From an uncultured Bdellovibrio sp. (GTDB lineage: Bacteria; Bdellovibrionota; Bdellovibrionia; Bdellovibrionales; Bdellovibrionaceae): a DNA stretch of 64,000 nt. Under the pieces are notes generated by a model, which was given only the letters and a program-made list of their open reading frames with translations, ran no database searches and was not told the origin of the DNA. Numbering within the stretch: the first letter of the stretch is position 1; each line of letters opens with the position of its first letter. The DNA lies in contig CAWVRN010000004.1 in assembly GCA_963932905.1 (NCBI GenBank), positions 128,001 through 192,000 of the forward strand, in the 5' to 3' direction. The position numbers were made by a program, and so were the translations under genes. Shown piece by piece: positions 1-64,000 of this stretch.

Positions 1-1983
1 CTCGCCACCCGCTTGCAAGTCGGTCACAACAAAACTAGTCGGAAACTCACTGCCGTTAATGAATACCTTTTCCAAGCGCGAGTTTTCCACTACCTTGAAT
101 TTAAAAACCAACAAACTAAAAAGACGAACATCTTTGCCCGAGACCGGAACTTTATCAAAAACAATTTCTAAATCTGAACCAATTTTCTCAATAGTATGTT
201 TTATTTTCGCTGCAGAACTATCCCATTCCAGTCCCGGGAAATCAGATCTTAAAGTGTATTTTCTATGTTGTTCGATAAAATTTGCGCATTCGGATTTAAT
301 CGCACTATAAACACTAGTGTATGTGTCAGAGCTAAAAACACTACTGCGATTGTTTGACAAGGAAATATAGCTAATCTTTAAATCAAACCAACTTGGTTCG
401 TACGACAACCAATAATTTCCCGGATTAGATCTAAACATAGGAGCCATTATAAACTCGGAAGCGAAGTACCAACCCTTAGCAGTTAAATTTACGCGATCCA
501 AACATTTCGCTTCCTCGTAATGTTTGCTCACATCACTGCTAAGTATTCTAATAAAATGATCTCTAAATTGCCCTGTGATACCATACATGCCTAAAAATAA
601 AGGTAAAACGACAAAACAAATAACTAGTTTTATATAACGACGTGTGCATTTAGTGTATTCTCTGAATCCCAATCCCCACAAAAATAAAGCACCTGCTAAG
701 CCCGAGATACGATACCAATCGTTTGCAATCGCAAAATCAACATAACCTTGAGGAGTTTTGTGCCCAACCGGTCCAATACCACGACCCAAAAATACAACCG
801 CAAAACTTATAAACAAAAAACAAAATGTCATGAGATGGTTTTTAATGATGCGCTCGTTTTTTCTGTTAGCAAAAATAAAAACGCACGCAAAAATAATCCC
901 ACGTAGAAGCGGTTCTATAAAATAAGTATTTCCGTATATTTTTCCAAAAATACCCCTAACTATGATTCCATCAAAAATAGCAACAACCGGCCACAGTAGT
1001 GGTCGTAGTATATTGGGCTCATGACCGTGACGTGTGCCATTGGCCACCCAAAGTAGGTTTGTAACAACGTCTTCTGTGTATACGGAAAATACTACCTTCC
1101 GGATAAAGTAAAATATTAACAACGTTAAAACGCCTGGAACAATAACTGGCCAGTGAGAATGACGAATAATTTTCGTTTTTTGTTTCCAATCAAAATCACG
1201 CAACACAAACCAACCAACAGAAAAAATAGGAAATACTAAACCCGTTGTCCACGTAAGATGGCTCAGGGTAAACAGACCAACCATCCAAAAAAGTGACTTG
1301 TTTCGATTTTGCTCATTGATTCGACTTTGAACCCATAAACCTAAAAGCCCAAAGATAGCACTAAATGTTATCGCATCCGTACTTATCCAAAACAATATGG
1401 ACGAATACCCAGGAAATGTCAGAAAAGCCAAAGAGGTTAAGAATGCAATGCCTTTAGCTTTTTTATATAAAATACGGAATAAAATTTCTGCAAGTGCCGC
1501 CATCCCCAAGACGCCAAAATAAGGAAGCACACTCATGTAGTTCAGACCGCCGAAGATATTGATCAGAGACCATTGAATAAGGCGCCAAATCGGTGTCACG
1601 TGATCTACAAACGGAATCCAAAGCCCATCCCAATTAAGTCGTGTAATCGCTAAAGTGTGGTACCAATCATCTTGAAAAAGATAAGATTGAGTTAATCGAA
1701 TTCCGTAAAGAATAGAGGGAAACAAAACAAACATCGAGACTCGATGCAAAGTTTTTAGCCGATTCAAATAACCTATTACAAAGACTATAAACCAAAACCC
1801 AAGCCAAATCTGATGGCTTACAATCAAATTGCTATTAACGACTTTATCGCCATCCTTAAGCGGGGCCACCGAAGTAAAGTCTTTGTATGTTAGTAGGAAA
1901 TAGAGGCAACAAAAGGCGAAAAACAATCCACGTTTATGCTTTAGAAGTTTAAGATATACAGTTTTAAACGTGGACGATTTCAC
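1..1983 (-). CDS. Polytopic membrane protein, probable GT-C-fold glycosyltransferase (runs off window edge, >661 aa)
   Basis: Not in ORF track. Manual translation from GTG at 1983 (MKSSTFKTVYLKLL...) stays open to position 1; many TM segments, 'FQDDWYH' acidic motif in an early loop; lies 3 bp after the 1987 gene. Confidence 0.7.
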   Translation of the reverse strand, partial: MKSSTFKTVYLKLLKHKRGLFFAFCCLYFLLTYKDFTSVAPLKDGDKVVNSNLIVSHQIWLGFWFIVFVIGYLNRLKTLHRVSMFVLFPSILYGIRLTQSYLFQDDWYHTLAITRLNWDGLWIPFVDHVTPIWRLIQWSLINIFGGLNYMSVLPYFGVLGMAALAEILFRILYKKAKGIAFLTSLAFLTFPGYSSILFWISTDAITFSAIFGLLGLWVQSRINEQNRNKSLFWMVGLFTLSHLTWTTGLVFPIFSVGWFVLRDFDWKQKTKIIRHSHWPVIVPGVLTLLIFYFIRKVVFSVYTEDVVTNLLWVANGTRHGHEPNILRPLLWPVVAIFDGIIVRGIFGKIYGNTYFIEPLLRGIIFACVFIFANRKNERIIKNHLMTFCFLFISFAVVFLGRGIGPVGHKTPQGYVDFAIANDWYRISGLAGALFLWGLGFREYTKCTRRYIKLVICFVVLPLFLGMYGITGQFRDHFIRILSSDVSKHYEEAKCLDRVNLTAKGWYFASEFIMAPMFRSNPGNYWLSYEPSWFDLKISYISLSNNRSSVFSSDTYTSVYSAIKSECANFIEQHRKYTLRSDFPGLEWDSSAAKIKHTIEKIGSDLEIVFDKVPVSGKDVRLFSLLVFKFKVVENSRLEKVFINGSEFPTSFVVTDLQAGGE

Positions 1984-1986
1984 AGA

Positions 1987-2718
1987 CTAAATCACGCTTG
2001 AATGATGAGATTCGAATTCTTTGATCCGTTCGATTGAATAAAAAGAATGGTAACTTTGTGCAGGTATTTTCTGCATTTGAATTTTCTTACCTTCCAGAAT
2101 CAATTCGTTAAAAACTTGGGAGTTATAATAAAATCCATTTACGTTAGAATCTTTTAAAATCATTTTCATCGCCGCACGCGCAAAGTCTTCACCATGTTTA
2201 AAATAATACGTTCCGGCAATCGCATTTCGACTGATTGGCATTTTCTCAGCCGTTTGATTAACAAAACCATCTGAATTAGTTTTCGCAAAAGACCATTGAG
2301 GATGAACCGAATCAAAACAAATTAATCCACCGTCAGCATTACTTTCCATAAGTGGCTTAAATAACTCCTCAACGGAGATATCGAAGTAATGGTCAAAATT
2401 AGAAATGATAAGCGGATCTTTAGTGTTAAAATGCTCGATTGCCAGCAGACAACTACAAGCGGCACCTGATGACGGCCCTGATTGAACTACCACTTCACTT
2501 TCCGGAGCCAACAATTTCAAAGTTTTATCCAAATGATATTTATCGCAGTCTTGTTGATTTACGATAAACAAAAACTTCTTCTCTCCTTTTAACTGGCTAA
2601 AAAAGTGGATTGGATAGCGAACCATCGGGTGCGTTTTGATTTCAAATAATGGTTTTGGAAACAAAGTATCTGAGAAAAACTTAGACTCACCGGCCATAGG
2701 AATTAATATATTAAGCAT
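1987..2718 (-). CDS. BcbE-like nucleotidyltransferase-fold (GT-A) polysaccharide biosynthesis protein
   Basis: N-terminal ILIPMAGES..F...PKPL motif, EK.PIS..AIAG.YYF; paralog of 4689..5432. Confidence 0.8.
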   Translation of the reverse strand: MLNILIPMAGESKFFSDTLFPKPLFEIKTHPMVRYPIHFFSQLKGEKKFLFIVNQQDCDKYHLDKTLKLLAPESEVVVQSGPSSGAACSCLLAIEHFNTKDPLIISNFDHYFDISVEELFKPLMESNADGGLICFDSVHPQWSFAKTNSDGFVNQTAEKMPISRNAIAGTYYFKHGEDFARAAMKMILKDSNVNGFYYNSQVFNELILEGKKIQMQKIPAQSYHSFYSIERIKEFESHHSSVI

Positions 2719-3355
2719 GTTTTACGTTTCCTTTTTCCACTTGGCTAATAAAACCAAAAACACTTTCGTAGCTTACGTCTTTTGTTGTTTCTACACGAAG
2801 TACATTGCCGCCAGCAGCATAAGCCGCTTTTAATCCGTTTTGGTTATCTTCAACGATCACACATTCTTTTGGATTTAAACTGAATTTCTGAATGGCCTTG
2901 GTATAAATTTCAGGATCTGGTTTCGGCTTAGCCACATCTTGATTAGATAAAACGGCATCTAAGAACGGAGCTAAACCGGCTTTTTCCATCATCAAATCGA
3001 TAGTGTCGCGTATAGAGTTCGAGCAAACAGCAATCTTATAACCAGATTGCTTAAGCTGTGAAAGCAAATACTGGTGTTGAAATATCGGCTTACACTTAGA
3101 AAAAATAATTTCCATTGTGTATTGCTGCTTAAGTTCGTTGATAAATTTATGTAGTGCGCGCGGAAGTCCGCGTTCCAATGAAAGCATTTCTAATTTTGTT
3201 TTTGTCGGAAGACCATCGTAGGTAATTAAGTGATCATAACGACTGATCGTAAAACCAAAATGCCCTAATGCTTTATTTAGGGCCTCGTAATGCCAATCTT
3301 TCGCTTCGATTAACACTCCGTCCATATCGAAAAGTACTGCCTTTACCTTATCCAT
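2711..3355 (-). CDS. HAD-family phosphatase
   Basis: FDMDGVL motif I, KPKPDPEIY, VED motif IV. Confidence 0.9.
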   Translation of the reverse strand: MDKVKAVLFDMDGVLIEAKDWHYEALNKALGHFGFTISRYDHLITYDGLPTKTKLEMLSLERGLPRALHKFINELKQQYTMEIIFSKCKPIFQHQYLLSQLKQSGYKIAVCSNSIRDTIDLMMEKAGLAPFLDAVLSNQDVAKPKPDPEIYTKAIQKFSLNPKECVIVEDNQNGLKAAYAAGGNVLRVETTKDVSYESVFGFISQVEKGNVKHA

Positions 3356-3977
3356 ATATTGCTTCCTTCGCTTGATCTGGAAAATCAGTGCATAAACTAA
3401 CTTTTGAATTATCTTTAAAAAGTCTTAAAAAATCCCAACATTTTTTATGCTCGCGTTTATGTAGTTCCGATGAAACGACACACACTTTTTTTCCGGCCTT
3501 TAAATGTTCAGATATTGTGGATTCTTGAAACCACATTTCTTTGAATTGATCCAACCAAATACCTGCTGCTCTGTCGTACAAATTGGGACTTTCTTCATAT
3601 TCACTATGTCTTGAAAAATAGACCAATTCGTTGTTTCGATACCTCAATAACTCTGGCACCGAGGCATCAAAAACAAAGTAGTTTTTGATTTGAAATCTAT
3701 GGAGGAGTTCTTTTACCTTATCACTAATGCCATCCGTCTTAACATTCAAAGCCAGAGTAACGTGGCTGTTATAACTTTTATAATTTTTCAAAACATCTTC
3801 AAAGTAAATCGGTGTTTGGCCTACATAGGGGTCATGAGAAATGATCACTTTTCCGTTAAAATCGCGAATATCTGTTTCAATCCCGTATTTCTTTTCAAAA
3901 CACTGAGTAAAAGACACCATTGTGTTTTGCTCATGCTTTTCTTTCCAGAAACCGCGATGCGCTATCATTTCAATCAT
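3348..3977 (-). CDS. Glycerophosphodiester phosphodiesterase-like (PLC-like) protein
   Basis: IAHRG, IETDIR, ISHD, CTD motifs. Confidence 0.75.
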   Translation of the reverse strand: MIEMIAHRGFWKEKHEQNTMVSFTQCFEKKYGIETDIRDFNGKVIISHDPYVGQTPIYFEDVLKNYKSYNSHVTLALNVKTDGISDKVKELLHRFQIKNYFVFDASVPELLRYRNNELVYFSRHSEYEESPNLYDRAAGIWLDQFKEMWFQESTISEHLKAGKKVCVVSSELHKREHKKCWDFLRLFKDNSKVSLCTDFPDQAKEAIYG

Positions 3978-4687
3978 CTTAAACTCCGGATATAAAACAT
4001 TTTTCTGATTGTTAAAAAATATATTTTCAAACGTTTACCCGACCAACTACTTATCCCTTCGCGACGAGCGTGGAATGACACTGGTATTTCGATGATCGAC
4101 CAATCATTTCTGCGAGCGGTATAGATCAACTGCGAATCCCAAACAAATGTAATTTGTTTTTCACCCTTTACTAGGGCTACGAGTTTTCTAGAAAACATTT
4201 TCGGAAGTGCATTTACATCCGAAGTTTTTAAATTCAAAATTAAATTACTCAAAAATGTATAAACGTAACTAACAAACTTAGTACTCCATTTGTCCATTCT
4301 CTGAATCCGGTTACCTTTAACCATAAAATTACTACTAGGGATGAGTTTAGATTGTTTTTGATATTCATCCCAAATTCTAGAAAGATCTTCGATAGAAACT
4401 TGCAAATCTCCTGGAATAAAACTTACAACATCGTTTTTTGCTATCCCAATGCCATACTGAATTCCACCGCCGTAATTTAAATTATTTTTTAAATTCACGA
4501 CCGACATCCAGTTACGCGTTTGAGCTAATTCTTCCAAAATTGTCTGGCTGTTATCATGAGAACCATTGTTTATTAAAACAACCTCACTCATTCCTTGGTC
4601 TACCAAACGACTTTTATCGATCTCGTCGATTAAAAAACGAATGTTCTTTTCCTCGTTATAAAGGGGAATCACCAAACTAAAATTCAT
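3974..4687 (-). CDS. GT2 glycosyltransferase (polyprenol-phosphate glycosyltransferase-like)
   Basis: VIPLYNEE, NNGSHDNS, N..YGG, GDLQ, EIPVSF..RREG.S. Confidence 0.85.
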   Translation of the reverse strand: MNFSLVIPLYNEEKNIRFLIDEIDKSRLVDQGMSEVVLINNGSHDNSQTILEELAQTRNWMSVVNLKNNLNYGGGIQYGIGIAKNDVVSFIPGDLQVSIEDLSRIWDEYQKQSKLIPSSNFMVKGNRIQRMDKWSTKFVSYVYTFLSNLILNLKTSDVNALPKMFSRKLVALVKGEKQITFVWDSQLIYTARRNDWSIIEIPVSFHARREGISSWSGKRLKIYFLTIRKMFYIRSLR

Positions 4688-4688
4688 T

Positions 4689-5432
4689 CTATATTCTCTG
4701 AGAAATTGGGTGGGCTAAAAACTTTTCAAGGTCGGACGGGATACCTAAGCCATACATTCCGTCAAATTCTGATCCTACATTAAAATACCCCAGCTTTTTC
4801 CCATCTTTAACCATGTAGTTATAAACAGGAGCTACGTAAAATTCGTTGTTAGTACGATCGTTAAGTTCAATCATTTTTTTTGCGTAACTTACGAAGTCAC
4901 TACCCTTTTTAAAATTATAGATTCCGACAGTCGCCTCATCGGAGATTACTTTCTTTTCAATGACTTGATTAATGCTCCCGTTGCTATCGAAACCAATGAA
5001 AGACCATTTAGGATCATCGGCTTTCATAGTCATAATATAGCCGTCGTATTTTCCATTACGGTTATCCTTCAAATATTCATCTATTTTAAAATCCACATAC
5101 TGATCAGAATTGGCAATCATAAGCTCATCAGAATTGTTAATAAACTTTTCTGCTAACATTACTGTGCAAGCAGCACCTTCCGTAACACCGTCCACAGGAA
5201 CAACTTCATAATTAGAACCCAGCGATTTTAAAAACTGACTCAGATTGTACTCTTGCATATGATCCTTCTGACAAAGGAAAATAAATCTATGCTCTTCACT
5301 TGGTTTTAAATTTTCAACCACAACTTGAATCATCGGCTTATTTTTCACATCAATCATTGGCTTCGGTTTTTTATATCCAGCCACCGCGAAACGACTACCT
5401 CGACCAGCCATGGGCACTACGATATTAAGCAT
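4689..5432 (-). CDS. BcbE-like nucleotidyltransferase-fold (GT-A) protein
   Basis: IVVPMAGRGSRF...PKPMI, TEGAACTV, ANSDQ, EKKVIS..ATVGIY, NNEFYVAPVYN. Confidence 0.85.
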   Translation of the reverse strand: MLNIVVPMAGRGSRFAVAGYKKPKPMIDVKNKPMIQVVVENLKPSEEHRFIFLCQKDHMQEYNLSQFLKSLGSNYEVVPVDGVTEGAACTVMLAEKFINNSDELMIANSDQYVDFKIDEYLKDNRNGKYDGYIMTMKADDPKWSFIGFDSNGSINQVIEKKVISDEATVGIYNFKKGSDFVSYAKKMIELNDRTNNEFYVAPVYNYMVKDGKKLGYFNVGSEFDGMYGLGIPSDLEKFLAHPISQRI

Positions 5433-6801
5433 TTACGCCTCCTCGTTTTATTAGTTCGTTCCAAAGCCATTGCGCACTTTCTTTCCAGGTTGGAACTTTC
5501 ACATTAGCTTTTTCAACTTGTTTAGAATTAAAATCAAAATTTGATAAGTAGGTTACTAAATCTTCCGGACGTTTTATGTCGAAATACTTAACTAATGTTC
5601 CACCCACTTCGCGATGAATAGGCGTATCGCTGACAAAAACAGGTAATCCCCACTGCAGGCCTTCTATAATTGGCAACCCAAACCCTTCAACGATGGAAGG
5701 AAACAAAAGTAGTTTTGAATTACGATAGGCATAAGCGACGTCCATATCGGATGCATCATTAAACATAAACATTTTTTTGCCCATCATTGGATGTGATAAG
5801 ATGCGATTTAAAAGATCATCAACTTTCCAACCAATGCGCCCAATAATACACAAACTACCATCAAATCCATTGGCCCATAGTTTATCAAACGCATTTAACA
5901 AATATTCATGATTCTTTCTTGGTTCAACAGTACAAACAATCAAACACATCTTTTCCGTTTTTCGATACGCATTTATTACGGCTACGTCTACTTTAGTTTC
6001 ATCAACTTCTTTGATTCTAAAGTTGCTACCCAAATGAAAGAAACCAATTTCAGGCATCGCCGAGTGATTTAAAATTCTAGGTGTTAAAAACGCTTTTAAA
6101 TCATTAGCCACCGTTTCAGATATACATACAAATTTGTCGACATGTTTTACTGCTTTATCAAAATATTTTTTAAATACATCAACAAGGAAATCATCGCAAA
6201 ACTGAGGATGCGTGATTGGGATTAGGTCATAAACAACGTTACAGACTTTTCCCTTGCTATCTTTGAATCGTTCGATCTCTGGCCAAAATTTCACATACCA
6301 AGACGAATCTAGAAGTAATAGAATATCGCTTTCTTTAAACTCTAGCTTTGGTCTAGTTAAAATATTCACCTTTTCTATTTTAAGAGCTTTGCGAACGCGC
6401 CAAACTACATTCAAAGTCGGATTAAACATATATTTTCCAACCACATGAGCTAAGGTGCGAGGGTTGTATCTTGGCCCCGTTACGAAAAATTTCAGTTTTC
6501 CTTCCGGAAGAAAAAAACCAACAAAGTGCCTAGTTTTTAAAAACACGATTTTCCCAGCGTAAAGTATGTTTTCTTGTAATGTAGAAGGACGCGCCGGTTG
6601 ACTTGGAATAAATGCTTGCTCTACAAACCGACCTCTCTCAAAAACTATCGTTTTAATTTCGTATTGAGTCGGGTCCACAATTTGGGGCAAGTAGTGAATA
6701 ACTTCTTTAACGACACGTTGAATCCCAGTGTTAAGACCACTGATCATTGTGTGAGTGCATTCGACATAAAGTATCGGCTTTTTAACTGTGACGTCTGACA
6801 T
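5425..6801 (-). CDS. GT4 glycosyltransferase (mannosyl/rhamnosyltransferase-like)
   Basis: TGIQRVV, YDLIP, EPRKNH, EGFGLPIIE. Confidence 0.9.
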   Translation of the reverse strand: MSDVTVKKPILYVECTHTMISGLNTGIQRVVKEVIHYLPQIVDPTQYEIKTIVFERGRFVEQAFIPSQPARPSTLQENILYAGKIVFLKTRHFVGFFLPEGKLKFFVTGPRYNPRTLAHVVGKYMFNPTLNVVWRVRKALKIEKVNILTRPKLEFKESDILLLLDSSWYVKFWPEIERFKDSKGKVCNVVYDLIPITHPQFCDDFLVDVFKKYFDKAVKHVDKFVCISETVANDLKAFLTPRILNHSAMPEIGFFHLGSNFRIKEVDETKVDVAVINAYRKTEKMCLIVCTVEPRKNHEYLLNAFDKLWANGFDGSLCIIGRIGWKVDDLLNRILSHPMMGKKMFMFNDASDMDVAYAYRNSKLLLFPSIVEGFGLPIIEGLQWGLPVFVSDTPIHREVGGTLVKYFDIKRPEDLVTYLSNFDFNSKQVEKANVKVPTWKESAQWLWNELIKRGGVNA

Positions 6802-6824
6802 AGTATCTCGCTTAAAGTATGAAT

Positions 6825-8108
6825 TTAACTATTTAATTTCTCGAAGAAAATATCGGCTGATTCGTCCCATGTCATCCACTTTTTAGGCTTCGGTGGAACA
6901 TCTTTTTTGTTATTGGAAATCAGATCAACCAGTGGCTTTTTATCCTCTAACGAGAAATATTCAGGATATTCTGCACCGACTTCTCTAAAAACAGGGATTT
7001 CGCTGCAGAAAACCCTTAATCCACTAGCCATAGCCTCAACTATAGGCAAACCAAAGCCTTCTACATAAGAAGCAAATATCAAACCTTGTGCATTTTTATA
7101 GGCGAACAAAAGTTCTTCATCTGACGCATCGGCAAAGAAAAACAGCTTTTTATTCAGCTCAGGGTGGTGTTGCATTCTAGCAATAACATGGTCACACTTC
7201 CAACCGATACGGCCTATTATTACCAGTTTATCTTGCCTTCCCTGTCGCCAAACTCGATCAAAAACATCTAAAATAAACGCGTGATTTTTCCGCGGCTCAA
7301 TTGTACCTACAACCAGCCAAATTGGGGCCCCTTCAAAAATGGTTTCGAATCCCTCGCGTTTTGGCATGACTCCGTTTTTTTTGGGTGGACGAAAATCAGA
7401 GCCTAAAAGGAAGTAATCGACGTTGAAGTTTCCGTGTGGCAGTACTCTATCTAGGTAGTCCCGCAGTTCAGTTGCCACAGAATTTGAAATCCCGATAAAA
7501 TTTTTCACTCGTAATGCCAGTTCCGGCAAACGTTTCATGAACAAAGGTTGGGTTAGCTCTTCCACAAACTCAGGATGAGTTACCGGTATCAAATCATAAA
7601 TCAAAGAATAAATCTGTTCTCGAGGAAGCCTGGTGTTGTCAATCGATTTAGCGATATCGTAAGTCCAAAACGCATCGACCAGAATCAATTTGTCATGTTT
7701 TTCAAATCTGACTTTTTTATTTCCCGACACTCGAACGGTTCGAAAAACTCGAAGTGTTTTAATCACCCAAAAAAGCTTTTTCAAAAGCCATTCCACAGCG
7801 TCAAATGTGCTTACAACCCAGTCAAACAGCATCCCGTCAGAATCAAACAGTTTTAACGTTCCCTGTCTAATTCGGTCAAAAGCTGTCTTTATCCGTTGCC
7901 CTATCGATGCAGTTACAGGCTTTGAATCCAACACAAATGCACGGTCGATTTCATAATAATTATTGTTAAAACTAATAACGGACGCGGCTTCTACTTCGTA
8001 TTTCTCTTTGTACAAATGATCCCGAGAAATAATGTTTCGTACAACACGTTGAATACCCGTGTTCAAACCGCTGTGATAAGTAAATGTGCAATCAAAATAA
8101 ATTTTCAT
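6825..8108 (-). CDS. GT4 glycosyltransferase
   Basis: TGIQRVV, YDLIP, GTIEPRKNH, EGFGLPIVEAM; paralog of neighbour. Confidence 0.9.
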   Translation of the reverse strand: MKIYFDCTFTYHSGLNTGIQRVVRNIISRDHLYKEKYEVEAASVISFNNNYYEIDRAFVLDSKPVTASIGQRIKTAFDRIRQGTLKLFDSDGMLFDWVVSTFDAVEWLLKKLFWVIKTLRVFRTVRVSGNKKVRFEKHDKLILVDAFWTYDIAKSIDNTRLPREQIYSLIYDLIPVTHPEFVEELTQPLFMKRLPELALRVKNFIGISNSVATELRDYLDRVLPHGNFNVDYFLLGSDFRPPKKNGVMPKREGFETIFEGAPIWLVVGTIEPRKNHAFILDVFDRVWRQGRQDKLVIIGRIGWKCDHVIARMQHHPELNKKLFFFADASDEELLFAYKNAQGLIFASYVEGFGLPIVEAMASGLRVFCSEIPVFREVGAEYPEYFSLEDKKPLVDLISNNKKDVPPKPKKWMTWDESADIFFEKLNS

Positions 8109-8830
8109 TTTTTAACTAAACTGATGGAAAGATTTGGATCTAAAGGAACCCGACCGCCGAAATAGAAAATACCTAAAACCGTTTCAAAAATATTTCTAAG
8201 TGAATACAATACTCGTTTTACAAATACCGAACGTTTTCCCACCTTCAAACTCCGATAGGAATTGCAGGAATGCACCACTTCAAATCCTGTCGCAATACCT
8301 ACCTGGCGCATGCGTTCAGGTGTCAGCACAGTTACATGAGTCATATCTGCCCACTGAGTCTGGGTCGCGAACGGACTTAAACCATTTGGGAATCTACACA
8401 CCACTTTTCCACCCGCTTGAAGTAATGGATAAATCGAACGGAAAAGGTTCAAAATTTCATCCGGATACAAATGTTCCAAAACATCAAGAATAACAATCGT
8501 ATCAAATTTTTTCACGGATGAAGAAAGCTCAGCAAGGCGCTGCAGCGGCAAATGGTAAACTTCCAAACCTTGTTCTTGAGCCGGTTTTACGAAGGCATCG
8601 TTCACCTCCACGCCCACTACTTTTACCCCTTGAGCGTTTGCCCACTTTAAAAAATGCCCACTGCCAAAACCAATCTCCAGCATTGTACCGGTCATTGCAA
8701 CGTTGTGCTGTCGCATTTCTCCGGCGTAGAGGTCGTGATAGCTCTCGGATAAGGCATGGTCATTCCAGCCTTTAAAAACTCCGTACGAAGCATAAATTTG
8801 ATCTCGAAAATCCATTTTTACCACCCGCAT
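8105..8830 (-). CDS. Class I SAM-dependent methyltransferase
   Basis: LEIGFGSG motif I, DVLEHL. Confidence 0.85.
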   Translation of the reverse strand: MRVVKMDFRDQIYASYGVFKGWNDHALSESYHDLYAGEMRQHNVAMTGTMLEIGFGSGHFLKWANAQGVKVVGVEVNDAFVKPAQEQGLEVYHLPLQRLAELSSSVKKFDTIVILDVLEHLYPDEILNLFRSIYPLLQAGGKVVCRFPNGLSPFATQTQWADMTHVTVLTPERMRQVGIATGFEVVHSCNSYRSLKVGKRSVFVKRVLYSLRNIFETVLGIFYFGGRVPLDPNLSISLVKK

Positions 8831-8882
8831 CAGGTATATTAGCCTACTGTCTTTATGCCAAGAGTTTTGTTACTTTTTTTCA

Positions 8883-10319
8883 GTGCGAAAAGACTCTGCT
8901 AAAAACTCTTTATTCTCCTTGTTGTCGCTGCTGTTTCCAGTCGCATTGGGTTTGGTATTTATCCCTCACTTTATCCACGATTTTGGAAAGGAACGCTTTT
9001 CCTTTTTATCTTTGGTTTGGGCGTTGTTTGGCTATTTTAGCTTTCTTGATCTAGGGATCGGACGAACATTGACCAAAATCATCGCCTACGAAAGAGCGAA
9101 AACACAAACCGAACCTTCCTTCTCATTTATCGTATCGGCTCAGTACATAATTTTCTTTTTCAGTTTCTTGTTCAGTATTTTAGTTTTCTTTTCAGCGCCC
9201 GCTATTGTTTACGAATTCTTAAAGATCAGTCCCGAACACCGCATCGAGTTTATTAATTCTATACATATCGTAGCTTTTGGAATTCCACTAGTAACAATGA
9301 CATCGCTGAATCGATCTATTTTAGAAGGTTTCAACGATTTTACATCGGCTAATATTTTGCAAACCTTAGCGGGTATTTTTCTTTTCATCATGCCGTTTGC
9401 GGCATGGAAAATAGAACCTTCGATGACATCTGTCTGCAACGCTATTGTTTTCAGCCGCCTGATTGTCTACAGCTTAAGCCACTATTTTTATAAAAGGAAG
9501 CTCCCCAAACTGGAATGGAATCCCACTTCAACATATGAGCATTTTAAGATGCTTATGTCCCATGGCGTATGGATTACGATTTCCAATGTCCTATCTCCGA
9601 TCATGTCTAGTTTTGACAAAATTCTTCTCGGTAGCTTTACGGCACTTAGTAACGTAGCTTTCTATACAACCCCAATGGAAATGGCTTCTCGTCTATGGGC
9701 GATACCAAGCGCTGTGACTCGTATATTTTTTCCTCAGTTTGCCGCCGCCGAAAAAGACGAACATATTCAGCAACACTTCCGTCACGCCGGGCAAATTATG
9801 GGACTTTTTATATGGCCCGTCTGCTTAATCGCCTTTGTTTTTGCTCGTGAATTAATTTCGTTATGGATCAGCCCCGAATTTTCTGAACAATCCTACCCTT
9901 TAGCGCAATGGATGCTCATTGGCATTTTGTTTAATGCGTTTAACTGGATACCATTCGGATGGCTGCAGGCGACTAAACACGTTCATTGGACCGTGTACAC
10001 CGTAATCTTAGAAGTGCCACTGTTTCTAATTGCATTTTATTTTTTCACGGAACGTTTCGGATTAATAGGATCTGCGGCTGTTTGGACTGGTCGATTGATT
10101 TTTGACTATTTTCTGACGTACATTGTTTGCTCATTCTTCCGCCCAGCATTAATCAAAGAATTTAGATTTTCATTTTCATACTTAGCCACAGGAACTACGG
10201 CAATAGTCACTTTGGCACTAGTTCCTGATTTGAATATTAGAATTTTAACTTCCCTAGTTTATTTAGTTGGCTTTATCCTACTTAACCGCAAGCTGATCAA
10301 AGAAATGCTAATTCGTTAG
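8883..10319 (+). CDS. wzx: Wzx-like flippase (MOP superfamily)
   Basis: ~12-14 TM, FLDLGIG, DKILLG..VAFY. Confidence 0.8.
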   Translation: MRKDSAKNSLFSLLSLLFPVALGLVFIPHFIHDFGKERFSFLSLVWALFGYFSFLDLGIGRTLTKIIAYERAKTQTEPSFSFIVSAQYIIFFFSFLFSILVFFSAPAIVYEFLKISPEHRIEFINSIHIVAFGIPLVTMTSLNRSILEGFNDFTSANILQTLAGIFLFIMPFAAWKIEPSMTSVCNAIVFSRLIVYSLSHYFYKRKLPKLEWNPTSTYEHFKMLMSHGVWITISNVLSPIMSSFDKILLGSFTALSNVAFYTTPMEMASRLWAIPSAVTRIFFPQFAAAEKDEHIQQHFRHAGQIMGLFIWPVCLIAFVFARELISLWISPEFSEQSYPLAQWMLIGILFNAFNWIPFGWLQATKHVHWTVYTVILEVPLFLIAFYFFTERFGLIGSAAVWTGRLIFDYFLTYIVCSFFRPALIKEFRFSFSYLATGTTAIVTLALVPDLNIRILTSLVYLVGFILLNRKLIKEMLIR

Positions 10320-10325
10320 CAAACA

Positions 10326-11774
10326 TTAACGAGTTTCGATCAAACGAACTATGAATTCTTTTGCTGCCGACGCCATCTGATCGACTTTTTTTTGAGTACT
10401 TGACTCTAGGTAGCAACGAAATTCTGGAGCATTTCCCGATGGTCTAAAATGTACGACTTCGTCATCGGTTGTAGTAATGCGCACTCCGTCCAGCATATTC
10501 ACTCCCGCAACAAGCGCTGCGCCGCCTAGGATTTCTTGTATAACGGTTTTATTGTTGTCTTGAACTTTCTCTAGAATTCTAGCGCTCACTTCCAGTGGGC
10601 AATTCTTAACAAGTACACTAGCCGTGTATTTTTGCGGTAATTGATTAATCAACTCAGAAGGAGTCATTTTTTCTTTTGCGGCCAACGCTAACAATGCAAC
10701 GATCGGTAGCACCGAATCGCGCGTCGGTAATGATTTTAGAACTGAATCTTTTTTAGAAATATTTGATTTTAAAATATAACCACCGTTAGCTTCAAAGCCT
10801 GCCACTTGATCATATTTTTTCGCGAGTTCATCAAGTGCCGCAACGACAAATGGGGAACCGATTTTTGTAAAAACCGTTTGCTTCAGTTGTTTCAATTCAG
10901 AAACTCCAGAATTACAGCTGATCGGCAGCGCTACGGCTTGAATCGATAAATACAAACTAGTGATCATACCCAATTTATCACCCTGAATGATCTGCCCCTG
11001 ATTATCTACAACCAAAGGACGATCGCCATCGCCATCAGTGCTTACCAAAGCATCGGCTTTGTGTTCATCCATCCATTTCTGAAATTGAGCCAAAGAATCT
11101 ACCGCTTCCGTATCCACTGGAATAAACACATCGCTGCGGCCCAAACGTTTTACAGTCGCGCCTAGTTTTTCCAAAATTGCCGGCGCCAAATCACGCGCCA
11201 CGGACGAATGCTCATAAAACAAAACTTTGTAGGAACTTAAATTAATATCTTTGAAAAAATCGACATAGCGCTTAATGAAAAGTTCCTGACACTCCACAGT
11301 GACATCAATAGTAGTCGGAGTAGTTTTCGCTTTAAAATTGCCTATAGAATCGAACAATTCAGTTTTGTAGTTTTCTTCTTTTAATTTCAGGTACTGATTG
11401 AAAATCGCCAAATCATCGTGTTTCAATGTTTCACCAGATTCTAAGTAAAACTTAACACCATTCCGATCTGCAGGAATATGACTGCCCGTGACCATCACAG
11501 CCAATGATGTTTTTTCTTGAGAATAAAAAGCCAAACTTGGTGTTGGCACATCACCACAGCTTAATATAGTTTTGGAATGATCAGCAATCGCATGATGAAC
11601 AGCCTCTAGCATTTTGGGACTGCTGTCGCGTAAATCACGTCCGGTCGAAACAGATTTGGAAATTTTTAGTGTATCAGCGTATTTTAAAAACGCAGAAACC
11701 AACAAGTACACTTGCTGATCTGTAAATTCTGTAACTAAACCTCTAACACCACTGGTACCGAAACTTAAAGCCAT
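10326..11774 (-). CDS. manB: Phosphomannomutase
   Basis: FGTSGVRG, TGSHIP, DGDGDR, GFEANGG, RPSGNAPE. Confidence 0.9.
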   Translation of the reverse strand: MALSFGTSGVRGLVTEFTDQQVYLLVSAFLKYADTLKISKSVSTGRDLRDSSPKMLEAVHHAIADHSKTILSCGDVPTPSLAFYSQEKTSLAVMVTGSHIPADRNGVKFYLESGETLKHDDLAIFNQYLKLKEENYKTELFDSIGNFKAKTTPTTIDVTVECQELFIKRYVDFFKDINLSSYKVLFYEHSSVARDLAPAILEKLGATVKRLGRSDVFIPVDTEAVDSLAQFQKWMDEHKADALVSTDGDGDRPLVVDNQGQIIQGDKLGMITSLYLSIQAVALPISCNSGVSELKQLKQTVFTKIGSPFVVAALDELAKKYDQVAGFEANGGYILKSNISKKDSVLKSLPTRDSVLPIVALLALAAKEKMTPSELINQLPQKYTASVLVKNCPLEVSARILEKVQDNNKTVIQEILGGAALVAGVNMLDGVRITTTDDEVVHFRPSGNAPEFRCYLESSTQKKVDQMASAAKEFIVRLIETR

Positions 11775-11881
11775 TTTTTAATCTCTTTGTTAAATTTCCA
11801 ATCTGGCCATTTAAGTATTTTATTCTTCGCTAGGCAATAATTTATTTGATTTTTGCCCTATCCGATATCAAGGTAGTCCCT

Positions 11882-13285
11882 ATGAAAACATTAAAGTTCT
11901 ACTTCTGGATCTCAATGGCGTCGTTAGCACCATTTTTTGTTTTCTTTTTCTTTACGACTCCCCTAGCTGACGACATTTTCTACCATAACTATGCCCAAGA
12001 CAAAACAACTTGGGAGTTTTTAGTTCATCACTACAACACGTGGACAGGGCGGTATTTTTCAAATTTAATGATGGCGGTTAATCCGTTTACCTTAACCAGC
12101 AACACGGCCGTATATCCGTGGATGATGATCGCCCTATTCTTTGTTTTCATCTTGAGCCTATTTTTCCTAGTGCGCACACTCATTAAAATAGGGGGGCGAT
12201 CACCGAAAAATGTGTCCTACTCTGCACTGGCATTTCCCGTGACTATTATTTTAATTGCACTTTTTTTCCACAAAATGCCTCGAGTGACCGACACGTTTTA
12301 TTGGTTTTCGGGTACGTCGTCGCATCTATTGCCAATCTGTTTGCTTTTTGTCTCTATAGGTCTGTACCTAAGAGGCCTACATTTGCCAAACGGTTCCATG
12401 CGCCCACTTTCTGTGGTATTTGTAACATTGGCTAGTTTTATAGTCTCGGGTTCAAACGAAACTCTGGCCGTGCAGTGGATATTCACACTTTTCTTCACGT
12501 TCGTCTACCAGAGACTGATTTTTAATCGCTGTGAACGTGGTCTCATTATACCATTTCTGGCGGCGCTGATTGGTTTTACGATTCTATATTTTGCACCCGG
12601 AAATGCCATTCGCGGTAAAGAGCTGCATGGGGGACATGATATTTTGCTACTTTTAGCTAAGCCCTGGGGATTGATCATTGAAACAACAGTTCGCTATATT
12701 AGTTTGGCCGGCCTAATCGCACTGGTTGCAGTGTTTCCGACTTTAAAAGAGTTCCATCAAAACATATCAGAAAAAATGAAGACAAAACAAAGTCAACTCA
12801 TGCTCGTTGGATTCGGCCTTACTATTTTCGCTCTGACATTTGTTCCTTCGGTTTGGACAATGGGGGGATTGCCTCCTCGTCGAGTGCTTAACAACACTTA
12901 TTTATTTTTTCTGCTCTACGGAACGTTCTTGATTGTTTTGTTTGCAAACAAACTCGGCTTTTTACAGCGATGGTCAGACCGACCGTCGGGAAAAAAGGTA
13001 AATTTTGTTTTTGCGATATCACTGCTGATTTTATTTAATAATTTTTATGCATGGAAAGACTTAGTTAACTTGCCAAAGTATTTAGACTCAGAAAAAAAAC
13101 GACAGGTTATAGTGTCTTCCGGCCAAGGAAAAGACGTGATACTTACCCCACTGGCCTACTTCCCCACAACGTTTTACTACGAGGACGTTCGGACTAATGC
13201 CGAGGACTACCGCAACATTGTCTTCGCAAAATTTTACAATCTAAAAAGCGTAGCACTGTCTCAAGACTACGAAGGCGACAATTAG
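11882..13285 (+). CDS. Polytopic membrane protein, DUF6056/GT-C-like
   Basis: ADD.FY and HYNTWTGRY after first TM, SNE, APGN..R motifs; ATG 11882 preferred to TTG 11846. Confidence 0.6.
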   Translation: MKTLKFYFWISMASLAPFFVFFFFTTPLADDIFYHNYAQDKTTWEFLVHHYNTWTGRYFSNLMMAVNPFTLTSNTAVYPWMMIALFFVFILSLFFLVRTLIKIGGRSPKNVSYSALAFPVTIILIALFFHKMPRVTDTFYWFSGTSSHLLPICLLFVSIGLYLRGLHLPNGSMRPLSVVFVTLASFIVSGSNETLAVQWIFTLFFTFVYQRLIFNRCERGLIIPFLAALIGFTILYFAPGNAIRGKELHGGHDILLLLAKPWGLIIETTVRYISLAGLIALVAVFPTLKEFHQNISEKMKTKQSQLMLVGFGLTIFALTFVPSVWTMGGLPPRRVLNNTYLFFLLYGTFLIVLFANKLGFLQRWSDRPSGKKVNFVFAISLLILFNNFYAWKDLVNLPKYLDSEKKRQVIVSSGQGKDVILTPLAYFPTTFYYEDVRTNAEDYRNIVFAKFYNLKSVALSQDYEGDN

Positions 13286-13454
13286 AATCAAGATGCTGAT
13301 ACCTTAAAGTGATCTGCTCGCCATGTTAAAGCATCGTCAAAACCGTACCGTTACTTGAGTTTACCTGACTTCCATTGTAGAACATTGCTATATTTTGCGA
13401 CACTTATTTTTATTTGATTATCATACGTATTAGCTGATACTTTCGACATAACTC

Positions 13455-14273
13455 ATGAGTCAATTATTACTAATTATTCCTTGTTACAATGAAGCCGATC
13501 GCATCAATTTAGAAGCATTCAAGACATACTTTGATCGTCTGGACACTAAAAATATCGACTTCCTATTCGCCAATGATGGCTCTAAAGACAACACCTCAGA
13601 ATTAATTCGTAGTTATATATCTAAAAACGGGATGCAGGCGAATTGGTTTGTTTTCGACAACCCAAACAATACGGGTAAAGCCGGCGTTATATACAATGCC
13701 TATCACTGGTCTAAAAAGTATATCCCGTCAAAGACTAGTGCCAAAAATACTGTGACTGTGGATTTCCAAAAAAAAATGGCCATCGGAATTGAAGGCAATG
13801 TCGTACCGACATTGTACGATTGGTACGGCTACTGGGATGCGGATCTAGCGACACCGCTGTTTGAAATCCAAAACATGATACAATTCCGTGAACTATTCTA
13901 CCCGCGAAAAGAAGTTATTTTTGGTAGCCGCATCTTACGCTTGGGAAGTCAGATCGTTCGCAAACCATTACGTCATTATTTAGGCCGCCTATTCGCTACT
14001 GTAGCAGATCTATTGCTAAATATTGGCAGTTACGACAGCCAATGCGGCGCCAAAATCATGAGTCGTTATATGGCTGAAAAAGCATTTGCCGAACCATTTA
14101 TCAGTGGCTGGATTTTTGACATCGAAATCATGCTTCGTGTGGGCGAAAATAATATTACCGAATACCCACTCGTTGAATGGGTCGATGCACCTGGATCAAA
14201 AGTTAAAATATTTAAAGAGGCGTTTCGAATACTTAAAGAACTTTTCGCAATCAAAGCGAAATATAAGCGCTAG
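13455..14273 (+). CDS. GT2 polyprenyl-phosphate glycosyltransferase (DPG-synthase-like)
   Basis: IPCYNEA, NDGSKD, DADLATP, DSQCGAK, FDIEI. Confidence 0.85.
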   Translation: MSQLLLIIPCYNEADRINLEAFKTYFDRLDTKNIDFLFANDGSKDNTSELIRSYISKNGMQANWFVFDNPNNTGKAGVIYNAYHWSKKYIPSKTSAKNTVTVDFQKKMAIGIEGNVVPTLYDWYGYWDADLATPLFEIQNMIQFRELFYPRKEVIFGSRILRLGSQIVRKPLRHYLGRLFATVADLLLNIGSYDSQCGAKIMSRYMAEKAFAEPFISGWIFDIEIMLRVGENNITEYPLVEWVDAPGSKVKIFKEAFRILKELFAIKAKYKR

Positions 14274-14675
14274 CTATTTCATAACTATCGATTTACCAAT
14301 CGGCGCTAGCGAAATACCAGCAAGTTTGAAATGCTGAACAGCAAAGGGAATACCGATAATGGTGATCCCTAGCAAAATCCCCCAGAAAATATGAATCAAA
14401 GCCAACCACCATCCACAAAAAACAAACCACAGTATATTGCCGATCATTCCCAGACCGCCCGTTCCAATGTCAGAACCACTTAGCTTTTTTCGATTCACGA
14501 CTTCGGATCCAAATGGCCAGAAGTTCAGCAGCCCAATATTAAAAGCAGCACGAGCCCAAGGAATCCCAACAATTGAAATCAGCATAAAGAACGCCGAAGT
14601 GAACCACGACAGTGCCGTTGTCCACCCGCCGAAGAATAACCATAGCAAATTCATAATTATAGAAGTTGGACTCAT
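14274..14675 (-). CDS. yccF: YccF-domain inner membrane protein
   Basis: Two NLLW.FGG...IGIP.A..LAP.G repeats. Confidence 0.85.
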   Translation of the reverse strand: MSPTSIIMNLLWLFFGGWTTALSWFTSAFFMLISIVGIPWARAAFNIGLLNFWPFGSEVVNRKKLSGSDIGTGGLGMIGNILWFVFCGWWLALIHIFWGILLGITIIGIPFAVQHFKLAGISLAPIGKSIVMK

Positions 14676-14705
14676 AAAATGTTTCCCTTAACGCGCTGGG
14701 TTTCA

Positions 14706-14731
14706 AAAAGCCACGACGTGGCTCTTTTTTT
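14706..14731 (-). terminator. Intrinsic terminator after transaldolase
   Basis: AGCCACG-A-CGTGGCT inverted repeat flanked by A and T tracts right after the stop. Confidence 0.55.
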
Positions 14732-15471
14732 TAAATGCTGAAACCGGCGGCTTCGGAATCGGCTTTGAATGTTTTGATTGTATCTAGGCTTAAATCCCAC
14801 GGGCTTTTGTTGAAGCCATTTATTTTTTTGATGATGTCCGGTGGTGCCGTGATGATGTGGCAACCCGCTTGTTCAGCCTCTACGATGTTAAAAACTTCGC
14901 GAGTCGATGCCCATAGAAGTTCGATATGGTCGCCGTGCGTACGGCAGAAATCAGATGAAGCGCTCATCAACGGATTTGGGTTACGGCCGCTATCAGCGAT
15001 ACGTCCCGCAAACACAGAAACAATTGAAGGCGCACCATGCTTAACCGCCATCACCGTTTCTTGAATCTGGTCCCATGTAAATAGTGCTGTTACGTTTAGT
15101 TTAATCCCCTGGGCTGACAATTCTTTGATTAAAGGAATTGAACTTTCTCCCTTAGAATTCATGATGGGAATTTTTACGTAAACATTCTCGGCCCACTTGT
15201 AGATGATCTGAGCTTGGCGGTGCATTTCTTTGAAATCATCAGCAAACACTTCAAAGCTGATGGGTTTGTCTTTTATATGAGTCAGGATATCTTTGCAAAA
15301 CTCTGTGTAGTTCGTAATGCCAGCTTTTTTCATCAGCGACGGATTTGTTGTCAAACCTTGAACATAAGGATTAGCAGCCATTTCCAGCATTGATTTTTTA
15401 TCTGCCCCATCTGTGTAGATTTTGATTTTATTTTGGAACGGAGATTTCAATTTCATAAATGCCTCTTTCAA
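14731..15471 (-). CDS. tal: Transaldolase (short type)
   Basis: DGAD, GLTTNPSL, NVYVKIP, NVTALF, SVFAGRIAD, LWASTRE. Confidence 0.9.
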   Translation of the reverse strand: MKEAFMKLKSPFQNKIKIYTDGADKKSMLEMAANPYVQGLTTNPSLMKKAGITNYTEFCKDILTHIKDKPISFEVFADDFKEMHRQAQIIYKWAENVYVKIPIMNSKGESSIPLIKELSAQGIKLNVTALFTWDQIQETVMAVKHGAPSIVSVFAGRIADSGRNPNPLMSASSDFCRTHGDHIELLWASTREVFNIVEAEQAGCHIITAPPDIIKKINGFNKSPWDLSLDTIKTFKADSEAAGFSI

Positions 15472-15482
15472 TTTTTAAATAA

Positions 15483-16697
15483 TTACTGAGTTAAAATTTT
15501 CTTAGTGATAATTTTGCCAAGCTCGACACCTGGCTGGTTGAACGCATTGATTTTCATGAATTCACCCATCATACCCACGATCAATTGATATGTCATAAAA
15601 TACTGCCCCAATGCAAACTCGTCCATTTTATCAAACTTGATTTCACAAACTGGATGTTTGCTTTCTTTTTGACTCTCCGTCATTGCTTGCGCTTCAGTTT
15701 TTAGCAAATGGCTTAACGGCCGGTTTTTCAATACACTTGTTTCTGGGAATTGAGTTACTTTTAGTTGGTAGTCGTTCTCTTCACTCGATTTAAAACGATG
15801 TACGACAACCGTTTTGCCTAATTGAGTTTCCATCATCTGTTGCAAAATCGAATGCTGATCATTAGCCCCCAAACTAATAATAGGGGCCGTCGCCACATAT
15901 AAGGGTGACTCTTTTTTAGCTAATGATTCCGCCCACAATTGTTCTAACCATTTACCTAACTGAAATGTAGAATCGGAATAGTACCAGAAATACGACAAAA
16001 CGTCTTTACGTTTAAAACTCTCCATAAAAAACTGAGTCATTGGAAACAATGTTCGCTCTTTATATTCCGTTTTCAACGCTGATTCAGCACCATGGCGGAA
16101 TTCAGCTAAGTTGAGCTTACAAAGTTTAATAACCAACTGACCAATGGAACTAAGCACGGAGAAGCGACCACCCACATTCAATGGAATCTCTAGTATAGGA
16201 GCCCCATTTGTTTTTGCCCAGTCATACAAACTGCTTGCTTTAAGTTCTGTGATTACTACTGTTTGGTTTTTTAACTGTAAATTTTCAGCAGCTAATTCCT
16301 GCGCAAAGAAATCCATCGTTGCCAGTGTTTCAATGGTCGTTCCACTTTTAGATACGAACACGAAACCAACATCTTTAAATGAAGAAAATCGTTTCTTAGT
16401 TGCCAACAAAGTTTGAATATCAGGATTTTCTAGGACTTGAATATGATTGACTTTCAATGCCTCGACCATTGCTTTTGGACCTAAGCTGGATCCACCGATA
16501 CCAACCCAAACAAAATGTTTGAATTTATTGGCAAAAGTTTCACCGACTTGTTCGGTCTGACTCCAAAGATGATTCATCTCTGTCAATTTGTAAAAACCGA
16601 TCTCTTTGCGTTCCATCAATTTTTCTAGGCATTGATGAGGTGTGAGTTGACCATTCGCTGCGGTCGCCGGCTGACTTGAAACATAACTGATTTGCAT
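15483..16697 (-). CDS. pgi: Glucose-6-phosphate isomerase (SIS)
   Basis: GIGGSSLG, SKSGTTIET, VGGRFSVLS, QLWAESL, DQHS, NQPGVE.GK; ATG 16697 has GAGG RBS. Confidence 0.9.
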   Translation of the reverse strand: MQISYVSSQPATAANGQLTPHQCLEKLMERKEIGFYKLTEMNHLWSQTEQVGETFANKFKHFVWVGIGGSSLGPKAMVEALKVNHIQVLENPDIQTLLATKKRFSSFKDVGFVFVSKSGTTIETLATMDFFAQELAAENLQLKNQTVVITELKASSLYDWAKTNGAPILEIPLNVGGRFSVLSSIGQLVIKLCKLNLAEFRHGAESALKTEYKERTLFPMTQFFMESFKRKDVLSYFWYYSDSTFQLGKWLEQLWAESLAKKESPLYVATAPIISLGANDQHSILQQMMETQLGKTVVVHRFKSSEENDYQLKVTQFPETSVLKNRPLSHLLKTEAQAMTESQKESKHPVCEIKFDKMDEFALGQYFMTYQLIVGMMGEFMKINAFNQPGVELGKIITKKILTQ

Positions 16698-16956
16698 AGA
16701 AATTAACCTCGATATTCCTGAAGAAATTAGCCCAGGAAACGGAATAAATCTACAGGTTTCCCGCCCAATGCGGGTTAGCAAAAAGTTACAGTTTAAAAAA
16801 ATAAATCTGGCATAGGCTGTATTTCTTCTCGAGTGAACAGTTGAAAAGTAACGTGGCAGACGTCCAAATTAACGTCGCCTTATTTTGAGATTTCCTTCAC
16901 GAATCCGTTTATCTTCCCCTAGCCTGTCCGATAAACTGTAAGGACTCGGGGGAGTA

Positions 16957-19170
16957 ATGAAGCTGTTAGTAACTGTAATATTCTTATCTTTTCAAATTTC
17001 ACTGGTGGCCCTAGCCCAGCAAACAATGGAAGTAACAGAGGCCTTAAAATCGCACCTAATCCTAGCCAAAAAAATCTACGAGCGCACAACAGGGGTAAAA
17101 ATCTCGTTAAAAGATCCTGTCGTTGAACAAATGGCGAAAGAAATAAAAAACAATAACTTCGTGGGTGCCGCTAAAATAGCCACTCAAAGTCCGGCCTTTA
17201 CTAATGTTAGAGCTCGCAATTTTGCACTTCGCCTTTCTAATAAATCTAACTCGGTCGGCGTTGATCTAAATGATATGGCTACCATGATTATCGGTATCAT
17301 ACGCGATGACGAAGACTTTAGAGAAATTATGACATCTAAAAATCACTACCAGATCAAAAACATCACTTACTACAAAAACTATCTAGAATTCAATGCTAGA
17401 AACCCAGCCACGGAGGCCGAAGACAAAATCTTGGATTTGCACGAAAACATCGAAAAAATCAGCAAGCCTCCTTATGTTATGACTACAATCAATGCAGGGA
17501 AAGTGGCAGCCATTAATGCGGAATCCATCACACAAATCGAGAAAAACATCAAAATCTCTGAACAAGGTATTGAACTAAAAGAAAATCCAGATCCAGCCGG
17601 TGTTTTAACTACAAATTATTTTGCGCAATCTCAGTTTTCTGGCGGCACCAATCGTCGAGGCGTTGAATTTGTAGTTAAAAATTTCTTATGCAGTTCGATG
17701 CCCGAAATCGGTAACCCAAATGCTTCAGATGCCTTCGTGGGACGTGACGTTGATCGTTTCGTTGGCGGTAGTAACGCAAATTATGTAAACAATTGTAAAA
17801 GCTGCCACACTGTTATGGATGGTCTACGTAGCGCGTTTGCTAAAGTGGACTACTCCGCTTTTTATCAAGATATGGCAACAGGAAATAACGGTCTTGCATA
17901 CGGTGGCTTTGCCAATCAGCTGGCCGATGCACGCGCCGTGTGGACTGACGTCGATTTCAATCAATCTCCACTTGAAGCAGAACTCAAATCCAAAGGCGCT
18001 AACTCGACCCTAGTCAACAACACGACACAGGCTTACGACCTTGACTACTCATTTCCTTTAAAAAGCACATACTCGGCTGAAACCAGCACAACCTATGCCG
18101 AAAAAAAAGAAAAAATGATTTCAACAATGAACACTAACTTGTTGATCAAAAATGCAGCTGGCGTAGCGGCACCCAACACCACCTACTTATCGATGGCGCA
18201 AAAGTTTAATCGCGTCCTATTGGGCTTAAGTTTTCGCGATGTAGTTTCTGAACTGGCTGCCCGTGCTAATTTGAAAGAACAAATTCTGGTTAACCCAGCC
18301 GCTGCCTACTCCGCTGCGAATACTAAACCAGCATGGTTAGCGGTTAAAAACAATTTACACTATTTCATTTTAACAGCCGATACTTCTATTGGTAGCGCTC
18401 GTGACGAAGTTGCCACTGACAAAAAGACAATTCTTTATGATATTTTCGCTAACAAAACTTTGCCAGCAAATATCACTAAATATAATCAAACATGTTTAGA
18501 TAAATGGGATCAAACAAAAATTGATGCACAGACTACAGAGTCAGCTAAAAATTCAATGAGATTCACCATGTCCCAAGCTTTTTTGATCTGCGATTTGGAA
18601 TTCAGAAAAAACCTATCGTTTATTTCTGAACAACTTCTACTGAAGTTAAAAACCAACGGGGCTCCGGCGGAACTTCAAACCGGTGCTAATGAACTGCTTC
18701 TGATCAACCACGTAAATATGTTTTTTAATGCTGATAGATCACGTCGTGATTATTTCACCCGTTATTTGCAATCGCAAAATCGCATGATTGCATTCGGTGG
18801 AACAAATTTCAATGGTGACACAGGCGTAGTTAACAAAATGAACAACGGCAGTTTTACCTACGGCGCCGAGGTTAAAACAGATGACTTCACAAACTTGGCA
18901 TCGGATTCCTATGGTTGGAGAGGTCCCAATAAAGACGGCGGGTCCGGTATGAATCAATTCGGTCGAATGATTGCTGACTCGCAAGCATTTTCATCATGCA
19001 TGACAAAGAAGATCTTTCAATCTGTTTGCTACAAAGATTTATCAGCAGACCCAAAGCTTTTGAAAAAATGGACCCAGCAGTTTGAAATCAATTACAAAGT
19101 TAAAAATTTAGTCGCAGAAATGGTGGTAAGTAATGATTGTGGTTTGATCAACAAAACGGCAGGTAACTAG
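16957..19170 (+). CDS. Exported protein with one c-type heme motif (DUF1585/DUF1588-like context)
   Basis: Signal peptide, AGVLTT, GTNRR, CKSCH..MD, C-terminal F..C...KIF..VC. Confidence 0.6.
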   Translation: MKLLVTVIFLSFQISLVALAQQTMEVTEALKSHLILAKKIYERTTGVKISLKDPVVEQMAKEIKNNNFVGAAKIATQSPAFTNVRARNFALRLSNKSNSVGVDLNDMATMIIGIIRDDEDFREIMTSKNHYQIKNITYYKNYLEFNARNPATEAEDKILDLHENIEKISKPPYVMTTINAGKVAAINAESITQIEKNIKISEQGIELKENPDPAGVLTTNYFAQSQFSGGTNRRGVEFVVKNFLCSSMPEIGNPNASDAFVGRDVDRFVGGSNANYVNNCKSCHTVMDGLRSAFAKVDYSAFYQDMATGNNGLAYGGFANQLADARAVWTDVDFNQSPLEAELKSKGANSTLVNNTTQAYDLDYSFPLKSTYSAETSTTYAEKKEKMISTMNTNLLIKNAAGVAAPNTTYLSMAQKFNRVLLGLSFRDVVSELAARANLKEQILVNPAAAYSAANTKPAWLAVKNNLHYFILTADTSIGSARDEVATDKKTILYDIFANKTLPANITKYNQTCLDKWDQTKIDAQTTESAKNSMRFTMSQAFLICDLEFRKNLSFISEQLLLKLKTNGAPAELQTGANELLLINHVNMFFNADRSRRDYFTRYLQSQNRMIAFGGTNFNGDTGVVNKMNNGSFTYGAEVKTDDFTNLASDSYGWRGPNKDGGSGMNQFGRMIADSQAFSSCMTKKIFQSVCYKDLSADPKLLKKWTQQFEINYKVKNLVAEMVVSNDCGLINKTAGN

Positions 19171-19844
19171 TGAAATATTTTAAACTGGTCTTAATTACTT
19201 TAGTGATTTCTCTTAATTTTAACAACTGCTCTAATTTTTCAGAGCCTGTGGCCGATCAATTAATGCTTAGTACCCAGTGCGAAGAAAACTGTGATGATCT
19301 ATCTACATTCAAAGTCGCTAACGACCAAGATGAAAACTTGGACGTACGCCAAGCAGTGGAAAGCTACCTCTCTATTTTGGGAATGAAAGCATCTAATTTA
19401 ACAGCCACGAACTTAAGTAGTATTAACACCGAGAAAAAACGCCGTAAAGCTTTACTCGCGCAAGACCCTGATTATACGAAAGTCAGCACAATCAATATGC
19501 TGTCTCAAACGTCTCTGGCCGGTGAAATATGCCGCGCATTTGTCACAACCGATGGACTAAATTCATCCTTGTTTTCAGGAGTTACGTTTTCGCAAAAGCC
19601 AAATCAAATTCCGTTAAATAATTGGATGAATTCAGTTCACAATTTTGCCCTTCAGGCGTGGGGACGCGCTCTAACAACAGCCGAAACCGACGCATTCAAG
19701 AACTTTATCCAAGCATCAATGACGGAAGCTTCGCGCTCGCCGAACTCGGACAAAGTAGTGGGAACAAATTCGTTAGAATCACTTAATTTAGGTATTATGA
19801 TCTGCACCACTGTTTTAGCATCGCCTGAAGCTAGCAGTTTATAG
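19170..19844 (+). CDS. Lipoprotein of unknown function
   Basis: LNFNNC lipobox; LAGEIC, AWGR.LT..E, ICTTVLAS. Confidence 0.6.
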   Translation: MKYFKLVLITLVISLNFNNCSNFSEPVADQLMLSTQCEENCDDLSTFKVANDQDENLDVRQAVESYLSILGMKASNLTATNLSSINTEKKRRKALLAQDPDYTKVSTINMLSQTSLAGEICRAFVTTDGLNSSLFSGVTFSQKPNQIPLNNWMNSVHNFALQAWGRALTTAETDAFKNFIQASMTEASRSPNSDKVVGTNSLESLNLGIMICTTVLASPEASSL

Positions 19845-19893
19845 CAAGTAGTTTGTAAGCCGTCATTTCTAGGGGACAAGAGTTGGGGGAAGA

Positions 19894-21363
19894 ATGAAAA
19901 AAGAAACGCACAAGTATTTACTGCAAAATGCAGACAATCCTGAAATATTAAAAAAATTCACACGTCGTGAATTGATGGGTGCAGGATTTGCGGGATTGGC
20001 CACACGCGTGTGGATGCCCTCAACCGCCAGCTTGATCGCAAATTTATTGGGCACAAGTTCGACGGCGAAAGCTGACACTGTAACCAACTGGATGCCTTTT
20101 ATCACCATTAACCTATCTGGCGGCGCTGGTATACATGGCAATATAGTTCCACTAAATTCCGCGGGTGCGATGCTACCGACCTACGACTTTTTAGGTTTAG
20201 GAAAAAAACCAACTATTGAAAATTACTTGGGTTTAAATTTCATGGATAAATCACGTATGCTTGAAGGATTAAAATCCGTTCTCAGCGCCGATGCGGCGTC
20301 TAGAGCCAAGGGATCAATCCTTTGCACATCGACATCTCCTGACACAAATGGGATTCCTCCTTTGCGGTCACAGTTTGATCTTTCAGCTGTGCTAGAGAAA
20401 ACCGGCAAAAAAGGCGAATTCTTTTCTGATTTACAAATGAATGCGACATCGACGTCGATCCGTTCATTCCACGATCAGGAACCGACCAGCCGTTTAAATG
20501 TGGCTAGCGTTGCACAACTGCAGGACTCTCTGTCGTTAACTGCGGTGTATGCGTCCACTGTTAGCGGAACAGATACGACACCGCGTTTTACGCAAAATCA
20601 GAAACGAAATGTCGCCTCTGTATTATCGAAAATGACAGAGCTACAGTTGAATTCACGTAACTCAGATAAACTGAATCCAGAGAAAAATAAAATTATTGAT
20701 GCTAGTAAAAAATTGGAAGATCTAGTCGGCGGAACTGTCAGTGGTAAAACCTTGGTGGATCCCTACCAATCAGCGATGACTAAAAATGTTTACAAGTTAA
20801 CCGATCCCGCAAGAGACTCCGCCAGCCTTCAAACTACGGCAGCAATCATGTACTGCAATTTGATGGGCTATTCGTCGCACACCTATTTAGCCCTACCCGG
20901 ATACGACTATCATGATCCTTCCACTCGTACACAATCCAATCAACGTGACTTTGAAGCAGGACAACAAATCGGACGTATTGTCGAGCTTGCACATCAATTA
21001 CAAAAATCTGTTTTTATCTTTGTAAACACGGACGGATCCTGTGTTTCAATTAGATCGGATGACATCACTTCACAATGGAGCGGTGATACTACAAATTCAT
21101 TGCAATTAATTATCGCTTACACTCCAGAAGGCGTTGATTTTTCAACGACTAGTAATTTGAAATCACAAATTGGCCACTACACGAACGATCAAGCGACAGA
21201 TAAAAATACATTGGTCGGCGATCGTACCGACTACGTAGCCGCGGCGGTAACAGCTAACTATTTAAACTTGCATGGTCAAATCAGTCGACTAACTGAAGTC
21301 GTACCATCAACAATAACTCAGGAACGAACCGGCGAAGTCGTTCGCCTAAAGGCCAAAGCTTAA
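19894..21363 (+). CDS. Tat-exported DUF1501/DUF1552-like protein
   Basis: TRRELM Tat motif, INLSGGAG, GYDYHD, TDG. Confidence 0.6.
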   Translation: MKKETHKYLLQNADNPEILKKFTRRELMGAGFAGLATRVWMPSTASLIANLLGTSSTAKADTVTNWMPFITINLSGGAGIHGNIVPLNSAGAMLPTYDFLGLGKKPTIENYLGLNFMDKSRMLEGLKSVLSADAASRAKGSILCTSTSPDTNGIPPLRSQFDLSAVLEKTGKKGEFFSDLQMNATSTSIRSFHDQEPTSRLNVASVAQLQDSLSLTAVYASTVSGTDTTPRFTQNQKRNVASVLSKMTELQLNSRNSDKLNPEKNKIIDASKKLEDLVGGTVSGKTLVDPYQSAMTKNVYKLTDPARDSASLQTTAAIMYCNLMGYSSHTYLALPGYDYHDPSTRTQSNQRDFEAGQQIGRIVELAHQLQKSVFIFVNTDGSCVSIRSDDITSQWSGDTTNSLQLIIAYTPEGVDFSTTSNLKSQIGHYTNDQATDKNTLVGDRTDYVAAAVTANYLNLHGQISRLTEVVPSTITQERTGEVVRLKAKA

Positions 21364-21364
21364 T

Positions 21365-23110
21365 ATGAAAACGAATCGCAGACTCCTTTTTTCACTTTTC
21401 GCACTCGCAATATTGGCCATTGCATTTCAAAATTGTGCTGGTTCCGACTTTTTTGTAGTCGCAATGGACGAACTTGAAAGCAGCTCAGAAGCGCCAACTG
21501 CCAAGCTAAATACGTGCGAAAGTATTCTTTATAACGAGTTCTTGAAACCAAATGGTTACTATGCATTTCTTAGCCAGAAATGTGTTACTTGTCATAATGG
21601 TTTAGGACAAGGCCCAGGTTTCGCTAGCCTCAATACATCAACAGCTTGGGAAAAATTTTCGGATAAAGAAATTGCCGGAAACCACCGTGTCAGTGACCGC
21701 GCCGTTAGCGATCACCAACCCGGCGTTACAGGCACACAAAATCAATCAATTATCGGTCCTTTAAAAGAACAATTCGCAGCAGCCCAAATTAAATACGAAG
21801 CGTGTGAAGAAGATCAAGGTGGCGGTGACACGAAAGCCGTATTGAAACCAATTAAAGTCACTCCGTTATCACTCGCCTTTCTTAAAGATACCGGTGAAGA
21901 TCTCACGGACGCTGAAAAGCAATTCTTAAGAAACGAAGTTCTGAAGTATTATGTTGAAGAAAAACCAGGAACTGGTATTTACATCGAAAATCTTCAGACG
22001 CTAGAAAACCTGAATCCTTATGAGCGTCCTATTTTTAATACCGCTACCAATCGTTGGACAAAACAGGCTCTTAAGAAAGTATCGACTTTTGAATTAACAG
22101 ATGAAGAAGCGGCCAATATTCGCGTAGAGACATACAAACTGGTGGACGCCGCAGGTAACCCCATCATGGATAAAGGTGTCCAAAAGGAAAAAACTTATTT
22201 CCTAAATCCATTTCAACGCATCCAACGCAATCAAACAACTAACGCCATTATCGTGGATCCAAAAACGTTTGAACCACTTGTCGAAGAACTAAAACGCGGA
22301 GGGCAGTACACATTTGCACTTCGCAATGGGACGTATACACCCGATGTATCCGGCGATGAACCTTACGTGACATTTAAAATTCAGATTTTCCGTTCACAGC
22401 GACCAATAACAAAAACGGAACAACGTTTAAGTATAAAAAAACGCGTTGACGCCAACACAGTTCAAACTCTAACGGTAGCGCGCCCTACTGCTTATGCTCA
22501 ATCACTAGACCCCTATGTTGTTATTAAACGCCCCGTTTTCAATATCGATAGCGGCATGCCCGCCTCACTGTACCCAAAATATGCGTATCAAATCCAAGAC
22601 CTGGGTATGTATGTTAACGGTGTACTGCAAAACGATCGTACCATTTTCCGAATCATCGATAGTGTCGTTTGTGAAAAAACCGCTATCAACGTCATGGTAA
22701 ATTCCAATTCAGAAATTTTGCCACTTGATTTCAGCAAATCAAACTCGATACAATTCGAGTTTAAAAATGCGGCGATGGTAGACCGTGCGAATTTTACTTC
22801 TAAGCAAATTTCATGCTCTGAAGATGAGCAAATGAATGAAAATGTAGTTTTACCTGACAACGTGACTTACACCGACTTGATGGGCGCTACGGATGTAAAC
22901 GTCTTCAAAAAAAGCTGCGTCAGTTGCCATAGTTCAGCAAACTTAGCCGGAGGATTTGATATTTCGACTTATGATCGCGCGAAAGAACGCAACAGCAAAA
23001 TCGTCGAGCGAATGAACAATGCCAACTCACCGATGCCACCAAACGGAATTTTGAGTCCAACATCGCGTAAATTAGTTCAAAAGTGGATAAGTCTGGGAAG
23101 CCCGCAATAG
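21365..23110 (+). CDS. Di-heme c-type cytochrome lipoprotein
   Basis: AFQNC lipobox; CVTCH near the N-terminus; CVSCH...MPP...WI..G at the C-terminus. Confidence 0.75.
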   Translation: MKTNRRLLFSLFALAILAIAFQNCAGSDFFVVAMDELESSSEAPTAKLNTCESILYNEFLKPNGYYAFLSQKCVTCHNGLGQGPGFASLNTSTAWEKFSDKEIAGNHRVSDRAVSDHQPGVTGTQNQSIIGPLKEQFAAAQIKYEACEEDQGGGDTKAVLKPIKVTPLSLAFLKDTGEDLTDAEKQFLRNEVLKYYVEEKPGTGIYIENLQTLENLNPYERPIFNTATNRWTKQALKKVSTFELTDEEAANIRVETYKLVDAAGNPIMDKGVQKEKTYFLNPFQRIQRNQTTNAIIVDPKTFEPLVEELKRGGQYTFALRNGTYTPDVSGDEPYVTFKIQIFRSQRPITKTEQRLSIKKRVDANTVQTLTVARPTAYAQSLDPYVVIKRPVFNIDSGMPASLYPKYAYQIQDLGMYVNGVLQNDRTIFRIIDSVVCEKTAINVMVNSNSEILPLDFSKSNSIQFEFKNAAMVDRANFTSKQISCSEDEQMNENVVLPDNVTYTDLMGATDVNVFKKSCVSCHSSANLAGGFDISTYDRAKERNSKIVERMNNANSPMPPNGILSPTSRKLVQKWISLGSPQ

Positions 23111-23127
23111 TGGGCTTTCGCTGACGT

Positions 23128-23958
23128 CTATCCAAAACGACCCGTAATATAGTTCTCAGTTCGTTTATCTGAAGGGTTAGTGAAAATCAAATTGCTAGGG
23201 CCATACTCAATCAAATCGCCCAAGTACATAAACGCCGTATAATCAGAACAACGAGCCGCTTGGTGCAAATTATGAGTTACTATCAAGATCGTAACGTCTT
23301 TCTTTAGCTCTACGATAAGTTCTTCAATGTGGGATGTCGAAATAGGGTCCAAGGCGCTAGTCGGTTCATCCAAAAGTAGAATTTCTGGATCTGTCACCAA
23401 AGCGCGAGCGATACACAAACGCTGCTGCTGACCACCGGACAATGAAGTGGCCTGAGCATGCAAGCGGTCTTTTACTTCCGTCCATAAACCCGCTTGCTGC
23501 AAGCTGAGTTCAATTTTTTCATCCATGTAGGATTTTTTCTTGATACCACGAACTCGCAATCCATAAGCTACATTTTCATATATTGTTTTTGGAAATGGAT
23601 TCGGTTTTTGAAAAACCATTCCAATACGCATACGAACTTCCATTGGATCCACATCGCGGCTTAAGATATTTTTAGATTCTGGATAAAGTAGAATCTCACC
23701 ATCATAAGAAACTTCGTTGTATAAATCATGCATACGATTAAAACAGCGTAGTAATGTTGTTTTGCCACACCCAGAAGGGCCAATCAACGCCGTTACTTTT
23801 TTGTCAAATATTGGAAGCGATACATTTTTTAGAACGACTTTATCTTTAGGGTTGTAACTGAAAGACAAATTCTTAACTTGGGAACGTAAAAAATCAGATT
23901 GAACTCCCAAATTGAATTTAGTCGTCGATGTTGTTGGAACTTCAAATTGTGGACCCAT
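23128..23958 (-). CDS. pstB: Phosphate ABC transporter ATPase
   Basis: [45 protein letters not shown]. Confidence 0.97.
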
Positions 23959-23968
23959 AATTATCCTT

Positions 23969-24934
23969 TTACCATTTCATTCTACGACGAAAGCGATAGC
24001 GAATATAAATCGCAATTCCATTCATCAACAAAGTCATCACTAACAATACTGTACCTGTCGCAGCGGCGTTAACGTGAAATTCTGTTTGCGGACGCGACAC
24101 CCAGTTAAACATTTGAATGGGCATGACTGTAAATGCATCATGCAACCACTGAAAGCTTACATAAGGAAATACATTGGATACCGGCGCCGTTGGCAAAAAC
24201 GCGATAAATGTTAAAGCTCCAATAGTTATCAAAGGCGCGGTTTCACCAATCGCACGGGACAACGAAATAATCACGCCCGTCAAAATACCACCGCTGGAAT
24301 ACGGCAAGACATGATGCTGAATAGTTTGCCAGTGACTGGCACCCAATCCATACGACGCTTCACGAATAGAATTGGGAATCGTACGAATCGCTTCCCGAGT
24401 CGTCACAATCACGATGGGTAGCACTAATAGGCCTAACGTCATTCCAGCTGTCAAAATACTTTGGCCAAATTTTAATTTATAAACAAACAGACCAAGCGCC
24501 ATTAAACCAAACGTGATCGAAGGAACACCAGCTAAATTAATAATATTTAATTCAATGATCTTAGTGAAAAAGTTTTTCGGCGCGTATTCTTCCAAATAAA
24601 CTCCAGCAGCGACACCGATAGGAATCGCTACAAATGCCGTAGTTACCATAACAGCCAACGATCCCACCCATGCGGATAGAATCCCTGCTTTTTCAGGAAA
24701 ACGCGACGGGAAGTTGGTAAAAAACTCAGCATTGATGCGAGGAACACCCGTCACTGCTAAATCAATAAACAGAGCTAACAAAGTGCAAATCGCAAATAAC
24801 AAAGTCAAAAGGCCAACGACAGCGAACATAAAATTCTTCGCACGACGCCATTTCAAATTTCTTGCGATATCCACTTCGCTCATAGGCTCCTTTGTTAATC
24901 GAGCCGCTTGGGTATGCACCATTGACTGCTCCAC
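23969..24934 (-). CDS. pstA: Phosphate ABC transporter permease
   Basis: [22 protein letters not shown]. Confidence 0.95.
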
Positions 24935-25857
24935 TATTCTTTCTCCTGAATTTGGCTCTTAATCCACATCCCTAGGATATTAAAGATTAAGGTTAGAACT
25001 AATAAAGTCAACCCAGCAACGTAGATGGATTGATAGCCAATACTTCCATGAGGCAAATCACCCAAGCTAACTTGTACAATAAATGCCGTAATTGTAGCCG
25101 CTGGTTCTGACGGATCTAAAGTCAAATTTGGCTGCATACCTGCGGCGATAGCGACAACCATGGTCTCACCTAACGCCCGCGAAATACCCAAAACATAGGC
25201 CGAACTGATACCCGAGAAAGCACTTGGAATCACAACTCGTAACGTTGTTTGGAATTTCGTAGAACCTAACGCTGCGGACGCTTCACGTAAATGGGCTGGT
25301 ACGGACCGCATGGCATCTTCACTCAGTGAACTCACGTATGGGATAATCATAATTCCCATCACGATACCGGCGCTAAGAACGCTGAAGCCACCTAAGTTAG
25401 GCATAATTTTTTGTAACATGGGTGTTACAAACAACAAAGCAAAGTAGCCGTAGACCACGCTTGGAACTGCGGCCAACAATTCTAGGATGGGCTTCAAGGC
25501 TTCGCGAGCGCGCGGTTTTAAATATTCACTTAGGTAGGCCGAGACAATCGTGCCTAGCGGAATAGCGACACACACCGCAATAAATGTGGCCATGAAAGTA
25601 CCTGCCACTAAAGGGCGGATACCAAACTTAGCATCGCTAAACATTGGCGTCCATTCACGACCCGTTAAAAATTCAGTTAACGAAACACTTTCAAAAAATG
25701 GCAGAGATTCAGAAACTAAAATATAAACAATTCCCATCGTTACAAAAACAGAACTACACGCAGCTAAAAACAAAACCGATTCAATCAAGCGGTCTTTGAT
25801 TTTCCTTAAGCGGCGAGTCGGATGACTTGCAGATGTAAATGCCTTTAGTTCTGACAT
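24934..25857 (-). CDS. pstC: Phosphate ABC transporter permease
   Basis: ELLAAVPSVVYG, SRALGETMVV. Confidence 0.95.
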   Translation of the reverse strand: MSELKAFTSASHPTRRLRKIKDRLIESVLFLAACSSVFVTMGIVYILVSESLPFFESVSLTEFLTGREWTPMFSDAKFGIRPLVAGTFMATFIAVCVAIPLGTIVSAYLSEYLKPRAREALKPILELLAAVPSVVYGYFALLFVTPMLQKIMPNLGGFSVLSAGIVMGIMIIPYVSSLSEDAMRSVPAHLREASAALGSTKFQTTLRVVIPSAFSGISSAYVLGISRALGETMVVAIAAGMQPNLTLDPSEPAATITAFIVQVSLGDLPHGSIGYQSIYVAGLTLLVLTLIFNILGMWIKSQIQEKE

Positions 25858-25863
25858 AAATCC

Positions 25864-26853
25864 CTAATGTTTAGCTTCTTTTTTTAAAAGGTCTTCGATT
25901 TTTAATCCCACTTCCGAGTGGCCATCAAACACAGTCCCTAATTTTACTGAATTCAAATTCTTAGTTGCCAGGTCATACGCCGCCGCCGGAAGCGGTATAT
26001 ACTGCACACTCGGCACCAAAGCTGGTGCATTTTTCATGAAGAAACTAGTGTACTCTTTTACTTCTGGTTTGCTCAATGCTTTTTGGCTGACGTAAATAAA
26101 TAGTGGTCGCGACAGAGGTTGATAAGAGCCATTTTCCACCGTTTGACGAGTCGGCAAAACACTAGGAAGGACTTTACCTTTTTTATCTTTGCCGATGATA
26201 CCTAGGGCTTTTAATTTATCAGTGTTGCCCATGTAGTATGCCATCGGAATGTAACCAATCGCATTTTTCTCTTGAGATACACCTTGCACCAAGGTGTTAT
26301 CATCTTCACTTGCTGTGTAATCTCCGCGAGATGCTTTGGCTTTGCCTACAATTGCTTCTGTGAAGTAATCAAATGTTCCTGAATCAGATCCCGCACCGAA
26401 AAGTTTGAATGTTTGGTCAGGCCATTTTGGATTGACTTGATTCCATTTAGTTACTTTGCCTTGGGCACTTGGTTCCCAAATTTTTTTCAATTCATCGACG
26501 GTCACATCTTTTATCCAGTCATTTTTGGGATGAACAACTACGACTGTGGCGTCATAGGCGATGGGTAACTCGATAAATTTAATGCCCGCCTGTTTGCAGG
26601 CATCCAACTCCATTTTCAAAATCGGACGGGAGGCATTTTGCACATCAGTTTCACCGCGACAAAAACGTTTAAATCCACCACCAGTTCCTTTTGCTCCCAC
26701 CGTGACTTTGTATTTACCTTTAAATTCTTTTTGAAACTCTTCCGACACGGCTTCGGTGATCGGGTAAACAGTACTTGACCCGTCAACAACAACAGTTTGA
26801 GCAAGAGCGGGCGACATCCATACAAACAGCAACAAAGCGGATAATTTAAGCAT
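25864..26853 (-). CDS. pstS: Phosphate ABC transporter substrate-binding protein
   Basis: DGSSTVYP, GTGGGF, SGTFDYF, YQPLSRPLFIY. Confidence 0.95.
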   Translation of the reverse strand: MLKLSALLLFVWMSPALAQTVVVDGSSTVYPITEAVSEEFQKEFKGKYKVTVGAKGTGGGFKRFCRGETDVQNASRPILKMELDACKQAGIKFIELPIAYDATVVVVHPKNDWIKDVTVDELKKIWEPSAQGKVTKWNQVNPKWPDQTFKLFGAGSDSGTFDYFTEAIVGKAKASRGDYTASEDDNTLVQGVSQEKNAIGYIPMAYYMGNTDKLKALGIIGKDKKGKVLPSVLPTRQTVENGSYQPLSRPLFIYVSQKALSKPEVKEYTSFFMKNAPALVPSVQYIPLPAAAYDLATKNLNSVKLGTVFDGHSEVGLKIEDLLKKEAKH

Positions 26854-26919
26854 TACTTTTCCTCTGAAATTTATAGCCTAATTTATACTGGATTTTGGTC
26901 TGTTTATCTATTTGGCCAT

Positions 26920-26936
26920 TGTTAGATTTGTGTTAA
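26920..26936 (-). promoter_or_regulatory. Putative Pho box upstream of pstS
   Basis: Minus strand TTAACA-N5-CTAACA, 11-bp-period direct repeat ~70 bp upstream of the pstS start. Confidence 0.6.
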
Positions 26937-27076
26937 GGCTCTCGACGGAACATCTTCAAAAATTGGCCGATCAATTGCTTTATAACTCACTCGGGGGAAT
27001 ATTTTGAACAGATCGGTGTCTTTCTGATCGTAAAATTTCCCAAACTGTAAATAAAAAGAGCTTTTAAGGGGGAAAA

Positions 27077-27757
27077 ATGAAACTACCAATGAAAACACTA
27101 GTATTTTTACTCGGCTGGTCATTAATCAGCTGGGGGCAAAGTGCGCCTGAGAGCGCAGAAATTCGCAACGTAACAATGTCGGGATCAGGCTGCGAGGACT
27201 CCGCAGCAAGCGCGACAATTTCGCCGGATTTTAAAGATCTTTCGATACTGTTCGACAATCACGTTGTTGAAATCGGTAACGGCAGTCCCGATCCAAACAA
27301 ACTCAAGCTACAAAAAAATTGTCGCATCGATATCGACATCGCTGTGCCTCGAGGCTGGCAATACGCATTTAAAAGCGTCGACTACCGCGGTTTCGTTGCA
27401 CTTCCTGCCAGTGCTTACGGTTTTCACCGTTTAGCCACTATGTCTGCAAACAGCATAGTTCCGACATTGCGTGAAGTGACCCACAAAGGGCCAATCAATC
27501 AGGATTATACTTTCCATGTTGAAGCCAGCCCAACTCGCTATGTATGGTCTTCATGTATTTCAGGTTCACACACCATGATTTTCTATTCGCAACTCGGTGT
27601 TAGTTTTTATCCTAAATTCGCGGATCGTTCGAATGCGATCATCAGTTTAGATTCCAAAGACTTTAGCATGCGTCAAAGTGTGGGTATGATTTGGAGAAAA
27701 TGTCAGTACAGCAACCAACCCACTCCTACTCCAAGTCCACGTCGTCCACGATTCTAA
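27077..27757 (+). CDS. Secreted DUF4360-like protein
   Basis: Signal peptide, GSGC, ILFD, KNC, P.GWQY, DYRGF, W..C. Confidence 0.75.
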   Translation: MKLPMKTLVFLLGWSLISWGQSAPESAEIRNVTMSGSGCEDSAASATISPDFKDLSILFDNHVVEIGNGSPDPNKLKLQKNCRIDIDIAVPRGWQYAFKSVDYRGFVALPASAYGFHRLATMSANSIVPTLREVTHKGPINQDYTFHVEASPTRYVWSSCISGSHTMIFYSQLGVSFYPKFADRSNAIISLDSKDFSMRQSVGMIWRKCQYSNQPTPTPSPRRPRF

Positions 27758-27813
27758 TATTTAAAGTGCATTTCTTCCTTTCCTACGATTTAATTTTAGG
27801 AAAGGAAGCTTGA

Positions 27814-28569
27814 ATGAATTTATTTTCTGATTACATTCCACCGATGACTGTTGCGAAAGCGATTCGTTTGTCTTGGGCTAGTCTTGCTAACACATCCATA
27901 TTAATCCGACTTATATTTCCCGTGATTCTTGCGCTTGTTTTTTGCGTGGGTATTTTAGTGTGGGGATGGCCGATTATCACTTCTGTTTTTGTTCCTTACT
28001 TACAAACTTTTTCTATTATACAGGCGGTGTTTAGTCAGCTGGATGCGTGGTTAGGGTTTTCCCTACTAAGCATTTTCGCGCTACTCATTTTTACGATCCT
28101 AATTTTCACCCTCTCTTATTTTTTCTTAATCATTCTAACCTCTTTGCTGTTGGTCCCTCTACTAAACCCGGTTATAAGAAAACTCTTTTTCCCTAATCTT
28201 GTTGAAAATTCGGAACTTACTTTTTTTGACAGCCTGAAAAACTCGGCAGTTTCTATCGCCATTTATTTTGGATTATTGATTCTGCTTTCTCCCGTATTTA
28301 TTTTTGTGCCTTTGGGACAAATCCTAGTTCCTTATTTTCTAAATGCGTATTTGGCACGACGAGTTTTTCCGTATGATGTTTTACAAAGCTATGCGACAGC
28401 TGCCGAATTTGAACGTTTTATGCTAAAAGAAAAACAGTCTCTATGGACATTAGCTCTGCTAACAGGTGGATATTTTTATGTGCCAATATTAAATGTATTG
28501 GCAGCACCGCTTGCCGCGTTAGCATTTGTTATTTTTTCGATGGGAAAGATCAGCGAATACCGCCGCTAA
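27814..28569 (+). CDS. EI24/CysZ-like membrane protein
   Basis: Multi-TM, YDVL, VPILN..AP. Confidence 0.65.
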   Translation: MNLFSDYIPPMTVAKAIRLSWASLANTSILIRLIFPVILALVFCVGILVWGWPIITSVFVPYLQTFSIIQAVFSQLDAWLGFSLLSIFALLIFTILIFTLSYFFLIILTSLLLVPLLNPVIRKLFFPNLVENSELTFFDSLKNSAVSIAIYFGLLILLSPVFIFVPLGQILVPYFLNAYLARRVFPYDVLQSYATAAEFERFMLKEKQSLWTLALLTGGYFYVPILNVLAAPLAALAFVIFSMGKISEYRR

Positions 28570-28572
28570 ACC

Positions 28573-31275
28573 CTAGGCAGCGTTCGGAATTTGCGCCATG
28601 TTCAACGGGATTTCAATTACAAATTTTGTATTGCGAGAACTTTCATCTAAATAGAAACGACCAAAGTGAGCTTCGATAATTCCTTTTGAAATACTTAAAC
28701 CAAGTCCCGTTCCCTTGCCGACTTCTTTAGTAGTGAAGAAAGGCTGAAAGATTTTACTTTGAACTTCTTTAGAGATTCCTGTACCACTATCCGTGATTGA
28801 AATAACCAGAGTGTTCTGAACGTTTTCAACGCTTAGCTCGACCCACTTTTCTTCTAGGTTCAAAACCGCATCATAGGAATTATTCAACAAATTTAAAATC
28901 ACTTGTGACAATTCTGTTTGGCGACAATATACATCGCCCGTGTAGTTCACATTCAACTTAAAATCGATATACGATTGCTGGAAACGCTGTTGACAGAAGG
29001 AAAGTGTTTCCTCGACTAAGTCTTTAGCCGAAACGAATGCCATGGAATCCATGCTGGCATCGCGTGAAATTTTCCTTAGACCCTTGATAATTCTAGAAAT
29101 ACGATCGACGGTACTAATAATTTTCGTGGCGTCTTGAAGCGTTTTTTCCGTCATACTCTGTGGATTTTTGCCTTCCATGTAGGACTGAATCTGGCGGGCC
29201 TTGCCGTAAATAATCGTCAGCGGATTATTTATTTCATGCGCGATACTGCTGGCCATCTCACCTAACGACGCCATTTTACTGGATTCTGCGATTTTAGCTT
29301 CCTGCTCTTTGACTTTCATTTGTGCTTTCAAGAATTCATTATGCAATTGGCGCGCTAGCTGATGAGCTTTCTCGCCGGTTGTATGGATATTAATGATAAA
29401 CAGAGCAAACATAAGAACAGAGACTGAGCCAATTAAGCCAATCCATGTCGACAAGAAATCATTCGACCCTTCATAAGTGGTACTTTGCGCCCAACGTACA
29501 TAAAATGCACGACCTGCTAAATTAACTTCTGACTTAATGATCACACCGGCTGGATTGATTTTTTCATTTGAGTTGGCGTAAATCATCGAAGCGTCGCTGT
29601 AACTAGGATCACTGTACATTTCAAAAATTAGCTGTTCATTAAACCGACTAAAGATAGAGCCTAAAAAATCACCTGCAAACAGTGGTGCATAAATCCAATG
29701 CGAGAAATTAGCCACGCGCTGTTCTTCAGTATCAGTTTTTGATCCCTTTTTATAAACTGGCAAAAATAGCAAGTAGCCGGCTTGATCGCCGTCGTTATGC
29801 AATAATTGTAGCATCGGTGAAATTTGAGCCTTTCCCGATCGCAATGCTTCCATCGCCGTATCTCGACGCAACTTTTCTGATCCCAAATCCAAGCCAAGAA
29901 CGCGTTTGTTTTTCTTCAATGGTTCTATGTAAGTTATAACTAAGCTATCAGATTCATTTGGCCGTAATTGAACACCCTGTTTTGGACTAAAGGCCTTATA
30001 TTTAAAATCAACATCAAAGTATTTTTGATACGCTTTGTAGTGAGCATCTAACTTAGTTTTGGGTACACGGAATATCACCCCTATGCCATTAATTCCTGGT
30101 GAATGATCTTCAAGATTTAACGACGACACATATTCCTGCCATTCTTTTGGATCCACACTGTCAGAAGCTAAAAACAAACTACGTCCGCCGTTGATTACAT
30201 CAATATATTCATTTAATCGCTCGACAATACGCAGTTCCATATCTTTGGTCACTGCCGCCATATTTTTTGAGTCAGTTTGTTGGTGAGATAACTGCAAGTT
30301 ATAAAAAATAGTAGCCCAAAAAAACCAGCCACCGACAAGGACAATTAAAATACGTTTTTGAAATATATAATTCGCGATATCCGCTAGAATAAATACCGTT
30401 ATAAAAATTCCCACGATAAAAACTTCTAAGTTTAATAAGTTTTGATTGAATGAAGATAAATTAAATGGACCTAGGCCGTTGATCGTATAGAACAGAGCGA
30501 TGACCGGAATCGAGGTGCCAAAAACATAAATAAAGAATCGATTCTTTGAAAGAGCAAACACTAACAAAATTGGCAAAATCAGCATCAAATATTTTAAACT
30601 GTGCAAATCTGAAAGCAGAAACGAGATCACGCCTAAGGCGCAAATAGACATACCTAGTAACGCTATAAATTTGCGTGGATAGGACTGAATCGATTTAACT
30701 AGTTCTAGAAAATCTCCATCGTGAATAGAAATTACTAAAGGTAATACCAATAATGCACCGACGATATCACCAATCCACCAAGTTAACCATGCATTCAGTA
30801 CCAGATCACCACTAAGATTCCCAGATAAAAATAACGAACCAACACCGACCGTTGCACTTACTAGCGGTGCTAAAACAGAGGCGATTCCAATAGAAATCGG
30901 AACAGTCAAATGTTCTAGCTGAGATTTATACCGGCGAATTTTTATTAACAAAAAGTAGCCAACCAAAGCTTCGGTCATATTGCCAATGGCAATAAATACG
31001 GAAGTTATGGGGGCGACCGGCGTAAGAAAATTGACTAACCAAGCACCCAGAAATATTCCAGGTAAAAATTTTCGACCGAAAATAAACAAGGCGGCAATAG
31101 CCAACCCGGTTGGTGGCCACACGGGTGATACACTTGTGTTTAATGTCGCCAATTTCAAACTCTCGCAGGCAACGAAATAGTAGACAATTCCCAATATGAA
31201 ATTGCCTACCAACACAAACCAAAGTTTGCTTTTTAATTGTTTAAAAGAATTTGTTAGATGGCCGTACCAATTCAC
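28573..31275 (-). CDS. MASE1-CHASE sensor histidine kinase
   Basis: PVWPPTG and WWIGD (MASE1), CHASE region, AHEINNPL H-box, NLLNNS, DSGTGI, GTGLGL. Confidence 0.9.
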   Translation of the reverse strand: MNWYGHLTNSFKQLKSKLWFVLVGNFILGIVYYFVACESLKLATLNTSVSPVWPPTGLAIAALFIFGRKFLPGIFLGAWLVNFLTPVAPITSVFIAIGNMTEALVGYFLLIKIRRYKSQLEHLTVPISIGIASVLAPLVSATVGVGSLFLSGNLSGDLVLNAWLTWWIGDIVGALLVLPLVISIHDGDFLELVKSIQSYPRKFIALLGMSICALGVISFLLSDLHSLKYLMLILPILLVFALSKNRFFIYVFGTSIPVIALFYTINGLGPFNLSSFNQNLLNLEVFIVGIFITVFILADIANYIFQKRILIVLVGGWFFWATIFYNLQLSHQQTDSKNMAAVTKDMELRIVERLNEYIDVINGGRSLFLASDSVDPKEWQEYVSSLNLEDHSPGINGIGVIFRVPKTKLDAHYKAYQKYFDVDFKYKAFSPKQGVQLRPNESDSLVITYIEPLKKNKRVLGLDLGSEKLRRDTAMEALRSGKAQISPMLQLLHNDGDQAGYLLFLPVYKKGSKTDTEEQRVANFSHWIYAPLFAGDFLGSIFSRFNEQLIFEMYSDPSYSDASMIYANSNEKINPAGVIIKSEVNLAGRAFYVRWAQSTTYEGSNDFLSTWIGLIGSVSVLMFALFIINIHTTGEKAHQLARQLHNEFLKAQMKVKEQEAKIAESSKMASLGEMASSIAHEINNPLTIIYGKARQIQSYMEGKNPQSMTEKTLQDATKIISTVDRISRIIKGLRKISRDASMDSMAFVSAKDLVEETLSFCQQRFQQSYIDFKLNVNYTGDVYCRQTELSQVILNLLNNSYDAVLNLEEKWVELSVENVQNTLVISITDSGTGISKEVQSKIFQPFFTTKEVGKGTGLGLSISKGIIEAHFGRFYLDESSRNTKFVIEIPLNMAQIPNAA

Positions 31276-31654
31276 TCTATTTATCTCCCCAACGAAGATA
31301 TTGATTTATCGGGAGATTCATAAATTTAATTAGGTGGATTTCTAGTTCTGGACTGAAGTTCTATAGTGGTTATCTTTCCACGTCTGGACCACCCTGTGGA
31401 TTTCTGTAAAAACGATCTGTTGCCCTCAAAAGCTGTCACTGAATTCCAAAAACTGGCAGAGTCTAGACACTGGTCGAGATTTAATTCACATAATATCGTC
31501 GGTGTGGACTATGCTATCGGATCTAGCACGCTCAAAATTCTGTCGACCCAACTTCAAAAGTTCGAGTGCATCGAAATCAAAATCAAATCACAAAGTTAGA
31601 ATTCATTTGAATCTCATGGCTGCCTGTGGCAGACACAAGCCACAAGGAGTCTAT

Positions 31655-32026
31655 ATGTCGGTAATGAGTGAGTTTAAAGAGTTCGCCATGAAAGGTAACG
31701 TCCTAGATTTGGCTGTGGGTTTAATAATTGGTGCTGAGTTTGGAAAAATCGTCAATTCGCTAGTCAATGACGTGATCATGCCACCAGTCGGTTTGCTTAT
31801 CGGTGGAATCGATTTCAAAAATCTTTTTATTACATTGAAAGAAGGCTCAACTACTGCGGCTCCGTATGCAACGTTAGTAGATGCTCAAAAAGCCGGCGCC
31901 GTTACGATTAATGTGGGTTTATTCGTAACGTCTATTATCTCTTTTACTATCATTGCATTTGCAGTTTTCTTATTGGTTAAGTCGTTCAATAAAATTCGTC
32001 CCACACCACCGCCAGCAGCCCAATAG
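31655..32026 (+). CDS. mscL: Large-conductance mechanosensitive channel
   Basis: [29 protein letters not shown] 31655 follows AAGGAG. Confidence 0.95.
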
Positions 32027-32037
32027 GCATAAAGACA

Positions 32038-32057
32038 GCCCAATGTTTTCATTGGGC
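32038..32057. terminator. Hairpin between convergent mscL and oxyR
   Basis: GCCCAATG-N4-CATTGGGC. Confidence 0.5.
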
Positions 32058-32092
32058 CTTGGGCAATTCTGAAACACTACTTGCGCGATTTG

Positions 32093-33058
32093 CTATTTTT
32101 CCTCTATACCAATTACGTCTAAATCTTTTTGACGAATGCGACTTACATCTACGGGAATTGATTTTAAAATAGCCTCAGACAACGTTTCTATTAGGTTTTC
32201 TTTATAGTGCGCTCGCTGGTACACAAGTCCAATTTCGCGCGATGGAATCGGACGATCAAACGGAATAATCTGGGTGTCTGATCCGACTTCTTCCGATGCT
32301 AATTGCGGAATCAGTGTGTAGCCCCCATAGGAATTCACCAATCGTTTCAAGGTTTCCAAGCTGCCACTTTCAAATTCGAAATTTCTTTTAGTTGCTTTAT
32401 TTGGTTTAAGTGCGCAGATATCCAAAACTTGGTTACGCAGACAGTGCCCTTCTTCCAATAACCAAACGTCCTCCATGTTAAGGTTTGCATATTTGACCTT
32501 TTTCATTTTAGTGAGCGAGTGCTCTTTATTACACAAAACTAAAAATGGTTCATAGTAGAGTGGAATTTCGATCACCTTTGGTAAATTTAATGGCGTTGCC
32601 AATATCCCGACATCGATTTCATCATTACTGAGCTGCTCGATGATTCGACTTGTTTGCAGTTCCAAGATTTTTAATTTTAATTCTGGATAGCTTTTTTCAA
32701 GTACCGGCAGCATCAAGGGCAAAAGATAGGGTGCAATCGTAGGAATCACTCCCACAATCAACTCGCCATTAACGGTATTGGATTCACTTTGCGAAATGAT
32801 ACCTTCGATTTTTTTAGCTTCAAAAAGCACCGTCTGTATTTGCTCGATAATTTTTTTACCAACGTCAGTCAGTAAAATCGGCTTCTTAGAGCGATCAAAA
32901 ATAATGACCCCAAGGTCCTCTTCAAGCTTTTGAACCTGCATGCTTAGTGTCGGCTGTGTGACGCTGCAAGCCTCAGCTGCTTTCGCAAAATGGCCATGCT
33001 TATACACCGCCCAAATATATTCCAGCTGAGTGATAGAAAAATTGATACGTGATTTCAT
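32093..33058 (-). CDS. oxyR: H2O2-sensing LysR regulator OxyR
   Basis: LysR HTH, GHCLRNQVLDIC with both redox cysteines; divergent from ahpCF. Confidence 0.93.
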   Translation of the reverse strand: MKSRINFSITQLEYIWAVYKHGHFAKAAEACSVTQPTLSMQVQKLEEDLGVIIFDRSKKPILLTDVGKKIIEQIQTVLFEAKKIEGIISQSESNTVNGELIVGVIPTIAPYLLPLMLPVLEKSYPELKLKILELQTSRIIEQLSNDEIDVGILATPLNLPKVIEIPLYYEPFLVLCNKEHSLTKMKKVKYANLNMEDVWLLEEGHCLRNQVLDICALKPNKATKRNFEFESGSLETLKRLVNSYGGYTLIPQLASEEVGSDTQIIPFDRPIPSREIGLVYQRAHYKENLIETLSEAILKSIPVDVSRIRQKDLDVIGIEEK

Positions 33059-33094
33059 ATAGTTACCTCGCTCTATGCCTCATAATACATCATA

Positions 33095-33130
33095 ATAGAG
33101 AAAATCTATTATATCAAAGAAATAATTGAT
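33095..33130 (+). promoter_or_regulatory. Putative OxyR operator for ahpC/oxyR
   Basis: ATAG-N7-CTAT at 33095-33109, then a degenerate AAAG-N7-TGAT half. Confidence 0.6.
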
Positions 33131-33211
33131 TTTACCTTGGGCCTAAAAATCCGTAAAGTGAGTACATAAACAGAGTGGTTTTTTTAAGACCACCTATATG
33201 AAGGAGCAACT

Positions 33212-33778
33212 ATGCAAACATTGATTAACTCACGCGTAACTGATTTCAAAGTTCAAGCGTACCACAACGATAATTTCAAGACTGTGACTCAAGACGATTT
33301 ACGTGGCAAATGGTCAGTATTCTTCTTTTACCCAGCAGACTTTACATTCGTATGCCCAACTGAGCTTGGTGATATGGCTGATAAATATTCTGAATTCCAA
33401 AAACTAGGTGTAGAAGTATACTCTGTCAGCACCGACACTCATTTCACTCACAAAGCTTGGCACGACACTTCAGACACAATCAAAAAAATCAAATACCCTA
33501 TGTTAGCGGACCCAACTGGTCATCTATCACGTGCATTTGGTGTTCACATTGAATCTGAAGGCTTAGCTTACCGCGGAACTTTTTTGATCAATCCAGAAGG
33601 TCAAATCAAATTGGCTGAAGTGAACGACAACGGTATCGGTCGTAATGCTGACGAATTGCTAAGAAAAGTTCAAGCCGCTCAATACACAGCCAAGAATCCA
33701 GGTGAAGTGTGCCCAGCGAAATGGACTCCAGGCCAAAAAACATTGAAACCTGGCTTAGATCTAGTTGGTAAAATCTAG
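33212..33778 (+). CDS. ahpC: Alkyl hydroperoxide reductase C
   Basis: [20 protein letters not shown]. Confidence 0.97.
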
Positions 33779-33816
33779 TTTTGTACATCGGTAGACGTCT
33801 TGACGTTTACCCATTG

Positions 33817-33845
33817 AGCGGGCGATGGAAACGTCGCTCGCTTTA
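33817..33845 (+). terminator. Hairpin after ahpC
   Basis: AGCGGGCGATG-GAAA-CGTCGCTCGCT followed by TT. Confidence 0.55.
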
Positions 33846-33991
33846 TCCCTCCGAAAGAGTTTAAAGAAGGGAAAATTATTTGAAATTCTCGCGCGCACGA
33901 GAATTTGAATTAAGAATCTCTAATAACAGACTGAAAAAAACTTCACTATACTACCCGTGTATATTTTGAATTCCATTGAATAGGAGCGTTT

Positions 33992-35560
33992 ATGATTGAT
34001 CAAGACATGAAAGAACAACTAAAAACCGTGTTTGAAAAACTAGAAGGTAACGTTGAATTGGCTGTTGATTTGAGCCAACACGCAGATCAAGCCGAACTTT
34101 TAGACTTACTAGAAGGTGTCGCTAGCACCAGTGATAAAATCACGGTCACTAAAAATTTGAATCCAGGTATGCAGTCTTTGATACCCCGTTTTAAAGTACG
34201 TCACAATGGCAAGCCCACTGGAATTACATTCTCGGGAATACCAAGTGGTCATGAATTTACTTCTCTTATCCTTGCGGTACTAAATGCGGATCACAAAGGT
34301 AAAATGCCAGACCCTATACTAGCAGACAGAATCAAACGACTAAAAGGTCCGATCAAGCTGCGTACATTTATTTCCTTAACATGTGAAAACTGTCCTGACG
34401 TAGTTCAAGCACTTAACCAAATGGCAATTTTAAATCCCAATATCGAGCACGAAATGATCGATGGCGGTTACGCAGAAGACGATGTTAAACGATTAAACAT
34501 CCAAGGCGTACCTAGTGTTGTTAGTGCTGATGAACTGATTCACTCTGGTCGTATTAGTTTCCTAGATTTGTTAGTGAAGTTAGAAAATGAATTTGGATCT
34601 AATGATGCTCCTGTCGATCAAAAACCTCGCGATCTAGGTGATTTTGACGTGGTCGTTGTTGGTGGTGGCCCAGCCGGCGTATCAGCGGCTATTTATGCCG
34701 TACGTAAAGGGTTAAAAACGGCATTGATCACGGAAAAAATTGGCGGCCAAGTACAAGAAACTCGCGGCATTGAAAATCTAATCTCTGTAACCTACACAGA
34801 AGGTCCACAATTAGCGGGACAGTTAGCACAGCATTTGGCGGCGTATCCAGTACAACTGCTGGAACATCGCCGCGTGAAAACGGTTCATAAAGACGGTTCG
34901 CCAAAACTGGTAGAACTAGAATCGAATGAAACTTTGCGGACCAAAGCATTGATTGTTGCGACGGGAGCCAAATGGCGCGAGCTGGGCGTTCCGGGCGAAA
35001 AGGAATACATTGGCCGCGGCGTTGCTTTTTGCCCGCACTGTGATGGTCCATTCTACAAAGGTAAAAAAGTCGCGGTAGTCGGTGGCGGTAATTCCGGAGT
35101 TGAAGCCGCGATTGATTTAGCAGGTATCGTGCGCGAAGTAGTCTTGATCGAGTACAATGAATCTTTGAAAGCCGATCAGATTTTGGTTAATAAACTAAAA
35201 ACGCTTTCTAACGTAACTATATTAACCAATGCTAAGACAAAACAAATTCTTGGCGATGGACAAAAAGTGAATGCGTTAGAGTTTGAAGATCGTGCTTCGA
35301 AAGAACTTAAAAAAGTGGAACTGGATGGCGTGTTCGTTCAAATTGGATTGCTACCAAATAGTCAATTCTTGAAAGACGTTGTTGAGCTGACTCCGTATGG
35401 CGAGATTGTCGTCGACAACAAGGGCCGCACGTCCACTAAAGGTATTTACGCAGCTGGTGACGTAACAACAACTCCCTATAAACAAATTATCATCGCCATG
35501 GGCGAAGGGGCTAAGGCCGGCCTGGCCGCGTTCGAAGATACGATGTTACACCACGCTTAA
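33992..35560 (+). CDS. ahpF: Alkyl hydroperoxide reductase F
   Basis: CENC N-terminal redox centre, GGGPAG, CPHCDG, GGGNSG. Confidence 0.97.
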
Positions 35561-36630
35561 TTGGAATAAAATTTCTGACACGAATTTAAAGGCTTCCTCG
35601 CTGGGGAAGCCTTTATTAGTGGTAAATAACGGTCAACAGATAAACCCGATTCTTTTAACCAAGATTCAAAAAATACGTCTCGCTGATAAGAACCTAAAAG
35701 TTCAGGAACTTTTTTTTTGAACGGAATAAATCCAGGCTGAACCTTGATCCAAGCAATTCTAGATTCAATCATCTCGGCGTGCAGAATAAATTCCGAGAAA
35801 CTTCGCACCGCACGAACAGCACGTCGTTCAAACGGCACATCGATTTCTGCAAATTGAGGCTTCTCCTGGGTGCCTGTCAAACTCACCAATTTGCGAAACG
35901 TTAGATCTTGATTACGTTTGGGATTGAACTGCGGATTTAAAAAATAAGAATGCAATCGATCTACAATGACGTTTGCCAGCTGACTAAATGACTTTATAGA
36001 TCCTGTTTCTATTAAAATTTGAATATCTTTTATACGAGTCATTAAATCAATTCGGCTGAGCGCTAAAGGCGGTGACGTATTCCAATTGCTTCTGAATACG
36101 CCCGAAGACAACTCAGGATGATTGGCATTGTCGACAAAGTAGTTAAACAAGGATCTTAAATCATAACCAAACGCGGAACGCGCTCCCGTGTTCATGTGGG
36201 TCGCGCGACTAGGACGGCTCTCTAAACCAGCCTCACGAGCCGATCCAAAAATAAGCTCTTCTTTCAAATCCTGATGAGTGTATAGTTCTTGAATGGTTGA
36301 TGGTTTGGTTTGAATTTCTACGCACAAAGGGTCATAGCTGATTTGAAACCACCAGCCATCATGCAGTTGAACAAAAAATTCTTTGCCCCACTTGCCGTTC
36401 ACTTGAGTCACTTTACATCCAAGAGCACGGCATTTTTTAGCAACAGCTTCGGCCATCTTAACAGCCGCAGGAAATTCACTTCCGCGCAACCCACCGACTT
36501 TACTTTTTGAATCCGCAGCATAAATTTGATCGCTAGTGAATTCGATTTCACCGCCATGGGTGATCCCTGATTCGACAAGAATTTGTGCGTTGGAAATAGA
36601 AAGGAAAAATAGCAGCCACAGGATACGCAT
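35557..36630 (-). CDS. Secreted hypothetical protein, possible amidoligase/glutamine-synthetase-like fold
   Basis: Signal peptide from ATG 36630; GGEIEF, DP..VEIQT, THMN, ERR motifs. Confidence 0.45.
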   Translation of the reverse strand: MRILWLLFFLSISNAQILVESGITHGGEIEFTSDQIYAADSKSKVGGLRGSEFPAAVKMAEAVAKKCRALGCKVTQVNGKWGKEFFVQLHDGWWFQISYDPLCVEIQTKPSTIQELYTHQDLKEELIFGSAREAGLESRPSRATHMNTGARSAFGYDLRSLFNYFVDNANHPELSSGVFRSNWNTSPPLALSRIDLMTRIKDIQILIETGSIKSFSQLANVIVDRLHSYFLNPQFNPKRNQDLTFRKLVSLTGTQEKPQFAEIDVPFERRAVRAVRSFSEFILHAEMIESRIAWIKVQPGFIPFKKKVPELLGSYQRDVFFESWLKESGLSVDRYLPLIKASPARKPLNSCQKFYSN

Positions 36631-36704
36631 AAGGCGACGAGTATAGCATGACGAAAATACCATCAAAACTGTAGACTTTTAAACAGATAGCCGTTTTTGG
36701 GAAC

Positions 36705-36769
36705 TGACCTGCTCCCTTTCATGAGCCAGACTATCTTATTTTCTGGCTCGAGTTAAGGGGAGTAGGTCA
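36705..36769. mobile_element. 65-bp IS3-family-like miniature element (two abutted terminal IRs)
   Basis: TGACCTGCTCCCTTTCATGAGCCAGA ... TCTGGCTCGAGTTAAGGGGAGTAGGTCA; TG...CA ends; no transposase. Confidence 0.7.
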
Positions 36770-36779
36770 AGGCCAGATC

Positions 36780-37199
36780 ATAGATTTGAACTGGCAGCAG
36801 GTAAATTTGGAGTCTAAAGAAGTTTCATTTCTAAGAACTTTAAAATCACAATCTCGAAAAATGAGAATATCTGACGAGTTAGTTCTAATATTAGAAAAGA
36901 GAAAAAAGACCAATGGATACGTCTTCATGACTTATTACAAAGAACCATTTACTAAGCCTAAACTAGCTCGATTGGTAAACGAATTCAAAATCAAAACGCG
37001 TTGTGAAATCCAGTGGACTCTCATGGATCTAAGGCATTCCTTTGCTGTTAATTATCTTCGATCTGGAGGAGATATTAGAAAACTTCAGTACTCACTAGGG
37101 CATGAAAATATATACGATACCAAGCGACTTTATTCTGAAGCGATCATCAAAGCTGATTCGAAAACAGTCGAATTAAGCCCATTTGAAATCGGATCTTAA
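36780..37199 (+). pseudogene. Tyrosine recombinase C-terminal fragment, copy 1
   Basis: DLRHSFA...LQYSLGH....T..LY; 5' part replaced by the IS3-like scar. Confidence 0.8.
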
Positions 37200-37311
37200 A
37201 TCGTACAATTTGCAGTGCAGGGATCACGGGCGGCCCAGGATCCGGGCCCCCATTTTTCGGGTTTAGTCGAGAATTTTGGTAATCTTTTGGCCAAAGTTTG
37301 GCCACGAATTT
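37200..37311 (+). repeat. Conserved ~110-bp post-integrase repeat, copy 1 (att-like)
   Basis: Aligns to 40671-40782; GGATCACGGGCGGCCCAG.ATCCGGGCCCCC and TGGCCAAA-G-TTTGGCCA. Confidence 0.8.
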
Positions 37312-37347
37312 AAACAAAGTGTTTGTTTGGAAAATGCGACGCTTCGC

Positions 37348-37575
37348 TCAGCGCACTATTGGCCCTGAGGGAGAGCTTCCATTTCGCAAAAAAAAGTAAA
37401 TCGAAATTGCCCCAAGAAGAACACTTGAAATTCCAAAAGCAATCCATTCCCTATTCCAAATGGACCAAAGTAAAATAATACTTACAATAAATGAAAGGAA
37501 TGAAAGAATATTTTCAATCCTTTTACGCTTTGGATTCTTGCTTTCTTCAATCGGTTTCTCCGGAACAATCTTCAT
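37348..37575 (-). CDS. Putative immunity protein (2 TM), cassette 8
   Basis: Starts 9 bp after the RHS-tip stop; two hydrophobic helices. Confidence 0.65.
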   Translation of the reverse strand: MKIVPEKPIEESKNPKRKRIENILSFLSFIVSIILLWSIWNREWIAFGISSVLLGAISIYFFLRNGSSPSGPIVR

Positions 37576-37584
37576 ATCACCACC

Positions 37585-37970
37585 TTATGGAATAGGAGCC
37601 ATGTACAAACGTTTACATACGTAACCCATAGCTCTATAAGCAGCTACCTCAGCTGCCTTAGATACCGCAATATTAATTACAGCAATCTCCGCTTCTGTTT
37701 TTGCATCTTTTCCACACATGCCAGGTTCAAGCCCACGCGACTCCCGTTGACTTCGATCAGACTCCGCATATGCTTCTGCAGCAGCACCTCTACCTACACC
37801 TGGTGTAGCTATAGAACATAAAAAACCTGATACAGGACCGGTGCCTTCAGCATCTATAAAGTTTATCGGATCCTGCAACACATATCCATACAAATTCGTA
37901 TCCCCACCCTCAAACAAAATCGGATCTTTACTCGTCCATCTCCCCGTCTCAGGATCATAATGTCTGTATG
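37585..37970 (-). pseudogene. Orphan RHS core end + C-terminal tip, cassette 8
   Basis: [39 protein letters not shown] + unique tip; RHS homology stops near 37970. Confidence 0.85.
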
Positions 37971-38344
37971 AAGTATTGAAGCAAAATGCTTCACTTGAAT
38001 GTTTCATAGTTATTTCAATATCTTCTCACTTAGATTCTGTTTTTTACAACCGCCAAATTTTTTGCATTTTGGGAATATTTTTTTAGTTTTGGCCAAAATC
38101 TGGCCAACGAAATTCGAATCCCGGTGCGCAATACTCTCAAATCTGCAGTTTTACCTATATCAATTTAGTGATCTTGGTATTCTATGGTGATTGATACTTA
38201 AAATAATTTCTCTGTATAAAGTGGGGGCTATGTCTGACTATTAACTTTCCAAAGTGCCATTTTTAGGCTATATTGGTGCGCTATAAGCCAATATATTGCT
38301 TTACGTTGGGTATAGCAGTTGCAATTTAAGTTTTTGGAGATTTT

Positions 38345-38554
38345 ATGACTTCACAACATGAAGAAAAAAATAAGCGTCTTGAAATCCTTAAGCAAGAAGA
38401 GAAAATTATTTCTGAGCTGAATGACACTTCAGAACTAAGTGAACGACTTAATAAGATTAAAGAAAGTCATAACCGCAAATATTCAATTAATGACGAAGTT
38501 CAAGAAGAACCTGTTAGAAAAATTGCTATACCAGAAAACGATAATTCAATTTAA
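38345..38554 (+). CDS. Small charged protein, possible partner/antitoxin of the PIN protein
   Basis: GGAG RBS; ends 8 bp before the PIN gene. Confidence 0.55.
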   Translation: MTSQHEEKNKRLEILKQEEKIISELNDTSELSERLNKIKESHNRKYSINDEVQEEPVRKIAIPENDNSI

Positions 38555-38562
38555 GATTAACC

Positions 38563-39288
38563 ATGATATACAAAGCTCAAGATGTACTACTCGATAGTGC
38601 TAAACGCATTCTCGTAGACTCAAATATCATCGTTGCCTATTTCGATGAAAAGCATAAGTTTCATAAAGAAGTTTTTGATAGACTAAATCCAGTATATTTA
38701 AACGGAGCAAGTTTTTTCTATGTTCAACCATGCCTTTTAGAATTTAAGGAGTATTGGCGTAGAAAAAAACTAACAGAATGTATTGAAGAAATGATCGGAA
38801 AAGAGTTCTATTTTTTCAGAGAGTTTCGAAAGTTATATAATAAATTTCGTACCGACAATCAAAATCAAGGTTATGAGTACTTAAGTGATCGACAAATCAA
38901 AAATCTTCGTGGCACTCTTGAAAACATACACAACAATAAAGGATTAAACTTCTGGTTCGATTTAAGCAATGTTGCATTAACAGGAACTTTATCCAACTTA
39001 GAAAATCGATTATCTAAATCGAAATTTATCTACGCCAAATTTGATGACAATAATCTTTTTCCAATATCAAACAAACCAAACTGGCCTAAGTGGATTGACG
39101 CTGATTTGGCCCAGGAAAAATTTTGTTTAGCAGCTAACGATGCGGCGATCTTGAATATGACAAACAATGCATTTAACATTGACTCATTTATTTCAAATGA
39201 CGGAGACATGCTGTTTGCGGTTAGCAACGGTGCGCTCAAACATCAAATTAATACATATACTTTTTTAGATAACTCAAACTTTATCTGA
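38563..39288 (+). CDS. PIN-domain protein
   Basis: ILVDSNIIVA..D..HKFH, E, NDAAI, ISNDGD acidic quartet. Confidence 0.75.
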   Translation: MIYKAQDVLLDSAKRILVDSNIIVAYFDEKHKFHKEVFDRLNPVYLNGASFFYVQPCLLEFKEYWRRKKLTECIEEMIGKEFYFFREFRKLYNKFRTDNQNQGYEYLSDRQIKNLRGTLENIHNNKGLNFWFDLSNVALTGTLSNLENRLSKSKFIYAKFDDNNLFPISNKPNWPKWIDADLAQEKFCLAANDAAILNMTNNAFNIDSFISNDGDMLFAVSNGALKHQINTYTFLDNSNFI

Positions 39289-39315
39289 ATTCTAAATAGG
39301 TATTACTATATAATT

Positions 39316-39480
39316 TTACTTACCTCTATTGCAAAGCTCCTGAGCATTTGGCTCATCTTTCCGGCACATGTTATCAACAGAATCCCAGCAACCCCCTCCG
39401 TCTAAGCAAGCGTCTTTTTTCTCACAGCTAAGAGATAAAAAAATTATTGATAGCAACAAAATTTTAACTAAATTTTTGGA
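39316..39480 (-). CDS. Small Cys-rich lipoprotein, probable orphan immunity gene (start uncertain)
   Basis: Manual translation SKNLVKILLLSIIFLSLS-CEKKDACLDGGGCWDSVDNMCRKDEPNAQELCNRGK*; only TTG starts available. Confidence 0.5.
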   Translation of the reverse strand, partial: SKNLVKILLLSIIFLSLSCEKKDACLDGGGCWDSVDNMCRKDEPNAQELCNRGK

Positions 39481-39518
39481 ATGTTAAATTTCTTTCCGTT
39501 TGAATGTTTGTTAGGGAA

Positions 39519-40055
39519 TTATGAGTATGTTTTTATCCAATCATCAATTTGGTTTTGCAAATCCTTGTCTTGCCACTCAAAATAAAAATTGCCGTCAAGG
39601 TCTTTCTTGTATTGCAAATTAGTCTTTGGCGGCACATTGCTAGTAGTGCCTTCTTTCAACTCAAGGCCAACTTTTTTAGAAAACAAATCTGCATATGCTA
39701 AATGATCATTTGGGTAAAACCTTGTACTCGCCATTTGTTGATTGAAAAATGTGATTGTCAGAGTTCCCTTAATTCCTAAATGCTCATAGTTCTTAATTTT
39801 CCAACTCAAGATGCTAAATGCTGGCCTAGTATCTCCGTTTTCTAGTTTACTATCTTCGATGACTTCAACACTATAGTTTGCATTTTTTAGAATGTCTTGC
39901 GCCTGAGCTGGGTTCATCAAACTAGAGAATGGATCAACTAATTCGGTCTTGATCGTAACGTTGTTTTCTGTGTAGCTAGGTCTATAAAAATAAAATAGTG
40001 ACGCCACAACAAATATAAGAAATCCCACAACAATTATTATTTTTTTATTTTTCAA
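39519..40055 (-). CDS. Putative immunity protein (N-terminal anchor), cassette 7
   Basis: TTG 40055 preceded by GAGGAG overlapping the stop of an upstream remnant ORF. Confidence 0.6.
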   Translation of the reverse strand: MKNKKIIIVVGFLIFVVASLFYFYRPSYTENNVTIKTELVDPFSSLMNPAQAQDILKNANYSVEVIEDSKLENGDTRPAFSILSWKIKNYEHLGIKGTLTITFFNQQMASTRFYPNDHLAYADLFSKKVGLELKEGTTSNVPPKTNLQYKKDLDGNFYFEWQDKDLQNQIDDWIKTYS

Positions 40056-40065
40056 AGCGATCTCC

Positions 40066-40187
40066 TCAGTACCCATTTGAGCCCGTTACCGGCGTGGTAG
40101 TCAATATGCCATTAGTAAGTGAACTCATGCACTTCTGCGAGCAAGTTCCTGCCCCTGCAGAGTTACCTCCGTGGTAGCTTCCGGTAG
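40066..40187 (-). pseudogene. Probable toxin-tip 3' remnant, cassette 7
   Basis: Open frame TGSYHGGNSAGAGTCSQKCMSSLTNGILTTTPVTGSNGY* abutting integrase fragment 2; RHS core missing. Confidence 0.4.
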
Positions 40188-40670
40188 CATTATTATTTCT
40201 ATCCAATTCTAAAAATATTTTCAGAATCTGGAGCAAAGCTCTGCGAAATCATCGATTTAAATTGGCAACAAGTAGATCTGGAAAATAAAGAAATAACATT
40301 TCCTAGAACCATCAAATCGCAATCTCGGAAAATAAAGATTTCAGACGAACTAACTTCAATTCTAGAAAAGAAGAAAGAAGTAACTGGATATGTTTTTAAA
40401 ACTTATTATAACGAGGCGTTCAGCAAACCTAAACTGGCCCGACTGGTTAACGAATTTAAAATCAAAACAAAATGTGAAATTAAATGGACGTTGATGGATC
40501 TAAGACATTCTTTTGCTGTTAACTTTCTTCGCTCGGGTGGAGACATTAGAAAGCTTCAGTACTTAATGGGGCACGACAACATTTACGATACAAGGCGCCT
40601 ATACGCAGGTGCTGTCGCAAAAACAGACTCGCAAGTGGACACTTTAAATCCGTTTGAAATCGGGTCCTGA
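40188..40670 (+). pseudogene. Tyrosine recombinase catalytic-domain fragment, copy 2
   Basis: Not in ORF track. Manual: YPILKIFSESGAKLCEIIDLNWQQVD...MDLRHSFA...LQYLMGHDNIYDTRRLY...NPFEIGS*; close paralog of copy 1; no upstream start. Confidence 0.85.
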
Positions 40671-40782
40671 ATCGTACAATTCGCAGCGCCAGGATCACGG
40701 GCGGCCCAGTATCCGGGCCCCCATTTTTTGGGTTTAATAAAGAATTTTGGTAAACTTTTGGCCAAAGTTTGGCCTCGGATTT
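40671..40782 (+). repeat. Conserved ~110-bp post-integrase repeat, copy 2 (att-like)
   Basis: Aligns to 37200-37311. Confidence 0.8.
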
Positions 40783-40841
40783 TGAAGTAATAAAGCTATT
40801 TTTAAAAATAGCTTTATTACGTGCGCTCACTATGGCTCAGT

Positions 40842-41147
40842 CTAGTGGATCACAGAGTTTGGCGGTTGCTTGATATCCGGAATTTTATATATTCCAAAAC
40901 CAATTAACAATACTCCAACAAAACAAAGTACATAGCCCAATATTTTTTCATAATGAATTAGTTCATCGGCACCACCACCAATTTTTTGAACTATATCCAG
41001 ACTTGCAAGTATTGGAAAAAATAGAAGTATGCCTCCGCAAAGACCAACAACAATTCCTAAAAATATTAATTTTAGTCCACCCTGACTTTTATTTTTAAAG
41101 TTTTCTATATTATCAATTTGCGGTTTTGGAGGCACAATCTGATTCAT
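40842..41147 (-). CDS. Putative immunity protein (2 TM), cassette 6
   Basis: ATG 41147 after AGGAG overlapping the upstream remnant stop. Confidence 0.65.
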   Translation of the reverse strand: MNQIVPPKPQIDNIENFKNKSQGGLKLIFLGIVVGLCGGILLFFPILASLDIVQKIGGGADELIHYEKILGYVLCFVGVLLIGFGIYKIPDIKQPPNSVIH

Positions 41148-41155
41148 AAATTCTC

Positions 41156-41400
41156 CTATGGTGTGAAAGGGCTTAACATCAAAGCAAGACATGCCTTATA
41201 ACCAAATTTATCAATGGCATATCTAGTTGCTCCAGTTGCGGCAGACTACGCCGCTAGCTTACCAACCTTTCTCATAAATCCTGCTTTAACCGTATCATCG
41301 ATATGATCGATGATACGAATCAACACTTACACGAAATCTATCGAGGGTTGCCTATCGACTAAGAGTGCCGGTCTCGTGCTCCATAGCTCCTAACGGCCGT
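41156..41400 (-). pseudogene. Degenerate RHS cassette 6
   Basis: Leader VRSYGARD then foreign sequence; tip ...KLAA*SAATGATRYAIDKFGYKACLALMLSPFTP* with internal stop, resembling the cassette-8 tip end. Confidence 0.6.
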
Positions 41401-41481
41401 TTCTGGCCGTCAAAAATTAGGGACTACAAAGCTTTAGTTAACAACTATCACAACTGGTTTTATGCTTGCTTCCTTCTTAAA

Positions 41482-41607
41482 CTACTTTTCTTCTGCAAGA
41501 ATTTGCTGATCAGAATTTTTATAAAAACAAGATTTAACCACTACTGTAATGGCAATAGTGGTAACAAAAATAAGTGCATATATGATAATTTTTTTCTTAC
41601 TACTCAA
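41482..41607 (-). CDS. 41-aa single-TM putative immunity protein, cassette 5
   Basis: Manual: MSSKKKIIIYALIFVTTIAITVVVKSCFYKNSDQQILAEEK*, TTG after GGGAG. Confidence 0.5.
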   Translation of the reverse strand: MSSKKKIIIYALIFVTTIAITVVVKSCFYKNSDQQILAEEK

Positions 41608-41659
41608 GCACACTCCCTTTCCAAAAATATTCTTACAACCTATATTATAACTAATTTAT

Positions 41660-42040
41660 CTATGCGGGACATTTATTAATTGGCTTTGGACGTCCAGGCC
41701 GAGGAAATCGATCTGGTTGTCTTGTTTTAGGAAGCCTCTCAATTTGTGTTGGGGGACCATTGATAAATTCATCCCATCTAAGCCTCCACTTTAAGGTGTA
41801 AGTCATTGGATCTTTAAAATAATCAACTAATTCCTCACCAATTAGAAGCCCGGTCCCAACAACTATAGGAACTATAATAAATGGATTCAGCCCACTCGGA
41901 TCTGTAAAGTTCACAGGATCGTTCCAAGTATAACCGTAGAGATTAGTATCAGCACCTTCAAACAAAATGGGATCCTAGCTCGTCCATCTCCCCGTCTCAG
42001 GATCATAATTCCTGGCACCAAAGCCTCTAACGGCCGTATC
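41660..42040 (-). pseudogene. Orphan RHS core end + tip, cassette 5 (in-frame TAG at 41975-41977)
   Basis: [36 protein letters not shown]...DPSG + tip. Confidence 0.85.
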
Positions 42041-42089
42041 ACAACACAATATTTTCAAACTCAAAAAAGAAAACGGCCGATCTCGGCCG
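42031..42089. repeat. Inter-cassette spacer D
   Basis: Junction CGGCCG, 37-bp gap, CGGCCG-N4-CGGCCG hairpin. Confidence 0.8.
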
Positions 42090-42135
42090 CTAAAAATAAT
42101 TTTGATACTAATTGCTTTAACTATTTTAAAAGAAA

Positions 42136-42558
42136 TTATTGGAGTCTATTTAAAACAAAAACAACTACCAAAGAAACAACAAAAACAAATCCAATAGCTA
42201 TAGCAACCAAAACAAAGGGATGTACTCCTAATCGATCTATCTTATATCCCTGATTGTTATAATTTCTAATTAAACCTACTAAACGCTCCCGGGCACTTTT
42301 TCCTCCAGCATTCCAGATATCATCACTTTGAGCCTGCACTATAAATTTTGTTTTATTTGGATATTTTACCCATGAGACCCGTACCTTAACACGCTGAAAA
42401 CCATACTTTACTACGCCCTCAAAAAAGTGTTCCTGCTCATTACTAATTTTTCCTAATTTCTGAAGGGCGGCCTTAGCTACTTGCAAACTTGTTGCAAAGT
42501 CTTGTTGAGTCTCCACTTCTCCATTTCCTAAATCTACAAAATCCATATTCATCCCCAT
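42136..42558 (-). CDS. Putative immunity protein (C-terminal TM), cassette 4
   Basis: Directly after the tip stop. Confidence 0.65.
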   Translation of the reverse strand: MGMNMDFVDLGNGEVETQQDFATSLQVAKAALQKLGKISNEQEHFFEGVVKYGFQRVKVRVSWVKYPNKTKFIVQAQSDDIWNAGGKSARERLVGLIRNYNNQGYKIDRLGVHPFVLVAIAIGFVFVVSLVVVFVLNRLQ

Positions 42559-42563
42559 TCAAA

Positions 42564-42944
42564 TTATTTGTCTAATATTTGATCGATGTTGCTTTTACCA
42601 TCATCAATGATAATAGGTAAAAGTACCTGACCCGCACCTATAGCAGCACCAAGCGCGGCACCCGCTATCATCCCTGGGCCAGAGCCAGCCGGCAAACACA
42701 TACCAACCGTCGCTCCAGTAACTCCGCCAATTACAGCCCCTTTAAACGCTCCTTTTCCTGCATCTAATATATCTCTAGAGGTTATTTTCCTCAACCCATC
42801 TGGATCAATAAAATTCACCGGGTCCTGTAGCACATACCCATACAAATTCGTATCCCCACCAGCAAACCCAATCGGATCCTTCGAAGTCCACCGTCCAACC
42901 TCAGGATCATAATCCCTGGCTCCGAAGCCCCTAACGGCCGTATC
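42564..42944 (-). pseudogene. Orphan RHS core end + glycine-zipper tip, cassette 4
   Basis: [24 protein letters not shown]...DPDG then GA..GA.IGG..GA..G zipper. Confidence 0.85.
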
Positions 42945-42994
42945 TCCTTAAGGAAAATCGAACTGGAAAATTAAAACGGCCGCTTTCGCGGCCG
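42935..42994. repeat. Inter-cassette spacer C
   Basis: Junction CGGCCG, 36-bp gap, CGGCCGC-TTTC-GCGGCCG hairpin with A/T flanks. Confidence 0.8.
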
Positions 42995-43055
42995 TTTTAA
43001 TTATTTATGCATCAACTATCTTAACTGACTCCGATAGACTAGAATTTAAATTGCA

Positions 43056-43346
43056 TTAGAATATTTCCTTTTCTAAGAATAAAAATAAGAGACTAACAGC
43101 AGTCGCACTAATCATTATTAGATAGCCTAAATAATACAATTTTTTCATTTCTGGAGTCATTTCTCTTGCTCCAAAACTTACCCAATTGCCTTTTTTGAGA
43201 ATCGAAATTTTAGCCCTGAAAAACAGTACAAAACCAACAATGAAAATCAGTGCTAACTGCACTCTAAAATTTAGTGAAAGCAAGGCGCCACAAATCAAAG
43301 GTCCATAAAAAATTGCTGCGTTAAATTTAGCTGACTGTGGGCCCAT
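43056..43346 (-). CDS. Putative immunity protein (3 TM), cassette 3
   Basis: AGGAG RBS directly after the tip stop. Confidence 0.7.
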   Translation of the reverse strand: MGPQSAKFNAAIFYGPLICGALLSLNFRVQLALIFIVGFVLFFRAKISILKKGNWVSFGAREMTPEMKKLYYLGYLIMISATAVSLLFLFLEKEIF

Positions 43347-43357
43347 ATTTTCTCCTT

Positions 43358-43780
43358 TTATATTCCTGGAACTGGGGGAACTGTATTACCCGGATTAACC
43401 ATGCCACATCGGTATCCAGCACCTGCGACGCCTTTCCAACCACCGTAGCTACTGATAAGCGAATAATTTTTATCGTACTCATCATATAAGGGATCATTTA
43501 ATTTATCTGCCTCGCATTTTCCCTTAGTAAGCTCATTGTACTTTATTTTAGTGTATAAGACAGCATTTCTGGCCGTCAATGCCGCAACCAAGGCATAATT
43601 ATTAATTGACCCAATAACCATACAAAGCTTTCCATCTGGGTCGATATTATTCACCGGATCCTGCAAAACATATCCATACAAATTCGTATCTCCACCCTCA
43701 AACAGTATGGGATCTTTCGAAGTCCACCGCCCCGTCTCAGGATCATAAGCCCTGACTCCAAAGCCACTAACGGCCGTATC
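43358..43780 (-). pseudogene. Orphan RHS core end + tip, cassette 3
   Basis: [24 protein letters not shown]...DPDG + tip. Confidence 0.85.
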
Positions 43781-43830
43781 TCATTCAGGAAAATCGAACC
43801 GCAAAATTAAAACGGCCGCGTTTGCGGCCG
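43771..43830. repeat. Inter-cassette spacer B
   Basis: Junction CGGCCG, 36-bp gap, CGGCCGC-GTTT-GCGGCCG hairpin. Confidence 0.8.
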
Positions 43831-43872
43831 GAGAACTACTTAGGTATCAACTATCTTGATTGGCTCCGTGGC

Positions 43873-44049
43873 CTAGTTTTGTTTCTCAATAGCTGGTGCT
43901 ATTTTAATCTTATCTCTTAGCTCTCTTTCTGTTTTATCTGTCCTATTAAAATAAAAAGCTTTAAGTAATGCGAAAAAGAAAACCAGCAGGCAGAATATCC
44001 ATATCCACAATCGTTCATTTTTTTTAAAACTATTTAAAAGCCTTCTCAA
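43873..44049 (-). CDS. 58-aa single-TM putative immunity protein, cassette 2
   Basis: Manual: [61 protein letters not shown] overlaps the tip TGA; GGAG RBS. Confidence 0.6.
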
Positions 44050-44444
44050 GAATTCTCTCCCCCATGATAGCTGTTAGGATACCCTTTTGGCGGTCTAAGT
44101 CTATGCCATTTAGGCATCGGAGTAGATTTTATTTTTTTAGGAACAGGACAGGTTCCAAAGTTTCTCGAATCGTTCTCTATTTCGTTAAACTCACCTTCGC
44201 CAAAATTATCTCCCAAAATTGTTCCAATGTAGTCTCCTAAAAAATATATTCCAGGTAAGATAATAGGTGCCAATATCGGCCCAACGGCTGCTTTCCCCTC
44301 AGGATCAATTAAATTCACCGGATCCTGCAACACATATCCATACAAATTAGTATCACCGCCATTAAATAAAATAGGATCTTTCGAAGTCCATCGACCAGTC
44401 TCAGGATCATAATCACGGCCGCCGAAGCCCCTAAGGGCCGTATC
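44046..44444 (-). pseudogene. Orphan RHS core end + tip, cassette 2
   Basis: [24 protein letters not shown]...DPEG + tip. Confidence 0.85.
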
Positions 44445-44497
44445 CCGATACAACAATTCCAAAACTCACAAAATAAAAACGGCCGTTTTCGGCCGTT
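44435..44497. repeat. Inter-cassette spacer A
   Basis: Junction GGGCCG, 39-bp gap, AACGGCCG-TTTT-CGGCCGTT hairpin. Confidence 0.8.
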
Positions 44498-44560
44498 AAA
44501 AATAATATTCGAAATCAACAATTACTTTTATATTCTTGGGCCACGAAAACTCACTAAAAA

Positions 44561-45034
44561 CTAATTCTTAAAATTTATATTTTCAAAAACTGAAGTTAGC
44601 TGATGCTTTTCCAGTTCGCCCTTGTCTTTTTCATCGGCAACAAATTGCATTTTCTTCGCTTCTTCGAATAATGGTTGAATCTTCTCCAACTGATTTGGCG
44701 AATTGTTTCGCTGATTCTCTCTGGCGACCTCTATACCTTCGTAAAACAGCCACACTTCAATAGTAGGAATTTCTTTTTGAGGTACAGTTTTGTAAATTTG
44801 CTTCGCCTTTTCTATATCCTGCTTGACGCAAAGGCCTCTGGCGTAGAAAGACGCAAACAAATATGCTGCCTCATTGGAAAGATAGACAGCACGTTTAGTA
44901 TTTTCGAAACTTTCGCAATACTCACCGTCTTCAAACTCATGCCTGCCTTTTTCTTCAAAATGAGAATACGTAAGTCTATAAACTACGAATAAGCTAAAAA
45001 GCGAAATTACAGTGCCTATTATAATTTTTATCAT
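44561..45034 (-). CDS. Putative immunity protein with Sel1-like repeat, cassette 1
   Basis: N-terminal TM; A.Y..A.FY..G.CVKQD.EKA; overlaps the RHS stop. Confidence 0.7.
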   Translation of the reverse strand: MIKIIIGTVISLFSLFVVYRLTYSHFEEKGRHEFEDGEYCESFENTKRAVYLSNEAAYLFASFYARGLCVKQDIEKAKQIYKTVPQKEIPTIEVWLFYEGIEVARENQRNNSPNQLEKIQPLFEEAKKMQFVADEKDKGELEKHQLTSVFENINFKN

Positions 45035-46683
45035 TATAGTCCTACCTCAATTGTATTATTTCCGTCCTCTGCACCCAACAGATTATTTATATTACTTAAA
45101 TCTGTTTCTGATGAGTTTGGATCTCCTGTTATGCAACCATTGGAGCCACCTTTCCTCAAGTGTAATAAAAAGTCTCCACCGTTTTGTCCTAGTTTAAATC
45201 CAATTCTAGAAAATAATCCAGGATCTAAAAACCAATCTCCAGTCTTTAAGCCTGGTAGCTTCCTAATATCATAAGTGCCTATTGGGATTGGACCTAAAGG
45301 AGAACCAGTTGCAGATGGTTTATTTTTAAAGGTTCCGGCGCCACTAAACATCTGCGACATGTAAGAAGTAGCACCATCATTACTAGTACAATTTAGTTTA
45401 CCACTAGTAATTGAGTAGCTACATTTCGCCAACCCCATCGGATCAATATAACTCATCGGGTCCCCGCCGACATACGCATACAAATTCGTATCCCCACCCT
45501 CAAACAAAATCGGATCTTTACTCGTCCATCTCCCCGTCTCAGGATCATAATCCCTCGCCCCAAACCGAACCAATTTCGTGCTCCAATCGGCTAGCCCCCC
45601 GGCAAAGCCAATTGCCAGCTCGCCGCTTCGATTGTCTTGTAAAACTTTTCCAAATTCATCGTATTCAATTCTTTGAATTATGGATCCGTCACTGCCCTTT
45701 ACTACCATCACCGGGCTGCCCAATAAATCTGTAACTATTTTGTAATTTACGCCGGCTTCTATATAGTAATCAGGCGCATGGGATTTCGTTGCGTAAACGT
45801 ATCTTCGTTTTAAACTTCCGTCGGCATTTAGTTCGGCAACTAAACGACTCTGTTCCCATAAATAGCGTCTAACAACCACCCCGTTTATCTTGCGACTGAC
45901 TCTTCTGTTTAGTCCATCAATATCGTAGTTGATTAACGTTCCATTTTCTAACTTGACTTGAGTTAAATTCCCGAGCGTATCATAGACGTAACTGGCCGTT
46001 TGATTGAGCACCGTATTTGTTTTGCTTTGTAGCTCTCCGTCCGCGTTATAGGCAAAGGTGCTAGATCCAAAGCTAGACAGACGATCTTGCGTGTCATATG
46101 CCGCTGCCGTCGTGCTGGGTGGGCTTGCGATCTGTGCAGAGGTTCTATTCCCGTTATCATCATAGGTATATTTTCTGATCCACACCGATGATAAATATTG
46201 GATTTCCTTTAGGCGGCCGCGATTATCATAAATATATTTATAGGCTTTAGTTGGCCAACCGCTGACTGTGTAGGATCGAGTCAAAATACGTCCCAGATTA
46301 TCGCGCGTCAGGGTTTCGCTATACAGATTGGCGCTTCCGCTTACAACTGTCCGCCCAGTGATTTCTGCAAAATTATTTGTCGTAATGTTTTCATCAATCA
46401 AACCAAGCGTGGTCTTGTTCAATATTCCATTCGGAGCAGATGAATAAAATAAGTTTAAACTTCCGGCTTGGGTCAGTTGTTCATCATCGTTATAGACATA
46501 AGGCAGAGTTTCAATTGCCCCCGCGCCCACCTTTAATTCAAAGCTAGATAGTTTTCCTTCTGATGCAAAATACTTTTTACTATAAGCCGTGACACTGCCG
46601 TGCTCAAACGACTCTTTACTGACATAGTCTCCTAAATACTCATACCTTGTTACAATACCACTTGGTCCGGTGACACTAGATAT
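45034..46683 (-). pseudogene. 5'-truncated RHS/YD-repeat protein with Tlde1 (DUF2778)-like tip
   Basis: YD repeats, [14 protein letters not shown]...DPMG, tip FSG..GPIP.G.Y...LH...SNGCIT; frame stays RHS-like to ~46683 with no proper start. Confidence 0.85.
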
Positions 46684-46979
46684 TCAAGGAGCCAGTTCTT
46701 ATTCAATTCAATACCTGTTTTTTTGAAGAAAATCAGAGGCGATGATAAACTCTATTTACGAAAACTTCGATCATTGCTTTATTTGTAGAAACTTAAACTC
46801 GATCTGACACTTCCCACAAGTGGTTTCGATTTTATCAGACAACCGGAAAGAATGGCCAATATTTACAACATATTCGACTGTCAATTTCTGGAGGTTCTTT
46901 CCAGTAAACTTGGGTCATAAAGTCTTTAAATTCATAATCGAGAAGTCTAACATTAGAAGATTTATGGAGACGCCAATCA

Positions 46980-48170
46980 TCAGAAATTGTTGGTGGCGCC
47001 AGCATCCTTTCTCTCTCCTGGTTTGCCCGGGCTCTCATCCTGAAACAGAGTTGTATATCGTTTACGAATCCCCAAGTTGTATCCAAACCTGAGTCCAACA
47101 CGCAGATTGTTATACGCTGAAAGGTCCTTTACTTGGTCCCGAATTGTCTGAAAAGCGAGACCGTATAACGGCTTCAAATCCTCTCTCGTCTGATTAAGGG
47201 AGCCTCCCACAAAGGTCTGTACAATAATTGATCTAGTAGTGTTTGAGTTATTAGAAAACGTGTTGTCCGTCACGCTCGTTAGGTTAAATTTTCCAGTGGA
47301 TTCCATCTTGTTCCGAATATCTAACAAAGTTGCGATATCTGGATTCCTTTTGACCGCTGTAAAGCTCCATAGTCCTACTAGTATAATAACTGCGGAAACA
47401 GCTCCAGCAATGGCTATTGCCTTTTTTGTTTTCGCTGGATCGTCTAAAGAGGCCAAGGCCGTTGCATTAAATCGATCATGGTACACAACAATCGAGTTAG
47501 CTATGAGATCGTGGAGTCCGCGCTTCAGCGGGTGTAGCGGCAAAAACAAATAGCAGCCAACAACTCCAATGAACCACATCGTACCAATAATGGAATCGGC
47601 CGTCGTAGAAAGCTCTGAGCCCACTAACAAATTGACGACGCCAGAAAAGACGCCGATGTATCCAACGAAGGCGATGATCAGATATCTCAAGAAAGATTTA
47701 ACCAGAGAAAGGGGTTCGCCATTCATATTCAAAACCTGAATACCCAAAATTCGCTTACCGAGGCTTTGGCCGTTACCGAAGCTACTTTGCGAAGGTACAA
47801 AATATGCGATTGATACTAGTAGCCCAAGCCACACGCCATGCTCGCCCAGCTTCACAAACAAGTCCTCCAGTCCAAAACTGAGCACCATCGCGAAAGTCCA
47901 GAGAATTGCTAAATCGATGACATCGGCAACGACTCTTATCCAAAACCCAACAACCAGTTTTGGCACCTGGCTTTCCACAGGCGGAGTTATTTGAACTTCG
48001 TTCCACAACCCTTTTTCCTTCCGTGTCTTAATTTCAACTAGGCACGCTTCATAGTTTGCTGGGAACTTATCTTTATTTATTCTACCCAAAGAGGCAATAA
48101 GTTCGCCTTGAGGTAACGTCGAGAAGTCTATAGTGCTACTAGTTTTTTCGTCCGTCAATTTCTCTCCCAT
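46980..48170 (-). CDS. RDD-family membrane protein
   Basis: GFWIRVVADVID, GQSLGKRILGIQV, RGLHDLIANS.VV. Confidence 0.85.
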   Translation of the reverse strand: MGEKLTDEKTSSTIDFSTLPQGELIASLGRINKDKFPANYEACLVEIKTRKEKGLWNEVQITPPVESQVPKLVVGFWIRVVADVIDLAILWTFAMVLSFGLEDLFVKLGEHGVWLGLLVSIAYFVPSQSSFGNGQSLGKRILGIQVLNMNGEPLSLVKSFLRYLIIAFVGYIGVFSGVVNLLVGSELSTTADSIIGTMWFIGVVGCYLFLPLHPLKRGLHDLIANSIVVYHDRFNATALASLDDPAKTKKAIAIAGAVSAVIILVGLWSFTAVKRNPDIATLLDIRNKMESTGKFNLTSVTDNTFSNNSNTTRSIIVQTFVGGSLNQTREDLKPLYGLAFQTIRDQVKDLSAYNNLRVGLRFGYNLGIRKRYTTLFQDESPGKPGERKDAGATNNF

Positions 48171-48328
48171 ATCAATGCCAGTTTGGCGACAGCATTAACA
48201 TAAATTACAAAAACGCTCAACGTCGAATTGAGTTCGAGCGTATCGACTGACGTAATATTAATGATCAGTTCCTAAGCGAAAGAACTACAAACTCACTTTT
48301 ACTGGAATATGTGCCTTATTCTTTCTAT

Positions 48329-48355
48329 AAGTGTCCAACTTAAAGGATATCAACA
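48329..48355. mobile_element. Possible solitary IS3-family end
   Basis: Reverse complement TGTTGATATCCTTTAAGTTGGACACTT fits the TG...GGACA pattern of IS3-family IRs. Confidence 0.3.
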
Positions 48356-48480
48356 ATTCGGCCTTTATAGCACCCGTCCTCGAGTGGATTCCATGTTATA
48401 CAGGTGCCTTGGCTCAAGACGAGGGGTGCAACCTTACCCATATCGGGGACAGTATCCACCCCCCGGTGCTTTATAAAAAA

Positions 48481-49302
48481 TTAATCTCTGGCGATCAAAG
48501 CGTTTGCTAGTAATTTAGCGGCCTTCTTTGCGGTTTCTACGTTCGGGTGGATACCGTCACCAATATGGGTGAAGTTTTTCCATACGTCCACCTGGATAGC
48601 GTTAGGAAGTTCACTTTGGATTCTGTTTTTATATCGATTTCTTAATTTGTTGTAAGACGTCTGATCGATAACCCATGGAAGGCCAAATGTGTTTTTGAAA
48701 TGATTTAAATCTAGGTCATTGTATTTTGGGTAATTATCAAAAACAGGCGTCAGCCCCATAGAAATCACCGATTGTCCCACCGCGATCATGCGATCAATCG
48801 ACTCGTCGATTTGTTGTAGCGTGCAGGGAGTCGTTAGACTCTGCGGCTGATCAAAGGCACCGGCATGGAGACAATCATTTGGAATGGTAATTACAACATA
48901 CTTTGCACCGAACGAAGAAAAGGTAGGCGGAGCTAGAACACGTGGCAACGCTTTGTTAAACATCGTCAAATAGCTGTCCCAACCCGGTGACTGGCAAGTC
49001 GTTGCATTGCAGTCTTGACGAGCAAACGATGTTGCACCGGCTTGACCTTCATTCACTACAAATCCCGGAAGAGATTTTTCTCGAACAAGTGCATCCCCTA
49101 AGCTCAGGTAGGCGCTACCATTTACAGCTGTGCCTCCCAATGGAGCCGATGCGCCCGTATACGGAGTCTTTGCGCTCGCATAGGAAGCCCCAATCACTAT
49201 CAAAGGTTTTTGTGAATCCACCACGGCATCAGCAGTTACGGGTAGTAGTCCGAGCGTTAGCCCCAGTAAAGCGTATTTATTGAAAATTCTATTTTTTAAC
49301 AT
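48481..49302 (-). CDS. Secreted SGNH/GDSL hydrolase
   Basis: Signal peptide, IGASYA, GQAGATS, ND, DGIHP. Confidence 0.8.
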   Translation of the reverse strand: MLKNRIFNKYALLGLTLGLLPVTADAVVDSQKPLIVIGASYASAKTPYTGASAPLGGTAVNGSAYLSLGDALVREKSLPGFVVNEGQAGATSFARQDCNATTCQSPGWDSYLTMFNKALPRVLAPPTFSSFGAKYVVITIPNDCLHAGAFDQPQSLTTPCTLQQIDESIDRMIAVGQSVISMGLTPVFDNYPKYNDLDLNHFKNTFGLPWVIDQTSYNKLRNRYKNRIQSELPNAIQVDVWKNFTHIGDGIHPNVETAKKAAKLLANALIARD

Positions 49303-49814
49303 ATGTATTTTCTCCTTGTTTCACATGATAAGGAAATTCATTATTAAAAATCACTTGATTAATTTGATTGATTCAATAACTAGGCATTAGACCTCGGCAA
49401 GCTCCCAATTTTTGCATCATATTAGGACTTCTGAACAGCGGATGTTTGTTTTGATTTTGCTAAATTCTAAAAAAGCACAAAAAACGTTTAAACAACATAA
49501 TCCAATCCGACGCTGATAAGTATGTTCAAGATTCAGTCGGAATGTGGCTCAGATTCGTAGAGTACAGGGACGCCCCATTCGCAGACCTACAAAAACAGAA
49601 CTGAGCGAGGAAATCGGAAAAAAATATTTACCTGATGATTCAGAAACATTAAAGAATGCCTACTATACAACTGTCTTTATGAATAACGAAGTTAAGGAAG
49701 TCATCAAAGTTATGGCTGGAAATCCATTATAAAAATTTCGCTACTTTCATAAAAGTAAATATGAAATTTATCTTAACCTATGCAATATTTAGCTTCAGTG
49801 GAGGATTAAATTTT

Positions 49815-50312
49815 ATGGTAACTGTATCGCCAAAGCATCATCTAAGATGGGTTCAAACACGAAGAAATCTTTTAAAAAAGCAATTCACAAAAGTGGTAGC
49901 CACCAAACTAAAAAAATCGATTGAGACTGGTGACTCCCATATAAAAAAACATCCAAAGTCCAAATGGACTCCCGCCACAAAGTCATATGTTAGTGGCCTG
50001 GAAAAACCAACGGTAATTAAAACTGATTTAATAAAAGACTTTAACTTAGCAGAGCTAGTGGTCATGTCCCCAAATGAAACCACATTAAGTATCGCTTTCT
50101 TTGCGCCAATGGGAGATCCCTTATTAATTTGCGATTTTGAGAAAAATAAACTGACGTGGAAAAAATTTGCTGTCTCGGAAAAATCAAAAAAAGAAAATCA
50201 AGTCACCTACCTTAAAAAATTATCAGTGGGGTTAAAACGTCAAATGGGATTGACTCCACCCAAAAAAACAGTAAATCAAAAAAATCTCCGCTTAAAGAAG
50301 CGTAAAAAATAG
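49815..50312 (+). CDS. Basic hypothetical protein
   Basis: ORF; ATG 49815 after GGAGG. Confidence 0.45.
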   Translation: MVTVSPKHHLRWVQTRRNLLKKQFTKVVATKLKKSIETGDSHIKKHPKSKWTPATKSYVSGLEKPTVIKTDLIKDFNLAELVVMSPNETTLSIAFFAPMGDPLLICDFEKNKLTWKKFAVSEKSKKENQVTYLKKLSVGLKRQMGLTPPKKTVNQKNLRLKKRKK

Positions 50313-50340
50313 CGTCAAATTATCGATGACAATAATTTAA

Positions 50341-50599
50341 GAACTGGCTCCTTAGCTTGCGGCTAAGAAGCTAAATTCTATTGGAAAGACAGTTGTTTAG
50401 TTGAAATTTAAAAGCGCTGTCTTGAAACAGTTTTTCAAAAAAAAAATTATTATCCGAATTAACTCGTAATACATTCGAGTTTCGATTCCTCAATAAAGCG
50501 AGCGTGTTGAATCTTTCTGGATTTCAGATAGCACGTTTTAAATTCACTTGATTTGACGATATCTTACTTGCCCTTAGCCGCAGGCTAAGGGGCCAGTTC
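50341..50599. repeat. Inverted pair of 27-bp REP-like palindromic units
   Basis: GAACTGGCTCCTTAGCTTGCGGCTAAG (50341-50367) and CTTAGCCGCAGGCTAAGGGGCCAGTTC (50573-50599). Confidence 0.7.
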
Positions 50600-50843
50600 A
50601 AAGAGATTTAGCTGCAATGGATTCGTTCGTTCAAAACCTGAAAAAACATCCTCGGCAACTCAAATGCACAACGCAAGTTTCAGAAATCGGTGAAATTCAT
50701 TGCCAAAGACCCATTCCAATCACACAATTTTTACGACAACCCATGAACCTAGATGCTGGGATTTAAGAATTCGGCCTTTATACCGCCTATCCTCCCCTGC
50801 ATCACATTTCCTGCCTACTGTGCAGATTGAAGGACCTCAGATC

Positions 50844-51743
50844 ATGAGCGGATATTGGACAGACACAGCTTCTTTCATCGATGCGCATCTGGGCACTGGA
50901 GGCGCCGTCTGTGTGGCCCTGATTGACGACGAGATGGCTGCCCATAACGTGCCTTTCACAAGCGTGACCTGCCTTTATCAGGGCAACTGGCTTGATGGCG
51001 GCACGTTCAAGTGGGACACAGCGGCCGTAACACGATGCCAATTACCCGTGCCGCAGTACGCGATCGTCGGCGTCAATGGACAGGTGCAGTTTGTGGGCAG
51101 TGGCGACATGCACGAAGAACGCATCGCCGAGGGTGTGCTTGCCCCCCCGGCGGGCACAGGTCTGGTGCGCGGCGCACGCGCCATCGAAGGTGTGCTCTAT
51201 GTGTGCGGGATGAAGCGACAGGTCTTCCGCCGCGAAGGGCGCGAACAGTGGCGCTGTCTCACTGCTGCAATTCCTCAGGAACGGGGCGTTGTAGGTTTCG
51301 AGGCCATCGATGGCTACACCCACAGCGAGATCTATGCCGTTGGCTGGGAGGGGGAGGTCTGGCATTTCGATGGCACGAATTGGAACCAGTACGATACGGG
51401 TACCAATGTCATTCTCCTAGATGTGGTGTGTGCAGGTGACGGCATCGTGTATGCGATCGGCCGAGGACGCAAACTGGTCATTGGGCGCGGTGCCCAGTGG
51501 CGCACCATCGACCTGAACCTGTCGGTCGAGCTGTCAAGCATCGCCTGGTTTGAAGGCAAGCTCTACGCCTGCTCGACGCGAGATATCTTTGTGTGGGACG
51601 GCTCGCTATTCAACCCTTTGGTGATTGAGGGTGACCGGCCTCGCACCATCCAATATCTGAATTCTGGCGAAGGCGGTTTGTGCGCTGTAGGGCCTAAAGA
51701 TCTCTTCCGCTTCGATGGGTCGACCTGGTTCAGGATCGATTGA
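50844..51743 (+). CDS. High-GC beta-propeller (WD40/YVTN/BNR-like) protein
   Basis: Repeated YAVG..G...FDG..W units; ATG 50844 after GAAGGA; GC far above flanks. Confidence 0.7.
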   Translation: MSGYWTDTASFIDAHLGTGGAVCVALIDDEMAAHNVPFTSVTCLYQGNWLDGGTFKWDTAAVTRCQLPVPQYAIVGVNGQVQFVGSGDMHEERIAEGVLAPPAGTGLVRGARAIEGVLYVCGMKRQVFRREGREQWRCLTAAIPQERGVVGFEAIDGYTHSEIYAVGWEGEVWHFDGTNWNQYDTGTNVILLDVVCAGDGIVYAIGRGRKLVIGRGAQWRTIDLNLSVELSSIAWFEGKLYACSTRDIFVWDGSLFNPLVIEGDRPRTIQYLNSGEGGLCAVGPKDLFRFDGSTWFRID

Positions 51744-51890
51744 GGGTCTGGCTGGAACCACGAGGCACCCCACCTCGAAATAGAGACGGCAATATTATTT
51801 TCCCTGGCTTATTTGAAATATTGATCTTATTTCTTATTTTTTTTCGCCAGAGAAAACGCTGTCTCCACGAACTCTAAAGAAAAAGAACTA

Positions 51891-53543
51891 CTAGCTAGCG
51901 CCCGAACACTCGATGACTTTTTGAATACCGTTTTTATTCAGGACGACACGGTATAATTGCATCTGCTTTTGAGTTTCGACACCATTTTCTTTAGCGGCGT
52001 AGTTAACTAAGGCATAAAAATAATACATTTTATTCGATGTTTTACGAGTGAAGCGCCCTTTTTGATCCAAGATTGTAATATCTTTCATCGGGTCATCTAG
52101 AAACTTTAAATATCGCTGTAAATTGACTCTTAAGGTTTCTTGTAAAGACAAAGGATTGTCTTTGTTTTTTGTTTTTGGCGCTAAACAGTAAACACGTTTT
52201 AAGAACAACACATCCTCTTTCAAATAGGACTCTGCTTCGGATACCGATGCACTTTTACGACGATGACGAATCACTTCAGGCAGGTCCATTGTTCTGACCG
52301 TTTTAAGCCATTCTTTAATGCGACCAAGATGAGCGTCTTTATCAGTTAATTCATATTCAAAATCAGGAACGAATCTAGAAATTCTTTTATTTAAAAAACT
52401 TTTCGCAAAGTCTTTCAATCGATCCCTAACCGCATACAGGCCCATAGCAAAGAAAATTAACGATACGCCCTGAAGACTGAATTTATAGAAATCGGGATTA
52501 CCAAACTGCTGAATAACTGCCGCAGAAATCCCGGCAATACAGGCTGCTAGTGCGGCTGTTGGCTCAGAAAACTTTTTTAAAGACTGTGATTTTTGCACGT
52601 CGATAAACATTTTTGACTGAAAAAACTTTTTCATTTGCCCGAGGCGAACCAGCAACAATTCACTGCTGTCTTGGCTTTTTAGATGAGATGGCGTTAGGCA
52701 ATGCTTCTTTTGAAAATGCATTTCTTTTTTCTGCAATAACGACAATTGCAAATGCAGTTGGCGCCAGCCATCAACGAACTTGGTACGCTCCACACTATCC
52801 ATATTTTTTTGAAAACGCGAAATTTCAAAATCAATTTTACCTAAGGTTTCGATAAAAACGTGATGGATATATTCATCTAATAAATTCACCACCGGTGAAT
52901 TTACGGTCCAATTTGCATCGGTTACCGTCCGTACACTTTCTAAAATTTCTGCCAGATCATCTATTTCGGCGGTAATTTCGCTAAAAATTGAGTCAGACAT
53001 CACGTTATGAGTGCGAGAATGAATCAACAATAAATCACGTTTAATTTTGCTTGTACGTGCCTTCAATGTTTCACCAACAATACCACCGATAACTTGCACC
53101 GATGACGTCAGCTGTTCTTCGATATGAGCATCGCAGCCAGGAATGGAAAGCAACGTTAACAGGCGTTTGATATCATCCAAAGCACCCAGCATTTCCCTTG
53201 AATCCAAGCTTTGATTCAAGGGAATAAACAATCGTTGTCGAGAATAAAAATCACTGAATAAATCATCTTTTTCTACTTCACGCATTTGCACAGAAGGGGG
53301 AAAAAACAAATAGAAATCTAGGCGAGCTTCCTGCTCGACACCAGAAAAGTTAAACAACGATTTTAGTTCTAAATTGTGATTGTCATGACGTTTAACCGAG
53401 ATATCAGCGGCACATGAGCCCGCGTTGGCTTTGGCCATCGAATCTAACAGAACTTGCTTATTAATGAGCTGACTATCTGTTTTCTCTTGATCTAATTTAG
53501 CATCGCCCAATTTTGGACTCTTATCCCACATCGTTTTCCTCAA
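51891..53543 (-). CDS. Hypothetical protein with two central TM helices
   Basis: 550-aa ORF, LDFYLFFP, RDRLKD after TM pair. Confidence 0.7.
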   Translation of the reverse strand: MRKTMWDKSPKLGDAKLDQEKTDSQLINKQVLLDSMAKANAGSCAADISVKRHDNHNLELKSLFNFSGVEQEARLDFYLFFPPSVQMREVEKDDLFSDFYSRQRLFIPLNQSLDSREMLGALDDIKRLLTLLSIPGCDAHIEEQLTSSVQVIGGIVGETLKARTSKIKRDLLLIHSRTHNVMSDSIFSEITAEIDDLAEILESVRTVTDANWTVNSPVVNLLDEYIHHVFIETLGKIDFEISRFQKNMDSVERTKFVDGWRQLHLQLSLLQKKEMHFQKKHCLTPSHLKSQDSSELLLVRLGQMKKFFQSKMFIDVQKSQSLKKFSEPTAALAACIAGISAAVIQQFGNPDFYKFSLQGVSLIFFAMGLYAVRDRLKDFAKSFLNKRISRFVPDFEYELTDKDAHLGRIKEWLKTVRTMDLPEVIRHRRKSASVSEAESYLKEDVLFLKRVYCLAPKTKNKDNPLSLQETLRVNLQRYLKFLDDPMKDITILDQKGRFTRKTSNKMYYFYALVNYAAKENGVETQKQMQLYRVVLNKNGIQKVIECSGAS

Positions 53544-53577
53544 ACATTGGACCCCAATGGACCCAACATCGGTTAAT

Positions 53578-53605
53578 TGTCAGGGTTTTGTCAGGATTAT
53601 GTCAA
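53578..53605 (-). promoter_or_regulatory. Triple 11-bp-period direct repeat (Pho-box/OmpR-type)
   Basis: Minus strand TTGACA-N5-CTGACA-N5-CTGACA. Confidence 0.55.
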
Positions 53606-53906
53606 GATTATACATAATATCGATTAAAAAAAACATATCTAAGCGTTTGAAAATTCCAGGCAATCTTAGGTTTAGCTTGGGGCATCCATTAGAGAAAACT
53701 ATCGAGTCTGAACTTTCTACTTTGTAGGAAAAAAAGCGACGAAAAGGGCTCTGGTCCATGATTTTCTTGGGTCATGAAATATTTCTACCGGGGTGCCCAT
53801 TTACAAGTCGAATTGATTGCCAAGATTTCTTCACACGTATCCTGGCGACTTTGACAGGGTCTTATCCTCGGCACCCCCCTTGCTCTTTAGAAACCCACGA
53901 GGTTTT

Positions 53907-54884
53907 ATGAACGTACTTACACGACTTCCAATGCTGTTTATTTTTTTGACATCAGCTATGTCCACGGCAGCGCCTGATTTTACCTTCGGCTATCCCGAGT
54001 ACGAGGATTTTCGCGCGAATAAAGTAGATACTGGTTATTTTGTTCAGCGAGAACTGCTGGATGATTCTTTTTTTATGTATGAAATCACACAACGTATTTT
54101 CTCGCCCTTAAAAAAACAAAGCCCATTCACTGTGACGACACCGATGGTGGCCCGATTCTCGCCAATCATTAAATCGATAGAATTGTATATTGATGAGCAG
54201 AAGAAAGGCATCATGTCTCAGTGTGAAGACGGGCCTCAAAAATGCTCCAAAACTTTTGAATCCATCAATGGAATTTCCGAACGCGAATTAGCGATGGAAA
54301 TTACGAAGGCATCTTACTGCTTTGGAACGGACCCATTTGTTGTGGCCTCAAAAATTCGTCAAGAATCACGTTTTGACATGTCGTCGGTGTCTAACACCGG
54401 AGCCATCGGTCTGACCCAATTAACGGCGCCAGGACTAAAAGAGATTTTAGATCAAATGGGCCATCGAGGCGAAAAGTACGCGTTTCTAGATAACAAATCA
54501 TTCTTGGATGCCGCGATGAAATGTTACCCTCAAACGACAGAGGTTGAGGCATTTAAAGATTTTCCAGTCATCAAAACCGTAGCTCTCAAAAAAGGTCGTA
54601 TTGAATACACGGCCGAAACTATAAAAAACCTTAAAGCGTGGGTTCTGCCACGCAAAGGCCAAAATCAGATTGGCGTAAAAGAACGACGCACTCTGATTCA
54701 ACGACAATTGTTCCTTGGACAAATTTTATTGAAAGTATATTTAGCGTACTCTAAAAAAGTCTTAAAAAACGAAACCATCGGGCGTCAATATGAAGCGGCT
54801 TTAAGAATGTTCAATGGCGACAATATCCGGGTGAAATATGCCAAAGAAGTAATTAAGTTTTCTCGTCAGGCCCAATCTCTTTAG
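53907..54884 (+). CDS. Secreted lytic transglycosylase (SLT-like)
   Basis: IRQESRF catalytic Glu, S.TGAIGLTQL, AL..FNG..Y; signal peptide. Confidence 0.8.
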   Translation: MNVLTRLPMLFIFLTSAMSTAAPDFTFGYPEYEDFRANKVDTGYFVQRELLDDSFFMYEITQRIFSPLKKQSPFTVTTPMVARFSPIIKSIELYIDEQKKGIMSQCEDGPQKCSKTFESINGISERELAMEITKASYCFGTDPFVVASKIRQESRFDMSSVSNTGAIGLTQLTAPGLKEILDQMGHRGEKYAFLDNKSFLDAAMKCYPQTTEVEAFKDFPVIKTVALKKGRIEYTAETIKNLKAWVLPRKGQNQIGVKERRTLIQRQLFLGQILLKVYLAYSKKVLKNETIGRQYEAALRMFNGDNIRVKYAKEVIKFSRQAQSL

Positions 54885-54924
54885 GCCTTTGACTGAAACC
54901 CTGCCTTAGCATTACAGTGAATCT

Positions 54925-55209
54925 ATGAAAATATGTGAACGATGCGGACAATCTTTTGGCTGTGGGGCCAACAACAACGATAAAAAATGTTGGTGTATGG
55001 ATTTGCCCGTCGTCACGACCATTCCTTCACAATATAAGGATTGCCTTTGTTCCAGTTGCTTAAAAGAACTGGCTGTTAAAAAATCAGATACTGACCTAAC
55101 CGAAGGCGAAGATTATTATATAGAACGCGGGCAATTTGTGTTCACCGAAAAATATCATCTTAAAAAAGGCGAATGCTGTGGCAACGGCTGTCGCCACTGT
55201 CCCTATTAA
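54925..55209 (+). CDS. Cys-rich CWC + DUF5522-like fusion protein
   Basis: C..CG..F.C....CWC...CLC..C and DYY...G..VFT..YHL..G.CCGNGCRHCPY. Confidence 0.75.
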   Translation: MKICERCGQSFGCGANNNDKKCWCMDLPVVTTIPSQYKDCLCSSCLKELAVKKSDTDLTEGEDYYIERGQFVFTEKYHLKKGECCGNGCRHCPY

Positions 55210-56009
55210 AAACTTTGAATTAGTTCTGATTCTAGTTCAGTCAATAAACTTTCTTTTTGAAAAATGGCTTTGGCTTTGTAGGGAGCTTGCCACTTTATAT
55301 TCACCTCGTGCAATTTGCCTTTGTTCAAATAATCTGGAACTAAGCACGTCGCATCCATTAGCTCGGCCAATCGACTGGCCGCTGACCAGCTTTCGACTTC
55401 TATATGTTGAGCAAATTCGATTTTATTTTTGGAGGCATATCTATAAAATGATTCAATTTCCGGCCGTCTTTCCGTGGTGATGAAAACATTTCCAAGTTTT
55501 CCATTTCTAGAACGCAGTTCAAAACTACCTTCGTAAAGATCAATCGCTTTAAAGCGAAAGTCCTTTTGAATTTCGATCAGGAAAGCAATGTGAATCTGTT
55601 CTTGTTCTAACATATTTAGCAACTGAATTGTTGCGCCAACCTTAATGACAGGTTGAAAACTTCTATTTACGAACGGTTGAATTTTCGGAAAAACAAAGTC
55701 GATGAGAGAACTAGAGCAACCGATCCGCAAAGATTTGTTGGTAGCTTTAGATTCTAAGAATCCCCTGGTTAGATTGTCAAAATTTTGCTTTGCCAACCTA
55801 TAAAATATTTTACCATCTTCTGTTAAGCCGAAATTACGTTTTTCATGAATGAGCAAAGTCTTACCATACCAGTCTTCAAGTCGCATAATAGCTTGACTGA
55901 CGGCAGGACGCGAAACGTGGTTCTTTTCGGCACTTTGAGTGATGCTATGAAGTTCAACGGCATCTAGGAAGTATTTCAAGGACGCAAGACTTAATTCTTC
56001 TATCTTCAT
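55206..56009 (-). CDS. LysR-family regulator
   Basis: SITQSAEKNHVSRPAVSQAI..LE HTH. Confidence 0.85.
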   Translation of the reverse strand: MKIEELSLASLKYFLDAVELHSITQSAEKNHVSRPAVSQAIMRLEDWYGKTLLIHEKRNFGLTEDGKIFYRLAKQNFDNLTRGFLESKATNKSLRIGCSSSLIDFVFPKIQPFVNRSFQPVIKVGATIQLLNMLEQEQIHIAFLIEIQKDFRFKAIDLYEGSFELRSRNGKLGNVFITTERRPEIESFYRYASKNKIEFAQHIEVESWSAASRLAELMDATCLVPDYLNKGKLHEVNIKWQAPYKAKAIFQKESLLTELESELIQSF

Positions 56010-56157
56010 GTCATTTATTATTACTATTTATTAAATATAAGTCACATTAATTTACATTTATTGTCGAAATAAGCAATAATATTTAACACAATAAAAGAAC
56101 TTCATGGCTAAATAGTTTACAGAGCATTCTATCGGCAAGTCATGTATCTATAGCTTC

Positions 56158-57576
56158 ATGAATAAAACTCGACGGAATTTTTTAAAGCGATCGGCAGCAT
56201 TAAGTCTTGGTATTTTAGCTCAGCAATTTTTAACAACGTCCCGCAGTTATGCGGACGCGGTGAAGAAAGCATTCATATGGAAGAACTGGTCAGGAAACGT
56301 ATCCTTCACACCCAAGCAAGTTTTCTATCCAGAAACCGTAGAACAAGTGAAACAAGCGATTTTGACTTCTACAAAGGTTCGCGTGACCGGCGCGGGCCAT
56401 AGCTTTTCGGCCTTAGTTCCTAGCGTGAATTTAATCAGCCCTCAAAAATTCAAACAGATCCATATTGATTCCTCTAGAATGGAAGTCACGACTGGCGCCG
56501 GTGTTACATTAAGTGAATTGAACAATGCTCTAGTGGCAGCAGGGTTCGCTTTGCCCACCGCCGGCGAAATAGATCATCAAACAATGGCGGGCCTTATCGC
56601 CACGGCGACCAAAGGAACCGGAGTTCAATTCGGATCATTCTCTGATGCTGAACAATTACTGGGACTTTCTATCGTGGACGGTCGTGGTGAATTTCATAAT
56701 ATTGATTTTAGTGATGCTAAATATAAAAATGTCGAGCCCGCGTTAAGAATCAACTTGGGCGCATTCGGTTTCGTTACTGCTGTTAAATTTAAAATCGTGC
56801 CTAGTTTTACTTTAAAAGAGGTCCACTCAAAAGCTTCGCTGACCGATGCCATTCAACCCGAGAACTACACTCAAAATTATCGTTATTCTTTTTATTACTA
56901 TCCGCACTCACACCAAACAATCAAACGAACTCAAAATATCACGACAGAATCCTACTCGGATCTGGCACTAGAAAAACGAAACAAGAAAAAAGCGTTAATG
57001 GAAGACACCTTAGGGAATTTGCTTATAACTGTTCTGTCGCATGCTCCGTCTTTATTGCCGAAAGCTTCTAAAATATTCTTTGCTCAACAACCCGATTCTG
57101 AAACAGCCGTCGGTCGCTGGGATAAAATCATGATCAATAATCGCAAAATGCGTTATTTGGAAATGCAGTACGTACTGCCGGTTGAAAAATTGTTACAAGC
57201 TATGACCCTAATCAAAGCCAAGACCGATGAGTTAAGTAAACAAGGAACATATTTTGTCGATATCCCCGTGAATGTCCGTTTTTCCCGTGGTGATAAGTCG
57301 ACGTTACTCAGCCCGGCCCAAGATGCATCTAAAGTTTACGCACAAATTGATCTCAACTGCCACCTGAAGCAAAAGAATTCAGAACTATTTATGAAAGCAG
57401 TTGAAAAAGATTTGGTTGCATTGGGTGCGAAACCACACTGGGGTAAAATATCATACGTTGCGGTTGGATCTTTACATGAAGGCATCGTCGAATTTGAAAA
57501 TTTTCGCCGTCAATGGGATCCCGAAAATCGCTTTCAAAATGATTTTATCAAAAAAAATATTTCTGATTTAGTTTAA
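56158..57576 (+). CDS. Tat-exported FAD-linked oxidoreductase (aldonolactone oxidase family)
   Basis: TRRNFLK, NWSG, GAGHSFS, LGAFGFV, KPHWGK. Confidence 0.85.
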   Translation: MNKTRRNFLKRSAALSLGILAQQFLTTSRSYADAVKKAFIWKNWSGNVSFTPKQVFYPETVEQVKQAILTSTKVRVTGAGHSFSALVPSVNLISPQKFKQIHIDSSRMEVTTGAGVTLSELNNALVAAGFALPTAGEIDHQTMAGLIATATKGTGVQFGSFSDAEQLLGLSIVDGRGEFHNIDFSDAKYKNVEPALRINLGAFGFVTAVKFKIVPSFTLKEVHSKASLTDAIQPENYTQNYRYSFYYYPHSHQTIKRTQNITTESYSDLALEKRNKKKALMEDTLGNLLITVLSHAPSLLPKASKIFFAQQPDSETAVGRWDKIMINNRKMRYLEMQYVLPVEKLLQAMTLIKAKTDELSKQGTYFVDIPVNVRFSRGDKSTLLSPAQDASKVYAQIDLNCHLKQKNSELFMKAVEKDLVALGAKPHWGKISYVAVGSLHEGIVEFENFRRQWDPENRFQNDFIKKNISDLV

Positions 57577-57585
57577 ATTTTCAGA

Positions 57586-58800
57586 CTAATCTTTTTCCAC
57601 AAAGTCTAAGTCTTTGTGGAATGTCTCATCTATATAATAAAGCCCAACGAACGAAAACACCATCGTAATTACACCGGTAATTAGTCCCGCATTTAAAATT
57701 CCAAACGATGGTTTTAACGCACTGAAAATCAACGAAATCACAACTAACGATCCACGAACAAAATTTGGTGTCGACGTCGCGACCGTGGCGCGCAAGTTAG
57801 TACCAAACTGTTCGGCAGACACAGTAACAAATAACACCCAAAAGCCCACACATATCCCCATGAAAAACGTTAGGGTATAAAACTGATTCGCCGTAAGTTC
57901 ACGTAAACTAAAATAAGCTAATATAGAAACTGTGGTGGCAAGCAAGAAGCCAAAAATAACTTTTCGGCGACTTTTAAAAATCTGACTCAATATCCCGGCC
58001 ATGATATCACCCACAACGAGACCGGCATACGAAAAGAAAACACAGCGACCCGCCTCAATAATTTCAGTGCCACCTAAGGCTTTAAAAAATTCGGGAGAAA
58101 GCGTAATCAGGATACCTACGACGTACCAAAGTGGAGCACCGATAGCGATGCCATTCACAAAACGACGCAAACGCGAGCGATTGGTAAACAGAGATAAAAA
58201 ATCGCCCCGACTAGCAACACCATGGGATTTTTTTAAATTTTCAAATAGTCCCGATTCCAAAACACCGACGCGAAGAAACAGAAGCGCCAGACCCATTCCC
58301 CCACCAAAGAAATAGGCAGTACGCCAATCAAACTCATTAGCCATGTACCACGCTAGCAACGCACCGGAAACGCCAACTGCCGACACGATGGTCGTTCCAT
58401 AACCACGTTTATCTTTAGGAATCATTTCAGCAACTAATGTAATACCCGCACCCAGCTCGCCCGCTAAACCAATACCCGCTATGAATCTTAAAATGGCATA
58501 CTGTTCGTAGGTTTGCACGAATCCATTTAGAATGTTAGCAATCGAGTATAAAAATATCGACCCAAACAAAACGGACAAACGTCCCTTACGGTCTCCCAAA
58601 ACGCCGAAGAAAACTCCGCCGATTAACATACCTGCCATTTGCAGATTCAAAATCAAAAGACCTTTCGAGGTAATATCTGCGTCCGACAAACCAATCGCTT
58701 TCAGACTGGGAACACGAACAATACTGAATAAAATTAGATCATAAATATCTACGAAATACCCTAATGCCGCAATGATGACTGCAAAATAAACTTTTTTCAT
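57586..58800 (-). CDS. MFS transporter
   Basis: GYFVDIYD, GVLGDRKGR, RFIAGIGLAGE, EQFGTNLRAT. Confidence 0.9.
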   Translation of the reverse strand: MKKVYFAVIIAALGYFVDIYDLILFSIVRVPSLKAIGLSDADITSKGLLILNLQMAGMLIGGVFFGVLGDRKGRLSVLFGSIFLYSIANILNGFVQTYEQYAILRFIAGIGLAGELGAGITLVAEMIPKDKRGYGTTIVSAVGVSGALLAWYMANEFDWRTAYFFGGGMGLALLFLRVGVLESGLFENLKKSHGVASRGDFLSLFTNRSRLRRFVNGIAIGAPLWYVVGILITLSPEFFKALGGTEIIEAGRCVFFSYAGLVVGDIMAGILSQIFKSRRKVIFGFLLATTVSILAYFSLRELTANQFYTLTFFMGICVGFWVLFVTVSAEQFGTNLRATVATSTPNFVRGSLVVISLIFSALKPSFGILNAGLITGVITMVFSFVGLYYIDETFHKDLDFVEKD

Positions 58801-58935
58801 AATTTATCTTTTTCTATCGACGCCAACAATACAAGACAAATTCTTGGCCAACTTGCCATCGGTTTGCGGATTATTTTTTCAACAAAGCCGACGAATTTTC
58901 TTGAGCGATTAAAAAAATCAACTTATCGTTTAGGT

Positions 58936-58996
58936 TAGGTAATGGAGTCAGGCTTTAACCGCCGCTCATTACGAGGTCGTGCTGATGGCTCCTACC
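58936..58996 (+). ncRNA. Fluoride (crcB) riboswitch
   Basis: GGTAATGGAGTC...TAACCGCC...GCTGATGGCTCCTAC matches the fluoride aptamer pattern; immediately upstream of a CLC-F gene. Confidence 0.88.
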
Positions 58997-59018
58997 AAAG
59001 TGAAGGTAGGGTTGCGTC

Positions 59019-60215
59019 TTGATTACTTCAAAATTTAGTATTTTGACAAAACGATATTTCCGCTGGATTCTCATCAGCGCTGCATGTGGATTCCTTGCTG
59101 GGCTCAGTTCTACCATTTTCTTGATAACTTTAAATTGGGCCACTCAAACTCGTAACGCTAGCCCCGCTGTCATTTGGGGATTACCAATTGCTGGATTATT
59201 GATAGGATGGTTATATCATCGCTTTGGCAAAGAAGCCTCTAAAGGCAACAATCTGATCATCGACGAAATGCATGATCCTAAAAAAGTTCTTCCTTTAAAC
59301 ATGGCCCCGTTGGTTCTTGGTGGAACTCTTTTAACTCACCTTTTTGGAGGTTCTGCCGGACGCGAAGGAACGGCCGTTCAAATGGGCGCGTCACTTTCTG
59401 ATCAACTATCCCGATTTTTCAAAATTGAAATGAGTGAGCGAAAAATCTTACTCGCTGCGGGAGCCGGGGCAGGCTTTGGCGCTGCCATTGGAACCCCATG
59501 GGCCGGGGTCATTTTCGGGATGGAAATGATTAACGTTGGAAAATTTAAACTTTTCGCTTGGTTTGAATGCCTGATCGCTTCATTTGTAGGCTTCGGCACG
59601 GCCATTCTTTTACATGCTCCTCATTCGGCATTTCCGTCTGTAGAAATTGACTCGTTTAATTTTATAATTTTACTCTGGATTTGCATCGCTGGGATCGGAT
59701 TTGGTTTGACGGCCCGACTTTTCACCCTATTCACACACTTCATCGAATGGCTAAACCAAAAATTTATTCCCTACCCTCCCTTAAGACCATTCTTTGGCGG
59801 GTTGATAATTGTGGTTTTATATTATTTTGAAGGATCTTACCGCTATGTAGGTTTAGGCATACCCGTTATAAGTGACGCACTAACTTCGCCGGATTCTATT
59901 CGTGACCCTATTTTGAAATCTATTTTCACGATGCTAACTGTGGGCTCAGGCTTTAAAGGTGGAGAATTCATTCCATTGGTATTTATCGGAACCACATTAG
60001 GTAGCGCACTTTCCGTTTTACTACCCGTGTCTGTTGGCTTGCTTTCTGCCGTGGGATTTGCTGCGGTATTTGCCGGTGCCGCTAACACACCTATTGCGTG
60101 CACAGTCATGGCGATAGAAATTTTTGGAATCGAAATCGCACCCTACGCCTTGATCGCCTGTATAGCGAGCTATATGTGCTCTGGCCGCAAAGGAATTTAC
60201 AGATCGCAGAAATAA
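59019..60215 (+). CDS. eriC: CLC-F fluoride/proton antiporter
   Basis: GNNLI, GREGT, GGEF.P signatures of the fluoride CLC clade. Confidence 0.9.
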   Translation: MITSKFSILTKRYFRWILISAACGFLAGLSSTIFLITLNWATQTRNASPAVIWGLPIAGLLIGWLYHRFGKEASKGNNLIIDEMHDPKKVLPLNMAPLVLGGTLLTHLFGGSAGREGTAVQMGASLSDQLSRFFKIEMSERKILLAAGAGAGFGAAIGTPWAGVIFGMEMINVGKFKLFAWFECLIASFVGFGTAILLHAPHSAFPSVEIDSFNFIILLWICIAGIGFGLTARLFTLFTHFIEWLNQKFIPYPPLRPFFGGLIIVVLYYFEGSYRYVGLGIPVISDALTSPDSIRDPILKSIFTMLTVGSGFKGGEFIPLVFIGTTLGSALSVLLPVSVGLLSAVGFAAVFAGAANTPIACTVMAIEIFGIEIAPYALIACIASYMCSGRKGIYRSQK

Positions 60216-60412
60216 TTTTTCGCTCTGTTTTTATAATCAAGTTTTGGTCAAACCCCAAGATTCAGGCAAAGAACAACTGGCTGTAATTTATTATTTGGTC
60301 GGCACATTTCTATATAAGATGATTCATACAGCCATTACCACAAAGGTTAATTTCGCCAGAACAAAACGATACTTGAATCTGGTGGGAAATCGGATTAAAA
60401 AAGATTAGTCGT

Positions 60413-60488
60413 GACCTCATAGCTCAACTGGATAGAGCAGTCGTTTCCTAAACGATCGATCCCCGTTCAAGTCGGGGTGAGGTCACCA
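60413..60488 (+). tRNA. tRNA-Arg (CCT)
   Basis: GACCTCA/TGAGGTC acceptor stem, GCTC/GAGC D arm, GTCGT-TTCCTAA-ACGAT, CCCCG-TTCAAGT-CGGGG, encoded CCA; 76 nt. Confidence 0.95.
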
Positions 60489-60822
60489 TATTTTTAAAAA
60501 CGTAAATTTTGGGTTCTTCGGGTTCTTCTCATTTCAGGTGATTAAGGCTGGAAAACCGGATTTTTGTATTTTTCAGAAATTCCAAAAGATCTGATATTGA
60601 TACTGAACAATACGCAAAAGTTAATACGTTTATAAACAAATATCAGGATAACCCCCTTGCAAATCGATCCCCTAAAAAACACTAGAAGTACGGTTGATTT
60701 AGGAGCGAAGTATAGAATGACATATTATTTGAGACCTGAGTCCTGTTAACAAATACTACTTCAGTCTAGGATTGTAGTTGTTCACTATAGAAATGGACAG
60801 TGAATGCCGACTTGATACATGT

Positions 60823-61311
60823 ATGCAACTCAAAATATTTCTTACATTTTTTCTTGTAGTAGCATCTGCGTTAGCTGATACGCTCCCTATTGCTGGCATT
60901 TCAATTCCGGTGCAACCAGGTTGGCGCAATTACAGAGAATTAAGTTCTTTTCCTGAACAACCATTTGAACAAATATGGATTAACAACCGCTCCAGATCAA
61001 TTAGAATGGTTTCCACAACTTTTACAGAGTTCAAAAAAGTTTGCATGAGTGAAAAATGGAGTTTGGAAAAAAAGAATTTTGCAACCGTCGATTTTGTAAT
61101 TCCAAGCACAAAAGGCAAAAATTATTGTGCGTTTAAAGCGGTGCGTGGAAAAGAAAATTTTTTTGTGACTGTTCAGGACAATCCTCGACATCTTCCTAAC
61201 GGAAAAATATTTGCATCTCAAAATATACTTATTGAACAAAACGGTGACATTTCAAGTTTTAAAAGATGGATTGCATCAATAAAAAAAATTGAGGGGAAAA
61301 ATAAAAAATGA
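60823..61311 (+). CDS. Secreted hypothetical protein
   Basis: Signal peptide MQLKIFLTFFLVVASALA; overlaps the next gene. Confidence 0.6.
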   Translation: MQLKIFLTFFLVVASALADTLPIAGISIPVQPGWRNYRELSSFPEQPFEQIWINNRSRSIRMVSTTFTEFKKVCMSEKWSLEKKNFATVDFVIPSTKGKNYCAFKAVRGKENFFVTVQDNPRHLPNGKIFASQNILIEQNGDISSFKRWIASIKKIEGKNKK

Positions 61312-63464
61312 GGATTTTTTATTTTTTCATCTTGATTTGTTTTAATTCGGTTGTATTTGGACAAAGCTGTCCGTTTAAGGCTTCTGATTCAAATGCAATA
61401 TCAATGGCATCAAATACTGCCGGAACAATACAAGGTTTACTCGATGCAAAAAATCAATGCTCAGCAACTTTCACTGAGGCCGTAAAGTCTGTACAGGGTC
61501 TTCCAGAATTACTAAATGCGGCAAAAGATCCTGTATTAGAATTAAAAGCAAAAAAAGATTTTTTAAACAGAGAGATCGCAAAATCATTATCTGATCCTAG
61601 CTACGCTAGTGAATCTAAAAGTGGATACTACGACAATTATTTAGAATATCTTCTTTCGCAGCGAAGTGATATTGACAAACAAATCGCTGAGGAGCAAGTG
61701 AAGTCAAAGTACCAGACTAAAGAAAACAGTAAGGAAAAAGTTCTCAGTCTTACGTGGAACCTACTAGCTGCAAGCTCGAACGCATTAAATGACCCCAATT
61801 CGCCCTGTGCTCAAAATATAAGTAATAGATTTGGCACCCAACTTTTAACACTGGGTATGGGCGCCTTGTCGTCAGCAGGCTACTTAGTAAGCCAAGCAGC
61901 AGGCGGAGGGGTTACTCTTGCGGCGGGACTGCTATCTCAAATTATGGACCTCTTTAGTAAAATGCCGGAGCGTGGGGCTCTTCGAGATTTTGAACAAAAT
62001 AATCAAACATATGATTTAGCATGCTTGTATCACAACATCGTAACTATGAGTTGTGAAATGAAATCATCCATTGGAAAAAAAACCGGCCAATCATTTATTG
62101 ATCAGGCTAATAAAATTCCTAACGCAAAGATATACTCAAAAGTGCTTTCGACAAAAGAAATAAATACTGATCTTTCTTCTGTTATTATGGCCGTTGTTAC
62201 ACAAGATATTTCACAGATTTCAGATGGTTCAGGATCTAGCGTAGATAAAAAAATATCTGATTTGTTTGGCAAAGAACAGACTGTCTCACCAAAAGAAGTA
62301 TATGAAAAGCAACTTCAGCAATTTGATTTTTTCAAGTCTCTTTTTATTCCAAATCGAAGCGGATTTGACGCATTGACCGGAGATCAACAGTCCACAGTGA
62401 GCATGTATTTAGATTTTCTTATAAGCAATATTCGCTCGAATCTTGAATCTGAAGGTATCCAAACACGGCAACCAAACGGTTCAAACATTAATCCAGTAAT
62501 AATTTTCACTACCAATTCTGCTGCCATCGAAAAAATACTTAGGAAAAAACTAAAGGACTCTTCTGGTGGAGAAAGTTCAAATCTAATTAGTTTTGATAAT
62601 CTTAGAGATTTGCACCGTGGGATAAACGCCAAAGATTTAAGAGCTAAAAACAAATTTACCGTCGATACTTACGACGATATTAAAAAATACCTAAAAGAAT
62701 CAAATCTTGAAAATACAACCGATGGCAAATCTCTTATTTTACAAATTGATGAAGTTCAAAAAGTATTGGGAAACTTCGACAATTGGCTCTCTGTTGACCC
62801 AGGATCTCCAGAATATCAAAGTTCTTTAAACAAAGCGGCTAGTGAATTAAAAAAATCTTTAGGAGCAAAGAGTGATGATGGTTACACCCTAAGAGAAAAA
62901 GTGAAGTTTTTGATGGCTCAACCATTAGCTAAATTTCAACAGATGGTTGGCGAAGGTAAAAAACTTGATGACGACAATGTTTTCTCGAATCCATTCGTTT
63001 CTAAGCAAAAGGCCCTTTCTGATTTCGATAGATATGGCGTACTACGAGATGTATATAAAACAGTTTCTGATCCAAGACTCGAATTGAAGGACATAAATCT
63101 AGTGAATGATACAAGACAATTGTTTGAAGCAGATAGCTCAACTTTGCGTAAAAACTTTTTGGCTGGCTTGAAAGGACTTCGTGAAAGAATGTCATCTTCA
63201 CCGGACCCTGAAGTGTCGAGAAAAATGTTGTCGCAACTTTGTGGACTTGCGTATTCACTTCCGTCAGGTGGATCTCCGCACGCTTCAGACGATTGCAGCG
63301 GTTTGTTGCCAAAAGACATGCAACCGTTTATGAGAGTGGGAAAAGAAACCCCAGATTGTTCTTACTACAGATATGTTAATGAAAAAACACGAACTGAATA
63401 TTTTGAAACCGGAAAACAGCCAAGTCTTCCGTCTGAATCAAATTCAGGACAAGGTGTAAAATGA
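61308..63464 (+). CDS. Large secreted helical protein with central hydrophobic hairpin
   Basis: Signal peptide, paired Cys, coiled coil, Gly/Ala-rich hydrophobic stretch LLTLGMGALSSAGYL...LAAGLL. Confidence 0.7.
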   Translation: MRIFYFFILICFNSVVFGQSCPFKASDSNAISMASNTAGTIQGLLDAKNQCSATFTEAVKSVQGLPELLNAAKDPVLELKAKKDFLNREIAKSLSDPSYASESKSGYYDNYLEYLLSQRSDIDKQIAEEQVKSKYQTKENSKEKVLSLTWNLLAASSNALNDPNSPCAQNISNRFGTQLLTLGMGALSSAGYLVSQAAGGGVTLAAGLLSQIMDLFSKMPERGALRDFEQNNQTYDLACLYHNIVTMSCEMKSSIGKKTGQSFIDQANKIPNAKIYSKVLSTKEINTDLSSVIMAVVTQDISQISDGSGSSVDKKISDLFGKEQTVSPKEVYEKQLQQFDFFKSLFIPNRSGFDALTGDQQSTVSMYLDFLISNIRSNLESEGIQTRQPNGSNINPVIIFTTNSAAIEKILRKKLKDSSGGESSNLISFDNLRDLHRGINAKDLRAKNKFTVDTYDDIKKYLKESNLENTTDGKSLILQIDEVQKVLGNFDNWLSVDPGSPEYQSSLNKAASELKKSLGAKSDDGYTLREKVKFLMAQPLAKFQQMVGEGKKLDDDNVFSNPFVSKQKALSDFDRYGVLRDVYKTVSDPRLELKDINLVNDTRQLFEADSSTLRKNFLAGLKGLRERMSSSPDPEVSRKMLSQLCGLAYSLPSGGSPHASDDCSGLLPKDMQPFMRVGKETPDCSYYRYVNEKTRTEYFETGKQPSLPSESNSGQGVK

Positions 63465-64000
63465 CTATAGTTCGCACATTGCTTTGCAATTTAATATTCA
63501 TTTTAGCTTCGTGCGTAACGACCAATGAAATTACCATTGAGAGATTACCTAGTAGCTATGGAGATTTCAATTCACCCTGCCGAGATACTCGCGACTGTAG
63601 TCTCGGTCTTTTGTGCAAAAGTGGCTGGTGTAGGCAACCTGACACCAGAAAAGAAGCTTTTGAGACTTGTAGAACTTATACGGAGTGCTTATCGAGCCGC
63701 TGCGAAAATAGTAAATGTGTTCCTTCAAATCTTGCTCCGGCCGATAATGGCCAGGAATGCTTTGCTGGAGTTCCGACGAATTGTAGATCAAATAAAACTG
63801 TTTATGGCATTTGCCAGGCATCCTCCTATTTTCGAGGTTTTGCAGGAATGAATTGTTCTATGGACACGGATTGCATTTCAAATCGCTGCGGCGTTGATAA
63901 AAAATGTCTTGCAGGTAGTGATTCATTGAGCTGCAAATGGGTAAACGAATCATGCTCGCCGTCGGACAATTGCTGCTCTGGAAACTGCCTAAATGGTCGT
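63461..64000 (+). CDS. Cys-rich repeat lipoprotein (runs off window)
   Basis: Not in ORF track. ATG 63461 overlaps the upstream TGA; ILASC lipobox; repeated C-x5-C-x-S-xx-C-x4-C units, open to 64000. Confidence 0.8.
   Translation, partial: MTIVRTLLCNLIFILASCVTTNEITIERLPSSYGDFNSPCRDTRDCSLGLLCKSGWCRQPDTRKEAFETCRTYTECLSSRCENSKCVPSNLAPADNGQECFAGVPTNCRSNKTVYGICQASSYFRGFAGMNCSMDTDCISNRCGVDKKCLAGSDSLSCKWVNESCSPSDNCCSGNCLNGR

Follow-up and report, generated by a model that had tools for sequence, protein, structure and literature searches.

Displacement of Rhs C-termini and arrays of orphan Rhs-CT/immunity pairs were reportedly described by Jackson in 2009, Poole in 2011 and Koskiniemi in 2014, and in the orphan arrays of enterobacteria the 5′ ends normally differ between units. 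Tyrosine recombinases in tandem are found in Tn554 (TnpA/TnpB) and in recombinase-in-trio elements, while the IMEX are elements that exploit Xer. The rAID (recombinase-associated acquired interbacterial defence) clusters, whose marks include a recombinase homologous to that of B. fragilis and low-GC immunity genes downstream of it, are said to go back to an original paper by Ross and colleagues in 2019. In a published account, these clusters of the Bacteroidales bring together short conflict genes of one orientation, motifs conserved between the genes and a tyrosine recombinase (PMC12247911). In Vibrio cholerae, the T6SS effector-immunity modules form arrays by sequential additions in which old immunity genes are kept, and a likeness to integrons has been noted; the authors state that, at the time, there was no evidence for an integrase that assists the insertion of modules (Kirchberger 2017, PMC5361080).

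The locus described here occupies positions 36705..46683 of a 64,000-nt stretch (the window) of the genome of an uncultured Bdellovibrio sp. (G000; GCA_963932905.1). We consider it probable (about 0.68) that this is a degenerating Rhs polymorphic-toxin locus whose 3′ side has twice gained, and then mostly lost, an integrative element linked to Rhs arrays. A search of the literature found no description of an Rhs-associated element of this kind.

Results

The array is headed by a 5′-deleted rhs gene (45034..46683, minus strand), which retains ~415 residues from the end of the YD shell together with the core end, followed by a Tlde1-like tip (tip0). In translation its frame opens at 46683 only, with a TGA directly ahead, so that the truncation claimed by the first-pass annotation, which was made from the sequence without database searches, is borne out, and a full-length gene with an N-terminal secretion/delivery region is not present at this locus. 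Profile searches matched Pfam TEN_YD-shell (PF25023, 9e-29) at profile positions 597-870 of 909, that is, over the last third of the shell only, together with RHS_repeat (PF05593, 3.7e-9), TIGR01643 and the Rhs_assc_core model TIGR03696 (74.6 bits; cut-off 32.5). Moreover, the core-end motif ..GGDPMSYIDPMGL.. can be read in the translation before the variable tip, and PxxxxDPxGL is what we take to be the defining mark of the Rhs-associated core; both the YD-repeat shell and the core of Rhs toxins are therefore present. Contigs from two public runs (X2 and X3) continue beyond 46685 with an open Rhs frame, and the gene in the window is thus 5′-deleted relative to those strains. The match of tip0 to Tlde1 is weak, as its 28.3 bits lie under the cut-off of 30.1. 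The presumed immunity gene of tip0 (44561..45034, minus strand, 157 aa) belongs to no Pfam or NCBIfam family, and main tip and immunity gene together span 45440-44561; a look-alike of this immunity gene was noticed by eye after a cassette in metagenomic locus L089. The same profile searches assigned none of the other tips or downstream ORFs to a Pfam or NCBIfam family.

Behind the rhs gene lie six clear orphan tip/immunity units. Seven co-oriented units had been claimed: the co-orientation stands, all of them being on the minus strand with the recombinase fragments on the plus strand facing the array, and the number seven is reached only if the lone YdcD-like ORF at 40076-39519 is counted. In five of the units (class I), a shared 5′ module of ~200-240 nt runs from a hairpin that resembles a terminator through a spacer into the last ~45 codons of the core. 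The junction motif GATACGGCCGTTAG(G)GGCTT, at which five units were said to begin, is indeed found in five copies with at most 3 mismatches, all within 3.1 kb and the only five in the 4.55-Mb assembly, and in frame it is homologous to DTKLVRFGAR in the core. All class I orphans are on the minus strand. Orphan 1 (43873..44497) has its hairpin at 44497-44478, a spacer, the junction at 44444, a tip ORF at 44462-44046 and a small downstream ORF at 44049-43873; orphan 2 (43056..43830) has a hairpin at 43830-43813, the junction at 43780, a tip that runs to 43358 and a downstream ORF at 43346-43056; and orphan 3 (42136..43002) has a hairpin at 43002-42977, the junction at 42944, a tip (tip3) to 42564 and a downstream ORF at 42558-42136. 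By eye, the tip and immunity type of orphan 3 is that of the main tip of a full-length Rhs in the related genome G021. Orphan 4 (41486..42091) is a pseudogene with a hairpin at 42091-42072, the junction at 42040, an in-frame TAG at 41977-41975, a tip to 41660 and a small membrane ORF downstream. Orphan 5 (40842..41403) is decayed: its hairpin arm is fused directly to the junction by a deletion between two copies of ACGGCCGTT, a sequence present in the class I hairpin arm and also at the junction, and its tip is gone, leaving a membrane-protein ORF (41192-40842) that is its presumed immunity gene. Like intrinsic terminators, the hairpins combine G+C stems of 7-8 bp with T runs behind them, and the stems stay paired despite changes on both sides (CGGCCGC/GCGGCCG vs ACGGCCG/CGGCCGT). 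The class I module also occurs, with a different tip, in G002, another species of the genus.

The sixth unit, or class II cassette (37348..38105, minus strand), is built differently. It begins with a GGCC-N7-GGCC site (38105-38087) and a leader of ~80 nt, continues with an ORF that has its own ATG at 38007 (tip6, to 37585), and ends with a downstream ORF (37575-37348). The leader is non-Rhs, and the ORF joins the Rhs core end at ..RHYDP..; that core end is 97.6% identical to the main gene's over 82 nt, and sequence comparison gave six core-end copies among the orphans in all. The class II 5′ module (palindrome, own-ATG leader, HYDP junction) is widely conserved and distinct from that of class I, with the site upstream and 144-158 nt from the YDP in 8 loci. 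In the window, the cassette (38105-37348) is flanked by palindromic sites on both sides. The 5′ ends of the orphans are therefore not variable here, as five units begin at the same motif and class II units begin at HYDP in ten loci; variable ends do exist in G021.

Strain variants were found in public runs as short, low-depth Logan contigs, one joint having a side of only 27 nt. Runs X1 and X4, which stem from two studies, both have the joint 45476>37887, which falls in a 75-nt stretch compatible with either side and places tip0 behind the class II leader; a second joint, 42890>45541, is present in X1, and in X2 and X3 tip3 is connected to genuine cores through loose ends at 42914 and 42916. 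Orphan core fragments thus recombine with the main gene, the joints in X1 and X4 being inside homology, as in C-terminal displacement. Judging from these contigs, the variants are explained by homologous recombination within core-end homology and not at the motif. The first-pass annotation, which had suggested junction-specific shuffling at the five-fold motif, had itself named breaks within the core as the observation that would speak against it.

At the 3′ side, a recombinase fragment with a tail of ~110 bp was said to occur twice, head-on to the array, and this agrees with our comparison: 36777-37311 aligns to 40248-40782 over 536 nt with 76.3% identity (E 8e-108), the genome has no further copy, and both encode the C-terminal part of the Phage_integrase domain. 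Their limits needed correction. Relic B (40044..40774, plus strand) reaches back to residue 137 of the recombinase int1, with 4 stops before about residue 197 and an open frame thereafter, and comprises int1 residues 137-343 (40044-40670), a terminator (40703-40719), a P′ arm and a palindromic site (40756-40774). Relic A (36753..37303, plus strand), from a second, diverged element, comprises int1 residues 196-343 in an open frame (36753-37199), a terminator (37232-37248), a P′ arm and a palindromic site (37285-37303); it is cut short at residue 196 by a 65-nt MITE (36705..36769, no strand assigned) that forms the end of the array, has the inverted ends TGACCTGCTCCC../..GGAGTAGGTCA, comes from an IS3-type end and has further copies on contigs C17 and C13. 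Between relic B and the class II cassette, 38345..40076 holds leftover interior or cargo of relic B: the YdcD-like ORF (40076-39519, minus strand), a weak match with 29.4 bits against an NCBIfam cut-off of 65, and ORFs of 241 aa (38563-39288) and 69 aa (38345-38554) on the plus strand; these interior ORFs have no Pfam or PADLOC match. The relics differ from one another by a dN of 0.16 with synonymous sites saturated, and relic B is nearer to the int1 of genome G009 (78%) than to relic A (74-75%), so they are two independent relics and not a local duplication. PF00589 is matched by int1, the second recombinase int2 and the window fragments; in these fragments the N-terminal half is missing, as is, in A, the Arg-I region. 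No intact recombinase and no homologue of the int2, Mom/HTH or p154 proteins of the element was found in this genome, so that probably only homologous recombination can act on the array now.

The intact element measures ~5.6 kb and encodes int1 and int2 (tandem and Xer-like), a Mom-domain protein with a C-terminal HTH-like tail, a MobC/Replic_Relax-like protein and a 154-aa protein (p154). A search for intact recombinase homologues beside Rhs arrays, the check proposed by the first-pass annotation, found it head-on to Rhs in four genomes of the family (G009:C130, G123:C261, G042:C49 and G118:C104), and most metagenomic orthologues lie likewise. Relics sit within Rhs arrays elsewhere (G009:C150, G009:C152, L029, G021, G040 and G041), and in G068 a contig-cut recombinase of the G118 type faces an Rhs core end. 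The Arg-I position is a Lys in all int1 sequences (21/21) and the canonical Arg in all of int2 (11/11), so int1 may not be a catalyst. A metagenome scan gave 31 loci with an int1 of at least 44% identity. The Rhs link was scored where a core end stood head-on to int1 no more than 5 kb away, and loci needed 1 kb or more of downstream sequence. Such a core end was present in 18 of the 24 int1 loci with enough flank (20/24 with L096 and L105, judged by eye) and in 1/35 of the comparison integrases below 44% identity, and the palindromic site lay within 400 nt in 19 of 26 loci as against 0/44 for those integrases; these counts overstate independence because related strains and shared projects account for many of the loci, L091 being the window's sequence itself or one very close to it and L101, L110 and L102 repeating G009 and L029. 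An int1 fragment in L030 has no Rhs within 10 kb. L084 carries three adjacent Xer-like recombinase genes instead of the two seen elsewhere, L089 has, between a full int1 with its site and a relic, 3.6 kb of extra cassettes that share a conserved 3′ element, and in G118 a cassette lies between site and int1. MITE and IS pieces are also found at such loci. On these comparisons the link between recombinase and Rhs is real and conserved, being neither chance nor local duplication. Of the proposal that the array is coupled to a recombinase or captures cassettes site-specifically, it is this link that stands; the fixed class I junction and its spacer are not part of it.

The same palindrome occurs at two places, the element end on the int1 side and the head of class II cassettes. 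Not only does conservation downstream of int1 halt at the palindrome, 90-170 nt past the int1 stop and in fixed orientation, but conservation upstream of class II tips also begins there. The site, a near-perfect 23-nt palindrome within ~65 nt, has only 3 exact copies in the 4.55-Mb genome. In G118, the two flanking repeats are perfectly identical over 29 nt at the site, with unrelated left flanks and right flanks that are ~78% alike. The central 7 nt differ between the int-side and far-side copies within a locus (AAACTTT vs AGATTTT in the window, and likewise unlike in G123, L088, L097 and G021), a difference that simple attL/attR products sharing an overlap would not show. In L088 the site stands ahead of a non-Rhs ORF (3821) at a promoter-like distance, and two successive far-side sites lie 1.1 kb apart around one non-Rhs ORF. 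As the site is about 105-130 nt ahead of start codons, one of which belongs to a non-Rhs ORF, and has candidate defence genes next to it as well, it could serve as operator or promoter. We infer site-specific integration at the palindrome from anatomy alone, because neither an excised circle nor an empty site, nor a pair of occupied and empty sites, was seen.

Discussion

The other option of the first-pass annotation, a family of mobile elements tied to Rhs cassettes, fits these results, since the recombinase homologues belong to a discrete element family that shares a conserved palindrome, at its end, with class II cassettes. Such an element would integrate site-specifically at the ~65-nt site inside Rhs arrays and would either carry a class II cassette or land beside one; homologous recombination in the shared core end would then swap tips between cassette and main gene. 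Deletions internal to the element would be tolerated and those reaching the adjacent immunity gene would not, and this selective deletion would leave relics in which the site and the P′ arm are joined to more or less of the 3′ end of int1. Class I cassettes would be exchanged and lost via homologous recombination between their common 5′ modules. There are hints that the dedicated recombinase helps to bring in new toxin tips.

A bolder version, possible but in our view doubtful, is that of an 'Rhs integron', in which int1/int2 and GGCC-N7-GGCC form a cassette system dedicated to toxin tips. A class II cassette (site, own-start leader, core end of ~45 residues with an autoprotease motif, tip and immunity gene) would be a discrete mobile unit inserted beside Rhs genes and armed by a single core-end crossover; if so, acquisition of toxin tips would be driven by a recombinase and no longer be a rare illegitimate event. 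The corresponding platform, with int1/int2 capturing and excising such cassettes between palindromes that act like attI/attC, and with arrays growing one cassette at a time, seems to us unlikely. It would account for the sites at both borders of 38105-37348, the paired far-side sites of L088, the cassette between site and int1 in G118, the extra cassettes of L089 and a palindrome that could fold as a hairpin. Nevertheless, circular cassettes were not seen, nor were two strains whose difference is exactly one cassette, the strain variants are homologous crossovers, int1 is convergent and not divergent with the array, its scores with integron-integrase models are far under the cut-offs (53.5 vs 265 bits), and the int1-containing relics within arrays fit insertion of a whole element and its decay better.

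Less probable still is that the 3′ flank of Rhs arrays is merely permissive for mobile elements and the palindrome is a promoter or operator of the cassette genes. The distance of the site from start codons, its unlike centres within one locus and the MITE and IS pieces agree with this, but specificity is high (18-20/24 in the int1 clade vs 1/35 for other integrases), the orientation and distance past the int1 stop are fixed, and G118 has its 29-nt identity block between diverged flanks; moreover, the int-side copy lies at the exact end of conservation behind a convergent gene, where an int1 promoter makes no sense. We regard as very improbable that a recombinase recognises the module of hairpin, spacer and GATACGGCCGTTAG and moves class I cassettes. 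The confinement of the five copies to the window, the conservation of the module in G002, the deletion between the two ACGGCCGTT copies in orphan 5 and the pairing of the stems through changes on both sides speak for it; against it, the hairpins are built like terminators, the motif is homologous to core sequence and in frame with it, and the module, which differs from the element-end site, is not found beside recombinase genes elsewhere. The variants in X1 to X4 break within the YDP..LYGY homology, and the sole joint near a spacer, 42044>44461 (X2), has one side of 43 nt, and 12 letters in it are replaced. Motif and spacer as a dedicated recombination junction, as first suggested, are thus not upheld, for they have no link to the palindromic site, their hairpins are terminator-like and the same 5′ module carries another tip in another species.

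For the element-gain reading that we prefer, comparison with known systems is instructive. Like orphan Rhs-CT arrays, the locus has a main rhs followed by co-oriented orphan tips, each with a piece of core end and an immunity gene, and tips are swapped by homologous recombination in the core end; unlike them, five orphans have one exact 5′ border and a hairpin/spacer module, a sixth type has a non-Rhs leader and its own start codon, and a dedicated recombinase element adjoins the arrays. With integrons it shares cassette-like units beside a tyrosine recombinase and palindromic sites at cassette borders, but the recombinase is convergent with the array and the sites are short (a palindrome of about 23 nt within ~65 nt). 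No IntI-type integrase was matched among int1 and int2 (TIGR02249, 53.5 and 76 bits vs 265; NF011946, 30-41 vs 435), and in place of an attI beside a divergent integrase and attC hairpins at cassette ends there are a class II palindrome at the 5′ side and terminator-like class I hairpins. As in Tn554, recombinase-in-trio elements and IMEX, two adjacent Xer-like recombinase genes (three in L084) occupy an end of a small integrative element whose insertion is orientation-specific; to our knowledge, the Mom/HTH and MobC-like gene set, the Rhs-array target and the invariant Lys at Arg-I of int1 (21/21) are not features of those families. The V. cholerae T6SS arrays resemble this locus in that new modules are added and older immunity genes retained, and differ in that the Rhs arrays are physically linked to a specific recombinase element. 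By analogy, rAID arrays are the nearest counterpart of the Rhs-associated element, the likeness, in short conflict genes of one orientation, motifs conserved between genes and a tyrosine recombinase, being one of architecture only: the phylum differs, rAID clusters hold mainly immunity genes where this array holds Rhs toxin tips with core ends, and the recombinases here, which are convergent with the array, form a tandem pair whose ~5.6-kb module also holds Mom/HTH and MobC-like genes.

Anatomy of the Rhs array and its recombinase fragments

The first-pass annotation had reported a truncated Rhs gene, co-oriented units downstream of it and recombinase fragments facing them, a description borne out by the Rhs frame, the six core-end copies and the 536-nt repeat pair that we read in the window. 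The main rhs frame (46683-45034, minus strand) opens directly 3′ of a TGA and contains the Rhs-associated core domain, and its match to the YD-shell profile covers the final third only (positions 597-870 of 909). In contigs from two public sequencing runs, X2 and X3, the open Rhs frame extends beyond 46685, so the window assembly is 5′-deleted relative to those strains. Downstream of the main gene lie six more copies of the core end, all on the minus strand: those of orphans at 44444, 43780, 42944 and 42040 (the last unit with an in-frame TAG at 41977-41975), that of a stump at 41403 and that of a unit at 38007. Most orphan units have a small ORF 3′ of them; none of these ORFs matched any family, and we take them for immunity genes by their position. 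Position is also what suggests the toxin and immunity roles, the sole domain match, in the tip of the main gene (tip0), being sub-threshold. A lone ORF at 40076-39519 has a weak YdcD match below the NCBIfam cut-off. Between the second recombinase fragment and the last cassette, two successive ORFs of 69 and 241 aa (38345-39288, plus strand) found no family in Pfam, NCBIfam or PADLOC, and the pair may be a two-gene cargo module of a lost element. Rfam returned no family within 35000-48500, and promoter-like sites were not enriched relative to shuffled sequence (33 vs. 29.8). Outside the array, the segment 51000-51499 has a G+C content of 0.61, against about 0.40 in its surroundings.

The two recombinase fragments, A (36753-37303) and B (40044-40774), derive from int1, one of two tandem Xer-like tyrosine recombinases (int1 and int2) of an element that is intact in related genomes. 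As a repeat (36777-37311 and 40248-40782, plus strand, facing the array) they are 76.3% identical over 536 nt, with no further copy in the 4.55-Mb assembly, and both encode the C-terminal part of the Phage_integrase domain. Copy B spans int1 residues 137-343 on the plus strand, its four stops all falling before about residue 197; copy A, on the same strand, retains residues 196-343 and is truncated by a 65-nt MITE (36705-36769) that has copies at C17:77732-77789 and C13:78820-78884 of the same assembly. The MITE stands alone on C13 and in the window, where its position is the exact start of the array as first annotated; on C17 it forms a terminus of an IS3-type element and lies a short way 5′ of where the transposase begins. 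Since A and B differ by a dN of 0.16 with synonymous sites saturated, and B is closer to int1 of the related genome G009 than to A, they represent two separate acquisitions and not a local duplication; a divergence pattern of this kind (dN about 0.12-0.16) would be expected from a pair of functional lineages of old age. Homologs of int2, of the Mom/HTH protein and of the ~154-aa protein of the intact element (p154) are all absent from the window's assembly. We rejected the idea that the open frames of the fragments encode a working mini-protein, as both lack the N-terminal half and int2 is absent. The locus in the window is a decayed remnant, and its own biology is modest.

A conserved element with tandem recombinases in related genomes

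Within the genus, int1 matches were found in two of 10 genomes, the window's own (G000) and G009, which has a full-length homolog; a family-wide search found matches in 9 of 182 genomes at E ≤1e-30. In three genomes (G009:C130, G123:C261, and G042:C49), int1 (343 aa) is the last gene of a module that runs in the order p154, a MobC/Replic_Relax-like protein, a Mom-domain protein, int2 and int1. The Mom-domain protein has a C-terminal tail that looks HTH-like by eye, a part for which no family match was obtained. A diverged 11.25-kb version of the element occurs in G118:C104, and locus L084 has three tandem recombinases (3009-6136; int2 and two int1-type copies), not two. In every intact case (G009:C130, G123:C261, G042:C49, G118:C104, and L084), int1 meets an Rhs tip and its downstream ORF head-on. 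The Arg-I position is occupied by Lys in all 21 int1-type proteins (ET[AG]AK; L006, L024, L025, L075, and L084-L104) and by Arg in all 11 neighboring int2 proteins, which suggests an asymmetric pair with one partner unusual or non-catalytic. Two small overlapping ORFs (L075 14291-14882), immediately inward of the palindromic site on the right of the 11.25-kb element, look like a BrnT/BrnA-type toxin-antitoxin pair by eye.

The element is associated with Rhs arrays also where it has decayed. Relics lie within Rhs arrays at G009:C150, G009:C152, L029, G021, G040, and G041, each consisting of a palindromic site, the P′ arm of ~85 nt, which holds the int1 terminator, and a stretch of the int1 3′ end between 8 and 207 codons long. 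A contig-cut recombinase of the G118 type in G068 also has an Rhs core end head-on, and an int1 fragment in L030 has no Rhs inside 10 kb. We then split 79 loci from a metagenome scan at 44% int1 identity. Among the 31 loci at or above this value, an Rhs core end lay head-on within 5 kb in 18 of the 24 with at least 1 kb downstream, and the site lay within 400 nt in 19 of the 26 with at least 250 nt downstream; the corresponding counts for the 48 integrases below it were 1/35 and 0/44. These loci, in the majority short metagenomic contigs of related organisms, cannot be counted as independent: L091 is identical or almost identical to the window, L101, L110, and L102 duplicate G009 and L029, and L086/L088 and L092/L093 are near-identical pairs. 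Six of the 24 were misses: by eye, L096 and L105 carry a diverged Rhs, another three run into the contig edge within ORFs that are glycine-rich or contain DPxG, and the sixth contains an inserted IS.

Two cassette classes and a palindromic site

The orphan tips fall into two classes. The five class I units begin with a 7-8-bp G+C hairpin and a T run, of which a terminator scan picks up three, followed by a spacer of ~30 nt and the motif GATACGGCCGTTAG.., the in-frame counterpart of the genuine core sequence DTKLVRFGAR; the motif has these five copies and none elsewhere in the genome. The 41403 stump shows a deletion between two ACGGCCGTT copies, by which its hairpin arm directly meets the junction. 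In G002, another species of the genus, an orphan is headed by the same hairpin, spacer and junction, and by eye its tip is that of a main Rhs gene in G009. The class II unit (38105-37348, minus strand) starts with the palindrome GGCCAGATTTTGGCCAAAA, followed by a leader with an ATG of its own, and meets the core end at ..RHYDP... Conservation of this module reaches far past the genus: site and YDP are 144-158 nt apart in eight loci, the (S/R)HY(D/K/N/S)P junction is found in G000, G009 (three loci), G021, G118 (two loci), L089, L090, and L097, and Pro occupies the same junction position in G123 and L088. In L089 (1300-5400), each cassette closes with a conserved element of ~70 nt (GGAAAGTCTATTAGTAGCGATT..), to which an int1 relic is fused at a shared GGAA(A/T)GTCT, possibly a secondary recombination site inside the int1 gene.

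The palindrome, GGCC-N7-GGCC, marks both the element end and the class II cassette type. Conservation 3′ of int1 stops exactly at ..TTTTGGCCAAAGTTTGGCCACG in seven loci, conservation 5′ of class II tips starts at the same palindrome in three, and the sites beside int1 (int-side) and at the class II end (far-side) have in common GGCC-N7-GGCCAAAA plus about 45 more nucleotides. The repeats around the 11.25-kb element of G118 share a perfect 29-nt block at the site, with unrelated left flanks and right flanks ~78% alike, the pattern that a site-specific crossover leaves. The central 7 nt differ between int-side and far-side within the same locus (G000, G123, L088, L097, and G021), a difference that argues against taking the two as plain attL/attR products. 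In L088 the ORF that the site heads is not an Rhs one, and in G009 ORFs matching the candidate phage-defense families PDC-S21 (1e-111; L079 8148-9239) and PDC-S67 (6e-54; L007 3000-3548) lie just upstream of far-side sites. The element or cassette system may carry defense genes too. Given such neighbors, the site could be a promoter or operator, possibly as well as a recombination site. A rule of P- and B-type half-sites (far-side GGCCAGA, int-side GGCCAAA) fits G000, G123, L088, L097, and L090 and was abandoned because it breaks in the G009 loci. L079 (G009:C22), where the site is followed by the leader and a decayed class II tip, is at best a doubtful empty attB, its left flank being the PDC-S21 candidate defense gene, which may be element cargo. 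With up to two mismatches the 19-nt site pattern matched 73 of 182 family genomes and reversed-pattern controls matched at comparable rates; the informative matches are those with 0-1 mismatch or beside int or Rhs genes.

Strain variants and proposed mechanism

Six public runs from three studies contain parts of the stretch, and four of them (X1-X4, two studies) were compared, all as Logan contigs of low depth. The variants found fall inside core-end homology. In one contig each of X1 and X4, which come from different studies, tip0 is attached to the leader and core end of class II, the joint lying within 75 nt that fit both places. A contig of X1 joins the main core to tip3, the tip of the third class I orphan, weakly, as one side is just 27 nt; in X2 and X3, genuine core sequence lies upstream of tip3. 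Identity to the main core end is 97.6% over 82 nt for class II and 76-86% for the class I copies, which fits a recent exchange of the class II cassette with the main gene. A 42044>44461 joint in X2, with 12 replaced letters and one side of 43 nt, was too weak to be accepted as a deletion. Among the joints listed for X1-X4, none falls on any of the three palindromic sites, and X2 has no cover over 43018-45522; neither is evidence, as Logan contigs drop rare variants, and the variants are uninformative on the palindromic site because this lineage is without an intact recombinase. The first-pass annotation had proposed shuffling at the junction itself and had set against it crossovers in the Rhs core; core-end homology is where the crossovers lie, which by its own criterion counts against that proposal. 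An integron-like system, in which discrete cassettes are captured singly, would suit the class II cassette of the window, which has sites at both borders, and sits poorly with these homologous crossovers; we regard it as doubtful.

The mechanism that we favor combines both kinds of recombination. The element would insert at the site in Rhs arrays, carrying a class II cassette or landing beside one, and the tip would be passed on to the main gene by homologous crossover. Relics would be the product of internal deletions, those reaching into the adjacent immunity gene being selected against, and class I cassettes would be gained and lost via homologous recombination between their shared 5′ modules. 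We give this package of integration, tip transfer, relic decay and class I exchange a probability of roughly two-thirds. Integration of the element at the site within Rhs arrays appears somewhat more probable than not when taken by itself; no circle or empty site was found in support of this step.

Comparison with known systems

The window locus belongs to the Rhs family, although it lacks the N-terminal two-thirds, and its orphan array works like known C-terminal displacement arrays. The route by which Rhs, CDI, and T6SS loci acquire new effector-immunity modules is unsettled. In the parts of the literature accessible to us, the models are homologous recombination and rare homology-facilitated illegitimate recombination, and the available text of PMC5361080 states that no integrase is tied to effector-immunity insertion. 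We found no description of an Rhs-associated recombinase element in the accessible literature on Rhs and polymorphic-toxin arrays (including PMC3818213 and PMC5361080) or on Bdellovibrio Rhs, a body in which subscription journals are thinly represented. In several genera of predatory Bdellovibrio-like bacteria, Rhs arrays are physically linked to one specific and conserved recombinase element; its candidate site and its cassette type are both defined, which makes the question of module entry directly testable. For the link to a recombinase, the nearest analog is found in the rAID clusters of Bacteroidales, described in PMC12247911 as orphan immunity genes in a common orientation that are accompanied by a tyrosine recombinase and have conserved motifs between them. 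Our system differs from these in having toxin tips with core ends, a convergent orientation and a tandem recombinase pair in a small element with Mom/HTH and MobC-like genes, and in belonging to another phylum. If recombination is proven, rAID-like recombinase-associated arrays would reach from the immunity genes of Bacteroidales to toxin tips in another phylum.

Follow-up and report, generated by a model that had tools for sequence, protein, structure and literature searches.

A probable fixed boundary module, moved by homologous recombination, in front of orphan Rhs cassettes of a Bdellovibrionaceae genome

The spacers between cassettes of an Rhs array in an uncultured Bdellovibrio sp. are probably a fixed boundary module of orphan Rhs cassettes, composed of a terminator, a linker, and a truncated core edge, that is moved by homologous recombination. 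The array lies in the window, that is, the whole 64,000-nt stretch of DNA that was analyzed (GCA_963932905.1, CAWVRN010000004.1:128001-192000), and is a new example of an already known kind, orphan Rhs cassettes. In the proposed module, an intrinsic terminator (CGGCCG/CGGCCG GC stem, 4-nt loop, and long T-run) would end transcription of the preceding tip/small-ORF pair, followed by a linker of ~25 nt, which would be essentially unconstrained, and the 5' edge of the truncated Rhs core. The truncation point would have arisen once, in an ancestor within this Bdellovibrionaceae genus, and its constancy would reflect the movement of the cassette unit (core end, tip, immunity gene, terminator, linker, and junction) as one block. 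Such movement may proceed via homologous recombination of the RecA type, whose crossovers would fall downstream of the junction in the core-end repeats (~140 nt), following the scheme of C-terminal displacement with a circular intermediate in Jackson et al. 2009: a new unit would recombine into an expressed rhs gene, so that the old tip is displaced downstream and a class A junction is placed before it.

Four hairpin-gap-junction units are present on the minus strand before cassettes 2 to 5, as the original prediction had it (Table 1). In each, a CGGCCG-N4-CGGCCG hairpin is followed by a T-run, a gap of 36 to 39 nt, and a junction with the consensus GATACGGCC(G/C)TTAGNGGCTTYGG, which continues into a core end with DPxG. 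Between the last G of the stem and the junction CGGCC, the distances are 39, 36, 36, and 37 nt for hairpins 1 to 4; a recount to the junction GGCC gave 40, 37, 37, and 38 nt, exactly one more per spacer, and the gap lengths first reported therefore hold. The 9-mer ACGGCCGTT of the hairpin 3' arm recurs in the junction. In a fused remnant, this arm is directly joined to the junction tail TTAGGAGCTATGG with the gap absent (junction copy at 41378-41404); Rhs similarity stops ~12 nt past the tail, and the remnant folds at -17.8 kcal/mol (z -4.1). Beyond the four units and the fused remnant, the hairpin-spacer motif did not occur again in the 4.55-Mb genome. A search of the genome for ACGGCCGTTAGGGGCTTCGG with up to 4 substitutions returned 7 matches, 5 of which were the window copies; the other two (contigs C17 and C42) had neither a hairpin nor a YDP context. 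Likewise, four of the six genome occurrences of CGGCCG-N2-9-CGGCCG are in the array region. Compared to maximal-order Markov expectation, CGGCCG showed no genome-wide excess (661 observed versus 687), and neither ACGGCCGT (56 versus 49) nor CGGCCGTT (77 versus 63) was over-represented. Thus, the spacer pattern is not due to chance.

Table 1. Features of the Rhs array between positions 37585 and 46530 of the window
Feature	Coordinates	Strand	Description
5'-truncated rhs gene, array head	45034..46530	-	498-aa ORF; last ~370 residues YD-shell/core, then C-terminal tip
Small ORF, presumed immunity gene 1	44561..45034	-	157 aa, follows first tip; putative immunity role, from position only
Hairpin 1, AACGGCCG-AAAA-CGGCCGTT plus T-run	44478..44497	-	Terminator scan: 8 pairs (6 GC), loop 4, tail TTTATTTTGT
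Class A junction of cassette 2, GGATACGGCCCTTAGGGGCTTCGGCGG, truncated-core start	44419..44445	-	Repeat family D3; genome motif scan
Cassette 2, core end and variable tip	44046..44444	-	TIGR03696 positions 28-75, 54.7 bits
Small ORF following tip 2, presumed immunity gene	43873..44049	-	58 aa; Pfam match sub-threshold only
Hairpin 2, CGGCCGC-AAAC-GCGGCCG plus T-run	43813..43830	-	Terminator scan: 7 GC pairs, loop 4
Class A junction of cassette 3	43755..43781	-	Family D3; in-frame TGA immediately before GAT
Cassette 3, core end and variable tip	43358..43780	-	TIGR03696 positions 29-75, 57.6 bits
Small ORF, presumed immunity gene 3	43056..43346	-	96-aa ORF
Hairpin 3, perfect 15+15 nt palindrome AATTAAAACGGCCGC-GAAA-GCGGCCGTTTTAATT plus T-run	42969..43002	-	Inverted repeat I12, 100% complementary
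Class A junction of cassette 4	42919..42945	-	Family D3; in-frame TAA two codons ahead of GAT
Cassette 4, core end and variable tip	42564..42944	-	TIGR03696 positions 30-76, 61.3 bits
Small ORF, presumed immunity gene 4	42136..42558	-	140-aa ORF
Hairpin 4, AGCGGCCG-AGAT-CGGCCGTT plus T-run	42072..42091	-	Terminator scan: 8 pairs, 6 GC
Class A junction of cassette 5	42015..42041	-	Family D3
Cassette 5, core end then tip	41660..42040	-	Core end interrupted by in-frame TAG at 41977-41975
Fused remnant, fifth copy, hairpin ACGGCC-AGAAAC-GGCCGT	41378..41410	-	D3 reference copy, inverted repeat I11
Sixth cassette, class B 5' end, own ATG and different leader	37585..38007	-	TIGR03696 positions 31-75, 54.8 bits

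The rhs gene at the array head is without an N-terminal delivery part and aligns only to residues ~754-1133 of the 1200+ aa Rhs proteins of relatives. It matches PF25023 (E = 9e-29), RHS_repeat (E = 3.7e-9), and, at residues 290-367, TIGR03696 (74.6 bits), the RHS-associated core domain of 76 positions with a cutoff of 32.5 bits, while its tip has a weak similarity to Tlde1_dom (28.3 bits, under the cutoff of 30.1). Each tip is followed by a co-oriented small ORF, and from this position the small ORFs are presumed to be immunity genes; small ORFs 1, 3, and 4 matched no family in profile searches. The translations of cassettes 2, 3, 4, and 6 match TIGR03696 from positions 28-31 to 75-76 with 54.7-61.3 bits, and each of these cassettes carries a 5'-truncated core fragment ending ..YDP..GRW..DPxG, the hallmark of an orphan array. 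Of the RHS-associated core domain, the last ~49 codons are retained, from the DT of the final repeat. In cassette 5, the first 21 residues match TIGR03696 positions 28-47 (19.3 bits), and the sixth cassette has neither the hairpin nor the class A junction.

The leader of the orphans, DTAVRGFG, had been held to be something other than simply copied core. This view did not survive comparison with intact Rhs genes from the genus and family: the leader is in register with their DT(G/K)LV(R/K)FG, and the GATAC(G/T)-to-TATGAT distance is equal in orphans and intact genes. Judged from this alignment, the leader is ordinary Rhs core, not foreign sequence. In cassettes 3 and 4, which have in-frame stops upstream of GAT, the leader is untranslatable. 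Separately, a TTG in the gap of cassette 2 (at 44462) keeps its reading frame open.

All four hairpins begin 43-64 nt past the stop codon of a co-oriented small ORF. A terminator consensus scan called three of them, with 9 sites in the region versus 7.0 ± 2.9 in shuffles; the one left uncalled is the perfect 15-bp palindrome, whose core CGGCCGC-GAAA-GCGGCCG has a form like that of a bidirectional terminator and whose 91-mer has a minimum free energy of -35.7 kcal/mol (z -4.0). Hairpin 1 is kept in the centroid structure. With their GC-rich stems of 6-8 bp, 4-nt loops, and T-runs of 8-10, the hairpins look like intrinsic (Rho-independent) terminators of the preceding small ORFs, and the terminator role first proposed is upheld at the level of prediction by the scan calls, the GC stem, the T-run, and the position after an ORF. 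Unlike in typical intrinsic terminators, however, almost all copies share one stem sequence, which has a third echo in the junction. It was also correctly noted that the loops differ while the stems stay paired, but the structural selection deduced from this was not borne out: none of the 8 stem pairs changed on both sides in an alignment of 12 copies, and the pairing is retained through an unvarying stem sequence instead of compensatory change. Across 8 copies, mean pairwise identity was 0.79 for the hairpin plus T-run, 0.55 for the gap, 0.50 for core-end third codon positions, 0.41 for the flank upstream of the hairpin, and 0.28 for the tips, which are mutually unrelated. These values indicate that the gap diverged about as much as core-end third codon positions, whereas the hairpin is constrained.

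Evidence for movement comes from a 1072-nt block with 99.72% identity between L062/L057 and L068. It comprises a core end, tip, small ORFs, hairpin, gap, and junction and runs into the next core end; on its left it ends at TATGATCC of one core end, and on its right 40-53 nt past the junction CGGCCG. In one contig (L057/L062) the block forms the tip of an rhs gene of full length; in L068, it stands as an orphan whose 5' junction differs (class C). Hence, one exchange resolved at base level places an orphan tip on a full-length core elsewhere, as C-terminal displacement entails. Within the array, the cassette 2 spacer is 0.87 identical to the spacer of another species of the genus (G002), compared to 0.58 to the cassette 3 spacer and 0.58-0.68 across its own array, while the cassette 2 core end is 0.80 identical to those of cassettes 3 and 4 and 0.67 to that of G002. 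We counted these different nearest relatives of a spacer and its adjacent core end as support for recombination; the relatedness shifts as a gradual mosaic across the core end, with no single switch point.

Further evidence came from single low-depth metagenome contigs of runs X1 to X4, among the contig parts listed. Contigs of X2 and X4 run from the cassette 4 core end (42914, 42916) into an in-frame core of the intact type (DTGLVRFGVR/DTKLVRFGA), and X2 contigs gave no cover over 43106-44206 and 44574-45307. The X1, X2, and X4 contigs diverge from the window beyond 46685, and thus other strains may hold a longer rhs gene. In this genome, no close full-length partner of the head rhs gene was found, and the head gene is itself headless in the assembly; recombinational activation is impossible within the genome as assembled. 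Moreover, the core end of the head gene is 76% identical to the reference orphan core end (family D2) and about 76-78% identical to the orphans overall, which is low for efficient RecA recombination.

Integron attC sites are imperfect R''(RYYYAAC)-L''...L'-R'(GTTRRRY) inverted repeats that fold into a bulged hairpin of 57-141 nt, and crossover takes place at G|TT. Like integron cassettes, the Rhs cassettes are promoterless and in one orientation, with a repeated hairpin element at every boundary and a GTT-containing heptamer, GTTAGRG, nearby; from the likeness of this heptamer to GTTRRRY, an integron-like crossover had been proposed. That proposal was not supported on several counts. The RYYYAAC partner of GTTAGRG is absent from the 12-copy alignment; the sole hairpin has a perfect stem of 6-8 bp and a loop of 4 nt (stem-loop of 16-20 nt), with no R''/L''/L'/R' architecture, extrahelical bases, or bulged attC-type fold; profile searches found no intI; an Rfam search gave no match above gathering scores; and the resolved exchange, one event, has both ends in core-end repeats, not at GTTAG or G|TT. 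More broadly, the spacer could be a dedicated site-specific site, attC-like or rAID-like, where a tyrosine recombinase, recognizing GTTAG along with the CGGCCG palindromes, would add or remove cassettes and the hairpin would also act as a terminator. The palindromic (A)CGGCCG(T) indeed occurs three times per spacer, and the fused remnant resembles a deletion between two ACGGCCGTT repeats. The decamer CGGCCGTTAG, the longest run of at least 90% conserved columns downstream of the hairpin, is conserved at the nucleotide level, including the third codon positions (3 of 3 invariant in 11 copies, versus 9 of 38 in the core end). The conservation is unusually strict even though the leader is untranslatable in cassettes 3 and 4, which neutral hitch-hiking does not obviously predict. 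Two tyrosine recombinase fragments lie 0.7-4.6 kb past the array end, and an intact homologue of 343 aa, with 72-78% identity in the part they share, lies beside a second integrase at an Rhs array end in G009:C130. A precedent exists in the rAID-1 arrays of Bacteroidales, with integron-like intergenic repeats beside an XerD-like recombinase (10.1101/471110). Nonetheless, the window recombinases are generic Xer-like, 5'-truncated C-terminal fragments (137 and ~158 aa of 343) that lie downstream of the array on the other strand and converge with it, and against the integron-integrase profile TIGR02249 (cutoff 265) bit scores were 35.5 for the window fragment and 53.5 and 76 for the intact homologues. 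By tblastn, the integrase was absent from all four short contigs with class A spacers (L054-L057; G002 and G009), and the cassettes linked to an integrase (window and L058) are class B, not class A. As spacer and core-end similarity also changes gradually, not at one point, we consider a dedicated site-specific site unlikely.

The module extends beyond this genome. A DNA search of the genus gave matches in 3 of 10 genomes, the window's own included, while the exact junction pattern, searched in one genome per species, was found at 4 loci, 2 of them true (both Bdellovibrionaceae) and 2 by chance. Five contigs with the junction emerged from a metagenome scan, one being the window itself. Over the retrieved loci, nhmmer identified 12 distinct copies, all with the hairpin and none inside an intact Rhs gene, plus one degenerate copy. 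The hairpin-gap-junction module thus stands before orphan cassettes of two more species in the genus as well as in metagenome contigs. This distribution bears on whether the spacers are merely a recent local tandem duplication of one terminator/core-end unit in this genome, a reading that agrees with the invariant stems, with a gap evolving at roughly the third-codon-position rate, and with the spacers of cassettes 3 and 4, which are 85% identical and have 35 more nt in common upstream of the hairpin. It is, however, contradicted by the genus distribution with independent metagenome contigs, by the greater closeness of the cassette 2 spacer to G002 than to its own array, by the 12-copy search, and by the unrelated tips between repeats; we rejected it as very improbable. 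The original prediction had set itself against a leader of ordinary Rhs coding sequence and spacers descended from one duplicated terminator, and this is essentially what was found: the leader is ordinary core, and the spacers come from one ancestral terminator plus junction, but recombination, not local duplication, appears to have carried them from species to species and from locus to locus.

An RNA switch, in which the hairpin 5' arm pairs either with the 3' arm to give the terminator or, as a long-range helix, with the junction CGGCCGUUAG and tunes transcription or translation into the next cassette, would account for the nucleotide-level conservation of the junction, and the alternative helix can form in 89.2% of cells across the 12 copies and is used in the minimum-energy folds of the cassette 3 and 5 91-mers; yet it is scarcely credible, as the junction lies downstream of the terminator and U-run and would thus be synthesized after the termination decision, covariation of the alternative helix was not beyond shuffles (204-332 of 500 reached the observed values), any two CGGCCG palindromes can base-pair by construction, fold z-scores lacked significance in cassette 2 (-0.41) and were weak in cassette 3 (-1.50), and the gap has no conserved start codon or promoter-like site.

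In the Neisseria pilE/pilS and mafB systems, silent, promoterless variable cassettes have short conserved flanks that act as arms of homology when the cassettes are transferred, in a RecA-dependent way, to an expression site. The Rhs array resembles these systems, which are discussed in PMC2935791, in its silent variable cassettes with short conserved flanks; in contrast to them, it gives no evidence of programmed high-frequency switching, and this genome is without an expression locus of the array's clade. With rAID-1 it shares a presumed immunity-gene array with toxin remnants, repetitive intergenic sequences, and nearby Xer-like recombinases. As its available text defines it, rAID-1 has an intact XerD-like recombinase located 5' and co-directional with two or more downstream genes (10.1101/471110), whereas here 3' fragments of recombinase genes lie downstream and convergent, and the repeats include Rhs core coding sequence.

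The proposed fixed boundary module moved by homologous recombination fits with orphan Rhs tip arrays and C-terminal displacement as described by Jackson et al. 2009 (PMC2935791), with the Rhs arrays of Snodgrassella alvi, which have the same architecture and mechanism (PMC5727410), and with orphan cdiA-CT/rhs-CT modules (PMC3150448). An integrase-like gene near Rhs loci has also been noted in S. alvi (PMC5727410). Shared features are co-oriented truncated core fragments that end in DPxG, with a nonhomologous tip and a small ORF after each; the attachment of tips to a full-length core in other strains, with exchange bounded by conserved core; and orphans mostly without start codons. Among the titles and abstracts listed for Bdellovibrio with Rhs and "polymorphic toxin," no such arrays appeared. 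Compared to the orphan Rhs arrays in the available descriptions, the present one resides in a Bdellovibrionaceae genome, its head rhs gene is itself 5'-truncated in this assembly, and its core fragments are preceded by a conserved terminator and linker common to several species. Finally, in the available text of PMC2935791 the core fragment's length was expected to depend on the breakpoint, whereas the class A core fragment is of fixed length in every copy.

The array occupies the minus strand of the window, in a host genome of 4.55 Mb with 40.7% GC, and comprises a 498-aa rhs ORF, a 157-aa ORF, and four further units (cassettes 2 to 5; c2 to c5). In the 498-aa product, domain matches are the teneurin/YD shell (E 9e-29), the RHS repeat, and TIGR03696 at residues 290-367; its C-terminal tip resembles Tlde1 weakly, under the Pfam cutoff. 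Each of the four units opens with a hairpin, CGGCCG...CGGCCG, and its T-run, and continues through a gap, a junction, a core end, and a tip to a small ORF; we refer to the hairpin, T-run, gap, and junction leading into the truncated Rhs core as the class A spacer. The originally noted gap lengths of 39, 36, 36, and 37 are correct, counting to the junction CGGCC. The junction reads GATACGGCC(G/C)TTAGNGGCTTYGG, the core end (~140 nt) codes for the last part of the Rhs core, and the four tips are mutually unrelated. The c5 frame is interrupted by a TAG at 41977-41975. In the fused remnant, a fifth junction copy, Rhs similarity is gone about 12 nt past the junction tail; this remnant is the expected product of a deletion between two ACGGCCGTT direct repeats, one in the hairpin 3' arm and one in the junction.

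Features of the Rhs array and its surroundings in the window
Feature	Coordinates	Strand	Remark
Xer-like tyrosine recombinase fragment 1	36786-37199	plus	with fragment 2, the nearest recombinase genes to the array
Xer-like tyrosine recombinase fragment 2	about 40194-40667	plus	
Perfect 17+17 nt palindrome (GTAATAAAGCTATTTTT/AAAAATAGCTTTATTAC)	40787-40820		between the membrane-like ORF and the second recombinase fragment
116-aa membrane-like ORF	40842-41192		
Fused remnant, fifth junction copy	41378-41410	minus	hairpin 3' arm ACGGCCGTT joined straight to junction tail
498-aa ORF, C-terminal part of an Rhs protein	46530 to 45034	minus	heads the array
157-aa ORF	directly after the 498-aa rhs ORF	minus	
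RDD-family gene	46980-48170		after the headless rhs gene

The head rhs gene lacks its N-terminal part, since similarity to the relatives' Rhs proteins of 1200+ aa begins only at 46569 (their residue ~754). Among four DNA runs holding sequence near-identical to the window (X1 to X4), contigs of X1, X2, and X4 exit the window at 46685 with one common continuation, and others enter at 46781-46783. Other strains seem to hold extra sequence near 46685-46783, and the headless gene reflects either a real deletion or an assembly collapse.

The leader at the junction, DTAVRGFG, had been regarded as something other than simply copied core. That claim is not supported, as DTAVRGFG matches the DT(G/K)LV(R/K)FG of intact Rhs genes position for position, both within the genus and in two genes from other genera of the family (one coded by GATACGGGGCTTGTGAGGTTCGGTGCCAGGGATTATGAT). 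In the dissociated tip cassettes (orphans), the leader is encoded by GATACGGCCGTTAGGGGCTTCGGAGCCAGGGATTATGAT, the length from GATACG to TATGAT is identical to that of intact genes, and the words GATACGG, GTTAGG/GTGAGG, TTCGG, and GCCAGGGAT are held in common, which places the two segments in register. Moreover, translations starting at the junction match TIGR03696 from profile positions 28-30 to 75-76 with 54.7-61.3 bits (cutoff 32.5). Judged by these alignments, the leader is ordinary Rhs core. The gap was also considered as decayed core and rejected: for the 34 nt upstream of the DT codon, local alignment of 8 orphans with 11 intact genes scored no better than shuffles (P of 0.05-0.90 for the mean score and 0.17-1.0 for the best score). 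With no core similarity demonstrable upstream of GATACG, the truncation point coincides with the DT codons or precedes them by a few bases.

In the searches made, class A spacers turned up in few genomes. Among the 10 species representatives of the genus, in the Bdellovibrionaceae, the 215-nt module was matched in 3, including the window's own. A family-level DNA search matched 23 of 182 genomes; beyond the genus, nothing was covered except the coding stretch for FGARDYDP (query 83/85-111) or generic or unrelated GC hairpins, and the seven that we inspected comprised two intact Rhs genes and five unrelated hairpins or coding sequences. Searching the exact junction pattern in one genome per species returned four loci, two true (both Bdellovibrionaceae) and two, in Pedobacter and a Caulobacteraceae MAG, dismissed as chance because their context is unrelated. 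A metagenome scan added five contigs: one identical to the window, two near-copies of the loci in G002 and G009 (other genomes of the genus), and two new. A profile search of the fetched loci yielded 12 distinct class A spacers (four in the window, one in G002, three in G009, three in contig L067, and one further in contig L068) and one degenerate copy in locus L058. The hairpin is present in all 12, none of which lies within an intact gene; in related contigs, a full-length rhs gene is usually followed by its first small ORF and then directly by the class A orphan.

The motif is also rare within the window's genome. The 20-mer junction has seven matches at ≤4 substitutions, five of them array copies, and four of the six CGGCCG-N2-9-CGGCCG hairpins genome-wide lie in the array; CGGCCG, ACGGCCGT, and CGGCCGTT are not over-represented across the genome. 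These counts rule out a general type of terminator, an uptake sequence, and a REP-like element. An Rfam identity was likewise rejected: five matches at E up to 1 all fell below the gathering scores and were mostly sRNA-model ends of terminator-like form. Six more Rhs genes of this genome (contigs C3, C44, C1, C11, C33, and C52) belong to other clades, with 22-28% identity to the relatives' main genes used as queries, and none of the six has the class A junction.

How cassettes move is best seen by comparing a G002 contig (L057, the same as L062) with L068. The two have one common block of 1072 nt with 99.72% identity, its three mismatches lying between positions 1482 and 2540. The block starts exactly at TATGATCC of one core end, spans a tip, two small ORFs, and a class A spacer (hairpin, gap, and junction), and reaches 40-53 nt into the following core end. 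To its left, L057 has a full-length rhs core and L068 a noncoding 5' junction of another class (class C; ..AAACGGCCGCTCCAGTTCTAGTCAT|TATGAT); to its right, core ends and tips differ. By its limits, the block is a single cassette unit with the conserved core-end repeat at either end. Homologous recombination via a circular or linear intermediate, as set out by Jackson et al. (2009), would transfer such a unit. The same process would also explain the constancy of the junction, which travels within the unit, upstream of the crossovers.

Within the window, the nearest relatives of the spacers differ from those of the adjacent core ends. The c2 spacer shows 0.87 identity to that of G002 and 0.58 to that of c3, and the c2 core end is 0.80 identical to those of c3 and c4 and 0.67 to that of G002. 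Similarity shifts gradually, as a mosaic along about 100 nt of core end, with no step at GTTAG.

Further evidence comes from X1 to X4, all of it single, low-depth metagenome contigs, for which uncovered parts of the window were excluded except where a contig runs on. Contigs of X2 and X4 exit the window at 42914 and 42916 into an in-frame, intact-type core (DTGLVRFGVR and DTKLVRFGA, respectively, on the reverse complement). In X2, 43106-44206 and 44574-45307 have no cover, and 41980-42855 is present without any difference. These data are consistent with a strain in which c4 still tips an intact gene and the first tip, c2, and c3 were never inserted. In addition, one low-depth X2 contig holds a hybrid class A spacer of normal length (window 42044/44461), with the c2 hairpin and T-run on the left, 12 other letters, and the c5 junction on the right; since X2 also carries the window's own c5 spacer version, two strains or arrangements coexist. 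Two X1 joints, 42890 to 45541 (shorter side 27 nt) and 45476 to 37887 (75 letters fit either side), were rejected as rearrangements, being core-end repeats that align with each other.

To describe constraint along the module, we used mean pairwise identity over eight copies. It is 0.79 for the hairpin plus T-run, 0.78 for the junction, and 0.78 and 0.81 for core-end codon positions 1 and 2; the gap (0.55) drifts at about the rate of third positions (0.50), and the values are 0.41 for the 40 nt upstream of the hairpin and 0.28 for the tip. Thus, the hairpin is constrained. Across 12 copies, 94.8% of cells in the terminator helix are paired. Double-sided changes are absent and shuffles score the same as the real alignment, since the six G-C pairs hardly vary at all; CGGCCG equals its reverse complement, so the stem pairs without any need of compensation. 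Of the structural selection originally proposed, the conserved stems stand and covariation is absent in these 12 copies, leaving conservation as the argument for it, which suits a terminator as well as any other role. Termination itself is predicted from hairpin shape, T-run, and position: a consensus scan recognized three of the hairpins as terminator-like, the remaining one forms a perfect 15-bp palindrome, and all four start 43-64 nt past the stop of a co-oriented ORF. No sigma-70-like promoter was found on the minus strand of any spacer, and the region has 33 sites versus 29.8 ± 5.5 in shuffles. Separately, the palindrome beside the membrane-like ORF is probably a bidirectional terminator.

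A further reading of the junction is an integron-like crossover site. GTTAGRG resembles a crossover core, and attC sites are marked by an RYYYAAC partner and a long bulged hairpin; neither accompanies GTTAGRG here. Both recombinase fragments contain just the C-terminal ~140-160 residues of a 343-aa protein, and together with intact homologues in G009 (contig C130) they reach 35-76 bits with the integron-integrase model, whose cutoff is 265. The fragments sit beyond the array, convergent with it, and adjoin cassettes of a different class (class B). No integrase was seen in the four short class A-bearing contigs of G002 and G009, no tRNA or att site near the fragments (34000-49000), and nothing above gathering scores in the Rfam scan of the spacer. 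The integron-like reading should, as it stands, be dropped.

The two 5'-truncated recombinase gene copies (36759-37330 and 40194-40800, plus strand) are 74% identical to each other and are cut at the same residue; after each comes a conserved flank of 113-136 nt that contains a GGCCCAGnATCCGGGCC hairpin. A homologue of the full 343 aa ends an Rhs array in locus L059 (8177-9208), adjoining a second integrase (9223-10242) and a Mom-family gene, and L058 holds a 69-aa fragment.

One feature of the junction stands out. CGGCCGTTAG is the longest run of ≥90% conserved columns downstream of the hairpin (11 copies), with 3 of 3 third-codon positions invariant, compared to 9 of 38 in the core end (rough P about 0.01). 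This conservation is odd because c3 and c4 have in-frame stops just upstream of the leader and the spacers have no conserved start codon. The 9-mer ACGGCCGTT of the hairpin 3' arm recurs in the junction, which can thereby pair with the 5' arm (89% of cells, no covariation). These patterns might reflect conversion from the hairpin arm, a function in cis during recombination, or chance in a small sample; if functional, CGGCCGTTAG would be a cis element steering toxin-cassette recombination. The decamer and the ACGGCCGTT repeat are also the basis for a bolder and improbable proposal, that the class A spacer is a selected cassette boundary element and not a passive scar. Here, the terminator would insulate each silent cassette, and conserved ACGGCCGTTAG, repeating the hairpin 3' arm and pairing with the 5' arm, might form a cruciform or protein-bound structure that concentrates strand exchange, template switching, or nicking beside the core-end homology arm, perhaps with the help of the Xer-like recombinase that is encoded intact at one end of a related array. 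Toxin-tip swaps would then be more frequent and always in frame, and the spacer would be the bacterial counterpart to the conserved 3' recombination repeats found at pilin silent loci.

Silent Rhs toxin-tip arrays are a known reservoir of interbacterial weapons and immunity. The locus belongs to a known class, Rhs arrays with dissociated tips from C-terminal displacement, from which it differs in the fixed length of its core fragment and in a conserved terminator and linker common to more than one species; the displacement (circular-intermediate) model itself expected variable fragment lengths (Jackson et al. 2009). The 1.07-kb exchanged block, whose two ends lie in core-end repeats, and the fixed junction that it carries form the pattern that this model predicts. 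Short conserved flanks serving as homology arms are shared with silent-cassette systems; the locus is not an attC/integron system, and it falls outside rAID-1 as defined in 10.1101/471110. Among the papers listed by a full-text literature search, none described such Rhs arrays in a Bdellovibrio-like lineage, and the value of the locus is mainly illustrative, as a clear natural example of the displacement model with one oddly conserved decamer.

Other cassettes have different 5' ends. Class B, found at 37585-38007 (minus strand) in the window and around 1061-1588 (minus strand) in L058, carries an ATG of its own with a short leader (window, MKHSSEAFCFNTSYRHYDP..; G009, MIAEKSIEAFRFDFSHRHYDP..), and its upstream noncoding sequence is conserved between species as well; a class B cassette may be a stand-alone short Rhs-tip gene. 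The class C junction, a third conserved type, occurs in L059 (~6290-6390), L060 (minus strand), and L068 (minus strand, ~1380-1480 of the reverse complement) and has the form ..CTCTCGAAATTT.CA..(100 nt)..A(A/G)CGGCCGC...GTTCTAGTCAT, then directly TATGAT(CC). CGGCCG is again found near the boundary, and core similarity begins exactly at the Y of YDP.
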